Shown: positions 1 to 64,000 of the stretch, in pieces
Layout of the letters: each line of letters starts with the position of its first letter
How positions within the stretch are numbered: the first letter of the stretch is position 1
Assembly (NCBI GenBank): GCA_964016885.1
Contig: OZ024741.1
Location: 101,184,001 to 101,248,000 of the forward strand
Source: Eledone cirrhosa
Taxonomy: Eukaryota
DNA: 64,000 nucleotides
Direction: 5' to 3'
Program-made: the position numbers and the translations under genes
The notes under the pieces: model-generated
Seen by the model: the letters and a program-made list of their open reading frames with translations, nothing else
Told to the model about the DNA's origin: nothing
Databases searched by the model: none

Positions 1-343
1 TAAGTTTGCTTTGCAAACATGAAGCCCTGGGTTGCATCCTACTTCATGGTGTCTTGGGCAAGTGGCTTTACTATAGCCTTAGGTTGACCTAAGCCTTGTG
101 AATGAAATTTGGTATATGGAAGCAATGTAGAAGCCTGTCAAATGGACTGTACCTGTAATTCAAAGGTCTGGCTTTCTCATTGTGTCAAATTGATTCAACC
201 TGTAAATTACATTCAGAGTACACGTGTCTGTGGAATACTCAACCATTTACACATTAATTCACATGTTCAACATCAAAACCAACAGAGGATCCACCATTTA
301 TCCATTACATTCATATGATAAATAGAGAGATAATTGATAGAAC

Positions 344-743
344 TGTAGTAAGAGTTGCCTCCCCTGCCACGACAATTGAATCGCTGTTCCCTAGACAGGA
401 AGTAGGTGGAGTTGCTTCCCTTTGGGATTGACCAAACTCCCTAGTGGTCACTTCCGGTCAACAGAGATAAAAGGAGCGATTAACCGCGAAATCTCTCTCT
501 CGCCTCCTGATTCCCGAAGTGGTAACATCTTCGACCATAGCTGGATTCTTTCTGGACGACCCTTTCGTTACCAGCACAATCCAGCTCACCAGCCTGACAA
601 CTTCACAATGGCATTATTGCCATCGGGTAACAACCCTTTACCTTATACACCTTTGACTTCTATGAAGTAAAACTTTATCACACACACCAGTACTCTTTGT
701 CTTTTATATTATGTTGCATGTGCACCGATATCTATTTCCTAAA
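344..743 (+). repeat. 5' LTR (400 bp)
   Basis: Begins TGTAGTAAGAG and ends TTCCTAAA; appears identical to 5981-6380 (ORF translations 422-670 and 6059-6307 are identical). Confidence 0.95.
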
Positions 744-744
744 G

Positions 745-762
745 TGGTGACCCCGACGTGAT
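745..762 (+). promoter_or_regulatory. Primer-binding site complementary to the tRNA-Trp 3' end
   Basis: TGGTGACCCCGACGTGAT is the reverse complement of the eukaryotic tRNA-Trp 3' 18 nt (ATCACGTCGGGGTCACCA), 1 nt after the LTR. Confidence 0.93.
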
Positions 763-1223
763 ATTTTTTTTTTTCAATGGGAAATGGTTATACGGTGTAT
801 CTGATATGATATAGGACACAAACAAAAAAAAGAAAAAAGAGAAAAATATAACACCTACAATTATTGACACGCAGACAAACCACAATTCTATAAATGTTTT
901 CACCATCCTCATTTTCTCTCCTTTTTCTGCCTTTCGCTTCTCTCGCAAAAAAATAATTTTTACGAGGATGACAAGATGGAGTCTCTCTTCTTTTTAAATA
1001 GTGTTTTGGCGCGAAATAGTCCGCCATGTTGGATTTTTTTTTTTGTTGAGTTTTTAGGCCCCCCGAAATTAACGTAGATAACAGCATTCAAGTAATCGCT
1101 GGTTCGCACACTGTCCCGGATGCATTAGTTTTCCGGTTCAGTGCTCTGACGAAAGATTTTAGTTTCCATTTACTGTTACCTTAGAGACATTTTCCCCATA
1201 CGGTAGATCACTACGGCATACCA

Positions 1224-2018
1224 ATGGCTTCCCACTCTGTTCTGCCAACGTACACGGGCGACGTAAGGTTGTGGTTCTCGCAATTAGAAGCTTTCTTCAG
1301 GGCGAACAGAGTCGACGAGGAACTACAGCATTCTGTGGTCCTCAGTGCCATTCCGCCGGCAATTCTCCCAGCGGTCAAGGACCTCGTGTTGGAGGCAACG
1401 GCAGAGTCGTCGTACGCGTCTCTGAAGGCTGAAATACTCAGCCGGACAGAACAGTCGTCAGAGAGGAGATTTAGGGCTCTGGTCCACCTGGAGCACATAG
1501 GGGATGGCACACCATCGAACCTCCTTAGGCGGATGAAGGACCTAACGGAGGGGTCTGCAGCGGAGACTGCCCTGCTGAAGCAGTTGTTCTTTTCGCGCCT
1601 GCCGACGAACGTACAGGCAATTTTGGCCCCCATGAGGGATTCGAGCTCGGTTGAGCAGCTTGCCTCATCGGCGGACAAGATATTCGAGGTGACGAATGCC
1701 GGAGACAGTGACCCCCTCGCCGCTGTTCAACACCCAGCTCGGGCCACACACGGCCATGCGATCTACGCGGCAGCACCAACGGATAGCTTGGCGATCATTG
1801 CGATGCAAAGGTCCATTCAGGAGCTCACCATGGAGCTCCACAAGATGAAGGCCTTGTGTGGTGGCTGTTCGCGCGCCCGCAGTCGCGGGAGATCGCAAAG
1901 TTTCAGACGACGGTCCAAATCACCTGGTTCAGCCTTATGCTGGTACCACGAGCGGTTCGCGGAGAACGCGAAGCACTGCGTGCAACCTTGCTCCTATCAT
2001 AAGGCGGGAAACGCTTAA
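1224..2018 (+). CDS. gag: Gag polyprotein
   Basis: 264-aa ORF with [17 protein letters not shown] and a C-terminal CWYH...C...C motif typical of metazoan Gypsy Gag. Confidence 0.92.
2006..2012 (+). promoter_or_regulatory. -1 ribosomal frameshift slippery heptamer G GGA AAC
   Basis: X XXY YYZ in gag phase two codons before the gag stop; the -1 frame is open (CGC TTA AGA GGT CCT CTG ATG) straight into pol at 2030. Confidence 0.85.
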
Positions 2019-2029
2019 GAGGTCCTCTG

Positions 2030-5000
2030 ATGGGGACAGATGGCCTCAACATAAAGCCACCAAACCGCCATTTCTTCATTAAGGACCTAATATCCGGAAG
2101 AGGTTTCCTCGTGGATACAGGAGCCTCCTGTAGTATCTGGCCGGTCCATTGCCTGAAAGATACCCCCATAGAGTCATCTGTCACGCTGCAGGCAGTTAAC
2201 CACTCGTCTATAAAGACGTACGGGCAAATCTCGCTCCCTCTTAAATTCCTAAATCTTCGAAGGGATTTTAAGTGGATTTTTACGGTTGCCGATTTGCCAT
2301 ATCCCATCTTAGGAGCGGATTTCCTCCACAACTTCTCTTTAACTGTGGACGTCCGTGGCCAACGCCTGGTGGATAACATCACCGGCTTTTCAATTCATGG
2401 CCAGGAAGCCAAGGCCCCAATAGTCAGCCCCGTGTTCTTTATTGCTGCCGCTGGTGACGCTTACCATGCGTTACTGGGTTCTTTCCCGGAGCTCACGGAT
2501 GGAAATTTTCGAGTCACTGACCCAACACACTCGACCGAACATTTTGTTTCCACCACCGGTGCCCCAGTGTTTTCGCGCCCACGCCGCTTACCGACGGAAA
2601 AATTAAAGGCAGCACGGTCCGAGTTCGACCATATGCTGCAGCTGGGCATTATTCGCCCATCTACGAGTCCTTGGGCTTCACCGTTACACATGGTGCCCAA
2701 GACTTCCGGCGACTGGAGACCCACAGGGGATTATAGGAGGTTAAATGCCATGACCGTCCCGGATAGGTATCCCATTCCCCATCTCCACGATTTTGCATCT
2801 TCACTGCAGGGGTGTAGGATTTTTTCTAAGCTAGATTTAGTGCGAGCCTACCACCAAATTCCGGTCAGGAAGGAGGATATTCCGAAAACTGCAATTACAA
2901 CCCCTTTCGGATCATTCGAATTTTTGACCATGCCTTTCGGACTCAGGAACGCCGCTAGCACTTTTCAGCGGTTCATGGACGAGGTCACGCGTGGTCTGGA
3001 CTTCGTTTATGCTTACATAGACGATATTCTCGTCGCTAGTTCCTCTCCGGAAGAGCATATGCGCCACATGCTTCTCTTGCTTCGGCGACTTCAGGATTAC
3101 CGCGTTCGCGTGAATCCTGCAAAGTGTGTTTTCGGTTCCACTTCCCTACATTTTTTAGGCCACCTCATCGACGCCGAAGGTATTAGGCCGCTCCCTGAGC
3201 GAGTTCAAGCCATACAGGAGTTACCGCCGCCTACTACACTTCACCAGTTGCGTCACTTCTTAGGCCTAATCAATTTCTATAGGCGTTTCATTCCTCATTG
3301 TGCTAATTGGCTATCTTCCCTTACTGACATTTTAAAAAAACGTCGTAAGAAGAATGAAGACATTTCCTTGACACAAGGACAGCTTCAGGACTTCCAGTCT
3401 GCCAAGACAGCCCTCGCTAGTTCTTCTTTGCTAGCCCACCCGGTACCAGAGGCCAAGCTTTCGCTTTGTGTTGATGCATCTGATACCGCTGTGGGTGCAG
3501 TTTTACAGCAGTCTTACGCTGAAAGCCAACAACCTTTGGCATTTTTCTCGAGGAAGTTGAAACCAGCAGAAACGCGTTATAGCACGTTTGGGCGAGAATT
3601 ATTAGCCATATATCTGTCGGTGAAACATTTCTCTCATATCCTTGAGGGGAGAAATTTTACGGTTTTTACCGACCACAAACCGTTGACCTTCGCTTTGAGG
3701 GCCAAAGCCGACAGATATTCGCCCAGAGAGACAAGGCACCTGGACTACGTTTCACAATTTACAAACGATATCCAGCACATTGCCGGCTCGCACAACATAG
3801 TTGCAGACGCATTATCTCGTTTGCCAATTAGCTCCATCTCGTCATCCCAGGACATCGATTTAGGTCGTTTAGCTGCAGACCAACCTGCACTCCAATCGTT
3901 GGACACTCTTTCCACCGAATTTGCGACTTGCATTTTCAAATATCTGCCCTTGTCCACCACCGACAGGCAGATCCTTTGTGATGTATCCACTGATGCACCA
4001 CGACCACTTGTTCCTGAGACTCACCGTCGAATTGTGTTCCTGGCTCTGCACAACATTTCTCATCCAGGATCGGCTGCCACAGTTAAACTTATAACAGCCA
4101 GATTCTTCTGGCCTAATATGAGGCGAGACATTGCTGTTTTTTGCCGTTCCTGTATCGCTTGCCAGAAATCGAAGATCCATAGACACATCCGGACTCCACT
4201 TGGTACTTTCACCACTCCAGATGCCCGGTTTCAACACATCCACATTGACATCGTTGGACCTTGGCCATTCAGCAGTGGATATTCATACATATTGACGTGT
4301 GTCGATCGTTTTTCGAGATGGCCTGAGGCCATCCCTTTACAAGACATGACGGCTGAGACTGTAGCACGTGCCCTGGTATCAGGGTGGATTACCCGCTTTG
4401 GGGTACCAACTACACTCACGACAGACCGCGGTAGACAATTCGAGTCCCATCTCTTCTCTGAGCTCACAAAAATAATTGGAGCTCAACGGATTCGGACCAC
4501 GGCCTATCATCCTGCTTCCAATGGAATGGTGGAACGATTCCACCGCCAATTAAAGGCCGCTCTTCGCGCCTATCCAGACTCTCAACGTTGGAGCGAGTAC
4601 CTTCCTATTGTGTTATTAGGAATTCGGTCATCAATAAAGGAGGACCTTGGGTTCTCCCCGGCCGAATTAATCTACGGTGCTCCTCTAGCGTTGCCTGGGC
4701 AAATGCTTGCCCCTGTTGATCTTGCTTTCCAAGATCCGCTTTCCTACGTATCCCGTCTGCGTTCTTATTTACAGGACCTGCCGCCGATGGATACGAGGAA
4801 GCAAACTGTAAAACATGCGGTCCCGAGGGACATTGCCTCGTGGACCCATGTGTTCGTAAGGAACGATGCTGTGAGACCACCCCTCACACAACCATACTCT
4901 GGACCCTACCGTGTGTTAGCACGCACTGACAAACATTTCACAGTAGACGTTAAGGGGTCCAGAGAGACAATTTCGGTGGATAGACTGAAAAGGGCACACA

Positions 5001-5158
5001 ATGACGCTCATACACCCGAGCCACAAATACCCCAATCTTTCACCATTGTGCATACACCTGCTCCTTCTGCCCCACCATCACCTACATACAAGACTACGAC
5101 CCGTTCCGGTCGGAGAGTCCACTGGCCCAAAAAGTTCTGCCAAACTATTTTTATATGA
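2030..5158 (+). CDS. pol: Pol polyprotein (aspartic protease, reverse transcriptase, RNase H, integrase)
   Basis: LVDTGA protease; YIDD RT; DAS/RELL/TDH/ADALSR RNase H; H..H..C..C zinc finger plus HIDIVG/TDRG/GMVER integrase; no stops in 1042 aa. Confidence 0.97.
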
Positions 5159-5545
5159 ACTGGCCATTGGAGCCTTATATATATATATATATATTTTTTT
5201 GTTTTTGCTGTTCTTATTTATTTGATTTATTGTATTGCAATGTACCTCTCATTTCACTGGATGTATATATATGTTTTTTCGTTTCCTTTACAATGAACAT
5301 GTTAAGCTACATTCTTCTCTTTGCCGGTTTATAAGTTTGCAATGTAAATTTACCGTTGATAACCGCGCATTTAGTAAGAATGCTTATTTCTCTGGTCGCT
5401 GGCCTCTGGACCCTTCCAGATCAACGCATTCTCAACATCGACCATCAACTTCGGCTGCTATTTCTAGCACTTTGCGCAACTCATTTTTTCTGAAAAATTT
5501 TTTGTCTACTGTGAGTTTAAACACCGAATACGCTCACTCAGCGAG

Positions 5546-5682
5546 ACAACAGCAGCAACAACAGCAGCAGCAACAGCAATACAGCAGCAACAGCAATACA
5601 GCAGCAACAGCAATACAGCAGCAACAACAGCAATACAACAGCAGCAACAGCAACAGCAATACAGCAACAACAGCAACAGCAA
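5546..5682 (+). repeat. (CAG/CAA)n compound microsatellite in the retrotransposon 3' untranslated region
   Basis: Direct reading: CAACAGCAGCAACAACAGCAG... interrupted by CAATA. Confidence 0.9.
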
Positions 5683-5968
5683 CCAAAGCCAGAGAATTTA
5701 TTTTTGCAGCACTCTTCCTGTGAGAAAATCCATTCGGAGGTTGGAAATTCACGATATACCACAGAACAGAGACCACCTGCATTCATTCTCTGGAACACAC
5801 TTTCTTTCCTGCTGTCATGTGACTGCACACCTGTGAACTATATTTTGTACATTTGAACTTTTGACATCTCTTACTTCCATTACTCTGTACCATATTTTTC
5901 ATGCCTCTTACATGCTCGCCATCTTACTCCATGCATGCTTCTTTCGATTTTTTATGTTTTAAAAATCT

Positions 5969-5980
5969 GGCGGGGGATAC
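5969..5980 (+). promoter_or_regulatory. Polypurine tract (plus-strand primer)
   Basis: GGCGGGGGATAC immediately upstream of the 3' LTR TG. Confidence 0.7.
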
Positions 5981-6380
5981 TGTAGTAAGAGTTGCCTCCC
6001 CTGCCACGACAATTGAATCGCTGTTCCCTAGACAGGAAGTAGGTGGAGTTGCTTCCCTTTGGGATTGACCAAACTCCCTAGTGGTCACTTCCGGTCAACA
6101 GAGATAAAAGGAGCGATTAACCGCGAAATCTCTCTCTCGCCTCCTGATTCCCGAAGTGGTAACATCTTCGACCATAGCTGGATTCTTTCTGGACGACCCT
6201 TTCGTTACCAGCACAATCCAGCTCACCAGCCTGACAACTTCACAATGGCATTATTGCCATCGGGTAACAACCCTTTACCTTATACACCTTTGACTTCTAT
6301 GAAGTAAAACTTTATCACACACACCAGTACTCTTTGTCTTTTATATTATGTTGCATGTGCACCGATATCTATTTCCTAAA
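5981..6380 (+). repeat. 3' LTR (400 bp)
   Basis: Copy of 344-743. Confidence 0.95.
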
Positions 6381-7110
6381 GTGTCTTGGGCAAGTGGCTT
6401 TACTATAGCCTTAGGTTGACCTAAGCCTTGTGAATGAAATTTGGTATATGGAAGCAATGTAGAAGCCTGTCAAATGGACTGTACCTGTAATTCAAAGGTC
6501 TGGCTTTCTCATTGTGTCAAATTGATTCAACCTGTAAATTACATTCAGAGTACACGTGTCTGTGGAATACTCAACCATTTACACATTAATTCACATGTTC
6601 AACATCAAAACCAACAGAGGATCCACCATTTATCCATTACATTCATATGATAAATAGAGAGATAATTGATAGAAGTGATAAAGAGAGAGATAATTGCTGG
6701 AACTTTCCAGAACAGAGATATCCAATATGTATTTATCCACTTGACACAGACATGGGTAAGTGATTAATAAGTTTGCTTTGCAAACATGAAGCCCTGGGTT
6801 GCATCCTACTTCATGGTGTCTTGGGCAAGTGGCTTTACTATAGCCTTAGGTTGACCTAAGCCTTGTGAATGAAATTTGGTATATGGAAGCAATGTAGAAG
6901 CCTGTCAAATGGACTGTACCTGTAATTCAAAGGTCTGGCTTTCTCATTGTGTCAAATTGATTCAACCTGTAAATTACATTCAGAGTACACGTGTCTGTGG
7001 AATACTCAACCATTTACACATTAATTCACATGTTCAACATCAAAACCAACAGAGGATCCACCATTTATCCATTACATTCATATGATAAATAGAGAGATAA
7101 TTGATAGAAC
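6381..7110 (+). repeat. Tandem duplication (435-bp period) of a SINE-containing host segment; further copy at 1-343
   Basis: 6381-6674 = 49-342 and 6768-7110 = 1-343; identical ORF translations at 109, 6441 and 6876; diverged relatives at ~18190, ~30170, ~41300. Confidence 0.9.
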
Positions 7111-7628
7111 TTTCCAGAACAGGAATATTCATATAAAATATCAACACTACACTCTGTAAAATGGTTGGCATTAGGAAGGGTATCAGGTCATAGAAAGCAT
7201 GCCAAAAGGGGAATGTATATCCAGGGAAAAAAATATTCTGAATAAGTACTGTCTTGGACCAAAATGACCCATCCAACCCATAGAAAAATAGATGTAAATG
7301 ATGACGTTTCATACAAATATGCTTTAATATTAGTTGACTTACAAAGCTTTGGGGAATTTGGAAATGTAGTTTACACAATGCAGATAACTATAAATAATAG
7401 TTGATAGCTCTAAATAATAATAAAATATATCAGGTAAAGTACACCTAGAGATGAAAAAAGGTAGACTGAGATGCCTACAGTGAAGTGAAGCATTTCTGTC
7501 CACTTTTTCCATTTCCAGGGGTACTTTACTTAGTATATTTAACTATTATTTAGAGTTATCAACTATTATTATAGTTATTTGCATTGTCACAACTATATTT
7601 TCAAATTTCAAGTATCTTTTAATCTTAC

Positions 7629-7873
7629 CTGTTTGTAACTCCAATTTATCATAAAATATCTTCAAGTCACTATTGTGTTTAGTCAAAATTTCATAAACTA
7701 TTTTCATTTCTTCTGTGTTTTTTGTTGGGTAAGATACAAAGATATCATATATTGTGGACTTCACTGTTTGGGTTTGAGCAACTGTGCGGCTCAACATTAT
7801 TGAAAATATCTTCTGGTTGATTTCCACACAGACACTTAGAAATTTGTTTTCAATATTTTCATTTTCAGATAGT
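7629..7873 (-). CDS. Macro-TIR gene exon (linker + start of TIR2): RLSENENIENKF...STIYDIFVSYPTKNTEEMKIVYEILTKHNSDLKIFYDKLELQT(G)
   Basis: cttttag acceptor, gtaag donor; YDIFVSY and IFYD..L..G TIR motifs. Confidence 0.88.
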
Positions 7874-10800
7874 CTAAAAGAAAAAGATCAAATGTTATCA
7901 GCAAGCGAACACCTGACGGTAACTAAATAATTATGTGAAATAAAGTGTTTACCATGAGAAATAAATAATATAGTATATATATAGAGTAATGCAAATGCTA
8001 AAGAGTTAAGCTATATTTTCCCTTTCTACGTGTCAGAAGGGGAAGAACAGTTCCCAACCCTTTTTTTTTTCAGGACCTTCAAGAATGATAGGAGAAAGGA
8101 AGGTAGTTAGTTATTCTCAGACAGGAAATGTGGCCTGAATGATTACAACAGAGTAGACTCTGCCAAAGGCAAGCAATTGTCAAGTGGTGGTGTTAAACCA
8201 GTTTTTTTTTTGTTTGGTTTTTTAACATCAACTCCATTATCATTACTAGCAGAAAAACCACCCTTCAAGTGGTTTTCTGCTAGCATGTGTTGTGTGCATA
8301 TTGATATTATACGCAAGTATATATGCATGTAGATATGATACATCAAATAAAATCGTAATTGACAATATACACAGAAATTGAATGAAGACTGCATTACACT
8401 GTCTTATGTAATCAGTAACGTAATCCATGATACATTAAAAAAAGATGATATTATATATAAACTGCATTAGGAGAAAATTAGTGATGGAAATATATGAATG
8501 TTTATTTAAACGATTGCTAACAGGAAGTGTTGACATTTGAAAATTTTAAAGAAGTGAATCTTTAAATAAACAATAAAATATATTTATAGCTACGAAATTT
8601 AGTAGATAAATTATGTAATATTCATTCATTATTTATTCAAAGTAATCCAACTTATTTTACCAGTGGGATAAAAAATTATAAACCGTACGCAGTCTTGTAC
8701 TCCTTACTTTATTATAGTTTAGATTTTTATTCCACAGTTCAAGACAAGCTCTACAGATATGGCAGTACCAACAGTCTGACTTGTCAGAGATGCACACAGG
8801 GTGATGAAACTGTCCTACATGCAATCACCCAGTGTTTTTGCATTTCAGAGTTGTGGGATTCTGTTGAACAACTGTTTTCACAGTATAGACAGATACAGCT
8901 ATCAGCCAGATCTATATTGAAGATTGAACTGCCACTTTCTTTTAGAAGAGAGGTGTGGCAAATCTTCCTCTGTCTGGTAACTATGGTAAAGGAAGCCAAG
9001 CCTTCATCAACTTCTTGAAGTTTCACCTGAATAGAAAGGTGAGGGTAGAGAAGGAAGTGTTGCTTTCTAGTGTGTTTTATGCAAGATGGGTGACAGTGTC
9101 GAGATTGTCAAGGCTGAACAGGCCTAATTCACTATGCTTTTCTAAGTAAGAGGAAAAGACTGGGAGAGGGTACTTTTAATGCCCGTGTAGTAACAGAGTA
9201 ACCCAGAGCTTTGTGTTAGGGTTTCTCCCTGGGATTACCCTAAATTGCAGTTCCCCACTATTGAGGAACTTGTCTTTGTTGATTTTTTTTATTGTTTTCT
9301 TTATTTTTTTTCTATTTTTATGTATATTTACTACAATTACTATTATTGTTATTCCTACTGTTTTCACCCCCTTTCCTTTAACTACTATAAATCTCACTTT
9401 ATGTTGTGTTTGTTGCCTTTGTCCTTGTATTGCCCACAATATTCTGAGCCCTTGTGGCCAATAAAAGAAATTATTATTATTATTTTTTTAATTTTTTTTA
9501 ATGAAAATCATAATAATCATCATTATCATTACCACCATTTAATGCCCATTTATCCATGCTAGTGTGGGTTAGACGAGTTGTCCCATTGTGAGACAAGCCA
9601 GATCAGATGACCATGTCTTGCTCATACAGAACTGATTTTGCCTTGGTTTTTTTATGGTTGAATTCCCTTCCTAAGCCAACTACATTTATAGTGTGTTCTG
9701 GGTGTTTTTTGTTGTGACACCTACACGACCACTTTACAGTGTGGACTCGGCAACACTCAACCGATTTTGTCAATCCACCATATAATAATGTTGTAGGATT
9801 TCAGGATACAAAGAAATAAAGAATCAGAACACAACAGGCCTGTCTGAGTGGTTTCTGACAAGGGAAAATGATCTTGCTTGATTATAGATGTAGCATGTCC
9901 CTTTGATACAAGAGTGAAAGAGAAGGAAGGGGAGAAAATTAACTGGCATCAGGATCTAAAGTGGGAACTGAAAAGGATTTGGGACTGTCATGAGATCAAG
10001 GTTGTCCCCATCATTATAGGAGTGCTAGGTACTTTCTCGAAGGTTGTGGGTAGTAGTTTGATGTTGATTGGACAATTTTTCTGGTTAAATAACATCAATG
10101 ACAGATATCAAACTCATAATAATATTGCTTTCTAATTTAGGTACAAGGCCAACAATTTAGGAAATATTTGGGGAACTTAGAGCTAGATGATATTTTGCAT
10201 GCAGAAATCAAAGAAAGGGTTAGAGGGATATATTTTAAAAGAGTAAAAATGATTTTTAAATCCAAATTGAATGTGAGAAATCTAGTCACTGCAATGAATA
10301 TCTAGACAGTTGCAGTGGTTAGATATAGTGCATCTATTCTCAGTTGAACTGAAGAAGAAATATAAAAATTAGATAGAAATACAAGAAAGTTAATGACATT
10401 ATACAGAACTTTACACCCTAAAGCAAATATCAATAGACTATACATGAATGGTGACAGAGGCCTCATCAGTGTGGATCATTGAATAAGGAGTGAATGAAGA
10501 ATGCTTGTAGAATATCTGGTAAACAGAGATGAAGAGTTGTTGCAATACAGAAGATATGAGTATAAGTACAGTATAAATGGTTGGAACGGAAGAGTTTAAC
10601 CAAAGAGCTGAAGAGAAAAAAAAAATCTTCTAGGAATGAGAATGCATGGTCAGTTTGAAAGAAATACACAGGATATCAAGGATAAAACAACATTGTGACA
10701 TAGCTTAAGCAAGGCGATTTGAAACATGCCACTGAAAGAATTATAGTTGCAACACAAGATCAAGCTCTTACTACCAATTAGGTGAAGTATAACATCTACA

Positions 10801-13800
10801 AAACTTCTGACACTCAGAAATACAGGCTCTGTGAAAAAAAATTGGAAAATGTAACCCACTTAGTAAGTGGATGTGAGAGCCTTGCACACAAAAAAAAAAA
10901 AATACAAGCGCCATTATGATAAAATCTGTCTATACCTTCATTGACATTATCAGCTACTCCCACACAATCCCAGGATAATATTCTTTAAAATTATAATGGA
11001 TCAGAATGTAATTAAGTAAAAATTACTACTTTGCTATTAAACAATCACCATTTTCCATGTAGAAAGACAGTTGTTGTAGATCATTTCTTAAATCAACCTC
11101 TAGTTCAGGGTTTTCCTTACTAATATAAAATGGTTTCAGGGTTGGGTGGGTTGTGATGCTTTGAATCACATCTTATATGAAAGTACTGTCCTCTTAGATG
11201 GGTCAGAGGACCATGTCTCATATGTTCTAATTTTTGGCATGCTTTCTACACCTACTACTTTGCCGAGGGTACAGGGTGCATTCTATCATGACACTAACAC
11301 TAGTGGATTTGTCTGGAAACACACAAGCCTGAAAAGTACTCTGACAGGAACCAGGCTAAGTGAGTATGAAAGAGAAGATAGATATTTCTGTGTAGATGGG
11401 AGAGTGATGGTGGAGAAAAATGCCTAAAATAATTTAATACAAATGCACAAAGACAATAACATGCATAAAAACTTACCGACAGTCCATATACTGTATGTTA
11501 CTAATAACCGGAGGTAGATTATCCATCGTCTCAGTATAGAGTGGAACCAAATTAAGGTCCTCAGCCTGTCGTCTATAGCAGAGAGCCATATTGAATTCAT
11601 CTTGGCAGGACTTAGAACTTAAGTAGGATGTAGTGAGAATAATTATAATACTGTTGAGAAAGAAAAACAAGAGCTGTTAGATAATTTATCTATGTAGGTT
11701 AAGAGGGCTCTTTATTTGTGTCAAGGGCACAACAGCTCCTCTAGTTTTGGTGACACAATAAAATGTACCTAGTATACTTTGTTAAATGGTTGGTGATAAT
11801 AGGGCATTCAGTTATTGAAAACTTGCTAAACATCTAGTTGGAAGGACTCTTCAGTTGTCAAAAAATTGACAGCCTCTCTAGTGCTGGTTCCACAACAAAA
11901 TGCACCTGGTGCACTATGTATCAGGAAGGAACATATGTGAGATATGGCCTTTAGCCTGTCTGAGAGGTCAGTGGCTCCAATTAAGTATTGACTTGGTCCG
12001 TGAAGATCCATTCAACCCTTGCAAGCAGGTAAAATGGATGTTTAATGATGTTGAATGTGATTATACCACTGAAGATTTATGAGCTAACAAAGATGAGTGG
12101 CCATGTTATGGAATACTCAACCACATACTCTATAATACATGATGGACTGTACTTGTGATTCTGTTATACTTTGTCATACTGAGTCTCTTTGAGAATTGCA
12201 TTACTGGTGCAGAATAATCATCTATTTACATGCTAATTTTACAAGTTGTCTATTCCATTGATTGAACATTTGGGACACTCAATCATATTATAACCATTCA
12301 ACCATAAAATTAGATAGACCAAAATAATTAGAGTAATTATTGATTAACAAACAATATACTTGATAGTCAAAGTACATTACTTTATTACTGTATCAAAATA
12401 GACATAGTAGATATTAGTATGTTTCAGCTGTACTAAGTGGTTGAAAAATACTATAAATTTGTATCTGTACAGAAACAGCACAAGATTTAACCAAAGCTGT
12501 GAGAACTGTGTACATAAACACACACAGTTATAGGTGTAAAAATGTCTTCAAAATCTGAAAATGATGATAAATGTGCTCACATGGCATATGTGAGATGTAT
12601 GGTGCTATTCCCTGCAGGCACCTCTTTTTCCTACTTTTTTTCCATCACCAGGAGTACTTTACCCCCTTTGTTCAACTATTATTTATAGTTATCAACTATT
12701 ATTATAGTTATCTGCGGTTATAGGGCAGTGGATTGGCAGTATCAGTAGAGGGTCGGATGCCATTCTTTGCAGCAAAGAGTTACGGCCCTTTATGATCTGA
12801 GTTCAAATGCTGAGGTTAACTTTGCCTTCCATCCTTACGGGGTCGATAAAATAAAGTACCAGGAATACACTGGAATAATTGCTGGCCTTGTGCCAAAAGT
12901 AGAAACAATTATTATAGTTATCTGCATTGTGACCACTAAATTTTAAAATTTCAAGCTTCATAATACTTCATAAGTCAACTGGATGTTTAAATATTCAGAA
13001 AACGAAGAAAATTACCATTTACATCCAAACATACAGGAGTATACTTTTTCAGGCCAGATATCTTTTTCATCAACTTTTATCTTTTTATGAAAAACCTTTA
13101 CATTTGAATTACACTTTTCCAGCGATTCTTTCAGTAATTTTGCCTTATTTGAGTCTGTTTGGCTGTAGGAAATATACACATCATTCAAATTCTTTTGTTT
13201 CGAAATCTGTAAAAAAAAAATTTAGAGTGAAAAAGTCTGACACCAATTATTATTTGGCAACAAAGTGATTCTCTCGCTGAGTGAAACATAGATTATATGA
13301 TGTCTGCGTATGAAATGCAATGCTGTATGTTAGTGAGGTAAGGACATTGAATGTAGAGGATGTGTGAAGGTTAGAAAGAAATGAAGCTAGTATGCTTTGC
13401 AGAATGTGTAATGCTGGTGCACATGAACATAAGGCACAGACGAGTTGAAGGAGAAACTGGACATAAGAAGAATCAGATACACTGTATTAGAGAGAAGATT
13501 GCAGTGGTATGGAAAGGTGATGTATATGAATGATGATCATTGGATGTAGAAGTGCTAAGAGTTCCTAGTAGATGAAAGTTGTAAAATAGGAAGATTGACA
13601 AAAACCTGAGCAGAGGTGGTGAGAGTTTATCTCAAAACACAGAACCTCACAGAAGAGAGCATAAGTAAAGGAAAGCTCTACTGGAGAAGACCCATCCAAC
13701 CCATAAAATGGATGTAAAAATGACGGTGATAATATTACCTTTAAAAGATTGGATTTTTCCCAGACTTTCTTCAAATCTTTAAATGTAGCAATACATTTTT

Positions 13801-16800
13801 TATTGCGCTCATCAATATGATTTATATCACTGGTGTAAAGAACAATCTTGAAACATTTCAAAGGAAGGCCAATTTTCATCCAATTACAAGCTGCTTCAAC
13901 CATTGCGATGAGAACTGGAATCATACCAAAACCCTATAAAATATAAAAGAGGAAAACTGAAATATAATATTTCCATGAATTAAGATCTGTAACCTGCTAT
14001 TTTCAACTTCAATAAATACTTCTGATTGCACAAAGACACCATCATTATCATCGTTGTCATACATGTATGCGAGACAAAAAGAGTCAAATACTTCTAATTA
14101 AAATCACTTAATATAAAAGTAAAATTCTAGCTGCAAGAGACTGCAAATACCTCCACTGTCATACTCTCATCACCCTACCTCCTTCTGCATTTCTCCACCT
14201 ACTGAGGGAGGATACAATGATTTCCCCTAGTGTTAGTGCCACAATAAAATCCACTCAGTACACTCTGGTAAATGGTAATATTGCCAAGATGTACCCTCTG
14301 TAAAGTAGTAATGTTGTTATCACAATAAAATGAACCCAGTATATGTAGTAGTGCAGATGCCATGATAAAATGCACCCAGTACACCCTGTAAAATGGTAAT
14401 ATTGCCAAGATATAATATACCCAGTACCCTCTGTAAAGTAACAGTGTTGATACCATGATAAGATACATCCAGTACCCTTTGTAAAATGATAGTGTTGGTG
14501 CCATGATAATATTCATGCAGTACATGAGGTAGAGCTGATGCCATGATAAAATTCTCCCAGTACACTTTGTAAAATGGTTGGCATTAAGAAGAGCATCTAG
14601 CCATAGAAACCATGCAAAAATGGAATGTATGATTAAAACATGGTCTTCTGACCAGTTCAGTCTCAAACCATGACATACTTACCAAGCCATGCCAGCATGG
14701 AAAACGAATGTAAAACAATGATGATGATGGTGATGATGTGAAGTATGAATTTTGGTTGTTCCTCTGTAGTTAGTTCATTGAAAATATTTAATGATCTGAC
14801 ACCAAGCAGTGACCATAAGTAGTTGCAAATGGTTTCAGAGTGGCTGACAGAGAAAGATAACTAGCATATTGTTTGAGTTATTTGGATAATAGGTAAACAT
14901 GCTGTTCATCTTTAATTATATGACATATAGTGAGTGAGCTTCAGCGTTTACATTGAATTGGTGAAGTCATTAGTGCAGGGATTTAGACAAACGCATCTCA
15001 CTCCATTCCTGGAATCCTTAACACCTCATCGATCCCAGACATGTACAAAAATAAATAAAGCAGTAAACAAAATAATGGTTTCTGATTTAGGCACAAGGCC
15101 AACAATCCAACTTAGCAACTTTGACTATCATCCATATGGGATTAATAAAATAAAGTACCAGTCCAAAGGTGGCGGATTGGCAGAAATGTTACACTGTTAG
15201 ATGAGATACCTTGTGGTATTTGTTCCAGATAGATTTATTATTTTTCATGTTGATTTTAACGATGCTAGTTAATGTTAAATTAATATATGTAGTTAACTGT
15301 GTTATATACAAAACTATTAATGTTAAATGTGAGGTTGTAACTTATGTAATAAATTGTGTTGCAAACAACACCACTAATGTTATATTAATAGAAGGCTGTC
15401 AATGCTATGTAATAGTGTTATATATCATATATGAGTAGAAACTGTAATAGCAAACTGGTTAAAGAGGAAGAGGAGGTGAAAAAATACTGTTCTAGGAGTT
15501 TGTTTAAAGATATATGAAGTTTGAACTTCTAGTGGTTTGTTTAAAGATATATGAAGTTTGAACTTCGGTAATTTCTTTTTAACTAGTTTATTATATAGAG
15601 TAGTTAAAAAGCTGGGTCTTACAAGGTTCTGTACTGCATAAAACCACAGTAGCAAGACATTTGTGAAAAGTAGAAAACAGCACTATAACTGCATCACATC
15701 AAAAATTAAAGTTTTTATTTTAGTTTACAGCAAATTTTCACCACCAAAGACTAGTTTGTTAATTCAAACATTTGAATTAACAAATCAGTCTTTCAATATT
15801 TTCTGCTAAATTAGGTTATTAATAATTAAAGATGGTGACTTGATAGTTGTTAGAGCATTAGATTAAAAGCTTTGATGTTTGTTTCAGGTCTCTTTGTTCT
15901 GATTTCAAATCCCATTGAGGTGAATTTAGCTTTTCATCATTTCTAGTTCAATAAACACAACACCAGTCCAGGAGCAGTGAATTGGCTGAATTGTTAACAA
16001 CAGATACTAGCAGGAATGGAAAGACCAATGGAAACATAGTTTCCTTGGTCTGATCCAATGATGAGCTGCTTTCATATTTTAATAAGTGAATAACAAGTAT
16101 TTTAAGGTAATTTTCTTGCTCAAGCAGAGGTTAGCCATGTAAGCCCTATGACAAGCTTTCAACTTTGCTCTATGAAAGTGACTGGGTAAGAGAAATGATG
16201 CGAATAGAGCCAGTAATGAGTGTTGTGAATAGAAATAGAATGAGATGGTTGGGTCATATGTTAAGGAAGGCTGAAAGTGACTGGACAAGAAGAGTGATAG
16301 AAATGAATGTAGAAAGAAGTGTATGAAGAGGAAAACCAAGAAAGACATGGCCAAAGATGATGGAGGAGAAAATGAAAACCAGATGATTGCTGAGGAGGGA
16401 TGCAAACAATAGGGCAAAATGGAGAAGTATGTCATGAGGCTATCATGGCTAATCCATTTTAGGGGAGAAAATGAGCTTAAAATGCCTATTGGATATAAAT
16501 AATTAATTTATGTGTTCTATGGTGAGTTATATAATTTTGTTGAGATTCCTTATTGTGGTGACTACATCATCATCACAACCATCAGTTTTATGTTCATGTT
16601 CCCATATTAGTATGGAATGGACAAAGTGCTCTTCATGATGCCAACCTTCATTTTTTCTTATACGTAAAGAATGGATCTTTGCACAGCTAACCAGTAAGAT
16701 CTTTATTTATGGATAATGTAAATAAATATTGCTACCAGGGTTAGTAATGGCACAAATGTGAACAGAAAAGGGTTACACACACATATATATATATAAAGCA

Positions 16801-17635
16801 GTGAATTGGCAGAGTCATTAGAATGTCGGATAGCATGCTTTATGGTATTCGTTCCGGCTCTCTGAGTTCAAATCCCACCGCGGTCAACTTTGCCTTTCAT
16901 CCTTTCGAGGTCACGGAGAGGGACGGGCTCCACCAAGCTTAAAATGCTTTAGAAACAGTGTATGCCAATATGGCACCCCTACGACTCAATTCAGCAGTTA
17001 CAGGACAATACATCATCATATGTATATATATGTTACAGTTACAGGACAATATATGTATATATATGTTACAGTTACAGGACAATACATACATACATATGTA
17101 TATATATGCACATATACTAAGAGAGAAAGATATCAGTTTAACATATGTTTATTTTGGTAACATGTGATTCACTCGTGGTCTGGCTTCAAAACCACTCAAA
17201 GGATAAAAACATAAAGGAAAAACAAAGTATAAAAAAATATTGAGAATGGAATGAAATAAATACATAAAGAATAACAATTAAAAATAGAAATAAAGGATAA
17301 AAATAATAATAATAACAGTCTCTGATTTAGGCACAAGGCCAGCAATTTGGGGGGAGGGGAAAGTCAATTAAATCAACCAGTGCATTACTGGTACTTTATT
17401 TTACCAACCCCGTAAAAAAGAAAATAAAAGAAAAAGGATAAAACTTTTCTTTTCTCCTTTGATCCTTCAGCCCCTATTATTTATTATTTTATCCTTCATC
17501 TTTGCTTTTTACTTATTGCTCTCTAGTTTTAGGCTTTGTATGCTTTTTTATTGTTAAGTTTCTTTTATTGTTACTTCTAATCTCAGCATTGGCTTATATC
17601 CTAGTTTTTGTTCTACACAACGATCCCCTGGTCAC

Positions 17636-17693
<58 letters not shown>

Positions 17694-17771
17694 CCCCTGC
17701 TCTCCATATATTTATGTGTGTGTATAAAACAAACAAAGGGAGTGTGGTAAGATACCAGGTGGACCATATGT

Positions 17772-17821
<50 letters not shown>

Positions 17822-20800
17822 CAAAAAGCATCCAGCACACATTGTAAATGTGGTTGGCATTAGGAAGGGCATACAACCATAGAAATCTAGCCAGAAACAG
17901 TCCTATATGAGCAAGACACGGTCACCCAACCGAACTTGACTCTAATGGGACAAACCCGTCTAGCCCATGCTAGCATGGAAAATGGACATTAGAGGATGAT
18001 GATGATGATATATATATATATATATATTCACCAGACACGCACATTTATGGAAAGCAGAGGATAGCTGTGTAGAAAACAAATAGGGATGCCAAAAGTAGAC
18101 ATATACCTACTGACAAATATTGTGAAAAATATTGTGTGTATAAAAGAGCGAGAGAGACAGAGAGTGAGTGTGTGTGTATACAAAGGGTTTCGTTCAATTT
18201 CCATCTACTAAATTTCACTCACAAGTCATTGGCCTGGCTGAGGCTATAGCAGAAAACACTTGCCTATGATGCCATCACTTAGTAGGTTAGAACCTGAAAC
18301 CACATGATTATGAAATATACTTCTTAACCACACATCCATGCCTGCATTTAGATAGAATTAATTAATCCATGTGTATCTGTGATGAGTCATGTAATTTTGC
18401 TGTTATTCCATACTATAGTCACTATACAAAAAATGAAAAAAGAAACAAAAATAACCAATTGTCAGAACGGAACAAAGAAACAATGTTTCCATTGGTATTT
18501 CCATTGCTGATAATATCTGCAGGTCACAGCTCTTGGCAGAAGCGGAAGTGTGGGAGGCAGGGGTGATCTGAGAATGCATGGGAAAAGCATACACATAAGC
18601 AATAATGATAATGATGAGCTAGATCTGCTCCAGATAGAGCTGCTACTTCACTGAATTGAGAGACCAGAGCTTTGATATTACAAACATGTGGTTAGAATAT
18701 CTCTGGAAATAATTGCTGGACAGATTTTATGGGCAAAACCAGGAGACCCAGGAGCAGATACCAGGCAAAATGGTTGGATATCACCTATATTTTTGGTTGC
18801 TTTCACTAGGGTTATCCAGTCAGATCAATTGGAGACGGTTGCTTCTGACAAGACCGGCTGGAGGGAGTACTTGAGGACTCTTCCTCCATGACCCCAGGAG
18901 GAGCAGGTCATGGAGGAGCAGGTCTGCATCTCTCTTCTCACCATAAAGTACATTTGTATTCTATATTATACCTATTATACCTTACCTTCCATTGGAACAA
19001 CAATCAACTAATAGGAAAATGTTGAGATAATGCATTATTAGATGAGTATTAGATTGATAGGTTAATATAATTCCTTCTTTCTTTGAGGATAATATAACGT
19101 ATATACTCAAATATAAGCTGAGGAATATGTGACAAAAAAAATTGATGGTAAAATGAGGGGTTGGTTTATATTTGAGGTCAATATTTTGACGATTTTCACA
19201 AATTCTACATAAGTAAGGTACTAAAATATCTGGAGTGATTATTTCACAATGAAACACTGTTTTTCTACGTTTACTACATTATAGTTGGTGTTATTTATGC
19301 ATTCCCTAAAAAATATTTCCAACAAATTTTTATAATTTGAACTTTTTTTATACATAAATATCCCATACACATATATGCATACACACACACGCTTTTCTCT
19401 GACAATATTTTTTTCTTTCAATCTTAATTCTGATTTGATTTTATTGCTCTCTCTCTCTGCCTCCCCTCCCTCTTCTATGAATCCCTATACAAAGTTCTCG
19501 TATCCAATCTTTTGCTTTCAAAGTACTCCTAGCATATGAGTAACCAGAAGTAAACAAAAATTTGAGAAAGTTATTGAAACTTTACACAATAAAAACTCAC
19601 TACATAATGGAATTGTGAGGAAAAACTATATTCTAAATGACACTTAAAACATTTTGAACATCAAAATATTGAAATGTTATAAATATTTTTTATACTCATG
19701 AGAATTTCTAAACCACGCCATCTAAACAATGTGTTGATTAGCTGCTTTGGCTTATAATTGGTGTTTGGATTTTTGCCCATTTCTTAGACATAAAATAGGA
19801 GAGTCGGTTTATATTCAAGTATATACAGTAGATATTTGGCATTGAGAAAAGAAGGGAATGAAGCTGATCGTCAGATCAGACTAAGGAAATCCAGTTACTG
19901 ACACTAACAGCTGGTCACAACTCCTGATAAAAGGAGGTGGGATTTGAACTCAGAATGCAGGGAGCTGGATCAGATACTGCAAAGTATTCCATCTGACTTT
20001 TTAACAATTCTGTCAATCCACTCCCCACTGAAATGGTACTTTATTTAATGAACCCAAAAGGATGAAATTTAAAGTTGGCTTAAGCAGGGTTTGAAATCAG
20101 AGTGGAGTGAGTTTTTAACTCTTTTGATACCAAACCACCTGACCTCTCCTCACTCTCACTGGTTCTATGAAACAAAGCTATTTATTTTAAAGAGTTTATA
20201 TTTATCTAAAAATCTTTCATCATAATTTTATGTAAGAACCTTTAAGTTAAGCTGCAAACATCAGCTTAATGACAAGAAAGTCAATTAATTTACGACATCC
20301 CTCTAAATTTTAGATTATCTTCAAAATTATTTGAAAATAATAGGCAGTGTATTTCATTAGAAATATGGTAATGAATTGATGGCAAATTGGCAAAGTTGTT
20401 AAAATGTTGGACAGAATGCTTTGTGGTATTCGTTCTGGTTCTCTGCTTCTCTCAGTTCAAATCCCACCAAGGTCATCTAAAAAAAAGTACCAGTCTAGTA
20501 CTAGGGTTGATTCTTCTTCTATATCTCTTTCTCCTTTCCTTTCTCTCACTCTTTCCTTTTTTGAAAGAAATCTGCAGTACTCAAGCCTGTAGAAAGGATG
20601 GACTATGCCAGGTTTTTTAAAATGCCCTAAGAAACATTGTGTCAATATGCCGCTCCTACAACTCCCTCAGGCGTTAGGGGTCCATGCTAAACCATACCAT
20701 GGTATTGTAAAGGTTAATCCAATGCCCTATCAACACAAATAGAATGAAAAAATACTCACTTGGTTTCCAGTGCCAAGTAATGGTGTTATTACTGTTGTGT

Positions 20801-23515
20801 CTTGAGAGTTAAATATTGGCATAAAACCTCTGAACATATCTCCTATTTGATCAAGTATATTGCAACCTAATCGTCTGTAATACAAAACAATAAATTAATC
20901 AACTTCAATAAAAATAGAATTTTTAACGTATGTAAGCTGGTACAATGCAAGTTTGACAATTAAATAGTCGAACAAGTTGGGCATATTAACCCCTGGAGAT
21001 GGAAAAAAGTGGATAGAATCTTCTGTGGGAATTGAATTCACATCTACTGTATGTTAGACAGCTGTGCTATCATTACACCAAGGTGAGACTGACCACTTCT
21101 CCATCCTTTTTTAAGCCTTATCGTCAAACCTAGTCATTTTGATGATGCAACAAAAGTTACTGTAAAGTGGTCATTTTAGTGCCACGACATAAAGCAACCA
21201 ATCCATACTGTAGAGTGGTTGTGTTGGCGACATGACAAAAAGTGCCCAGTCTACGCTGTAAAGTGATTGTTTTGATGCCACAATAAAAGGCACCCAATCT
21301 ACACTGTAAAGTGATTGTTTTGATGCCACAATAAAAGGCACCCAGTCCATATTGTAAATGTGGTCAACATTAGGAAGGGCATCCAAGTAGAAACCAAGCC
21401 AGAAACGCTTCTGTATAAGCAAGACATGGTCATCTGATCTGACTTGTCTCATAACAGGACAACCCATCTAACCCATGCTACCATGGAAAATGGACATTAA
21501 ACAATGATGATGATGATGAGTGAATATGAATTTTGAAAATATGTTAGTTTCTTGTAAGCTGCTACAATATTTGTTTGATTATTAAATAGTAGAAGCTAGG
21601 CATATAAATCCCTAGAGATGGGAAAAAGTAGACAGTATCACCTGTGGGAAGTGAACTCACGTTTGCCATTACATTACATCAAAGTAACTCTCTCATTACT
21701 ATAAATCAAATAAAAACATAGACTATGATTTTCAAATCATTTTGAGGGAGTTAGTAATATAGTAACTAATTTTTTTGCTGTTTGAAGCATAGCTTAACAA
21801 AGGTTTTTTCACTTAAAATTATAATGGAAGGTTTTTAGATAAATAAATAAATGATAAAACAAAATAGACACAAACCTTTCAAAACATGCCAGTCTTAAGA
21901 ATGGAACATCTTCTGGTAAGGGCTTGGATAACCAGCATGAAAAATATTTTCTTAAATCTAATTCTTTATCCAAAGCAAGATCATACACTGACACTTTCAG
22001 TTTTTTTAGCAGTGCTTGGATTAAAGTTTTACTTGTAGTGTTGTAATTATCTGAAATACAAGAAAATGTTAGATTTAAAAGATGACAATTGTTCAGTTTA
22101 CTGATTTCGGTGAAGCTGGGACATTGCTTTGAAGGAATTTTTAGTCGATAATATTAACACCAGTACATATTTTTTCAAGTCTGGTACTTATTTTATCAAT
22201 CACTTTTTGTCAAACAACTAAGTTATATGACAATAAAGGACATAAAAACACACAAATACAGGCCTCCACTAAATTTTACAACTAAGTTATATGACAATAA
22301 AGGACATAAAAACACACAAATACAGGCCTCCACTAAATTTTACTCATAAGGCATTGATCAACCTAAGGATAAAGTAGAAGACACTTGCCCAAGGCATCAT
22401 ACAGCAGGACTGTACCCGAAACTATGTCATTGCAAAGCAAATTCCATGCCAGCATCTATAAGTTAAAAATAAAATTGAAGTCAGTCTGAAGCACTGAGGA
22501 GCATAAGACCAGAGCATATCTCAACTCCATATGGTGGTAAATTATTAGGAGTATTAGACTCCTCTTTGGATAACATGCCAGTCACAAGGTTAATCTCTAG
22601 CTGTTGTTGATATTCATTTTTCAGCTGAGGGGAATAGAGCAACATGAAATAAAGTGCCTTGCTCCACCACCTGGCCAAGGAGTCAAACCCACTACCTTAT
22701 AATCATGAGGCTAACACTGTAAATACAATGTCACATACCTTCACTAAGACTGAAGATATACAGATATATTGCCAACACAATACCAATTCAAGTATATAAC
22801 AATAATGATGTTGATGATATCCTTCCTGATGGCAACCTTTTTAGTCACCTCTTATAACACACAGGGATACAGTATACCTATTCTAAAAACTGGGATCCAC
22901 ATATCATGACTAAAAACATAAAAATACATAGCAAGGTTTAACATTTTAATCGGGTCAAAAAAGAAAGTCCAATTAGGAACCCAGTTCATTCTAAGCAGGA
23001 AACTTTCAATTCCTTAGCTCAACTCACAAAATGACTAATCAGCAATGTAACACATACAATGATCCTAGAAGTAAGAGTCTAAATGCTTGGTATCCCACTT
23101 TAATCCTTTTGTTACTCTATTTCTAATGAAATACACTGTATTTGAATTAATCTAATTAATGAAAACTTTGGAGGGATTTACAAAAAATATGACATTATAT
23201 TATTTAGATGGTATTTATAATATAACAAAAGATCCTCATATCAAATTATATTAGGAGGTTTTAATTTGAATAGGAACCCTTTAAAATAAGTGGCTCTGTT
23301 TTATAGAACCAGGGGCAGTTTAGGGTTGGTTGGTACAAAAAGGGTTAATATTGTGAATGTTTAATGCTTAGATACTTACTAGGGAAAGCTGATACGATGA
23401 GTAAATCAACTTTGTCTTTCTCCTTATAACTTGTGATGTCTCCCAGAAGAAGTTCAATCTGGCAAAGACCATGCATGGTTGAAAGGGACAAAGTTTCAAC
23501 TGTCTTCAAACCCAT
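7629..23515 (-). CDS. Spliced gene encoding a Macro domain-TIR-TIR(partial) protein, at least 410 aa, 3' end beyond the left edge; join(23380-23515,21876-22050,20760-20874,13739-13933,13016-13206,11477-11650,7629-7873)
   Basis: Seven exons with canonical AG/GT sites and matching phases (1,2,0,0,2,2) give a stop-free protein. Macro motifs: IELLLGDIT...VDLLIVSAFPN...TPLLGTGNQG...FKIVLY. TIR motifs: DVYISYS...IIIILTTSYLSSKSCQDEFNMAL...LVPLY, then YDIFVSY...KIFYDKLELQTG. Confidence 0.88.
8735..9485 (+). mobile_element. 3' fragment of an L1/Tx1-clade LINE (zinc-knuckle region, 3' UTR, (TTA)n tail)
   Basis: DKLYRYG...CQRC...ETVLHAITQC CCHC motif, frameshifted continuation, AATAAA followed by ATTATTATT. 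Confidence 0.6.
9790..10945 (+). mobile_element. Degenerate fragments of a restriction-like-endonuclease non-LTR retrotransposon
   Basis: IIDVACPFDTRVKEKE...YQDL-like/VVPIIIGVLGT RLE motif at 9878-10040; HPKANINRLY, QDQAL and RLC...ENVTHLVSGCESLA remnants at 10400-10930; many stops. Confidence 0.7.
11477..11650 (-). CDS. Macro-TIR gene exon (TIR1 C-half): CIIIILTTSYLSSKSCQDEFNMALCYRRQAEDLNLVPLYTETMDNLPPVISNIQYMDC
   Basis: ctcaacag acceptor, gtaagt donor; TIR betaC-alphaC motif with Glu at 11596-11598. Confidence 0.9.
12716..12907 (+). mobile_element. tRNA-derived SINE with 18-bp TSD
   Basis: A box TGGCAGTATCAG, B box GAGTTCAAAT; TSD ATTATTATAGTTATCTGC at 12698-12715 and 12908-12925; family members at ~16800, 17320, 20385, 25638, 31900, 33270, 38310, 40200, 41695. 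Confidence 0.85.
13016..13206 (-). CDS. Macro-TIR gene exon (TIR1 N-half): ISKQKNLNDVYISYSQTDSNKAKLLKESLEKCNSNVKVFHKKIKVDEKDIWPEKVYSCMFGCK
   Basis: poly-T-acag acceptor, gtaat donor; TIR box-1-like DVYISYS. Confidence 0.88.
13235..13660 (+). mobile_element. Degraded RTE-clade LINE 3' fragment
   Basis: Similar to 26950-27330 (RLYDACV..AMLYGSE.W, LERNEASML, RRLRWYG motifs) with indels. Confidence 0.7.
13739..13933 (-). CDS. Macro-TIR gene exon (end of Macro domain): GFGMIPVLIAMVEAACNWMKIGLPLKCFKIVLYTSD...VWEKSNLLK
   Basis: tttatag acceptor, gtaata donor, 65 whole codons, phase 0/0. Confidence 0.86.
14228..14738 (+). mobile_element. SINE or RTE-LINE 3' element with (GAT)n tail and tandemly amplified ~35-45-bp internal module
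   Basis: Repeated GCCA(C/T)(A/G)ATAAAA...CCCAGTACAC..TGTAAA units, then TGGTTGGCATTA.GAAG.GCATC and CAGCATGGAAAACGAATGTAAAAC(GAT)n; relatives at ~7150, 9530, 17820, 21180, 27440, 28150, 30330. Confidence 0.75.
17639..17820. repeat. (TA)n and (TG)n microsatellites
   Basis: Direct reading. Confidence 0.95.
20760..20874 (-). CDS. Macro-TIR gene exon: RRLGCNILDQIGDMFRGFMPIFNSQDTTVITPLLGTGNQ
   Basis: ttacag acceptor, gtgagt donor; P-x-L-G-T-G phosphate-binding loop of Macro domains. Confidence 0.88.
21876..22050 (-). CDS. Macro-TIR gene exon: NNYNTTSKTLIQALLKKLKVSVYDLALDKELDLRKYFSCWLSKPLPEDVPFLRLACFE
   Basis: tttcag acceptor, gtttgt donor; phases 1/2 fit both neighbours. Confidence 0.85.
23104..23344. 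mobile_element. piggyBac-type MITE with TTAA target duplication; inverted diverged copy at ~20119-20375
   Basis: TTAA|TCCTTTTGTTAC ... GGTACAAAAAGGG|TTAA. Confidence 0.65.
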
Positions 23516-23527
23516 TCTGACAGTTTC
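23380..23527 (-). CDS. Macro-TIR gene, first coding exon (likely ATG at 23515): MGLKTVETLSLSTMHGLCQIELLLGDITSYKEKDKVDLLIVSAFP
   Basis: ttcag acceptor, gtaagt donor, strong Kozak context agaATGG, Macro GDIT motif. Confidence 0.88.
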
Positions 23528-23847
23528 CTGAATAATATAAAAAAGAAGAAAAGATTGAAAGCCAGATTAATTAATTGGAACACTGATACACAGCATCCAT
23601 GAAAATATATTTGTAAACACACAGCATGTATGAAAACATATTTGTAAACAGAGTTACAACCATTCATTAAACTTTTTTGAAACTAACTTGAAACCCACTG
23701 AAACAGTCCTTGTTTTTATGATATAAAGCCATTTATTTTAAAGTGTTTATAAATATATATTATAATTAGATTAAATCTATACATATATAATGTATATTGG
23801 TTAAGTTACTCAACAAAGGAAGCTCAATGAACAGTAAGCTCAGAACA

Positions 23848-25160
23848 TATCATCATCATCATTTTACATCCGTTTTTCCCTGCTTCCAAGGGTGGGATGG
23901 GTCCTATTCAGCACAGCATCTCTCCACTTGTCACGGTCCTTCGTCATCTCCTCTGTGAGGTTCAGCGATCTGAGGTCCGCTCTCATCACATCCGCCATGT
24001 TTTTCATGGTCTTCCTTTACTGGGATTTCTTGGCACTTGTTTACCCAGCAGTCATCCTCCATGCGCATCACATGTCCATACCATCGCAGTCTTCTCTCCT
24101 GCACATTACAACTTATTCCTCTTATACACAGTTTCTCTCTCAACTCATCTATGCTTGGTTGTTCACGCACATTGACATTGTACATCCAACGGAGCATACT
24201 TGCTTCATTTCTCTCCAGCCGTTGCATATCCTCTGCAGTTGCTGCCCATGTCTCACTACCATGCAGCATCGCGCATCTCACACAGGCATCATATAACCGG
24301 CCTTTCATACGCAGGGAGAAACCCTTCTTTGTCGACAGAGGAAGCAACTCCCTAAACTTCTTCCAACCCATCCTTATTTTAGATACTATGGCCTTGGAAC
24401 ACCCTCCTCCCATGCTAATCTGATCACCTAAGTACCGGAAGCTATCAACCACTTCTATAGAACCTACCTGCTTTTGAAAAATGTGTCTATCACTGTGTCC
24501 TACTGTCAAATTTCCCTGTACATATACTGCATACATAGTTTTCCCTACCTGTTAGTTTGCCTGCTATCCCACTACATCTCTTGTGTACCCAAGATCTGCA
24601 TTGTGTACATTTTATAGAGTTTATGCCAGCTCCTTTTCTACATATCGAACATTGTCATTTCCCTGACGGAATCAGAGTTTTGTCCTCTTTTCTACTTATC
24701 AACACTTTTGTCTTAACTAGGTTCACTCTCAGTCCTCTTGATTCCAACGGCTGTTTGCATAGCCAGAATTTATTCTCTAGCTCCTCTACTGATTCTGATA
24801 TAAGAACCAGACTGTCAGCATAGAGAAGTTCCCATGGACAGCCAGTCTTAAACTCCTCTCTTATGGCTTGGAGGACTATAATGAACAAGAGTGTACTGAA
24901 TTCCTCACTAAACTCCACTCCTACCCTCACTTTACTGACAGCACCTCTGTACATAGCTTGCACTGTCCTAACAAGCCATTCCTCTACACCTAGTTTCCTT
25001 AGGGACCACCAGTTGACAGATCGGGGTACCCTATCAAAGGCCTTCTCTAGGTCAACAAAAGCTAAGTATAGTGGCTTATTCTTCTCTAAGAACCTCTCTT
25101 GTAGTTGTCTCACTAAGAAGAGGGCATCTGTTGTACTTTTCCCAGGCACAAAACCATAAC
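23848..25160 (-). mobile_element. 5'-truncated, degenerate RTE-clade LINE
   Basis: PGKSTTDALFLVRQLQE...FVDLEKAFDRV...LLYAD, YLGD, RRLRWYGHV; (GAT)n tail at 23848-23862. Confidence 0.92.
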
Positions 25161-25164
25161 TTTG

Positions 25165-25920
25165 TGCATAATTTATATAAATTTAAACAATATACAAAAA
25201 AGTCTTTAATATATCTAATTGAGATCCCACTAATATCATGTACATATAATAAGTAATAAAAATACTTGCTCATAGAAATAATCAAACCAAGATTGTCTAA
25301 AGTTCACTTATACAGCCGTTTTATGATAAATTCCAAAATATGATGCCTATAACCGATCTAATGATTGGGCTTAATCACCAATCATCGATCTTAGTAACAA
25401 GCATCATCAAGACCAGGAAGCATCATTCATCAGTAAGTGTTTAAGGTCTTATTATATATATCTCACTCTGTACATTAAATAATCTACTGCCTAATGAAGA
25501 TGATCAAATAAAACCAATATCTCCCAAAAGACATCATATCGTGGAATTTATCATAAAATGGCCTTATAAGTGAACTTATGACAATCTTGCTTTGATTCTT
25601 TGTAGGAGTATATTAATTATTTATCATTATATCTATGGGCGGTAGATTGGCAGTATCGGTAGAGAGTCGGACACGGACACCATGCTTTGAAGCATAGTTA
25701 CGTCCCTTTATGATCTGAGTTCAAATTCCGCTGAGGTTAACTTTGCCTTTCATCCTTACTGGGTCGATAAAATAAAGTACCAGTAATGTACTGGGTAATT
25801 GCTGGCCTTGTGCCAAAAGTAGAAACAATTATATCTATGTACATGATTCTAATTGTTCCTCAACTAGATATATGAAAGAGACTGTTTTTGTATATTGTTT
25901 AAATTTGTATATATATATAT
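25165..25920. mobile_element. Foldback/MITE-like element with long imperfect inverted arms, interrupted by a SINE
   Basis: 25170-25350 is the reverse complement of 25530-25637 plus 25840-25915 (e.g. GTTCACTTATA..GCC.TTTTATGATAAATTCCA vs TGGAATTTATCATAAAATGGCCTTATAAGTGAAC). Confidence 0.75.
25638..25827 (+). mobile_element. tRNA-derived SINE with 12-bp TSD
   Basis: A/B boxes (TGGCAGTATCGG, GAGTTCAAATTCC); TSD ATTATATCTATG at 25626-25637 and 25828-25839. Confidence 0.87.
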
Positions 25921-26104
25921 ATAAAGTATTTCCATAGAAAAGGTAAAAGCAGGAAGAGTGCTCTATGTATGGGACAGAGCTATTTAATTATGTAATTAAA
26001 TTTAATATAAATTTTCCTTTCTGATAAACGACTTTGAACGCCTCTGTTGAGGTCGCCTGTCTTCATGAAACATTTGGTAAATGGAATAATTGTATTGTGT
26101 TGTT

Positions 26105-27715
26105 TAGAGGCACCACTGATGCCTTCTTCCTTGTGAGGCAGTTACAGGAAAAGTACCTAGCTAAAAGTAAGCCACTCTACCTGGCATTCGTCGATCTTGA
26201 GAAAGCTTTTGACAGAGTTCCATGTGCTGTAATCTGGTGGGATCTTAGAAAACTAGGAGTAGATGAATGGCTTGTGAAAGCTGTACAAGCCATGTATAGA
26301 GCAGTCAGCAAAGTTAGGATTAGCAATGAGTATAGCGAGGAATTTAACGTACAGGTTGGGGTTCACCAGGGCTCTGTTCTTAGCCCCCTCCTGTTCATCA
26401 TAGTCCTGCAGGCAATAACGGAGGAGTTTAAGACCGGATGCCCATGGGAACTCCTGTATGCTGATGACCTCGCACTTATAGCTGAATCTATGGTAGAACT
26501 AGAGAAGAAATTCCAAACTTGGAAGCAGGGACTAGAAAGAAAGGGTCTCAAAGTCAACATGACAAAGACTAAGGTCCTTGTAAGTAGACGAGAAGACAGA
26601 AGCCAGATCCCCTCAGGCAAATGGCCTTGCTCAGTATGTAGGAAAGGTGTAGGTAGGAACTCCATTCTCTGCCCCAAATGCAAACAATGGGTACACAAGA
26701 GATGTAGCAGGATCTCAGAAAGCTTAATTAAGAATGTAGGCTTCACATGCAGCAGCTGTGCTGGGACAGCAAGCAGCAAACAGCCACAGGAAACAAGTAC
26801 CACCAATCTCTGGGAGGGCTCTGTAGAAACAGTAGACAGCTTCTGCTACTTAGGTGACCGAATTAGCAGTGGAGGTGGGTGTTCAGAAAGTACAATAACT
26901 AGGGTAAGATCGGGATGGAATAAGTTTAGGGAACTACTACCACTGCTAGCTGCAAAAGGCTTCTCCCTCAAAATGAAAGGCAGACTGTATGATGCGTGTA
27001 TCCGAACAGCGATGTTGCATGGTAGTGAAACCTGGGCGCTGAAGGTGGAAGACTTACATAGATTAGAGAGAAACGAAGCCTGCATGCTCCGATGGATGTG
27101 TAATAGTAATATACACGAACGACAAAGCATAAATGAATTGAGAGAGAGAGACTGAGCATAAGAGGAATCAAATGCTGTGTGCAGGAGAGGCGGTTGCGTT
27201 GGTTTGGACATGTGATGCGTATGAAGGATGACAGCTGCATAAAAAGGTGCAGAGCACTAGAAGTCGATGGAAACTGCGGAGTGGGGAGACCCAAGATGAC
27301 CTGGGATGAGGTGATAAAAGCCGACCTTACCCAATTACACCTCTCAAAGATGATGACACACGACCGTGACCTCTGGCGTCACGCAGTAATACAGAGTACC
27401 CGACCTCCCATGGGTACAAGCTGAAGCATATAGACAATATGCCCCCCCCCCCCCACTGCAAGGTGGACGTGGAGGTGCCACGGCAAAAAAGCACCCAGCC
27501 CACACTGTAAAGTGGACGTGGAGGCGCCACGAAAAAGCACCCAGCATTCACTGTAAATGAGGTTGGTGTTAGGAAGGGCATCCAGCTGTAGAAATCAAGC
27601 CAAATCAGTTCCTGTATGAGCAAGGCATGGTCAGCCGCCAGACACTGCCCACAACTGGACAACCCGTCTAACCCATGCTAGTGTGGAAGAACGGACGTAA
27701 AACGGTGATGATGAT
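26105..27715 (+). mobile_element. 5'-truncated RTE-clade LINE (RT, internal Cys/His finger, C-terminus, 3' UTR)
   Basis: RGTTDAFFLVRQLQE, GVHQGSVLSP, LLYADD, YLGD; one frameshift near 27150; GATGATGAT tail. Confidence 0.95.
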
Positions 27716-27720
27716 TATGC

Positions 27721-28385
27721 TCTGTAGAAATAGTAGACAGCTTCTGCTACCTAGGTGACCGAATTAGCAGCGGGAAGTGGGTGTTCGGAAAGTACAATAA
27801 CTAGGGTAAGAACGGGATGGAAGAAATTCAGGGAGCTACTGCCACTGCTAGCTGCAAAAGGCTTTTCCCTCAAAATGAAAGGCAGACTGTATGATGCGTG
27901 TATATGAACAGCAATGTTATGTGGTAGTGAAACCTGGGCGCTGTCTGTCGAAGACTTGCGTAGATTAGAAAGAAATGAAGCCTGCATGCTTCGATGGATG
28001 TGTAATAGTAATATACGCGAACGGCAAAGCATAAACGAATTGAGAGAGAGACTGAGCATAAGAGGAACCAAATGCTGTATGCAGAAGAGGGGGTTGCGTT
28101 GGTATGGACATGTGATGCGTATGAAGGATGACAGCTGCATATAGACAATATTCCCCCACACCCTCCCACTGCAAAGTGGTCGTGGAGGTGCCACGGCAAA
28201 AAAGCACCCAGCGCACACTGTAAATGAGGTTGGTGTTAGGAAGGGCATCCAGCTGTAGAAATCAAACCAGAATCAGTTCCCGTATGAGCAAGGCATGGTC
28301 AGCCGACCAGCTACTGCCCACAACAGGACAGGACAACCCATCTAACCCATGCTAGCGTGGAAGAACGGACGTAAAACAATGATGA

Positions 28386-28390
<5 letters not shown>
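27721..28390 (+). mobile_element. Second, shorter copy of the same RTE LINE 3' end with an internal deletion
   Basis: Close match to 26820-27240 joined directly to the 27429-27715 equivalent. Confidence 0.9.
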
Positions 28391-28423
<33 letters not shown>

Positions 28424-28424
28424 T

Positions 28425-29640
28425 CATCAAAACCAACAAATACACAAGGAAGTGGCTTGGTGTCCCACCAGGTCTCACTGATGTTACACCCTATTACTGC
28501 CAGGCCAAGCTGATGCTACCCCACAAATCCATCATTGAGGAGTACAAAGTCAGAAAAGCACGGCTCTTAACCATGCTTGAGAACTTGTAAGACTAGGTCA
28601 TGTGTGGTCAATCCGGCCCAAAATGGAAGGCCCAGGAGGCAGTAGGTGCAGCAAAAGAAAGCCTTATGATCAAAGATATAATGGGACACACTCAGGCGAA
28701 TAGGCAAGGACTGGGCATAACAAAAATAGAATGGTGGTCAGAAGCCAGGGAAAAGATGAGGAGAGTTATGATTTTGCAAGACAAGAAGAAAGAAGAGGAT
28801 TCCAGAAAAGTCCAGAAGGCAGTGCAGCAGAGCTAACAGGGCCAGTGGATGACGTGGGAAGGTGCAGTGCAGAAGTGTCTCAGTTGGAATGATTTGTGGC
28901 ACCTCTCAGAATCAGTTTTCTCCACAAATCTGTCTATGACCTCCTGTCCTCGAATATAAATTTAGTCAAGTGGGGCAAATCAGATAACCCTAAGTACTCA
29001 CTCTGCCAGGGTAGACAGACAGTGGAACACGTTCTGAGCTCATGCAGAGTAGCGCGAGCCCAGGATAGATATATGTGGAGACAATCAAGTGCTGAAGGAG
29101 AATTTTCATGTGATAAGTATGACAAAAGTAAAACCCATAGTATGAGAATCTCCAACAACATTCTATATGGCAGGAGGCAGCAAATCATGGCCAGGAACAG
29201 CTATACCGTACAGAGCACGGGGATCGAGTTTTCTGGGTGGTGCAGATGACAGAGTGTACAGCAGACCTCTCGAGGTCAGCAAAACAACCAGAAATCATCA
29301 GAAAGAGTGGTTTGAGGCTAGATATTGTATTCCAGTTCATTAAAACAGCAGATTTTAATTGAACTTACCATGCCATTTGAAAATATATTAGAAAAAGCAC
29401 ATGTAAAATACACCAGTTTGGCCAACAGCCCGATGGAAGCTGATTTCCAAGTTCTCGCCATAGAGGTTGGAGCTAGAGGCTTTGAGGGCAAATTTGCCTA
29501 TAATCTCATGAAATAACTTTCAGTCTCTGGGCAGACAAGGACCAAAGCTCTAAAGGCAATATCAGAGGTAACAGAAAGGAGTTCCAGTAGAATCTGGCCG
29601 AGAAGAACAAAAATAACCTCCATACATGTGAGAGGCATCG
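28425..29640 (+). mobile_element. Degenerate HERO/NeSL-like RLE non-LTR retrotransposon fragment
   Basis: QQGQWMTWE, APLRISFL.KSVYDLL, LCQGRQTVEHVLSSC knuckle, KQQILIELTMPFE and AIEVGARGF endonuclease motifs; stops and frameshifts. Confidence 0.8.
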
Positions 29641-30845
29641 TGTTTGAATTTTAATGCACACTAGAGGGAGTAACTCTGAGTCAGTCGTGGTTTGTTATGT
29701 TGGTGGCAGCACCAGTGATACTGTTGACATCTCACCACTACCATGACTACCAGCGTTATTTTTCCAATTCAAGAAAGCGCTTAAATATAAGTTTGAAAGC
29801 AGAGGCAACAGAGAGGAATTCCAACTAGATCCTGTCAACAAAATCTCCACATGGTTTAAATACACAGCAAGTCTCTGATTTCCAAATGGCTAAATGTCAG
29901 CAGAAGGACACCCAGGAGTCATGACCTGGATACAGCCCAGCCCCCTTTGAGTGTAAGAAGTTAAGGGCCGTAACACTTGCTTGAGGGGGTTCTTCTCTGA
30001 AGACCTTCTGCTGTCCAGCTCTCCTGAGAGTTTCTTACCACTAGAGTCTACAACAAAATATCTATACCATATATAATATATCTTGCTTACAGCTAAGTTC
30101 TGAGGTCATTTGAGATATCTTCATATTTCATTATATTATATATAAACTAAAAAAAAAAAGATGTGGACACAGCTTGGCCGAATGGTTTAAGAAGCTCGCT
30201 TCACAATCATTAGGTCTTGAGTTCAATCCCATTGTGTGACCTCACAAGTCTTATTTATCACAGCCCTAAGTCAACCCGAGCCTTGAAAGCTTGTCAGATG
30301 GACTGTAACTGTAATTCACACACTGAATCATCATCATCGTTTAACATCCATTTTTTGTACTTGTATGGGTGAGATGGGTTGTCACGTTATGAGACAATTC
30401 AAGTCAGATGACCATGTTTTGTTCATATGGAGCTCATACGTAACCATGTTACAATGTGGACTGGGTGCTTTTTATGGTGGCACCAAAATGACCAGACTGG
30501 GTGCTTTGTTGTAGCACCAGATCACCCTTAATACATATTTCCATTGAGATGTGGTTAGCCCTTAATGAGCCCTAATCGAATAAACCTATGATGAAAGGCG
30601 TTCCAGCAATGACGAGGCTCATGTAAAGCTAGCAAAGGACCCAAACCAAATGTAAAATATAGCTCCCATCCCCCAAAGCAGTTGTGTAGCTAGAGTTTGT
30701 GCCGTCCAGTGCTGGATTCCTACAAGCTAAATAATGTGTAGCTTAGAGGCACACTCTCTCAGGGCCTCATTTAAAAAAATATATTTTTTAATTTTATCAT
30801 TAGTTTTTAATCTTTAACACTAAATTGTCAAAAATGTATATAATA

Positions 30846-31715
30846 CTAGCAGAATGACCAGGCTTTGCTCGGGATTCTAAACATAGATTGGCATGTTTAT
30901 CCCTCCTTTCTGAAACAGTACAAAAAAGTACGGAATACCTCAGCCTTGCAGCCGTCAAATATTAGTTAGATTCCACTGACGATTCGTTTGCCCGCCTTGT
31001 TCTTTTTCTTGCCGCTTTCGCAGTATTTCGGCCAATGAAGTATCTCTTCCTTCGAGGCATGACCTAAAAGCAGTACGAAGTACACTAAGACTAACTGGTA
31101 GAGTAAGGAGTAAACTCGTCAGTGATGCATGTGATTTCCGAACTGTTGACTATGTAATTGCTGGCCTTGTACCAAAAGAAGTGGAACTTTTTGGGTGGCA
31201 TATCGGCAGTAACAATGACGATAAGCCGTCTGTGCTATGTGATGTAAATACATTTGTTTATATTTTGTTTTTGTGTATGCACAAATATATGTACACTAAT
31301 ATATAATTATATATATATATATATTAAAATAACAGATTAAAGTTTAAGCAAAGAATCGCTGCTTTCACCCTTAACGGGATCTTCTGAAACTAAAAAAATC
31401 ACTCAGTGAATGCAGAAGTAAATATCTCGAAAAACGTTGCAACCGAAGGAAAACAGGGAGATGATACTTTGGTTTGGGAAGACGTTTTCATAATGTCGTA
31501 ATGCAGACAGCCAGACATGCAGACAGATATTATAAGGGTGCGACGTTATAGTTATGTATCTATCTAAAAAGACAGACTAAGAAAGAGAGACCGATTGCTA
31601 ACCGGTGCCTAATGTGGTCCCTAGTGCATTGAAATATGTTTTGTTCAAAACACTCACAGGACCATAAGTATTACATGTGTAAAGTTTGAAAACAATCGGT
31701 TGGGTGGTTTTCTAC
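30846..31715 (-). mobile_element. Non-autonomous Helitron-like element (5'-truncated)
   Basis: Minus-strand 3' end CCCGAGCAAAGCCTGG...CTAG|T; 31500-31715 is the reverse complement of parts of 33095-33510. Confidence 0.55.
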
Positions 31716-32059
31716 ACACTGCTATCGAAGTGGGGTTGATTACCTACATGAGTGAAGCCCGCTAGTTAGTGTGGTTGTTTTAGTGCATCTCCATCACCAT
31801 CCTTCTGTCTGCTGGGAGCATGAGGCGAACTAACCCTTAAACAGTGAAATGTTAAATACGTTTAAAGAAAAATTTGTCATACCCAGCCTGATACAAATAA
31901 TTGTTTCTACTTTTGGCACAAGGCCAGTAATTACCCCAGTGCATTATTTTAAGTTAACCTCTGCAGGATTTGAACTCACACCGTAAAGGGGCGTAACTCT
32001 ATGTACAAAGCATGGTGTCCGACCCTTCTACCGATACTGCCAATCCACCACCCTTGATA

Positions 32060-33052
32060 TCTACTTATATATATAACCAGCAATTTCTCTGTCTGTCTGT
32101 CCGACAGTGGAAACACGTGCGTAGAGAGTGAGAGTGAAAGAAAGAGACAGACTACGAGAGGGGGATAGCGGGAGGGAGAGAGGGAGAGAGAGAGAGAGTG
32201 AATAGACGCTAAAACACGTGCTACAGAAATATTACCTTCCCCTTCCTTTCTCCACTTTGGTACTACCAAGAGAAACACTGTCGCTATAGAAACATTACCT
32301 TCCCCTCTCCACTGACTTTGGTCACTGAGGCCGAGGGAATCGCTGGTTGCTATAGAGACACCTTGCACAAGCCAGAAGTAACCAGTTCGAGGCGGTTCTG
32401 ACTTGACACCATGCAAAGAAGGTTGCCATTGAATTTGTGGTTTGAAGAAGGTTGCCATTGAATTTGTGGTTGTGGCTGCTGATAATAAGGACCATTTGAA
32501 GAAGGTTGCTGCTGATGAGGTAATTTATTAATCAGATTGCACAGTTCCATAACCTACGTTTGATTTGTTCAATTTTTTTCTTCAATTTTTTTTGTTGTTT
32601 TTTTTTATTTCTTATTGAAAAAATATAAATAATAAAATAAGGTTAGAAATTTAAATACAATTAAATACGATTTAATTTCCATTTCCAGCAGCCAATGTCC
32701 AGTGTTCAATTTCATGAAAAAATTGGAAATAATTCAAAAAATTGAAGTTTAACTTTTGAACATTTGTTTTGACAATAAAAAAATATTTTCTTATTCACAC
32801 TTAATGGTATGATTAAAATTTCATAGGAATATTTTTTTCTAACCGCCAGTTATTTATTTTCTCCTTTTAACATATATTTATTTCAAAGATTTCACCGTAT
32901 AGATAACATATATATTTATACATGCATAAAAGACACACCGAGAGACGGTGAACATGTGGTGCCGAAAACATTTCTCATCCAAATCTCAACAATATCAGTA
33001 TAGACACTAGATTTGCTAGCAGAAAACCGCCCACCGGGTGGTTTTCTGCTAG
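32060..33052 (+). mobile_element. Non-autonomous Helitron-like element
   Basis: A|TCTACTTATATATATAA 5' end with (GTCT)n; 3' hairpin ending CTAG. Confidence 0.55.
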
Positions 33053-34134
33053 TCTATATATATAAAACTGAGGATGTCTGTCTGTGTGTCTGTGAGAACC
33101 ACCCAACCGACTCTTTTCAAACTTTACATGTGTAATACTTGTTTCAGGGAGTGTTCTGAGCAAAATAAATTTCAAATTTTCAATGCCCTAGAGACCACAT
33201 TAGGCGATCTAGCGATCTCTCTCTATAATTCTTAGTCTTTCTCTTTTTAGATAGATACATACATATAACTGTTTCTACTTTTGGCACAAGGCCAGCAATT
33301 ACCCAGTGTATTACTGGTACTTTATTTTATCGACCCCATAAGGATGAAAGGCAAAGTTAACCTCAGCGGGATTTGAACTCAGAATGGCAAGGGCCGTAAC
33401 TCTATGCGTCAAAGCATGGCGTCCGACCCTCTACCGATACTGCCAATCCACTGGCCATAGCTACATACATATAACGTCGCGCACTTATATGTCTGTATGT
33501 CTGCATTACGTCACTTCCCTAAGGATGTCTGTGTGTGTGTGTCTGTGAGTTTGAATCCCTAAAACTCGAGAAGTAGCCAACCGACCTTTTTCAAACTTTA
33601 CATGTGTATTACTTATGTTTCAGGGAGTGTTGTGCACATACAATTCAACTTTTTGATCCCCTAGGGCCCGCATTAGTTGAAAAACTGCGTTTTTTCAGGT
33701 TTTTAGGGGGTTTTTTAGTCGTTACGTCAGACTGATTTCCTTGAAATTGTAACTATGTATTAGTCAGTCTCTTCTTCATACCGTGAGCAAAGAAAATCCA
33801 ACTTTTTTATGGCCTCGGGCCCGCATTAGGTGAAAAACTTCATTTTTGAAGCTTTTTAGGGATTTTTAGAGGCGTTACGTCTAGCCAATTTTCCCGAAAT
33901 TTCAAGGCATATTATGCACATAAAAAAAAATTCATTTTCTTGGACTCGCATTAGGTGAAAACCTGCATTTTTCCTGCTTCATCGAAGAAAATCTTAAAGA
34001 TTATCCAGCCATCAGAGTATTCAGTTTATTTTCTTTACATATTGTCCACGCATGCAGTTTTTCCACCATTAGATCTGTTGGCGGCCCACGTTCCAAAACA
34101 CCTTATCCCGTGCAACGCCGGGTACCACTGCTAG
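33053..34134 (+). mobile_element. Non-autonomous Helitron-like element containing a SINE (minus strand, ~33270-33457)
   Basis: 5' TCTATATATATAAAA; 3' CCCGTGCAACGCCGGG hairpin followed by CTAG|T; internal ~120-bp subrepeats at 33520-33970. Confidence 0.7.
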
Positions 34135-34237
34135 TAAATAATATAAATATGTTGTATTCCTAGATACAGAAAGTTTGAAATACGATAGTGCTTGGGGCAG
34201 TTGACATGAGCTTCAAGTTGTATTTTTTTAATGCTTT

Positions 34238-34798
34238 ATTGCTTTTAAATACACTATTTTTTTTTTTAGCTTTATTTTATCCAACAGGTTGTAAATAAAT
34301 GCGAAATTAAGTTTTCCAAGATATATTTCAAACTTAATGTACATATAAAAAAAAAAAATTTCTTTTTTCTTTATATTTTCCTATTTTACATTCCATTCTT
34401 TCTTGTCAATCTAAATTTTCTATTAAACCGTATTTACATGATATATTCCATAAATAAATAACATTTTTATAAACATTTATATAATAAACATGGTTTACAA
34501 AAGGAACATGGTATACACTATATGTTCATGTAATATACCTGTAATTCATACATAAATCATGTGTATTTTAGTCAACAATACTAAATACACATGATTTATG
34601 TATGAATTACAAGTATATACATGAACATATAGTGAATACCATGTTTCTTTGGTAAATCATGTTTATTATATACATTGTTTTTTATATGTACATCAAGTTT
34701 GAAATGCATATTGGAAAACTTGATTTCGCATTTATTTATAATCTGTTGGATAAAATAAAGCTAAAAAAAAAGAAGAAATTAACGTATTTAAAAGCAAC
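34238..34798. repeat. Long AT-rich palindrome (foldback)
   Basis: Inner arms ~34478-34572/34581-34672; outer arms ~34238-34357/34676-34798. Confidence 0.85.
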
Positions 34799-36884
34799 AG
34801 ACAGCAGACAGAATGGAGAAGACATTGCCTCACAAAGATGGCAATGGAGACGCACTCGAACTCGCGGGGCTCGCTCTTGCGGGTAGTCAACTCCGCTTCG
34901 ATAGCAGTGTGTAGAAAATACTTAACGAACACTTTTAAATGGGAGTAACAGGGAGGCAATCGACCCAGGGCAGCATATCTTTAGGGATGTTACTTAATAT
35001 GCATTGTGTTATGTTTTCCAGGTGTTGGGGAAGAATAATTGAAGCCCTACTTAGGACGGCACCAGGGCCGGACTTTCAACTGCTGAGGCCCTTCATTCCC
35101 TAACAAAATTCGAGTAAAAGATTTTTTTTAAATTAGACATTATTATTTTTATATTAGTGTTAATGATAAAGAATTATATATATATATTGCTTTATCCTTT
35201 ATCATTAACATTAATATGAAAATAATAATGCATAATTAAAAAAAAACACACATATATATAGGAAAAGAGTCAGGACCCCGACGGCTGAGCTCCGGTCGTT
35301 TCAAAGCATCTAAAAGGGCCAGAAAAAACAATGAAAGCTATTTCCCACCAAACGCGAGTGGTGTGTCAATCTGGGAAACTCTGATGGTCTTTTCGCCCCT
35401 TTCACCCCCGCCCTTATCTACAAATCTAGCCGTTTCCGCTGGTTTCGAGGTCATATTCGTTAACACGCAAAAAAAAAAATTTGTTTTCTGGGGAAAAAGT
35501 TGAATGCAAGCAATTATTTCCACCAAACGAGAGTTTTGTAGATTTGCGAAACTCCGATGGTGTTTTCGCCCCATTTCAACCTACTTTTTTCTACAAATCT
35601 CGTCGTTTCCGACTGGTTTAAAGGTCCTACTCGTTGATAAAACGCAATAACGAAAGTCGTAGGAAAACTCCGAGGAAGGGGGTGCACCCACCCCCTCCGT
35701 TCTCCAGGGAAAATGTCGATTGGAGGTTAGATTAGTTGTTATCACAGAAGTAAACAAACAAAAAAAACAGGAACAAATTTTTTCCCACTGAAATCGAGTG
35801 GGGTGTTCTATAGATTTACCAAACATTTTTTATAGTTTATACACAAGTGCTCCAAAATATGTTTATGTGCTCTAAGGTGCGCCGTGGGCTAAAAAAAAGT
35901 TTGATAACTAGTGGCGGATGTGATCTGAGGGAAATTTGGCTGCTATTTCCATGTTGGCTCGAAATGCAATGCTTCTTGCTTTGCAAGTTCATTTTATATT
36001 TATTTATGCGGTAGTTGTGTTGTTATATTTATTTATATTTTCAAAAGAAAAGAAGTAATTTAAAAGGAAATTACTCCCTAAACCATTTACGTAAGGTAAC
36101 AACGAAAATGTTCATGAACTATAGCAAATCATTATGAAAAATTTGCTTTTGATACTTCTGGGGGTCGATAAAATAAAGTAAAAGTCAAGTACTGAGGTCG
36201 ACATAATCGACTTCCCTTTGCCTAAATTGCTGACCTTATGTCTAAATCAGAAACCGTGGCCAATAAAGAAATCATTACCCAAGGGTAAGAGTGAAAATAA
36301 AAGCCTTTAGTTTTAAAAAAAAATAAGCAAAGAAAAACTTAAGTAGCGTCGTTAACATATTTCGTCTGAATCTACTTTTGAATTGATGTTTTGTGATTTG
36401 TTAAAAATAAAAATGTCTATAAAAAATTTATTTATACTAAAATATATTGTACTTACTCTAATGATTAAGCAGCAACTGTGAGTAGAACTCCACTAAAAGA
36501 TAATTTCACTTTTTCTGTGTTGATAAATATAATAATACAGACCAACTCTTATTTAATTGACTCATACTGTCTTCTCTCTCTTCGTCTCACTTAGCTTCTT
36601 TCTCTCTTCACTGTCTGTATATATATATCTCCTTTTCCCTCTCTCAATCTTTCACAGGCACTAATTTCACCAACAGTGTTTCCTTTATAGTCGGCTAGTA
36701 AACACTCCCAGTAGCCGAAAGAGCCCAACCATTGACAGGCCACAAAACACTAATTGACAGTAGCAAATTCATATATCAACCACGTTACATGAATTCGAAT
36801 CTTATTCACTTCACTATATGGCCAAGGGGGTTATCTCCTACTCTTTTTATATGAAATACTTCATATGTAAATATACTTTAATTA

Positions 36885-37180
36885 TTAAAGTGACGTCGGA
36901 ACGAGTAAACTCCACCTCCAACTAACTTGCCCTCCACCACTAGGTCCCGGCCAACAAGATCGAGAATGCTTTGCAGCGGAGGACGGCAAGGGAGACGTGG
37001 CGAAACAGCCACTCCCCCCTCGCGGGGCACGCACCTGCGGGCGGCCAACTCCACCGATAACAGTGAGTAGGGCTGTAATCCGGGGACCAAGAACGCCGGA
37101 AGTCTCCACTGCTACAGGCTCTACCACAAACCTATCCGAGAAGCGGCCGACACTTGAAAAGTTTGCCCTCTTCGGCTTGG
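36885..37180 (-). mobile_element. GC-rich 3' fragment of a CRE-like RLE non-LTR retrotransposon
   Basis: FVVEPVAVETSGVLGP motif; GC island with sharp edges in AT-rich DNA. Confidence 0.55.
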
Positions 37181-39659
37181 CGAGCAGCATAATAATATGC
37201 CACATGTATTTGTATATTTAAATATATCTCCGTCAGTGACTCTTTCGAAACGTACAAACAGTGCATTTCCTATATCAGTCCTGTTGTTACAATAAGTTCG
37301 TTTTCCTATTATACGTTCCTGAGTTCTAATTCTACATTCGCCCCTGTATTAAGTTGCTCATACATTTAGTACTGTATGTTACTTACTGGTATATAAGCTG
37401 GACATTTATGTAATCATATCCTAGAAATATATTATTAAAATATCATTCTTCTGTTGAATCAATTTGAAGAGTCAGTAATCAACATAAATTGTAGGGTTTC
37501 TCTTACGCAAACCACAAATTTATCCACATGCAATGTTCCCAGTTTGTATGATTCTATATATATATATCGCACTTGGTGTTGAATTGAAGGTTGTTAATGT
37601 TTGTTTATTCTTTTCTTTCCTTTTCTTTTTCTTTCGCTTTGACCATATATGTTTATGCATTACATTTGTGCGGTTCCTCGTAATAATTAATTTATTTTAT
37701 ATGTTTATATCTCTTTATATTTTCATTCTGTAAGGGCTATAAACAATTTGTAATGTTATTTATGCAACTGTGAACTTCGGAAAATAAAATCTTGCCTTAT
37801 GTTAGATATTAAAAAGAAGAAAAAAAAAAACAAGTATATATATCCAGTAATCTTGACATATATCAATACGTTCAACGATATTACCACCAATATTGACAGT
37901 ACACGTCCACTGGTATAAATAAAAAGGTTCTGTTTCTTATGATTTGTTTCTTTACATCCTCATCCTAAACAAACTGATCGTCGTAAAAATAAAATAAAAC
38001 AGCAATTACAAAAAAGAGCAATTGTCAGTAGAGTATCTTTCCTGTTTCCTATTTATAAACTGTTGCTTAGATCATAGTCAACAGACTTGCATAACAACAG
38101 TATATAGTCACTTCAGTTCGCTATCGTTATTGGGCTCTGAGAATAAGCACTAACATACAGTCTGATTGAACTCGACCAAAATATAAAATTCGTACCTATT
38201 TTATTAACCACAATCCACCGACGGGATTTCAGCCTAGAACATGAAGTACGCACGCAACTAAATAGCATCATACTGTTATGCCAATCCATCGCTCTCTTCG
38301 CTAACATTAGTATTGTGGATTAGAAGAGTAGTTAGAGCGCCGGGGAATGTTTTGCGGCATTTGTTCTGGTTGTTTATGTTCTGAGTTCAAATCGCGCCGA
38401 GGTTAATTTTGCCTTTCGTCCTTACGGGCTTGATAAAATAAAGCACTAGTAACGCACTGAGGTCGATCTAATTAACTTTCCTCTCCCTACCAAATTGTTG
38501 GCTTTGTGCCTAAATCAGAAACTTATTGGTAAACCCTTATGATGTCATGTGCGACCGATGTCGCACTTGGTGGTGAATACACTAATAACTTTAAAGAAAA
38601 CTATAAAACATGACTGAATACTTCTTTTTATTATTGGTCAACTGGATCGATAAAATAAAATACTAGTCAGATATTGATGATCGATGTATTCGATTCATCC
38701 GTCCCAACTAAAGTTGCCGGCCTAGTGCCTAATTCAGAAAGTATTATTGTTTAGGAGTGCAAAATTATTAGAATACGTTAGAGTGATGGCCAAAATAGCT
38801 TGCGGCGTTTACTAACACATCTTTTTACATACTGGGTTCAAATCCCATGGATGTCGACTTGACTTTTCATCCTTCCTAGATAGATGAAGTATCATGTAAG
38901 TATTGAGGATCTATATAAACGGCTAAACTGCCTCTCCCGTACAAAACATGTGCCCCTGAATTTATATTAGAAATCATTATTCAAACCTGTGAAGTGCCTG
39001 GTGGAATCTCTAGAGCCATGAGTCAATGTTTTAAAAACCACCATTATTGGAAATGACAGAGCGACAGTACCTTACAATACTCAACTCAATCACTACATAT
39101 TCTGCGAACCAAAGAGAGGAGGGGGGTTACATAGTCATTTAATCTACAAGAAATAACAGCCTATTTCTCTGGACTCGCACCATACTGCCTTGCTAACGAA
39201 AATGACTCATTGGATAAAACAATCCTGCATACTCCTAAAAAAAATATGGTACGTTCACAGCTGGAATACCGTTGATGATAGATCTGCTCGGTCAGGATTG
39301 ATCCACGGGGAAAGAACAACAACAATAACTATACATTTTGCATCCAACCCTACTGGAATTGACATTCCCATTCAACCTTTCCGGGATTAATATTTAAATA
39401 CCAGTAATTTACTGTTAACCATTCAATCAATTGTGCAGCTTACCTTAAAAGATATCGCCTTCGGGTTTCGTCAAAATAAACGGTTAATAAAAAGGGATGT
39501 GCATCTGAATAAATACTCTTCGTTCAAATAAGCCTTATGCGTTTCTTCATTGTGGTTGTTGATATAATAAGTACCAGTAATAGAATGCGTCGAACTCAAA
39601 CGTTATATTTACAATATTGCAAAAAATCGACTTCGACAGAAAGAAAATGGTAGTGGACA

Positions 39660-40135
39660 GAGTATAAAGAAGGAGAAAGAAAAAGTTGAAATAGGAAAAA
39701 AAAAATAATTAAAAGGAAAGAGAAGAAGAAAGAGATAACAAATGGTGGAGATAATAGAGAAGAAAGACCGAAGATGAAACAGATGGCATGTGAAATAGAA
39801 GAGAAAGAGAGAGGGGAGGCAGAATAGAGAGAGGGGCTAGAAAAGAAATAGAGGGAGAGATTAGATAGAGAGGGAACAGAAGAGAGAGACAGGGAATGGA
39901 ATAAAGTGACTTGGTTGACTAGAGAGAAGGGTGTAGAATATGTAGTAAAATAGAATAGAGAGAGTGTGGTAGAATATGAAGAATTGGAATAGTGTGAAGA
40001 GACAAGTAAAATATCGATAGAGGAATAGAATAGAAAGAGATAGGATGGGGGCAAAGTATAGATGGAAAAAAGAAAGGAGTGGAGGTAAAAGGAATAAACA
40101 GTGAAACGAAAGAGGAGGAAGAGGGAAGAGAATGT
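39660..40135. repeat. GA-rich low-complexity (polypurine) tract
   Basis: Direct reading. Confidence 0.85.
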
Positions 40136-41693
40136 GTAAGTGTATGTGTATATATATATATATTGTTATACTTGGGGAGGGTCATATTGTAATAATTGTT
40201 TCTACTTTAGGCACAAGGCCAGCAATTACCCAGTGCATTACTGGTACTTTTATTTTATCGACCCCGTAAGGATGAAAGGCAAAGTCAACTGCCAGAAATA
40301 ATAACAGAACACACTCACCGTTTGGTTGGTTTCGCTTATGTATCTTTTATATCTCCATAGTTAATTTATTTGACAATCAATGTTTATCATTGACTGACCA
40401 ACAGTTAAAAATACAGATATATATATATATATATAGTCTAACAAAGTTCTTTCGTTGCACATCTGCAACATCAACAGTGGTACTATTATCATGTTCCCTC
40501 CTATTGCATTGTATTGTAATGTTTACACCATTTTTTATTTTATTTTATTTATTTATTTATTTATTTATATCATCATTTTATGGTCGCTTTTCTATGCTTG
40601 CATGGGTTGGACAGATGTATATGTATGTATATCTATCTATCTTTACATATTGCATCATCATCATCATCATCCTCATGTAATGTCCACTATCCCAGCAAGC
40701 AAGGATTGGATGGATTTTCACAGATGGAGTCAGTACTGAAGTGGCATTACTAGCAGATCAAATGACAGCATAAATGTTTCTTCATTGGCTCTTATAGCAT
40801 TCTGCAATTTCAGTCTACCAAATTTCACTCACAAGGCATTGGGGAACCCAAGACTATCGCAAGGTATTGCAAGCAAGGCACGTACCAAGGGCGCCACTTT
40901 GACTAGGTGTTCTTTCTATTATAGTATAACTTTAACTACATCTTAGAGAAATTTGCATCAGTAAAAGCAAAGAAGATGCAGTGATAATTTTCATATATTG
41001 TTTTCAATTAAAAAATTAACAAACGTGATTGGTATTTTTGAGCTGATTTTATGGTTATCTGAAAGATGAGTGTCAGATGTTTGGGCAGGGGCACACTTTC
41101 ACTGTTTGCCATAGGTACTATTTTCCATAGTTCTGCCTCTGCTGCAACCTAAGATGACTTGGTATGGCACTAAGCATTATTAAGTGTAGTTAACTTCTCA
41201 TGTGGATAAGACAGCCAGATGAGGCGATGAGCTGGATGCAATTAGAATGAAATGGACCTTCATCAGTTTCAACAATGAGTGTTTCAGTTGTTCAATCAAT
41301 GGAACAACCTGCATATGAAATGAATGTGTAATTAGATAAGCATTCCACAGACACGTGTACTTTTAACGTAATTCTCAAGGTGATTCAGTGACACTGTGTA
41401 ACAAAGCTAGTCCTTTAAATTATAGGTACATTCCATTCAATGGGCTTCCAAACAGTATCCATATACTTAATTTCACTCACAAGGCATGGGTTGACTCAAA
41501 GCTATGGTTAATGTCATTTGTTAAAGATGCCATGCTGTGGGATTGAACTTGGGACTTAATGATTATGAAGCAATCTTTTAAACTATTCGACCATACTGCA
41601 TCCACATGCAATTAGAAGTAAGTAAAAACTCACTGATGGACACTTGTGATCATGAGAACTTTTGTAATTAACTTGATTATATCATAACAAAAG

Positions 41694-41910
41694 GGCAGTA
41701 AATTAGCAGTATTAGTAGGGCATTGGACAACATGCTTTGCAGCATAGAGTTACAAGCCTTTACATTCTGAGTTCAAATCCTGCTGAGGTTAGCTTTGCCT
41801 TTCATTCTTATGGGGTTCATAAAATAAAGCCCCAGTAGTGCACTGGGGTCAATATAATCAACTTCCCACTCCCCAAAATTGTTGGCCTTGTGCCTAAATT
41901 AGAAACCATT
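41694..41910 (+). mobile_element. tRNA-derived SINE
   Basis: B box GAGTTCAAATCC; same family as 12716 and 25638. Confidence 0.8.
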
Positions 41911-42014
41911 ATATCATAACATACACAGCAGACTAATAAAGGCAAAACTATTTTTTGTTGTTGATATCAATGTCATAAATGACATTGATATCGATAGTGG
42001 TGTTTGTGTTATCA

Positions 42015-45000
42015 TTAGTAGTGCTCTTGATGTTGGTAATGTTGATGATAGTGCCGTGTTGTTAATGCTGGTGATGGTGTTGTTGTTGCTGGAGGGGGTA
42101 TTGGAGTCATTGTTGTGAATAATGGTGTTGTTGTTGTTGTTGTTGTTGTTGCTGGAGGGGGTATTGGAGTCACTGTTGTCAATAATGGTGTTGTTGTTGT
42201 TGTTGTTGCTGGAGGAGGTATTGGAGTCACTGTTGTCAGTAATGGTGTTGTTGTTGTTGTTGCTGGAGGGGGTATTGGAGTCACTGTTGTCAGTAATGGT
42301 GTTGTTGTTGTTGTTGCTGGAGGGGGTATTGGAGTCACTGTTGTCAATAATGGTGTTGTTGTTGTTGTTGTTGCTGGAGGGGGTATTGGAGTCACTGTTG
42401 TCAGTAATGGTGTTGTTGTTGTTGTTGTTGCTGGAGGGGGTATTGGAGTCACTGTTGTCAATAATGGTGTTGTTGTTGTTGTTGTTGCTGGAGGGGGTAT
42501 TGGAGTCACTGTTGTCAATAATGGTGTTGTTGTTGTTGTTGTTGCTGGAGGGGGTATTGGAGTCACTGTTGTCAGTAATGGTGTTGTTGTTGTTGTTGTT
42601 GCTGGAGGGGGTATTGGAGTCACTGTTGTCAATAATGGTGTTGTTGTTGTTGTTGTTGCTGGAGGGGGTATTGGAGTCACTGTTGTCAATAATGGTGTTG
42701 TTGTTGTTGTTGCTGGAGGGGGTATTGGAGTCACTGTTGTCAATAATGGTGTTGTTGTTGTTGTTGTTGCTGGAGGGGGTATTGGAGTCACTGTTGTCAA
42801 TAATGGTGTTGTTGTTGTTGTTGCTGGAGGGGGTATTGGAGTCACTGTTGTCAGTAATGGTGTTGTTGTTGTTGTTGTTGCTGGAGGGGGTATTGGAGTC
42901 ACTGTTGTCAATAATGGTGTTGTTGTTGTTGTTGCTGGAGGGGGTATTGGAGTCACTGTTGTCAATAATGGTGTTGTTGTTGTTGTTGTTGCTGGAGGGG
43001 GTATTGGAGTCACTGTTGTCAGTAATGGTGTTGTTGTTGTTGTTGTTGCTGGAGGGGGTATTGGAGTCACTGTTGTCAATAATGGTGTTGTTGTTGTTGT
43101 TGCTGGAGGGGGTATTGGAGTCACTGTTGTCAATAATGGTGTTGTTGTTGTTGTTGTTGCTGGAGGGGGTATTGGAGTCACTGTTGTCAGTAATGGTGTT
43201 GTTGTTGTTGTTGTTGCTGGAGGGGGTATTGGAGTCACTGTTGTCAATAATGGTGTTGTTGTTGTTGTTGCTGGAGGGGGTATTGGAGTCACTGTTGTCA
43301 ATAATGGTGTTGTTGTTGTTGTTGTTGCTGGAGGGGGTATTGGAGTCACTGTTGTCAGTAATGGTGTTGTTGTTGTTGTTGTTGCTGGAGGGGGTATTGG
43401 AGTCACTGTTGTCAATAATGGTGTTGTTGTTGTTGTTGCTGGAGGGGGTATTGGAGTCACTGTTGTCAATAATGGTGTTGTTGTTGTTGTTGTTGCTGGA
43501 GGGGGTATTGGAGTCACTGTTGTCAGTAATGGTGTTGTTGTTGTTGTTGTTGCTGGAGGGGGTATTGGAGTCACTGTTGTCAATAATGGTGTTGTTGTTG
43601 TTGTTGCTGGAGGGGGTATTGGAGTCACTGTTGTCAATAATGGTGTTGTTGTTGTTGTTGTTGCTGGAGGGGGTATTGGAGTCACTGTTGTGAATAATGG
43701 TGTTGTTGTTGTTGTTGCTGGAGGGGGTATTGGAGTCACTGTTGTCAATAATGGTGTTGTTGTTGTTGTTGCTGGAGGGGGTATTGGAGTCACTGTTGTG
43801 AATAATGGTGTTGTTGTTGTTGTTGCTGGAGGGGGTATTGGAGTCACTGTTGTGAATAATGGTGTTGTTGTTGTTGTTGGTGCTGGAGGGGGTATTGGAG
43901 TCACTGTTGTCAATAATGGTGTTGTTGTTGTTGTTGCTGGAGGGGGTATTGGAGTCACTGTTGTGAATAATGGTGTTGTTGTTGTTGTTGGTGCTGGAGG
44001 GGGTATTGGAGTCACTGTTGTGAATAATGGTGTTGTTGTTGTTGTTGCTGGAGGGGGTATTGGAGTCACTGTTGTGAATAATGGTGTTGTTGTTGTTGTT
44101 GTTGCTGGAGGAGGTATTGGAGTCACTGTTGTGAATAATGGTGTTGTTGTTGTTGTTGGTGTTGGAGGGGGTATTGGAGTCACTGTTGTCAATAATGGTG
44201 TTGTTGTTGTTGTTGTTGCTGGAGGGGGTATTGGAGTCACTGTTGTCAGTAATGGTGTTGTTGTTGTTGTTGTTGCTGGAGGGGGTATTGGAGTCACTGT
44301 TGTGAATAATGGTGTTGTTGTTGTTGTTGCTGGAGGGGGTATTGGAGTCACTGTTGTCAGTAATGGTGTTGTTGTTGTTGTTGTTGCTGGAGGGGGTATT
44401 GGAGTCACTGTTGTCAATAATGGTGTTGTTGTTGTTGTTGCTGGAGGGGGTATTGGAGTCACTGTTGTGAATAATGGTGTTGTTGTTGTTGTTGGTGCTG
44501 GAGGGGGTATTGGAGTCACTGTTGTGAATAATGGTGTTGTTGTTGTTGTTGCTGGAGGGGGTATTGGAGTCACTGTTGTGAATAATGGTGTTGTTGTTGT
44601 TGTTGTTGCTGGAGGGGGTATTGGAGTCACTGTTGTCAGTAATGGTGTTGTTGTTGTTGTTGCTGGAGGGGGTATTGGAGTCACTGTTGTCAATAATGGT
44701 GTTGTTGTTGTTGTTGTTGCTGGAGGGGGTATTGGAGTCACTGTTGTCAGTAATGGTGTTGTTGTTGTTGTTGTTGCTGGAGGGGGTATTGGAGTCACTG
44801 TTGTCAATAAGGGTGTTGTTGTTGTTGTTGTTGCTGGAGGGGGTATTGGAGTCACTGTTGTCAGTAATGGTGTTGTTGTTGTTGTTGGTGCTGGAGGGGG
44901 TATTGGAGTCACTGTTGTCAATAATGGTGTTGTTGTTGTTGTTGCTGGAGGGGGTATTGGAGTCACTGTTGTCAGTAATGGTGTTGTTGTTGTTGTTGTT

Positions 45001-48000
45001 GTTGCTGGAGGGGGTATTGGAGTCACTGTTGTCAGTAATGGTGTTGTTGTTGTTGTTGTTGCTGGAGGGGGTATTGGAGTCACTGTTGTCAGTAATGGTG
45101 TTGTTGTTGTTGTTGCTGGAGGGGGTATTGGAGTCACTGTTGTCAGTAATGGTGTTGTTGTTGTTGTTGTTGCTGGAGGGGGTATTGGAGTCACTGTTGT
45201 CAGTAATGGTGTTGTTGTTGTTGTTGTTGCTGGAGGGGGTATTGGAGTCACTGTTGTCAGTAATGGTGTTGTTGTTGTTGTTGCTGGAGGGGGTATTGGA
45301 GTCACTGTTGTCAATAATGGTGTTGTTGTTGTTGTTGTTGCTGGAGGGGGTATTGGAGTCACTGTTGTCAATAATGGTGTTGTTGTTGTTGTTGTTGCTG
45401 GAGGGGGTATTGGAGTCACTGTTGTCAGTAATGGTGTTGTTGTTGTTGTTGTTGCTGGAGGGGGTATTGGAGTCACTGTTGTCAGTAATGGTGTTGTTGT
45501 TGTTGTTGTTGCTGGAGGGGGTATTGGAGTCACTGTTGTCAGTAATGGTGTTGTTGTTGTTGTTGTTGCTGGAGGGGGTATTGGAGTCACTGTTGTGAAT
45601 AATGGTGTTGTTGTTGTTGTTGCTGGAGGGGGTATTGGAGTCACTGTTGTCAATAATGGTGTTGTTGTTGTTGTTGTTGCTGGAGGGGGTATTGGAGTCA
45701 CTGTTGTCAGTAATGGTGTTGTTGTTGTTGTTGTTGCTGGAGGGGGTATTGGAGTCACTGTTGTGAATAATGGTGTTGTTGTTGTTGTTGTTGCTGGAGG
45801 GGGTATTGGAGTCACTGTTGTCAGTAATGGTGTTGTTGTTGTTGTTGGTGCTGGAGGGGGTATTGTAGTCACTGTTGTCAGTAATGGTGTTGTTGTTGTT
45901 GTTGCTGGAGGGGGTATTGGAGTCACTGTTGTCAGTAATGGTGTTGTTGTTGTTGTTGCTGGAGGAGGTATTGGAGTCACTGTTGTCAATAATGGTGTTG
46001 TTGTTGTTGTTGCTGGAGGAGGTATTGGAGTCACTGTTGTGAATAATGGTGTTGTTGTTGTTGTTGCTGGAGGGGGTATTGGAGTCACTGTTGTGAATAA
46101 TGGTGTTGTTGTTGTTGTTGCTGGAGGGGGTATTGGAGTCACTGTTGTGAATAATGGTGTTGTTGTTGTTGTTGTTGCTGGAGGAGGTATTGGAGTCACT
46201 GTTGTCAATAATGATGTTGTTGTTGTTGTTGTTGTTGCTGGAGGGGGTATTGGAGTCACTGTTGTCAGTAATGGTGTTGTTGTTGTTGTTGCTGGAGGGG
46301 GTATTGGAGTCACTGTTGTCAATAATGGTGTTGTTGTTGTTGTTGTTGCTGGAGGGGGTATTGGAGTCACTGTTGTCAATAATGGTGTTGTTGTTGTTGT
46401 TGCTGGAGGGGGTATTGGAGTCACTGTTGTGAATAATGGTGTTGTTGTTGTTGTTGTTGCTGGAGGAGGTATTGGAGTCACTGTTGTCAATAATGATGTT
46501 GTTGTTGTTGTTGTTGCTGGAGGGGGTATTGGAGTCACTGTTGTCAGTAATGGTGTTGTTGTTGTTGTTGCTGGAGGGGGTATTGGAGTCACTGTTGTCA
46601 ATAATGGTGTTGTTGTTGTTGTTGTTGCTGGAGGGGGTATTGGAGTCACTGTTGTCAATAATGGTGTTGTTGTTGTTGTTGCTGGAGGGGGTATTGGAGT
46701 CACTGTTGTGAATAATGGTGTTGTTGTTGTTGTTGTTGCTGGAGGAGGTATTGGAGTCACTGTTGTCAATAATGATGTTGTTGTTGTTGTTGTTGCTGGA
46801 GGGGGTATTGGAGTCACTGTTGTCAGTAATGGTGTTGTTGTTGTTGTTGCTGGAGGGGGTATTGGAGTCACTGTTGTGAATAATGGTGTTGTTGTTGTTG
46901 TTGGTGGAGGGGGTATTGGAGTCACTGTTGTCAATAATGGTGTTGTTGTTGTTGTTGTTGCTGGAGGGGGTATTGGAGTCACTGTTGTGAATAATGGTGT
47001 TGTTGTTGTTGTTGCTGGAGGAGGTATTGGAGTCACTGTTGTCAATAATGGTGTTGTTGTTGTTGTTGCTGGAGGGGGTATTGGAGTCACTGTTGTGAAT
47101 AATGGTGTTGTTGTTGTTGTTGTTGCTGGAGGAGGTATTGGAGTCACTGTTGTCAATAATGGTGTTGTTGTTGTTGTTGTTGCTGGAGGGGGTATTGGAG
47201 TCACTGTTGTCAATAATGGTGTTGTTGTTGTTGTTGTTGCTGGAGGAGGTATTGGAGTCACTGTTGTCAATAATGGTGTTGTTGTTGTTGTTGTTGCTGG
47301 AGGAGGTATTGGAGTCACTGTTGTCAGTAATGGTGTTGTTGTTGTTGTTGTTGCTGGAGGGGGTATTGGAGTCACTGTTGTCAATAATGGTGTTGTTGTT
47401 GTTGTTGCTGGAGGAGGTATTGGAGTCACTGTTGTCAATAATGGTGTTGTTGTTGTTGTTGCTGGAGGAGGTATTGGAGTCACTGTTGTCAATAATGGTG
47501 TTGTTGTTGTTGTTGCTGGAGGAGGTATTGGAGTCACTGTTGTCAATAATGGTGTTGTTGTTGTTGTTGCTGGAGGGGGTATTGGAGTCACTGTTGTCAA
47601 TAATGGTGTTGTTGTTGTTGTTGTTGTTGCTGGAGGGGGTATTGGAGTCACTGTTGTGAATAATGGTGTTGTTGTTGTTGTTGTTGTTGCTGGAGGGGGT
47701 ATTGGAGTCACTGTTGTCAGTAATGGTGTTGTTGTTGTTGTTGCTGGAGGGGGTATTGGAGTCACTGTTGTGAATAATGGTGTTGTTGTTGTTGTTGTTG
47801 CTGGAGGGGGTATTGGAGTCACTGTTGTGAATAATGGTGGTATTGTTGTTGTTGTTGTTGCTGGAGGGGGTATTGGAGTCACTGTTGTCAGTAATGGTGT
47901 TGTTGTTGTTGCTGGAGGGGGTATTGGAGTCACTGTTGTCAATAATGGTGTTGTTGTTGTTGTTGTTGCTGGAGGGGGTATTGGAGTCACTGTTGTCAGT

Positions 48001-51000
48001 AATGGTGTTGTTGTTGTTGTTGTTGCTGGAGGGGGTATTGGAGTCACTGTTGTCAGTAATGGTGTTGTTGTTGTTGTTGTTGCTGGAGGAGGTATTGGAG
48101 TCACTGTTGTCAGTAATGGTGTTGTTGTTGTTGTTGTTGCTGGAGGGGGTATTGGAGTCACTGTTGTCAGTAATGGTGTTGTTGTTGTTGTTGTTGTTGC
48201 TGGAGGGGGTATTGGAGTCACTGTTGTCAGTAATGGTGTTGTTGTTGTTGTTGTTGCTGGAGGGGGTATTGGAGTCACTGTTGTCAATAATGGTGTTGTT
48301 GTTGTTGTTGTTGCTGGAGGAGGTATTGGAGTCACTGTTGTCAGTAATGGTGTTGTTGTTGTTGTTGCTGGAGGGGGTATTGGAGTCACTGTTGTCAATA
48401 ATAGTGATGTTGATGTTGTTGTTGTTGCTGGAGGGGGTATTGGAGTCACTGTTGTCAGTAATGGTGTTGTTGTTGTTGTTGCTGGAGGGGGTATTGGAGT
48501 CACTGTTGTCAGTAATGGTGTTGTTGTTGTTGTTGTTGCTGGAGGAGGTATTGGAGTCACTGTTGTCAGTAATGGTGTTGTTGTTGTTGTTGTTGTTGCT
48601 GGAGGAGGTATTGGAGTCACTGTTGTGAATAATGGTGTTGTTGATGTTGTTGTTGTTGCTGGAGGGGGTATTGGAGTCACTGTTGTCAGTAATGGTGTTG
48701 TTGTTGTTGTTGCTGGAGGAGGTATTGGAGTCACTGTTGTCAGTAATGGTGTTGTTGTTGTTGTTGTTGCTGGAGGGGGTATTGGAGTCACTGTTGTCAA
48801 TAATGGTGTTGTTGTTGTTGTTGCTGGAGGAGGTATTGGAGTCACTGCTGTCAATAATGGTGTTGTTGTTGTTGTTGCTGGAGGGGGTATTGGAGTCACT
48901 GTTGTCAATAATGGTGTTGTTGTTGTTGTTGCTGGAGGGGGTATTGGAGTCACTGTTGTCAATAATGGTGTTGTTGTTGTTGTTGTTGCTGGAGGGGGTA
49001 TTGGAGTCACTGTTGTCAGTAATGGTGTTGTTGTTGTTGTTGCAGGAGGAGGTATTGGCGTCACTGTTGTCAGTAATGGTGTTGTTGTTGTTGTTGTTGT
49101 TGTTGCTGGAGGAGGTATTGGAGTCACTGTTGTCAGTAATGGTGTTGTTGTTGTTGTTGCTGGAGGGGGTATTGGAGTCACTGTTGTCAGTAATGGTGTT
49201 GTTGTTGTTGTTGTTGCTGGAGGGGGTATTGGAGTCACTGTTGTCAATAATGGTGTTGTTGTTGTTGTTGTTGCTGGAGGGGGTATTGGAGTCACTGTTG
49301 TCAATAATGGTGTTGTTGTTGTTGTTGTTGCTGGAGGGGGTATTGGAGTCACTGTTGTCAATAATGGTGTTGTTGTTGTTGTTGTTGCTGGAGGGGGTAT
49401 TGGAGTCACTGTTGTCAATAATGGTGTTGTTTTTGTTGTTGTTGCTGGAGGGGGTATTGGAGTCACTGTTGTCAATAATGGTGTTGTTGTTGTTGTTGTT
49501 GCTGGAGGGGGTATTGGAGTCACTGTTGTCAATAATGGTGTTGTTGTTGTTGTTGTTGCTGGAGGGGGTATTGGAGTCACTGTTGTCAATAATGGTGTTG
49601 TTGTTGTTGTTGTTGCTGGAGGAGGTATTGGAGTCACTGTTGTCAATAATGGTGTTGTTGTTGTTGTTGTTGCTGGAGGGGGTATTGGAGTCACTGTTGT
49701 CAGTAATGGTGTTGTTGTTGTTGTTGCTGGAGGGGGTATTGGAGTCACTGTTGTGAATAATGGTGTTGTTGTTGTTGTTGGTGGAGGGGGTATTGGAGTC
49801 ACTGTTGTCAGTAATGGTGTTGTTGTTGTTGTTGTTGCTGGAGGGGGTATTGGAGTCACTGTTGTGAATAATGGTGTTGTTGTTGTTGTTGTTGCTGGAG
49901 GAGGTATTGGAGTCACTGTTGTCAATAATGGTGTTGTTGTTGTTGTTGTTGCTGGAGGGGGTATTGGAGTCACTGTTGTCAATAATGGTGTTGTTGTTGT
50001 TGTTGTTGCTGGAGGGGGTATTGGAGTCACTGTTGTCAGTAATGGTGTTGTTGTTGTTGTTGTTGCTGGAGGAGGTATTGGAGTCACTGGTGTCAATAAT
50101 GGTGTTGTTGTTGTTGTTGTTGCTGGAGGAGGTATTGGAGTCACTGTTGTCAATAATGGTGTTGTTGTTGTTGTTGCTAGAGGGGGTATTGGAGTCACTG
50201 TTGTGAATAATGGTGTTGTTGATGTTGTTGTTGTTGCTGGAGGGGGTATTGGAGTCACTGTTGTCAATAATGGTGTTGTTGTTGTTGTTGTTGCTGGAGG
50301 GGGTATTGGAGTCACTGTTGTCAATAATGGTGGTATTGTTGTTGTTGTTGTTGCTGGAGGGGGTATTGGAGTCACTGTTGTCAGTAATGGTGTTGTTGTT
50401 GTTGTTGCTGGAGGGGGTATTGGAGTCACTGTTGTCAATAATGGTGTTGTTGTTGTTGTTGCTGGAGGGGGTATTGGAGTCACTGTTGTCAGTAATGGTG
50501 TTGTTGTTGTTGTTGCTGGAGGAGGTATTGGAGTCACTGTTGTCAGTAATGGTGTTGTTGTTGTTGTTGTTGCTGGAGGGGGTATTGGAGTCACTGTTGT
50601 CAATAATGGTGTTGTTGTTGTTGTTGTTGCTGGAGGGGGTATTGGAGTCACTGTTGTCAGTAATGGTGTTGTTGTTGTTGTTGCTGGAGGGGGTATTGGA
50701 GTCACTGTTGTGAATAATGGTGTTGTTGTTGTTGTTGTTGCTGGAGGGGGTATTGGAGTCACTGTTGTGAATAATGGTGGTATTGTTGTTGTTGTTGTTG
50801 CTGGAGGGGGTATTGGAGCCACTGTTGTCAGTAATGGTGTTGTTGTTGTTGTTGTTGCTTGAGGAGGTATTGGAGTCACTGTTGTCAGTAATGGTGTTGT
50901 TGTTGTTGTTGTTGCTGGAGGGGGTATTGGAGTCACTGTTGTCAGTAATGGTGTTGTTGTTGTTGTTGTTGCTGGAGGGGGTATTGGAGTCACTGTTGTC

Positions 51001-54000
51001 AGTAATGGTGTTGTTGTTGTTGTTGTTGCTGGAGGGGGTATTGGAGTCACTGTTGTCAATAATGGTGTTGTTGTTGTTGCTGGAGGGGGTATTGGAGTCA
51101 CTGTTGTCAGTAATGGTGTTGTTGTTGTTGTTGCTGGAGGGTGTATTGGAGTCACTGTTGTCAATAATAGTGTTGTTGATGTTGTTGTTGTTGCTGGAGG
51201 GGGTATTGGAGTCACTGTTGTCAGTAATGGTGTTGTTGTTGTTGTTGCTGGAGGGGGTATTGGAGTCACTGTTGTGAATAATGGTGGTATTGTTGTTGTT
51301 GTTGTTGCTGGAGGGGGTATTGGAGTCACTGTTGTCAGTAATGGTGTTGTTGTTGTTGTTGTTGCTGGAGGAGGTATTGGAGTCACTGTTGTCAGTAATG
51401 GTGTTGTTGTTGTTGTTGTTGTTGCTGGAGGAGGTATTGGAGTCACTGTTGTGAATAATGGTGTTGTTGATGTTGTTGTTGTTGCTGGAGGGGGTATTGG
51501 AGTCACTGTTGTCAGTAATGGTGTTGTTGTTGTTGTTGCTGGAGGAGGTATTGGAGTCACTGTTGTCAGTAATGGTGTTGTTGTTGTTGTTGTTGCTGGA
51601 GGGGGTATTGGAGTCACTGTTGTCAATAATGGTGTTGTTGTTGTTGTTGCTGGAGGGGGTATTGGAGTCACTGTTGTCAATAATGGTGTTGTTGTTGTTG
51701 TTGCTGGAGGGGGTATTGGAGTCACTGTTGTCAATAATGGTGTTGTTGTTGTTGTTGTTGCTGGAGGGGGTATTGGAGTCACTGTTGTCAGTAATGGTGT
51801 TGTTGTTGTTGTTGCAGGAGGAGGTATTGGCGTCACTGTTGTCAGTAATGGTGTTGTTGTTGTTGTTGTTGTTGCTGGAGGAGGTATTGGAGTCACTGTT
51901 GTCAGTAATGGTGTTGTTGTTGTTGTTGCTGGAGGGGGTATTGGAGTCACTGTTGTCAGTAATGGTGTTGTTGTTGTTGTTGTTGGTGCTGGAGGAGGTA
52001 TTGGAGTCACTGTTGTCAGTAATGGTGTTGTTGTTGTTGTTGTTGCTGGAGGGGGTATTGGAGTCACTCTTGTCAATAATGGTGTTGTTGTTGTTGTTGC
52101 TGGAGGGGGTATTGGAGTCACTGTTGTCAATAATGGTGTTGTTGTTGTTGTTGTTGCTGGAGGAGGTATTGGAGTCACTGTTGTCAATAATGGTGTTGTT
52201 GTTGTTGTTGTTGCTGGAGGGGGTATTGGAGTCACTGTTGTCAGTAATGGTGTTGTTGTTGTTGTTGTTGCTGGAGGGGGTATTGGAGTCACTGTTGTCA
52301 ATAATGGTGTTGTTTTTGTTGTTGTTGCTGGAGGGGGTATTGGAGTCACTGTTGTCAATAATGGTGTTGTTTTTGTTGTTGTTGCTGGAGGGGGTATTGG
52401 AGTCACTGTTGTCAATAATGGTGTTGTTTTTGTTGTTGTTGCTGGAGGGGGTATTGGAGTCACTGTTGTCAATAATGGTGTTGTTTTTGTTGTTGTTGCT
52501 GGAGGGGGTATTGGAGTCACTGTTGTCAATAATGGTGTTGTTGTTGTTGTTGTTGCTGGAGGGGGTATTGGAGTCACTGTTGTCAATAATGGTGTTGTTG
52601 TTGTTGTTGTTGCTGGAGGGGGTATTGGAGTCACTGTTGTCAATAATGGTGTTGTTGTTGTTGTTGTTGCTGGAGGGGGTATTGGAGTCACTGTTGTCAA
52701 TAATGGTGTTGTTTTTGTTGTTGTTGCTGGAGGGGGTATTGGAGTCACTGTTGTCAATAATGGTGTTGTTGTTGTTGTTGCTGGAGGAGGTATTGGAGTC
52801 ACTGTTGTCAGTAATGGTGTTGTTGTTGTTGTTGCTGGAGTGGGTATTGGAGTCACTGTTGTCAGTAATGGTGTTGTTGTTGTTGTTGTTGGTGCTGGAG
52901 GAGGTATTGGAGTCACTGTTGTCAGTAATGGTGTTGTTGTTGTTGTTGTTGCTGGAGGGGGTATTGGAGTCACTGTTGTCAATAATGGTGTTGTTGTTGT
53001 TGTTGCTGGAGGGGGTATTGGAGTCACTGTTGTCAGTAATGGTGTTGTTGTTGTTGTTGTTGCTGGAGGAGGTATTGGAGTCACTGTTGTCAATAATGGT
53101 GTTGTTGTTGTTGTTGTTGCTGGAGGAGGTATTGGAGTCACTGTTGTCAGTAATGGTGTTGTTGTTGTTGTTGTTGCTGGAGGGGTATTGGAGTCACTGT
53201 TGTCAGTAATGGTGTTGTTGTTGTTGTTGTTGGTGCTGGAGGAGGTATTGGAGTCACTGTTGTCAGTAATGGTGTTGTTGTTGTTGTTGTTGCTGGAGGG
53301 GGTATTGGAGTCACTGTTGTCAATAATGGTGTTGTTGTTGTTGTTGCTGGAGGGGGTATTGGAGTCACTGTTGTCAGTAATGGTGTTGTTGTTGTTGTTG
53401 TTGCTGGAGGAGGTATTGGAGTCACTGTTGTCAATAATGGTGTTGTTGTTGTTGTTGTTGCTGGAGGAGGTATTGGAGTCACTGTTGTCAGTAATGGTGT
53501 TGTTGTTGTTGTTGTTGCTGGAGGGGTATTGGAGTCACTGTTGTCAGTAATGGTGTTGTTGTTGTTGTTGTTGGTGGAGGGGGTATTGGAGTCACTGTTG
53601 TCAGTAATGGTGTTGTTGATGTTGTTGTTGCTGGAGGGGGTATTGGAGTCACTGTTGTCAGTAATGGTGTTGTTGTTGTTGTTGTTGCTGGAGGGGGTAT
53701 TGGAGTCACTGTTGTCAATAATGGTGTTGTTGTTGTTGTTGTTGCTGGACGGGGTATTGGAGTCACTGTTGTCAATAATGGTGTTGTTGTTGTTGTTGTT
53801 GCTGGAGGAGGTATTGGAGTCACTGTTGTCAGTAATGGTGTTGTTGTTGTTGTTGTTGCTGGAGGAGGTATTGGAGTCACTGTTGTCAGTAATGGTGTTG
53901 TTGATGTTGTTGTTGCTGGAGGGGGTATTGGAGTCACTGTTGTCAGTAATGGTGTTGTTGTTGTTGTTGTTGCTGGAGGGGGTATTGGAGTCACTGTTGT

Positions 54001-57000
54001 CAGTAATGGTGTTGTTGTTGTTGTTGTTGCTGGAGGGGGTATTGGAGTCACTGTTGTCAATAATAGTGTTGTTGTTGTTGTTGCTGGAGGGGGTATTGGA
54101 GTCACTGTTGTCAATAATGGTGTTGTTGTTGTTGTTGTTGCTGGAGGAGGTATTGGAGTCACTGTTGTCAGTAATGGTGTTGTTGTTGTTGTTGTTGCTG
54201 GAGGGGGTATTGGAGTCACTGTTGTCAATAATGGTGTTGTTGTTGTTGTTGTTGCTGGAGGGGGTATTGGAGTCACTGTTGTCAGTAATGGTGTTGTTGT
54301 TGTTGTTGTTGCTGGAGGGGGTATTGGAGTCACTGTTGTCAATAATAGTGTTGTTGTTGTTGTTGCTGGAGGGGGTATTGGAGTCACTGTTGTCAATAAT
54401 GGTGTTGTTGTTGTTGTTGTTGCTGGAGGGGGTATTGGAGTCACTGTTGTCAGTAATGGTGTTGTTGTTGATGTTGTTGCTGGAGGGGGTATTGGAGTCA
54501 CTGTTGTCAGTAATGGTGTTGTTGTTGTTGTTGTTGCTGGAGGAGGTATTGGAGTCACTGTTGTCAGTAATGGTGTTGTTGTTGTTGTTGTTGCTGGAGG
54601 GGGTATTGGAGTCACTGTTGTCAATAATGGTGTTGTTGTTATTGTTGCTGGAGGGGGTATTGGAGTCACTGTTGTCAATAATGGTGTTGTTGTTGTTGTT
54701 GTTGCTGCTGGAGGGGGTATTGGAGTCACTGTTGTCAATAATGGTGTTGTTGTTGTTGTTGTTGCTGGAGGGGGTATTGGAGTCACTGTTGTCAGTAATG
54801 GTGTTGTTGTTGTTGTTGTTGCTGGAGGGGGTATTGGAGTCACTGTTGTCAGTAATGGTGTTGTTGTTGTTGTTGTTGCTGGAGGGGGTATTGGAGTCAC
54901 TGTTGTCAATAATGGCGTTGTTGTTGTTGTTGCTGGAGGGGGTATTGGAGTCACTGTTGTCAATAATGGTGTTGTTGTTGTTGTTGGTGCTGGAGGGGGT
55001 ATTGGAGTCACTGTTGTCAATAATGGTGTTGTTGTTGTTGTTGTTGCTGGAGGGGGTATTGGAGTCACTGTTGTCAGTAATGGTGTTGTTGTTGTTGTTG
55101 TTGCTGGAGGGGGTATTGGAGTCACTGTTGTCAGTAATGGTGTTGTTGTTGTTGTTGTTGCTGGAGGGGGTATTGGAGTCACTGTTGTCAATAATGGTGT
55201 TGTTGTTGTTGTTGCTGGAGGGGGTATTGGAGTCACTGTTGTCAATAATGGTGTTGTTGTTGTTGTTGTTGCTGGAGGGGGTATTGGAGTCACTGTTGTC
55301 AGTAATGGTGTTGTTGTTGTTGTTGTTGCTGGAGGGGGTATTGGAGTCACTGTTGTCAATAATGGTGTTGTTGTTGTTGTTGTTGCTGGAGGGGGTATTG
55401 GAGTCACTGTTGTCAATAATGGTGTTGTTGTTGTTGTTGCTGGAGGGGGTATTGGAGTCACTGTTGTCAATAATGGTGTTGTTGTTGTTGTTGCTGGAGG
55501 GGGTATTGGAGTCACTGTTGTCAATAATGGTGTTGTTGTTGTTGTTGTTGTTGCTGGAGGGGGTATTGGAGTCACTGTTGTCAGTAATGGTGTTGTTGTT
55601 GTTGTTGTTGCTGGAGGGGGTATTGGAGTCACTGTTGTCAATAATGGTGTTGTTGTTGTTGTTGCTGGAGGAGGTATTGGAGTCACTGTTGTCAATAATG
55701 GTGTTGTTGTTGTTGTTGCTGGAGGGGGTATTGGAGTCACTGTTGTCAATAATGATGTTGTTGTTGTTGTTGCTGGAGGGGGTATTGGAGTCACTTTTGT
55801 CAATAATGGTGTTGTTGTTGTTGTTGTTGCTGGAGGGGGTATTGGAGTCACTGTTGTCAGTAATGGTGTTGTTGTTGTTGTTGTTGCTGGAGGAGGTATT
55901 GGAGTCACTGTTGTCAATAATGGTGTTGTTGTTGTTGTTGTTGGAGGAGGTATTGGAGTCACTGTTGTCAGTAATGGTGTTGTTGTTGTTGTTGCTGGAG
56001 GGGGTATTGGAGTCACTATTGTCAGTAATGGTGTTGTTGTTGTTGTTGTTGCTGGAGGGGGTATTGGAGTCACTGTTGTCAATAATGGTGTTGTTGTTGT
56101 TGTTGCTGGAGGAGGTATTGGAGTCACTGTTGTCAATAATGGTGTTGTTGTTGTTGTTGTTGCTGGAGGGGGTATTGGAGTCACTGTTGTCAATAATGGT
56201 GTTGTTGTTGTTGTTGCTGGAGGGGGTATTGGAGTCACTGTTTTCAGTAATGGTGTTGTTGTTGTTGTTGCTGGAGGGGTTATTGGAGTCACTGTTGTCA
56301 ATAATGGTGTTGTTGTTGTTGTTGTTGCTGGAGGGGGTATTGGAGTCACTGTTGTCAGTAATGGTGTTGTTGTTGTTGTTGTTGCTGGAGGGGGTATTGG
56401 AGTCACTGTTTTCAGTAATGGTGTTGTTGTTGTTGTTGCTGGAGGGGGTATTGGAGTCACTGTTTTCAGTAATGGTGTTGTTGTTGTTGTTGCTGGAGGA
56501 GGTATTGGAGTCACTGTTGTCAATAATGGTGTTGTTGTTGTTGTTGCTGGAGGGGGTATTGGAGTCACTGTTGTCAATAATGGTGTTGTTGTTGTTGTTG
56601 TTGCTGGAGGGGGTATTGGAGTCACTGTTGTCAGTAATGGTGTTGTTGTTGTTGTTGCTGGAGGAGGTATTGGAGTCACTGTTGTCAATAATGGTGTTGT
56701 TGTTGTTGTTGCTGGAGGGGGTATTGGAGTCACTGTTTTCAGTAATGGTGTTGTTGTTGTTGTTGCTGGAGGAGGTATTGGAGTCACTGTTGTCAATAAT
56801 GGTGTTGTTGTTGTTGTTGTTGCTGGAGGGGGTATTGGAGCCACTGTTGTCAGTAATGGTGTTGTTGTTGTTGTTGCTGGAGGAGGTATTGGAGTCACTG
56901 TTGTCAATAATGGTGTTGTTGTTGTTGTTGCTGGAGGAGGTATTGGAGTCACTGTTGTCAATAATGGTGTTGTTGTTGTTGTTGTTGCTGGAGGGGGTAT

Positions 57001-60000
57001 TGGAGTCACTGTTGTCAGTAATGGTGTTGTTGTTGGTGTTGCTGGAGGAGGTATTGGAGTCACTGTTGTCAATAATGGTGTTGTTGTTGTTGTTGCTGGA
57101 GGGGGTATTGGAGTCACTGTTTTCAGTAATGGTGTTGTTGTTGTTGTTGCTGGAGGGGGTATTGGAGTCACTGTTGTCAATAATGGTGTTGTTGTTGTTG
57201 TTGCTGGAGGGGGTATTGGAGTCACTGTTGTCAATAATGGTGTTGTTGTTGTTGTTGCTGGAGGGGGTATTGGAGTCACTGTTGTCAATAATGGTGTTGT
57301 TGTTGTTGTTGCTGGAGGGGGTATTGGAGTCACTGTTTTCAGTAATGGTGTTGTTGTTGTTGTTGCTGGAGGGGGTATTGGAGTCACTGTTGTCAATAAT
57401 GGTGTTGTTGTTGTTGTTGCTGGAGGGGGTATTGGAGTCACTGTTGTCAATAATGGTGTTGTTGTTGTTGTTGCTGGAGGAGGTATTGGAGTCACTGTTG
57501 TCAATAATGGTGTTGTTGTTGTTGTTGCTGGAGGAGGTATTGGAGTCACTGTTGTCAATAATGGTGTTGTTGTTGTTGTTGCTGGAGGAGGTATTGGAGT
57601 CACTGTTGTCAATAATGGTGTTGTTGTTGTTGTTGCTGGAGGGGGTATTGGAGTCACTGTTGTCAATAATGGTGTTGTTGTTGTTGTTGCTGGAGGGGGT
57701 ATTGGAGTCACTGTTGTCAATAATGGTGTTGTTGTTGTTGTTGTTGCTGGAGGAGGTATTGGAGTCACTGTTGTCAGTAATGGTGTTGCTGTTGTTGTTG
57801 TTGCTGGAGGAGGTATTGGAGTCACTGGTGTCAATAATGGTGTTGTTGTTGTTGTTGCTGGAGGGGGTATTGGAGTCACTGTTGTCAATAATGGTGTTGT
57901 TGTTGTTGTTGCTGGAGGAGGTATTGGAGTCACTGTTGTCAATAATGGTGTTGTTGTTGTTGTTGTTGCTGGAGGGGGTATTGGAGTCACTGTTGTCAAT
58001 AATGGTGTTGTTGTTGTTGTTGCTGGAGGAGGTATTGGAGTCACTGTTGTCAATAATGGTGTTGTTGTTGTTGTTGCTGGAGGAGGTATTGGAGTCACTG
58101 TTGTCAATAATGGTGTTGTTGTTGTTGTTGCTGGAGGGGGTATTGGAGTCACTGTTGTCAATAATGGTGTTGTTGTTGTTGTTGTTGTTGCTGGAGGGGG
58201 TATTGGAGTCACTGTTGTGAATAATGGTGTTGTTGTTGTTGTTGTTGTTGCTGGAGGAGGTATTGGAGTCACTGTTGTCAGTAATGGTGTTGTTGTTATT
58301 GTTGCTGGAGGGGGTATTGGAGTCACTGTTATCAGTAATGGTGTTGTTGTTGTTGTTGTTGTTGGTGCTGGAGGAGGTATTGGAGTCACTGTTGTCAGTA
58401 ATGGTGTTGTTGTTGTTGTTGTTTCTGGAGGGGGTATTGGAGTCACTCTTGTCAATAATGGTGTTGTTGTTGTTGTTGCTGGAGGAGGTATTGGAGTCAC
58501 TGTTGTCAGTAATGGTGTTGTTGTTGTTGTTGTTGCTGGAGGGGGTATTGGAGTCACTGTTGTCAATAATGGTGTTGTTGTTGTTGTTGTTGCTGGAGGG
58601 GGTATTGGAATCACTGTTGTCAATAATGGTGTTGTTGTTGTTGTTGTTGTTGCTGGAGGGGGTATTGGAGTCACTGTTGTCAGTAATGGTGTTGTTGTTG
58701 TTGTTGCTGGAGGGGGTATTGGAGTCACTGTTGTGAATAATGGTGATGTTGATGTTGTTGTTGTTGCTGGAGGGGGTATTGGAGTCACTGTTGTCAGTAA
58801 TGGTGTTGTTGTTGTTGTTGCTGGAGGGGGTATTGGAGTCACTGTTGTCAATAATGGTGTTGTTGTTGTTGTTGTTGCTGGAGGGGGTATTGGAGTCACT
58901 GTTGTCAGTAATGGTGTTGTTGTTGTTGTTGTTGCTGGAGGGGGTATTGGAGTCACTGTAGTGAATAATGGTGTTGTTGATGTTGTTGTTGTTGCTGGAG
59001 GGGGTATTGGAGTCACTGTTGTCAGTAATGGTGTTGTTGTTGTTGTTGTTGTTGCTGGAGGGGGTATTGGAGTCACTGTTGTCAGTAATGGTGTTGTTGT
59101 TGTTGTTGTTGCTGGAGGAGGTATTGGAGTCACTGTTGTCAGTAATGGTGTTGTTGTTGTTGTTGTTGCTGGAGGGGGTATTTGAGTCACTGTTGTCAAT
59201 AATGGTGTTGTTGTTGTTGTTGTTGCTGGAGGGGGTATTGGAGTCACTGTTGTCAATAATGGTGGTATTGTTGTTGTTGTTGTTGCTGGAGGGGGTATTG
59301 GAGTCACTGTTGTCAATAATGGTGGTATTGTTGTTGTTGTTGTTGCTGGAGGAGGTATTGGAGTCACTGTTGTCAGTAATGGTGTTGTTGTTGTTGTTGC
59401 TGGAGGGGGTATTGGAGTCACTGTTGTCAATAATGGTGTTGTTGTTGTTGTTGTTGCTGGAGGGGGTATTGGAGTCACTGTTGTCAGTAATGGTGTTGTT
59501 GTTGTTGTTGCTGGAGGGGGTATTGGAGTCACTGTTGTCAATAATGGTGTTGTTGTTGTTGTTGTTGCTGGAGGGGGTATTGGAGTCACTGTTGTCAGTA
59601 ATGGTGTTGTTGTTGTTGTTGTTGCTGGAGGGGGTATTGGAGTCACTGTTGTCAGTAATGGTGTTGTTGTTGTTGTTGCTGGAGGGGGTATTGGAGTCAC
59701 TGTTGTCAATAATGGTGTTGTTGTTGTTGTTGTTGCTGGAGGGGGTATTGGAGTCACTGTTGTCAGTAATGGTGTTGTTGTTGTTGTTGTTGCTGGAGGG
59801 GGTATTGGAGTCACTGTTGTCAGTAATGGTGTTGTTGTTGTTGTTGTTGTTGCTGGAGGAGGTATTGGAGTCACTGTTGTCAGTAATGGTGTTGTTGTTG
59901 TTGTTGTTGCTGGAGGGGGTATTGGAGTCACTGTTGTCAGTAATGGTGTTGTTGTTGTTGTTGTTGTTGCTGGAGGGGGTATTGGAGTCACTGTTGTCAG

Positions 60001-63000
60001 TAATGGTGTTGTTGTTGTTGTTGTTGCTGGAGGGGGTATTGGAGTCACTGTTGTCAATAATGGTGTTGTTGTTGTTGTTGTTGCTGGAGGAGGTATTGGA
60101 GTCACTGTTGTCAGTAATGGTGTTGTTGTTGTTGTTGCTGGAGGGGGTATTGGAGTCACTGTTGTCAGTAATAGTGTTGTTGATGTTGTTGTTGTTGCTG
60201 GAGGGGGTATTGGAGTCACTGTTGTCAGTAATGGTGTTGTTGTTGTTGTTGCTGGAGGGGGTATTGGAGTCACTGTTGTCAGTAATGGTGTTGTTGTTGT
60301 TGTTGTTGCTGGAGGAGGTATTGGAGTCACTGTTGTCAGTAATGGTGTTGTTGTTGTTGTTGTTGCTGGAGGAGGTATTGGAGTCACTGTTGTCAGTAAT
60401 GGTGTTGTTGTTGTTGTTGTTGCTGGAGGGGGTATTGGAGTCACTGTTGTCAATAATGGTGTTGTTGTTGTTGTTGCTGGAGGGGGTATTGGAGTCACTG
60501 TTGTCAATAATGGTGTTGTTGTTGTTGTTGCTGGAGGGGGTATTGGAGTCACTGTTGTCAATAATGGTGTTGTTGTTGTTGTTGTTGCTGGAGAGGGTAT
60601 TGGAGTCACTGTTGTCAGTAATGGTGTTGTTGTTGTTGTTGCAGGAGGAGGTATTGGCGTCACTGTTGTCAGTAATGGTGTTGTTGTTGTTGTTGTTGTT
60701 GCTGGAGGAGGTATTGGAGTCACTGTTGTCAGTAATGGTGTTGTTGTTGTTGTTGCTGGAGGGGGTATTGGAGTCACTGTTGTCAATAATGGTGTTGTTG
60801 TTGTTGTTGCTGGAGGGGGTATTGGAGTCACTGTTGTCAATAATGGTGTTGTTGTTGTTGTTGCTGGAGGGGGTATTGGAGTCACTGTTGTCAATAATGG
60901 TGTTGTTGTTGTTGTTGTTGCTGGAGGGGGTATTGGAGTCACTGTTGTCAGTAATGGTGTTGTTGTTGTTGTTGTTGTTGCTGGAGGAGGTATTGGAGTC
61001 ACTGTTGTCAGTAATGGTGTTGTTGTTGTTGTTGCTGGAGGGGGTATTGGAGTCACTGTTGTCAATAATGGTGTTGTTGTTGTTGTTGCTGGAGGGGGTA
61101 TTGGAGTCACTGTTGTCAGTAATGGTGTTGTTGTTGTTGTTGTTGCTGGAGGGGGTATTGGAGTCACTGTTGTCAATAATGGTGTTGTTGTTGTTGTTGT
61201 TGCTGGAGGGGGTATTGGAGTCACTGTTGTCAGTAATGGTGTTGTTGTTGTTGTTGTTGTTGCTGGAGGAGGTATTGGAGTCACTGTTGTCAGTAATGGT
61301 GTTGTTGTTGTTGTTGCTGGAGGGGGTATTGGAGTCACTGTTGTCAATAATGGTGTTGTTGTTGTTGTTGCTGGAGGGGGTATTGGAGTCACTGTTGTCA
61401 ATAATGGTGTTGTTGTTGTTGTTGTTGCTGGAGGGGGTATTGGAGTCACTGTTGTCAATAATGGTGTTGTTGTTGTTGTTGTTGCTGGAGGGGGTATTGG
61501 AGTCACTGTTGTCAATAATGGTGTTGTTGTTGTTGTTGTTGCTGGAGGGGGTATTGGAGTCACTGTTGTCAGTAATGGTGTTGTTGTTGTTGTTGTTGCT
61601 GGAGGGGGTATTGGAGTCACTGTTGTCAATAATGGTGTTGTTGTTGTTGTTGTTGCTGGAGGGGGTATTGGAGTCACTGTTGTCAATAATGGTGTTGTTG
61701 TTGTTGTTGTTGCTGGAGGGGGTATTGGAGTCACTGTTGTCAGTAATGGTGTTGTTGTTGTTGTTGTTGCTGGAGGGGGTATTGGAGTCACTGTTGTCAA
61801 TAATGGTGTTGTTGTTGTTGTTGTTGCTGGAGGGGGTATTGGAGTCACTGTTGTCAATAATGGTGTTGTTGTTGTTGTTGTTGCTGGAGGGGGTATTGGA
61901 GTCACTGTTGTCAGTAATGGTGTTGTTGTTGTTGTTGTTGCTGGAGGGGGTATTGGAGTCACTCTTGTAAATAATGGTGTTGTTGTTGTTGTTGCTGGAG
62001 GGGGTATTGGAGTCACTGTTGTCAATAATGGTGTTGTTGTTGTTGTTGTTGCTGGAGGGGGTATTGGAGTCACTGTTGTCAATAATGGTGTTGTTTTTGT
62101 TGTTGTTGCTGGAGGGGGTATTGGAGTCACTGTTGTCAATAATGGTGTTGTTGTTGTTGTTGGTGCTGGAGGGGGTATTGGAGTCACTGTTGTCAATAAT
62201 GGTGTTGTTGTTGTTGTTGTTGCTGGAGGGGGTATTGGAGTCACTGTTGTCAGTAATGGTGTTGTTGTTGTTGTTGTTGCTGGAGGGGGTATTGGAGTCA
62301 CTGTTGTCAGTAATGGTGTTGTTGTTGTTGTTGCTGGAGGGGGTATTGGAGTCACTGTTGTCAGTAATGGTGTTGTTGTTGTTGTTGTTGCTGGAGGGGG
62401 TATTGGTGTCACTGTTGTCAGTAATGGTGTTGTTGTTGTTGTTGTTGCTGGAGGGGGTATTGGAGTCACTGTTGTCAGTAATGGTGTTGTTGTTGTTGTT
62501 GTTGGTGCTGGAGGGGGTATTGGAGTCACTGTTGTCAGTAATGGTGTTGTTGTTGTTGTTGTTGCTGGAGGGGGTATTGGAGTCACTGTTGTCAATAATG
62601 GTGTTGTTGTTGTTGTTGTTGCTGGAGGGGGTATTGGAGTCACTGTTGTCAATAATGGTGTTGTTTTTGTTGTTGTTGCTGGAGGGGGTATTGGAGTCAC
62701 TGTTGTCAATAATGGTGTTGTTGTTGTTGTTGCTGGAGGGGGTATTGGAGTCACTGTTGTCAGTAATGGTGTTGTTGTTGTTGTTGTTGGTGCTGGAGGG
62801 GGTATTGGAGTCACTGTTGTCAGTAATGGTGTTGTTGTTGTTGTTGTTGCTGGAGGGGGTATTGGAGTCACTGTTGTCAATAATGGTGTTGTTGTTGTTG
62901 TTGTTGCTGGAGGGGGTATTGGAGTCACTGTTGTCAATAATGGTGTTGTTGTTGTTGTTGCTGGAGGGGGTATTGGAGTCACTGTTGTCAGTAATGGTGT

Positions 63001-64000
63001 TGTTGTTGTTGTTGCTGGAGGGGGTATTGGAGTCACTGTTGTCAGTAATGGTGTTGTTGTTGTTGTTGTTGGTGCTGGAGGGGGTATTGGAGTCACTGTT
63101 GTCAGTAATGGTGTTGTTGTTGTTGTTGTTGCTGGAGGGGGTATTGGAGTCACTGTTGTCAATAATGGTGTTGTTGTTGTTGTTGTTGCTGGAGGGGGTA
63201 TTGGAGTCACTGTTGTCAATAATGGTGTTGTTTTTGTTGTTGTTGCTGGAGGGGGTATTGGAGTCACTGTTGTCAATAATGGTGTTGTTGTTGTTGTTGC
63301 TGGAGGGGGTATTGGAGTCACTGTTGTCAGTAATGGTGTTGTTGTTGTTGTTGCTGGAGGGGGTATTGGAGTCACTGTTGTCAATAATGGTGTTGTTTTT
63401 GTTGTTGCTGGAGGGGGTATTGGAGTCACTGTTGTCAGTAATGGTGTTGTTGTTGTTGTTGCTGGAGGGGGTATTGGAGTCACTGTTGTCAATAATGGTG
63501 TTGTTGTTGTTGTTGCTGGAGGAGGTATTGGAGTCACTGTTGTCAGTAATGGTGTTGTTGTTGTTGTTGTTGCTGGAGGGGGTATTGGAGTCACTGTTGT
63601 CAATAATGGTGTTGTTGTTGTTGTTGTTGGTGGAGGGGGTATTGGAGTCACTGTTGTCAGTAATGGTGTTGTTGATGTTGTTGTTGCTGGAGGGGGTATT
63701 GGAGTCACTGTTGTCAGTAATGGTGTTGTTGTTGTTGTTGTTGCTGGAGGGGGTATTGGAGTCACTGTTGTCAGTAATGGTGTTGTTGTTGTTGTTGTTG
63801 CTGGAGGGGGTATTGGAGTCACTGTTGTCAATAATGGTGTTGTTGTTGTTGTTGTTGCTGGAGGGGGTATTGGAGTCACTGTTGTCAATAATGGTGTTGT
63901 TGTTGTTGTTGTTGCTGGAGGAGGTATTGGAGTCACTGTTGTCAGTAATGGTGTTGTTGTTGTTGTTGTTGCTGGAGGAGGTATTGGAGTCACTGTTGTC
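42015..64000 (-). CDS. Putative giant mucin-like Thr/Pro-rich exon (unit TTVTPIPPPATTTT(T)nPLL), stop at 42015, 5' end outside the window; two single-base frameshifts at ~53183 and ~53524
   Basis: No stop in the T/P frame across ~7300 codons; length variants are whole codons; the commonest substitutions are synonymous in this frame (TTG/CTG, CCC/CCT). Confidence 0.55.
42078..64000. repeat. Giant tandem array of mostly 54/57-bp units: GCTGGAGG(G/A)GGTATTGGAGTCACTGTTGTCA(A/G)TAATGGT(GTT)n, roughly 390 copies, continuing past the window end
   Basis: Direct reading; copy number estimated as ~21.9 kb divided by ~56 bp. Confidence 0.99.

What the first reader, a model, noticed from the sequence alone, without database searches (positions are those of the whole stretch)
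7629..23527. Hidden animal Macro-TIR-TIR fusion gene: a Thoeris-like nucleotide-signalling module in one polypeptide
Seen in sequence: seven short exons spread over 16 kb splice in frame to MGLKTVETLSLSTMHGLCQIELLLGDITSYKEKDKVDLLIVSAFPNNYNTTSKTLIQALLKKLKVSVYDLALDKELDLRKYFSCWLSKPLPEDVPFLRLACFERRLGCNILDQIGDMFRGFMPIFNSQDTTVITPLLGTGNQGFGMIPVLIAMVEAACNWMKIGLPLKCFKIVLY...NDVYISYSQTD...IIIILTTSYLSSKSCQDEFNMAL...LVPLY...IQYMDCR...YDIFVSY...KIFYDKLELQTG. No signal peptide, TM, LRR, death or SAM domain is visible in the part within the window. Established: GDIT and P-x-x-G-T-G-x-x-G are Macro-domain ADP-ribose-binding motifs. TIR domains of SARM1, plant NLRs and bacterial ThsB consume NAD+. In type II Thoeris a TIR-made ADPR derivative is sensed by a Macro domain. 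Inference: this may be an invertebrate innate-immune protein in which an ADPR sensor gates, or is fed by, tandem enzymatic TIRs, outside the TLR/MyD88/SARM1 repertoire and possibly descended from a bacterial defence gene.
Basis: partly seen in the sequence, partly recalled or inferred. Interest (0 to 1): 0.92.

Follow-up and report, generated by a model that had tools for sequence, protein, structure and literature searches.

The report
Bacteria-like Macro–triple-TIR protein in invertebrates
This octopus gene encodes an ADP-ribose-binding-type domain joined to three TIR domains and a likely lipid anchor, and its family, shared by corals, molluscs and sea urchins, closely matches an unstudied bacterial protein, making it a candidate NAD-cutting immune switch taken from bacteria.

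Summary
The gene is real: seven in-frame exons on the minus strand, plus five left of the window, give about 964 aa, 78% identical to an Octopus bimaculoides model. Architecture: Macro-TIR-TIR-TIR, acidic tail, CaaX end. The N-terminal domain escapes Pfam but folds as a Macro domain (Z 16.8), rigidly packed on TIR1 (pTM 0.92). The family spans cnidarians, placozoans, lophotrochozoans and ambulacrarians. It is most likely the catalogued but uncharacterised ecTIR-DC 8, so it is not hidden. Not found in the papers I could search: (1) the same Macro-TIR unit occurs patchily in bacteria of several phyla (TIR Glu kept in 122/126); (2) animals form one clade, probably from a bacterial donor (AU p 0.078, not shown); (3) TIR2 keeps the catalytic half (Glu 81/83), while TIR1 lost it (6/83) and keeps the C-terminal half; (4) a CaaX motif ends 54/83. 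It fails type II Thoeris membership, and only 1 of 9 bacterial loci is a clear defence locus. Best reading: a membrane-tethered, ADP-ribose-gated NADase. Binding, activity and immune role are untested, and three key papers were unreadable. The scan had not noted this family.

The parts
23380..23527 (-). Exon 1; ATG at 23515; start of the Macro domain with the Gly-Asp motif (23443-23438) and the SAFP loop
   Evidence: orthologs start at the same Met; AG acceptor upstream implies a further 5' exon, probably untranslated (inference)
21876..22050 (-). Exon 2; Macro domain with the family motifs DLR, CW.S and the invariant Glu103
20760..20874 (-). Exon 3; Macro domain with the second ligand loop (P-x-x-x-T-G-x-Q)
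13739..13933 (-). Exon 4; end of the Macro domain and the helix into TIR1
13016..13206 (-). Exon 5; TIR1 betaA to alphaB; BB loop degenerate (conserved Asp and Gly lost)
11477..11650 (-). Exon 6; TIR1 alphaC with Glu at the catalytic position (11598-11596; rare in the family) and the conserved betaE motif
   Evidence: (TIR_2 E 1.6e-7)
7629..7873 (-). Exon 7; end of TIR1, linker, and start of TIR2 (betaA and BB loop)
   Evidence: weaker alternative acceptor at 7834
1..23527 (-). In-window part of the gene. Exons 8-12 lie outside, at G000:C2:101183544-101183402, 101182499-101182302, 101181002-101180392, 101163607-101163529 and 101162135-101161503: rest of TIR2, TIR3, acidic tail, C-terminal CLLL

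Best explanation
An intact single-copy octopus gene of an old invertebrate family (most likely ecTIR-DC 8) encoding Macro-TIR1-TIR2-TIR3-acidic tail-CaaX. SHOWN: exon structure; Macro and TIR folds; a rigid predicted Macro-TIR1 unit; the same unit in many bacteria; one eukaryotic clade; residue patterns. INFERRED mechanism: (1) an early animal ancestor took a bacterial one-gene Macro-TIR conflict protein and triplicated its TIR; (2) the Macro domain binds ADP-ribose or an ADP-ribose conjugate and acts as the sensor; (3) TIR2 supplies the catalytic Glu and BB loop, and TIR1 (or TIR3) supplies the partner betaE surface of a two-TIR active site, within one chain or between chains; (4) the product is linear ADP-ribose, because the cyclisation Trp is absent, and a Macro domain can bind that, giving feedback; (5) prenylation of the CaaX end holds the switch on membranes. 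The output is NAD+ loss or an ADP-ribose signal in a defence or cell-death response.
For: Macro fold: AF2 pLDDT 94.7, pTM 0.92 for Macro+TIR1 of the ortholog; VIA Z 16.8, rmsd 2.7, 178 aligned to Af1521, Z 16.8 to PARP14, and Z 15.9 for the TIR part to RPP1; 12 of 12 weak PDB sequence hits are Macro domains. Pocket residues G25-D26, S42, Y48, W85, E103, P135 and G140 are conserved at >=90% in both 31 eukaryote and 131 other rows. Family: 1285 hits at E<=1e-3 and 775 at <=1e-10 among 50%-identity clusters. Among 155 proteins examined, 128 of the 129 with room after the Macro have a TIR there (Pfam TIR_2 agrees for most). Catalytic column: Glu in 122/126 bacterial-type TIRs, 6/83 TIR1, 81/83 TIR2, 75/83 TIR3. 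TIR2 beats TIR1 on N-half consensus in 78/83; TIR1 beats TIR2 on C-half consensus in 79/83. AbTir's site is built by two TIRs through the BE interface, and all cyclase TIRs have an aromatic residue at E-4 (10.1101/2022.05.07.491051, passages); here aromatic at E-4 in 0/81 TIR2 and 6/126 bacterial TIRs. ThsA Macro binds ADPR but not 2'/3'cADPR (PMC11204291, passages). Cys at -4 in 54/83 three-TIR proteins against 2/153 other rows, background Cys 1.3%. Conflict-type context: fusions to caspase-like CHAT, NB-ARC, pYEATS, NUDIX, kinase, FHA, Hsp70 and T6SS sheath; L016 lies in a TIR / nSTAND1 / TPR-S-patatin-Macro-TIR / subtilase / MBL / caspase cluster; a sister subfamily carries DUF4145 in place of TIR or sits beside a WYL gene; patchy presence, 5/301 and 1/301 genomes, centres included. 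Eukaryotes form one clade, 100/99; with an outgroup, bacterial Macro-TIR rows group alone in 0 of 200 bootstrap trees.
Against: No binding, enzyme or immune data exist. 8 of 9 GTDB loci show no clear defence cluster (housekeeping neighbours; Uma2 genes near 4). PADLOC has no hit to the Macro part in 6 of 6 members. Bacterial monophyly is not rejected (AU p 0.078), the bootstrap had not settled, and 6 long rows were dropped. The full-length model has pTM 0.57 with a flexible TIR1-TIR2 linker, so no intramolecular TIR-TIR site is predicted. TIR1's conserved C-half could equally reflect packing on the Macro domain. The 83 rows are kin, paralogs and isoforms, so the patterns may be single ancestral events. 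Coupling to TIR is not absolute (L017 and L021/L022 lack one; P0103), and the 150 hits seen are the top of 1285 from a profile built on Macro-TIR proteins. 29 of 83 rows lack CaaX, including the O. bimaculoides model and the cuttlefish ORFs. A single copy in octopus is less typical of arms-race genes.
Confidence: 0.55

Rival explanations
1. Non-enzymatic adaptor: the Macro domain reads ADP-ribosylated proteins (as in PARP9/PARP14), and the three TIRs only nucleate TIR-TIR assemblies with TLR or MyD88-like partners at membranes.
For: The closest folds include non-catalytic readers (macroH2A, PARP14, PARP9). TIR1 lacks the Glu in 77/83 and TIR3 lacks the BB loop. ecTIR-DC proteins were hypothesised to be adaptors or regulators (PMC6321704, passage).
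Against: TIR2 keeps the Glu (81/83) and matches the bacterial N-half consensus at 0.86, against 0.89 for bacteria themselves. No death domain or receptor link was found.
Confidence: 0.18
2. The Macro domain is a hydrolase and off-switch: it destroys the TIR product or removes ADP-ribose from targets, so the protein is a self-limiting signal generator rather than a ligand-gated one.
For: Invariant S42 and E103 and near-invariant Y48 could be catalytic. Af1521 and OiMacroD hydrolases are among the top fold matches. Macro domains in TIR anti-phage systems were predicted to regulate them by targeting cADPR (PMC9503650, passage). NUDIX fusions point to product turnover.
Against: The MacroD-type Asn and Gly-rich loop (motif recalled, not from a call) are replaced by SAFP..Y and LIGAL. 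The sister subfamily joins the same Macro to DUF4145 with no TIR, which fits a sensor better.
Confidence: 0.14
3. A domesticated NAD-metabolism or degeneration switch with no immune role in animals, like SARM1 in axons.
For: Single copy in this genome; the animal tree roughly follows species relationships; most bacterial loci are not in defence clusters.
Against: Several paralogs occur in sea urchins, sea stars, abalone and jellyfish. Bacterial fusion partners and patchiness are conflict-like.
Confidence: 0.13

Closest known systems
ecTIR-DC 8 (Gerdol et al. 2017; seen only through PMC6321704 Fig. S1)
   Same: Trichoplax H2 TrispH2_008457, 1,082 aa, is labelled ecTIR-DC 8. The only 1,082-aa Trichoplax H2 TIR protein among the atlas rows seen (PMC13142454) carries this family's Macro motifs twice plus three TIRs. 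Seven other lengths also match between the two lists.
   Different: Only TIR domains are drawn there: no Macro, CaaX, bacterial link or function. The defining paper could not be read and may already note the Macro fold.
Type II Thoeris (ThsB TIR + ThsA TM-Macro)
   Same: A TIR with a catalytic Glu is paired with a Macro domain that can bind linear ADP-ribose derivatives.
   Different: One polypeptide, no TM effector, a different Macro subfamily, and order Macro then TIR. The TIR looks like the effector, not only the signal maker.
SARM1
   Same: An animal TIR protein of probable bacterial origin with a nucleotide-sensing N-terminal domain over a NADase TIR (origin: PMC13142454 passage; sensing recalled).
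   Different: Macro in place of ARM-SAM-SAM, three TIRs, CaaX end. The atlas places these TIRs in no supported clade, whereas SARM1 is clade 8.
TIR-STING and other sensor-TIR fusions (TIR-SAVED)
   Same: A nucleotide-sensor domain fused to a TIR effector in one chain, in bacteria and (TIR-STING) in oysters (6wt7 among fold matches).
   Different: The sensor is a Macro domain, the predicted ligand is ADP-ribose-like, and no signal-making partner gene is conserved nearby.
Other bacterial Macro+TIR clusters (ESM Atlas)
   Same: Clusters with PF01661 Macro plus TIR_2 exist (1234 and 144 members), so the pairing recurs.
   Different: Those carry a Pfam-detectable Macro; this family does not. Leads only, with no alignment.

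Membership tests
Macro domain superfamily | Macro alpha/beta fold | tested here: met
   on the ortholog P0001: Z 16.8, rmsd 2.7, 178 aligned to Af1521
Macro domain superfamily | Adenine-binding Gly-Asp motif and phosphate loop (P-x-x-x-T-G) | tested here: met
   G25/D26 97-99%, P135 and G140 >=90%; aligned to PARP14 loop
MacroD-type hydrolases | Asn-Ala-Ala-Asn and Gly-rich first loop (motif recalled) | tested here: not met
   Replaced by SAFP..Y and LIGAL
Macro domain superfamily | Binds or hydrolyses an ADP-ribose derivative | not testable with these tools
   needs ITC, NMR or enzyme assay
Type II Thoeris | Separate ThsB and ThsA genes in an operon | tested here: not met
   Single chain; no ThsA hit among 93 of 107 ORFs scanned in 9 bacterial loci
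Type II Thoeris | TM helices N-terminal to the Macro domain | tested here: not met
   Macro starts at residue 3; highest 19-residue hydropathy 1.61, in TIR3
Type II Thoeris | Macro belongs to ThsA_Macro (PF20016) or PADLOC ThsA | tested here: not met
   No hit at E<=1; EcThsA Z 12.3, rank 39; Atlas 0.82, a lead only
Type II Thoeris | His-ADPR signal | not testable with these tools
   needs LC-MS
Enzymatic TIR (NADase) | Catalytic Glu in alphaC with intact betaA and BB loop | tested here: met
   Met for TIR2 (Glu 81/83; window matches 11/11 N-half consensus sites). TIR1 and TIR3 meet it only in part
Cyclic-ADPR-producing TIR | Aromatic residue at E-4 (WxxxE) | tested here: not met
   0/81 TIR2, 6/126 bacterial; criterion
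Enzymatic TIR (NADase) | Self-association builds the two-TIR active site | not tested
ecTIR-DC 8 | Orthology to the labelled Trichoplax protein | tested here: met
   Indirect: same proteome, same 1,082-aa length, family motifs and three TIRs; no sequence for the locus tag was seen
ecTIR-DC 8 | Definition in Gerdol et al. 2017 | not testable with these tools
   paper not held
SARM1 / MyD88 / TLR | ARM-SAM, death domain, or LRR-TM | tested here: not met
   Pfam finds only TIR families in P0001
CaaX-prenylated proteins | C-terminal Cys-a-a-X with basic residues upstream | tested here: met
   Own model ends CLLL; 54/83 in the family; median 3 K/R in the 12 residues before. Actual prenylation untested

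The most novel reading that the evidence does not exclude
An undescribed bacterial one-gene Macro-TIR defence switch entered the ancestor of cnidarians, placozoans and bilaterians. There its TIR triplicated and split the two halves of the composite NADase site between TIR2 (Glu, BB loop) and TIR1/TIR3 (betaE face), and it gained a prenyl anchor. This would be an ADP-ribose-sensing, self-amplifying NADase of invertebrate immunity, separate from SARM1 and TIR-STING, with Macro as a new sensor for an animal TIR.
Probability: 0.3. Interest if true: 0.88.

Novelty: new variant of a known kind. Interest (0 to 1): 0.7.

Why it matters
Very few animal TIR proteins are known to be enzymes. This family offers another candidate with a built-in ADP-ribose sensor and a close bacterial counterpart of about 340 aa that can be tested in a laboratory strain at once. 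It gives an orphan invertebrate family (ecTIR-DC 8) a fold, a predicted catalytic residue, a predicted product, a membrane anchor and a probable origin. If the split between TIR1 and TIR2 is right, it shows how an obligate two-TIR active site can be divided between duplicated domains.

Tried and rejected
Direct splice evidence: no RNA holder was listed, and no reads were laid, so splicing in this species is open. Pfam on single exons found no Macro family. Pfam on P0001 at E<=1 and on 115 homologs (E<=1e-5 or 1e-4) found none either. The ESM Atlas gave only leads under 0.9 for the Macro part. The full-length fold gave no fixed TIR1-TIR2 arrangement, and its Foldseek list showed only Macro domains. 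Uma2 (PDC-S03) neighbours near 4 of 9 loci were set aside as a common family in these taxa (recalled). A first 163-row IQ-TREE run did not finish; FastTree and 39- and 37-row subsets were used instead. The haptophyte row P0122 sits beside the animals but joins the long flatworm row, so its place is unresolved; it was left out. No chordate, ecdysozoan or sponge was named among the 120 of 132 hits listed or in the motif look-ups; this is 'not found with these queries', not absence. Literature: 0 papers for Macro-TIR, TIR-Macro or macrodomain-TIR. Searches listed nothing describing this family's Macro domain or bacterial link. Gerdol 2017 and Burroughs 2015 and 2020 were not held and may bear on novelty; bioRxiv supplements were closed. 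Earlier scan notes: none by sequence or place.
Full report
Observation. The window is G000:C2:101184001-101248000 in a 3.0-Gb genome. 16 of 17 peptides taken from the finding map to the minus strand; the last spans a junction. Seven exons have AG/GT ends, matching phases and no stop. The exon 2 search found one relative, O. bimaculoides XP_014768475.1 (P0001, 861 aa, 77% identical). tblastn of P0001 against the window plus 80 kb of left flank showed further exons. With the better exon 7 acceptor (7873), exons 1-11 give 754 aa with 0 stops, 78% identical to P0001. An inferred twelfth exon brings the model to 964 aa, ending CLLL. Exons 1 and 2 each match once in the genome. Splicing was not seen in reads of this species. 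Cuttlefish-cluster members hold full 758-aa frames on 2.5-2.9 kb contigs, which I infer are spliced transcripts.

Anatomy. Pfam finds three TIR_2 stretches and nothing in residues 1-205. A profile of that part hits only Macro domains in the PDB, 12 of 12 but weakly (E 0.03-1.8). AlphaFold2 on Macro+TIR1 of the ortholog gives pLDDT 94.7 and pTM 0.92. Foldseek's top matches are macroH2A, PARP14 and Af1521. VIA-align gives Z 16.8 (rmsd 2.7, 178 aligned) to Af1521, Z 15.9 (rmsd 2.1, 133 aligned) to the RPP1 TIR, and only Z 12.3 to EcThsA. The full-length cuttlefish-cluster protein folds well per domain (pLDDT 87.2), but pTM is 0.57 with a loose TIR1-TIR2 linker. There is no TM segment, and the tail is 24% Asp+Glu.

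Family. The Macro-only profile found 1285 cluster representatives at E<=1e-3; I saw the best 150. Named animals include cephalopods, bivalves, gastropods, Owenia, nemerteans, Lingula, Macrostomum, echinoderms (often several paralogs), hemichordates and cnidarians. Trichoplax has a double-Macro form, and one haptophyte row occurs. 83 of 104 eukaryote rows have three TIRs, and each TIR position forms its own group (FastTree). Most other hits are about 340-aa Macro-TIR proteins. Named ones come from Chloroflexota, Cyanobacteriota, Bacteroidota, Pseudomonadota, Acidobacteriota, Longimicrobiaceae, Ca. Uabimicrobium and Ca. Xenobiia; many are unnamed and are treated as bacterial by source and tree position. 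128 of 129 proteins with room have a TIR after the Macro, with the selection bias noted above. Of 9 GTDB loci, 6 are in-frame Macro-TIR, 1 has a frameshift in the TIR, 1 cannot be read there, and 1 is Macro alone.

Context in bacteria. For defence: N- or C-terminal fusions to CHAT/NB-ARC, pYEATS, NUDIX, kinases, FHA, Hsp70 and T6SS sheath; L016 in a TIR, nSTAND1, TPR-S-patatin-Macro-TIR, subtilase, MBL, caspase cluster; presence in 5 of 301 and 1 of 301 sampled genomes, centres included. A 30%-identical sister group has DUF4145 after the Macro in 2 of 4 loci (one below the Pfam cut-off), a WYL gene beside a third, and a look-alike ORF, not scanned, beside the fourth. Against: 8 of 9 loci show no clear defence cluster (93 of 107 ORFs scanned with PADLOC, 43 with Pfam), and PADLOC does not know the Macro part.

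Origin. On 39 Macro rows, 15 eukaryotes form one side at 100/99. Rooted on the four sister-group rows, with 6 long rows dropped, bacterial Macro-TIR rows group alone in 0 of 200 bootstrap trees, and the animal subtree roughly follows species relationships. The AU test does not reject bacterial monophyly (p 0.078). One acquisition from bacteria before the cnidarian-bilaterian split is therefore likely but not shown.

Residues. Macro pocket: G25-D26, S42, Y48, W85, E103, P135 and G140 are kept in both groups; MacroD catalytic motifs (recalled) are absent. TIR catalytic column: Glu in 122/126 bacterial-type TIRs, 6/83 TIR1 (57 Gln; the six are five cephalopod-clade rows, this gene included, plus Tubulanus), 81/83 TIR2 and 75/83 TIR3. 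Octopus TIR1 has the Glu but has lost the BB-loop Asp and Gly; the equivalent Gly is needed in AbTir (equivalence inferred). TIR2 holds the N-half consensus better than TIR1 in 78/83, and TIR1 holds the C-half better in 79/83. TIR NADase sites are built from two TIRs through the BE interface (10.1101/2022.05.07.491051, passages), so I infer a split site; packing of TIR1 on the Macro domain is an equal rival for the C-half signal. No aromatic residue at E-4 in TIR2 (0/81) predicts linear ADPR, the kind of ligand ThsA Macro binds (PMC11204291, passages). Cys at -4 occurs in 54/83 three-TIR proteins (50 with a typical aliphatic pattern) against 2/153 other rows. These rows are related and not independent.

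Known or new. PMC6321704 (passages and the whole of supplement 1) labels a 1,082-aa Trichoplax protein ecTIR-DC 8 with TIR domains only. PMC13142454 (passages and supplement rows) lists a 1,082-aa protein of that proteome with this family's motifs, and lists the octopus ortholog with three TIRs, 'not in supported clade', with no Macro annotated. So the animal family is catalogued but, as far as I could see, uncharacterised. Passages of 10.64898/2025.12.03.692087, PMC9503650, PMC8195603, PMC7159879, PMC9334734, PMC5549309, PMC6836662 and PMC11350192 did not describe this fusion. A search for Macro-TIR terms gave 0 papers. Gerdol 2017 and Burroughs 2015 and 2020 were not held; I saw nothing of them, and they could lower novelty.

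Verdict. Observation confirmed; interpretation partly supported. It works like a sensor-TIR fusion (SARM1, TIR-STING) and shares chemistry with type II Thoeris, but it is not a Thoeris member. Best reading: a prenylated, ADP-ribose-gated NADase of probable bacterial origin (0.55). New variant of a known kind; interest 0.7.

Noticed in passing
window 344-6383 (+): LTR retrotransposon in intron 7, opposite to the gene: two LTRs identical over 403 bp, a gag-like frame (DUF7041) and a 1051-codon frame with RT, RNase H and integrase; no env seen. Identical LTRs suggest a recent insertion.
   Followed up: partly
window 42063-64000: 57-bp minisatellite, about 390 copies, 94% matches, running off the right edge. 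It gives stop-free frames over 3000 codons but its units vary by indels; probably non-coding.
   Followed up: partly
window 26028-27152 (+) and about 23930-25200 (-): LINE-type RT fragments upstream of the gene; the first has RVT_1 plus a PHD-like finger.
   Followed up: partly
window about 1-343, 6384-6675, 6770-7110: Three near-identical copies of a roughly 300-390 bp unit flank the LTR element.
   Followed up: no
L016:1399-14954: Bacteroidota cluster of TIR, nSTAND1, TPR-S-patatin-Macro-TIR (1249 aa), subtilase, metallo-beta-lactamase and caspase genes; a candidate defence system.
   Followed up: partly
L021-L024: Sister Macro subfamily without TIR: Macro-DUF4145 (L023, L024), or Macro-only genes upstream of an unknown 365-aa gene and, in L021, divergent from a WYL regulator.
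   Followed up: partly
P0049, P0053, P0060, P0067: Macro(-TIR) fused behind type VI secretion sheath domains (VipA/VipB), one also with kinase and FHA.
   Followed up: no
P0109, P0114, L017:10363-11835: Glycogen-synthase-type glycosyltransferase fused to Macro-TIR in two proteins, and encoded near the Macro-only gene in L017.
   Followed up: no
P0122: A haptophyte (Pavlovales) protein with Macro, a degenerate TIR and the start of a second TIR groups with the animal clade; transfer, contamination or long-branch artefact is unresolved.
   Followed up: partly
window 11596-11598: Cephalopod TIR1 has Asp-Glu where most animals have Glu-Gln, an apparent return of the catalytic-position Glu.
   Followed up: partly

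Follow-up and report, generated by a model that had tools for sequence, protein, structure and literature searches.

The predicted minus-strand gene in the window (the whole 64,000-nucleotide stretch of octopus DNA analysed here) belongs to a family whose members would be conserved, cytosolic proteins. They consist of a Macro fold followed by three TIR domains (TIR1, TIR2 and TIR3) and a low-complexity tail, often with a CaaX end of the prenylation type. TIR2 is the probable catalytic domain and a candidate NADase; TIR1 is very likely not the main catalyst. A fuller reading, in which TIR2 acts as the NADase, TIR1 is its structural partner and the Macro domain senses or feeds back on the product, is somewhat favoured. 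As a variant of the TIR/Macro systems already known, this octopus-type, immune-like family is unstudied. Domain content suggests the immune role; catalysis, ligand binding and membrane anchoring are likewise putative. A glutamate in an invertebrate TIR is now ordinary, and it is the family itself which is of interest.

Gene structure and register of the TIR1 glutamate

Splice reconstruction gave seven coding exons on the minus strand, with 410 codons that are stop-free after splicing. The predicted exon borders have GT donors on all seven exons and AG acceptors on exons 2–7. Over its 410 residues the product has 78.8% identity to O. bimaculoides XP_014768475/LOC106867918 (861 aa), which has a Macro fold and three TIRs; with exon 2 as query, this was the one protein matched. 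The intact splice borders, the open 410 codons and the level of identity together argue that this is a real gene.

The Macro fold starts in exon 1 (23380..23515; ATG at 23515), which carries the motifs GDIT and DLLIVSAFP, ends in a GT donor and matches P0001 residues 1–48 at 79% by tblastn. Exon 2 (21876..22050) encodes the Macro core and the family motifs DLRKYFSCWLS and CFE. Exon 3 (20760..20874) contains Macro loop 2, PLLGTGNQ, which is like PAIGTGNAG of PARP15, and exon 4 (13739..13933) contains the end of the Macro domain and a linker helix. TIR1 begins in exon 5 (13016..13206; βA–αB), in which the βB Asp position is taken by Lys (codon from 13086) and there is no BB-loop Gly. It continues in exon 6 (11477..11650; βC–βE), which holds the flagged glutamate and the TIR1-specific P-x-Y…LP…QY-x-DCR half. 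Exon 7 (7629..7873) encodes αE of TIR1, a linker and TIR2 from βA to the BB loop, with YDIFVSY and IFYD (Asp codon from 7650); the exon stops at the BB Gly. All seven exons lie on the minus strand.

The initial annotation had drawn attention to the TIR1 glutamate, and the residue is there. Exon 6, read from 11650 to 11477, gives T-S-Y-L-S-S-K-S-C-Q-D-E-F-N-M-A-L, with the GAA codon at 11598–11596 on the minus strand. The other motifs named with it are also present: DVYISYS and VFHKKIKVDEKD in exon 13206–13016, and IFYDKLELQTG in exon 7873–7629. Exon 6 matches Pfam TIR_2 (E=1.5e-7). In a six-frame translation of bases 1–42000 a bare CxxE occurs 85 times and the pattern [YF]xxSxxCxxE[FYL] once.

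The glutamate is residue 289 of the window protein and E288 in P0001; most orthologues have Gln. It falls in the TIR catalytic column, as the initial annotation expected: E288 of TIR1 stands in the same column as E444 of TIR2 (O. bimaculoides numbering), and E444 in turn is matched to the Glu of WCLDE (3jrn) and of WPARE (4lzp), in each case by sequence alignment and not by residue-level superposition. SARM1 is not known to have the Cys of a CxxE motif. The glutamate is correctly placed, but the C-x-x-E motif given for it is not the published one, which is described as WxxxE (PMC10641520); in the window, Ser occupies the Trp site. The residue four before the TIR1 Glu is Ser in the window and Phe in O. 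bimaculoides. An aromatic residue was found there in 1/29 TIR1 domains from the matches listed, among the seven commonest residues tallied.

Residues at the catalytic positions of TIR1 and TIR2

Relatives came from one octopus-seeded search (phmmer against 1.84 billion representatives), which gave 1403 matches. The best 150 of the 1403 were analysed, and 144 of these 150 sequences gave a Macro-led module. In the full TIR1 domains of relatives among the matches listed, the catalytic column holds Glu in 4/29 and Gln in 19/29. The 36 multi-TIR candidates among the same matches have E 4, Q 20, L 3, M 2, K 1, H 1 and gap 5 in TIR1, and E 29 and gap 7 in TIR2. βB Asp, BB-loop Gly and αC Glu occur together, counting full-length domain slices only, in 0/29 TIR1 domains, 27/27 TIR2 domains and 99/105 single-TIR Macro–TIR homologues among the matches listed. 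Of this trio in TIR2, the window contains the Asp and just the first base of the Gly codon; the TIR2 Glu is known from the orthologue.

The contrast in BB loops that the initial annotation had described is real: TIR1 is divergent, with Lys at both the βB Asp and BB Gly sites in the window, and TIR2 is canonical and keeps the Asp. Its view of TIR1 as the enzyme fares badly, with a catalytic column that is mostly Gln across the listed matches and both βB Asp and BB Gly lost. A division of labour between the two domains does seem to exist, but since it is TIR2 and not TIR1 which carries the trio among the matches listed, its direction is most likely the opposite of that proposed.

Two of the TIR2 positions can be related to other TIRs. 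D403 is approximately equivalent to the plant BB-Asp; plant TIRs have two adjacent Asp residues there. G410 aligns with the G of VGDSLR in TcpB, and the shared motif suggests that it corresponds to G174 of AbTir. The AbTir BB-loop mutant G174A is reported to be nearly inactive (10.1101/2022.05.07.491051). At position −4 to the Glu, Val is found in 22/27 TIR2 domains and 49/105 single TIRs among the matches listed.

TIR1 and TIR2 have each kept a different half of the domain. Measured against the consensus of 105 single TIRs from the matches listed, agreement over βA–αC is 0.72 for TIR2 vs 0.54 for TIR1 (34 columns); over βD–αE it is 0.67 for TIR1 vs 0.26 for TIR2 (18 columns). The reciprocal pattern has a Mann-Whitney p=1.5e-5. 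Alignment columns depend on one another, as do related sequences, so that the p-values given here are descriptive. The extra TIRs of 7 prokaryotic multi-TIR proteins, which are distant TIR types, do not match the βD–αE motif.

It should be noted that the αC Glu is common in inactive TIRs, so that taken alone it says little. It is reported in >70% of all TIRs and in >90% of the TLR1/2/6/10 group (PMC7075850), and in most non-TLR animal TIRs (10.64898/2026.04.20.719644). According to the latter source, TLR2, IL-1R9 and IL-1R10 retain it yet are inactive, and 12/61 Glu-bearing animal TIRs were active in a screen. Glu, Asp and Gly together are no guarantee of activity either, which counts against TIR2 as an NADase.

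The best of the competing explanations is that the protein as a whole serves as an adaptor without enzyme activity. Its Macro domain would read ADP-ribosylated targets, the three TIRs would form a membrane-tethered scaffold and the TIR2 residues would be structural. This is unlikely, but several observations agree with it. TLR and MyD88 TIRs rank top or near top in sequence searches of solved structures; the αC Glu may do more than catalysis (PMC7075850); and 49/61 Glu-bearing animal TIRs gave no measured product in the screen (10.64898/2026.04.20.719644). CaaX-type ends, too, are found in 13/32 multi-TIR proteins (several of the 32 are partial) vs 0/111 others among the matches listed; in a later model, the same octopus gene ends in CIIL. 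However, that screen is described as using isolated domains, with His-ADPR, N7-cADPR and ADPR adducts outside its readout (10.64898/2026.04.20.719644). The invariant D/G/E is common to TIR2 and the prokaryotic single-TIR forms and is lost in the sibling TIR1, as expected under catalytic constraint.

Less likely still is that octopus TIR1 is itself an active NADase, its Glu retained or regained, with the Macro domain binding its product. Besides the Glu in the catalytic column, TIR1 retains the βA Ser-Tyr, the αB Trp and the αC Cys, and its model matches the TIR of the NADase RUN1 with Z 16.9 (rmsd 2.2, 137 aligned), a comparison of fold only. The Glu is present in the window, in O. bimaculoides and in the sister sequence P0002. 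Against this, 25/29 full TIR1 domains among the matches listed do not have the Glu, and the four which do have neither βB Asp nor BB Gly; the frequency of the Glu in inactive TIRs (PMC7075850; 10.64898/2026.04.20.719644) also argues against it. 

In the preferred reading, with catalysis in TIR2, the octopus TIR1 Glu would be a secondary acquisition. In a tree of 31 rows from the matches listed, built without the catalytic column, Glu-bearing TIR1s fall in two separate lineages, which requires a minimum of 2 changes. One change lies in the octopus pair inside a mollusc group (100/99) and the other in the Tubulanus pair; forcing the four Glu-bearing TIR1s together is borderline rejected (p-AU 0.046). 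As Gln→Glu takes one base change, a regain is the simplest reading of the octopus residue, and this secondary change probably does not restore catalysis. Against this, its sharing by octopus and P0002 over a long branch could reflect selection. Gene conversion from TIR2 was considered as the source and rejected: the octopus TIR1 groups with TIR1s and its flanks are TIR1-type. All 30 TIR1s from the matches listed, octopus included, form one group (99/87).

Downstream of exon 7 lies presumed intron 7 (1..7628, minus strand). A recent LTR retrotransposon with identical LTRs fills most of this 7.6 kb, and tblastn with P0001, P0151 and P0002 found no exons in the window for residues ~411–861 (TIR2 catalytic helix, TIR3 and tail). 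That the element cuts the gene after exon 7 in this genome, leaving TIR1 residues free of selection, is nevertheless very improbable, given seven open exons with canonical splice sites and 79% identity to O. bimaculoides, other introns of up to 6.8 kb (the next exon may fall past the window edge) and the same TIR1 Glu in the complete O. bimaculoides gene.

The Macro domain and a proposed mechanism

Structure models support the Macro domain that had been placed next to TIR1. An AlphaFold model of the Macro-only relative P0110 (pLDDT 94, 107-row alignment) matches macroH2A1.1 with a Foldseek E of 2.5e-9. VIA comparison of the same model gives Z 17.3 with the PARP14 macro domain (rmsd 2.9, 179 aligned), Z 16.5 with Af1521 and Z 12.6 with EcThsA (rmsd 3.4, 175 aligned). 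The model of full-length P0001 (pLDDT 84, pTM 0.73), which is to be read at the level of domains and not of interfaces, assigns residues 1–205 to the Macro domain and 212–351 to a TIR; its Macro domain has the same fold match as P0110 (VIA Z 17.7). Profile libraries do not recognise the domain. Pfam finds three TIR_2 stretches in the orthologue and leaves its N-terminal 200 residues unmatched. Pfam, NCBIfam and PADLOC give matches to the TIR region only, below or unrelated to system membership, and none to Macro.

Among the matches listed, the Asp of the Macro GD motif (D26) is kept in 139/144 and the loop-2 Gly (G140) in 134/144. Both align with Af1521 and PARP15, and the Asp is presumably adenine-binding. 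Val stands at the Asn of PARP15 VNS, and Gln at the Tyr of Af1521 GIYG. MacroD-type ADPR hydrolases are marked by an Asn after β2 and a loop-2 aromatic (GIY/FG), a signature which was not found here. From its residues, the domain looks like a non-hydrolytic ADP-ribose reader and not a hydrolase. That it binds an ADPR-type ligand is moderately likely; with Val for the canonical Asn, such binding is not assured. On Ralstonia megaplasmids (133/137 matched records), the same Macro clade is also joined to an ADP-ribosyltransferase-like domain. The ART-like domain is identified by annotation, with a Pfam E of 1.7e-4 that is below cut-off; the fusion supports a second tie to NAD and ADP-ribose chemistry.

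A mechanism can be proposed from these features. The ancestor would have been a Macro–TIR module, of which the form with one canonical TIR survives in bacteria and archaea. The TIR would then have been duplicated and its jobs split between TIR1 and TIR2. TIR2, with the βA/βB-Asp/BB-Gly/αC-Glu face retained, is a likely NAD+ glycohydrolase. TIR1 would have lost the catalytic face, retained the βD–αE face and become a structural partner. It may dock the Macro domain, as it would in the single-TIR ancestor, and/or complete the TIR2 active site in cis, on the adenine side. Both are suggested by the ancestral βD–αE half, which only TIR1 has kept. There is a precedent in AbTir and SARM1, whose active site is described as spanning two TIRs, with Glu and BB loop from one and adenine contacts from the other (10.1101/2022.05.07.491051).

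Compared with a cyclic isomer, linear ADPR or a base-exchange adduct is the more likely product, because there is no aromatic residue four before the Glu; in the account given for AbTir, cyclic products form only with an aromatic residue at W204 (10.1101/2022.05.07.491051). The Macro domain probably senses this product or feeds back on it, since ADPR-type molecules are the ligand class that Macro domains bind. The ThsA Macro domain is reported to bind ADPR/IAD and not 2'/3'cADPR (PMC11204291). An ADPR-type writer and its reader are likely to be present in one chain. A further possibility, tentative and rather doubtful, is that the TIR1–TIR2 tandem is a single-chain, pre-organised NADase, with a composite site formed in cis without a filament and an ADPR-sensing Macro gate at the membrane. 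The catalytic Glu and BB loop would come from TIR2, and an adenine-binding βD–βE face from a catalytically dead TIR1. If true, an undescribed prokaryotic Macro–TIR module would have been elaborated in eukaryotes, and an animal would have a heteromeric TIR enzyme site. The family makes it possible to ask by experiment whether ADPR signals made by TIRs have a dedicated reader in animals, and whether a single active site can be assembled from TIR domains that differ. Prokaryotic forms of 335 residues offer simple assay models.

Relation to known systems and distribution

No description of the Macro–triple-TIR family was found in the literature searched, nor any match for 'Macro-TIR' or 'TIR-Macro' together with Thoeris; the supplementary tables of 10.64898/2026.04.20.719644 may list a member or include one that was tested. 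In type II Thoeris (ThsB TIR and TM-Macro ThsA), TIR and Macro are likewise functionally paired, and a linear ADPR-type signal is reported to bind the Macro domain (PMC11204291; 10.64898/2025.12.03.692087). However, the octopus protein has Macro and TIR in one chain without a TM effector, and the Macro domain of its family is nearer in fold to PARP14/PARP9/macroH2A/Af1521, with no Pfam ThsA_Macro match. No separate TM-Macro effector gene was found among 22 ORFs hand-picked from prokaryotic Macro–TIR loci.

The paired plant TIR-NLRs RRS1/RPS4 also combine a sensor TIR without Glu or BB-Asp and an executor with both, as described in PMC13732033. RRS1 and RPS4 are separate NLR proteins that carry NB-ARC and LRR domains, whereas here a degenerate and a canonical TIR stand in tandem behind a Macro domain. 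By analogy, the octopus family resembles a fused Thoeris writer–reader and an RRS1/RPS4 dead/live pair; it is a member of neither. SARM1, AbTir and RUN1 share with it the TIR fold and, in TIR2, the αC Glu column and BB-loop Gly. The octopus family differs in having no Trp at −4 (Val in 22/27 TIR2 among the matches listed, Ser in TIR1 of the window) and no ARM/SAM or coiled-coil domains, and its activity is putative.

Macro-PARP readers (PARP14 macro 2, PARP15 macro 2, PARP9 and macroH2A1.1) are the best fold matches (Z 16–17.7) and share the GD motif and the P-x-x-G-T-G-N loop 2. Identity to them is only 10–19%, below Pfam Macro detection, and Val replaces the VNS Asn. The octopus family also has its own DLRxxFSCWLS and CFE motifs and, in animals, is fused to TIRs and not to ART. 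The ecTIR-DC families are likewise conserved invertebrate intracellular TIR proteins that are absent from vertebrates, according to a second-hand account (PMC6321704). They were compared by description only, and the part of that account available mentions no Macro domain.

Macro–TIR proteins are known from several phyla of bacteria and from an archaeal MAG; Macro–TIR×3 proteins occur in molluscs, a brachiopod, a nemertean and echinoderms. Multi-TIR members named among the matches listed come from Lottia, Pinctada, Batillaria, Haliotis, Lingula, Tubulanus, Amphiura, Diadema and Acanthaster; Macrostomum has a degraded multi-TIR form, and three deep-branching proteins (P0085, P0100, P0138) have the same multi-TIR layout. 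Most other matches listed are a Macro domain with one TIR, of ~335–440 aa, and these are presumed to be prokaryotic from those that are named. Prokaryotes identified by name as carriers are MAGs of Solimonas, Crenothrix, Gemmatimonadales, Cyanobacteria, Alphaproteobacteria, Mycobacterium and Heimdallarchaeota; of 10 loci, 7 are full-length. Other fusions, seen among 33 proteins scanned from the matches listed, are to Hsp70, kinase, VipA/VipB, glycosyltransferase, NUDIX and CHAT domains.

In the Atlas, the top-ranked cluster (0.97) is eukaryotic and mostly molluscan, followed by bacterial clusters (0.96, 0.95). Comparing the profiles of the two groups gives a probability of 100 over 340 columns. 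Judged by sequence, the Macro–TIR core is common to bacteria, archaea and animals and of shared ancestry. A quick Macro tree of 143 rows, unrooted, has the multi-TIR forms on one side of a branch (SH-aLRT 96). In an unrooted tree of 65 chosen rows, with a bootstrap that is not fully settled, the multi-TIR branch has 100/94. As the root of the Macro trees is not fixed, no donor is claimed. Asgard ancestry was considered and rejected: the Heimdallarchaeota copy lies outside the multi-TIR clade.

Scanning genomes with P0052 as the sole query gave no match. Across 6 metagenome loci and 7/10 genome loci, no conserved prokaryotic operon, effector neighbour or defence island was found. A few of the prokaryotic Macro–TIR loci have scattered TIR, TIR–NB-ARC or transposase neighbours.

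Deep-branching relatives and C-terminal ends

Among the relatives recovered in the homologue search seeded by the octopus protein, P0085, P0100 and P0138 are deep-branching proteins with a Macro domain and three TIR domains, and are sister to the animal forms. As in the animal forms, TIR1 is degenerate and TIR2 is canonical; Phe is found at −4 from Glu in these proteins. They may originate from non-animal eukaryotes.

CaaX-type C-termini (e.g. CIIL, CVLI and CSIL) are present in P0151, a later model of the O. bimaculoides gene, and in 12 other multi-TIR proteins. Such ends suggest that these multi-TIR proteins may be prenylated and anchored to membranes. The corresponding part of the E. cirrhosa gene lies beyond the window.

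Prokaryotic and metagenomic forms

A Heimdallarchaeota MAG (GC 28%) contains a Macro–TIR gene (L015, 5976–7274), which falls outside the eukaryotic clade in the Macro tree. Fusions of the Macro–TIR module to further domains are found in eight metagenome proteins (P0033, P0034, P0056, P0064, P0065, P0067, P0075 and P0089). Fusion partners across this set include Hsp70, Ser/Thr kinase, glycosyltransferase, NUDIX, CHAT/AAA, FHA and RyR; the T6SS sheath proteins VipA/VipB are also among them. By analogy, these modular fusions recall the conflict systems of complex bacteria.

The octopus-type Macro clade is found in an adjacent gene pair on Ralstonia megaplasmids (4019–8027 in L001; 5058–7572 in L002). 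One gene of the pair is a fusion to an ADP-ribosyltransferase-like domain. A DUF6508 gene comes next after the pair at both loci, and L001 also has a sphingomyelinase-like phosphoesterase downstream. The Macro genes are matched in 133 Ralstonia records.

Mobile elements and repeats around the gene

Presumed intron 7 contains a full-length LTR retrotransposon on the plus strand (343–6383), with a gag-like ORF (DUF7041; 1185–2015) and an intact pol of 1042 aa encoding RT, RNase H and integrase (2030–5158). Because its two LTRs match each other at 100% over 405 bp, the element is, judged from sequence, a very recent insertion. Its flanks contain exact duplicates (1–344 equals 6768–7111, and 49–342 equals 6381–6674), which could reflect local duplication or an assembly artefact.

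Two LINE-type fragments lie just upstream of the gene, at 23934–25182 (minus strand) and 26028–27152 (plus strand); both contain RVT_1, and one contains a PHD finger. A 57-bp tandem array (~390 copies, 94% match) occupies 42078–64000, reaching the window end; it may be satellite DNA or, alternatively, a giant exon coding for a mucin. One minus-strand frame would translate to a Thr/Pro-rich mucin-like repeat, (TTVTPIPPPATTTTTTPLL)n. This reading frame changes around 53150–53530, and the stretches flanking the change are each open for >3500 codons.
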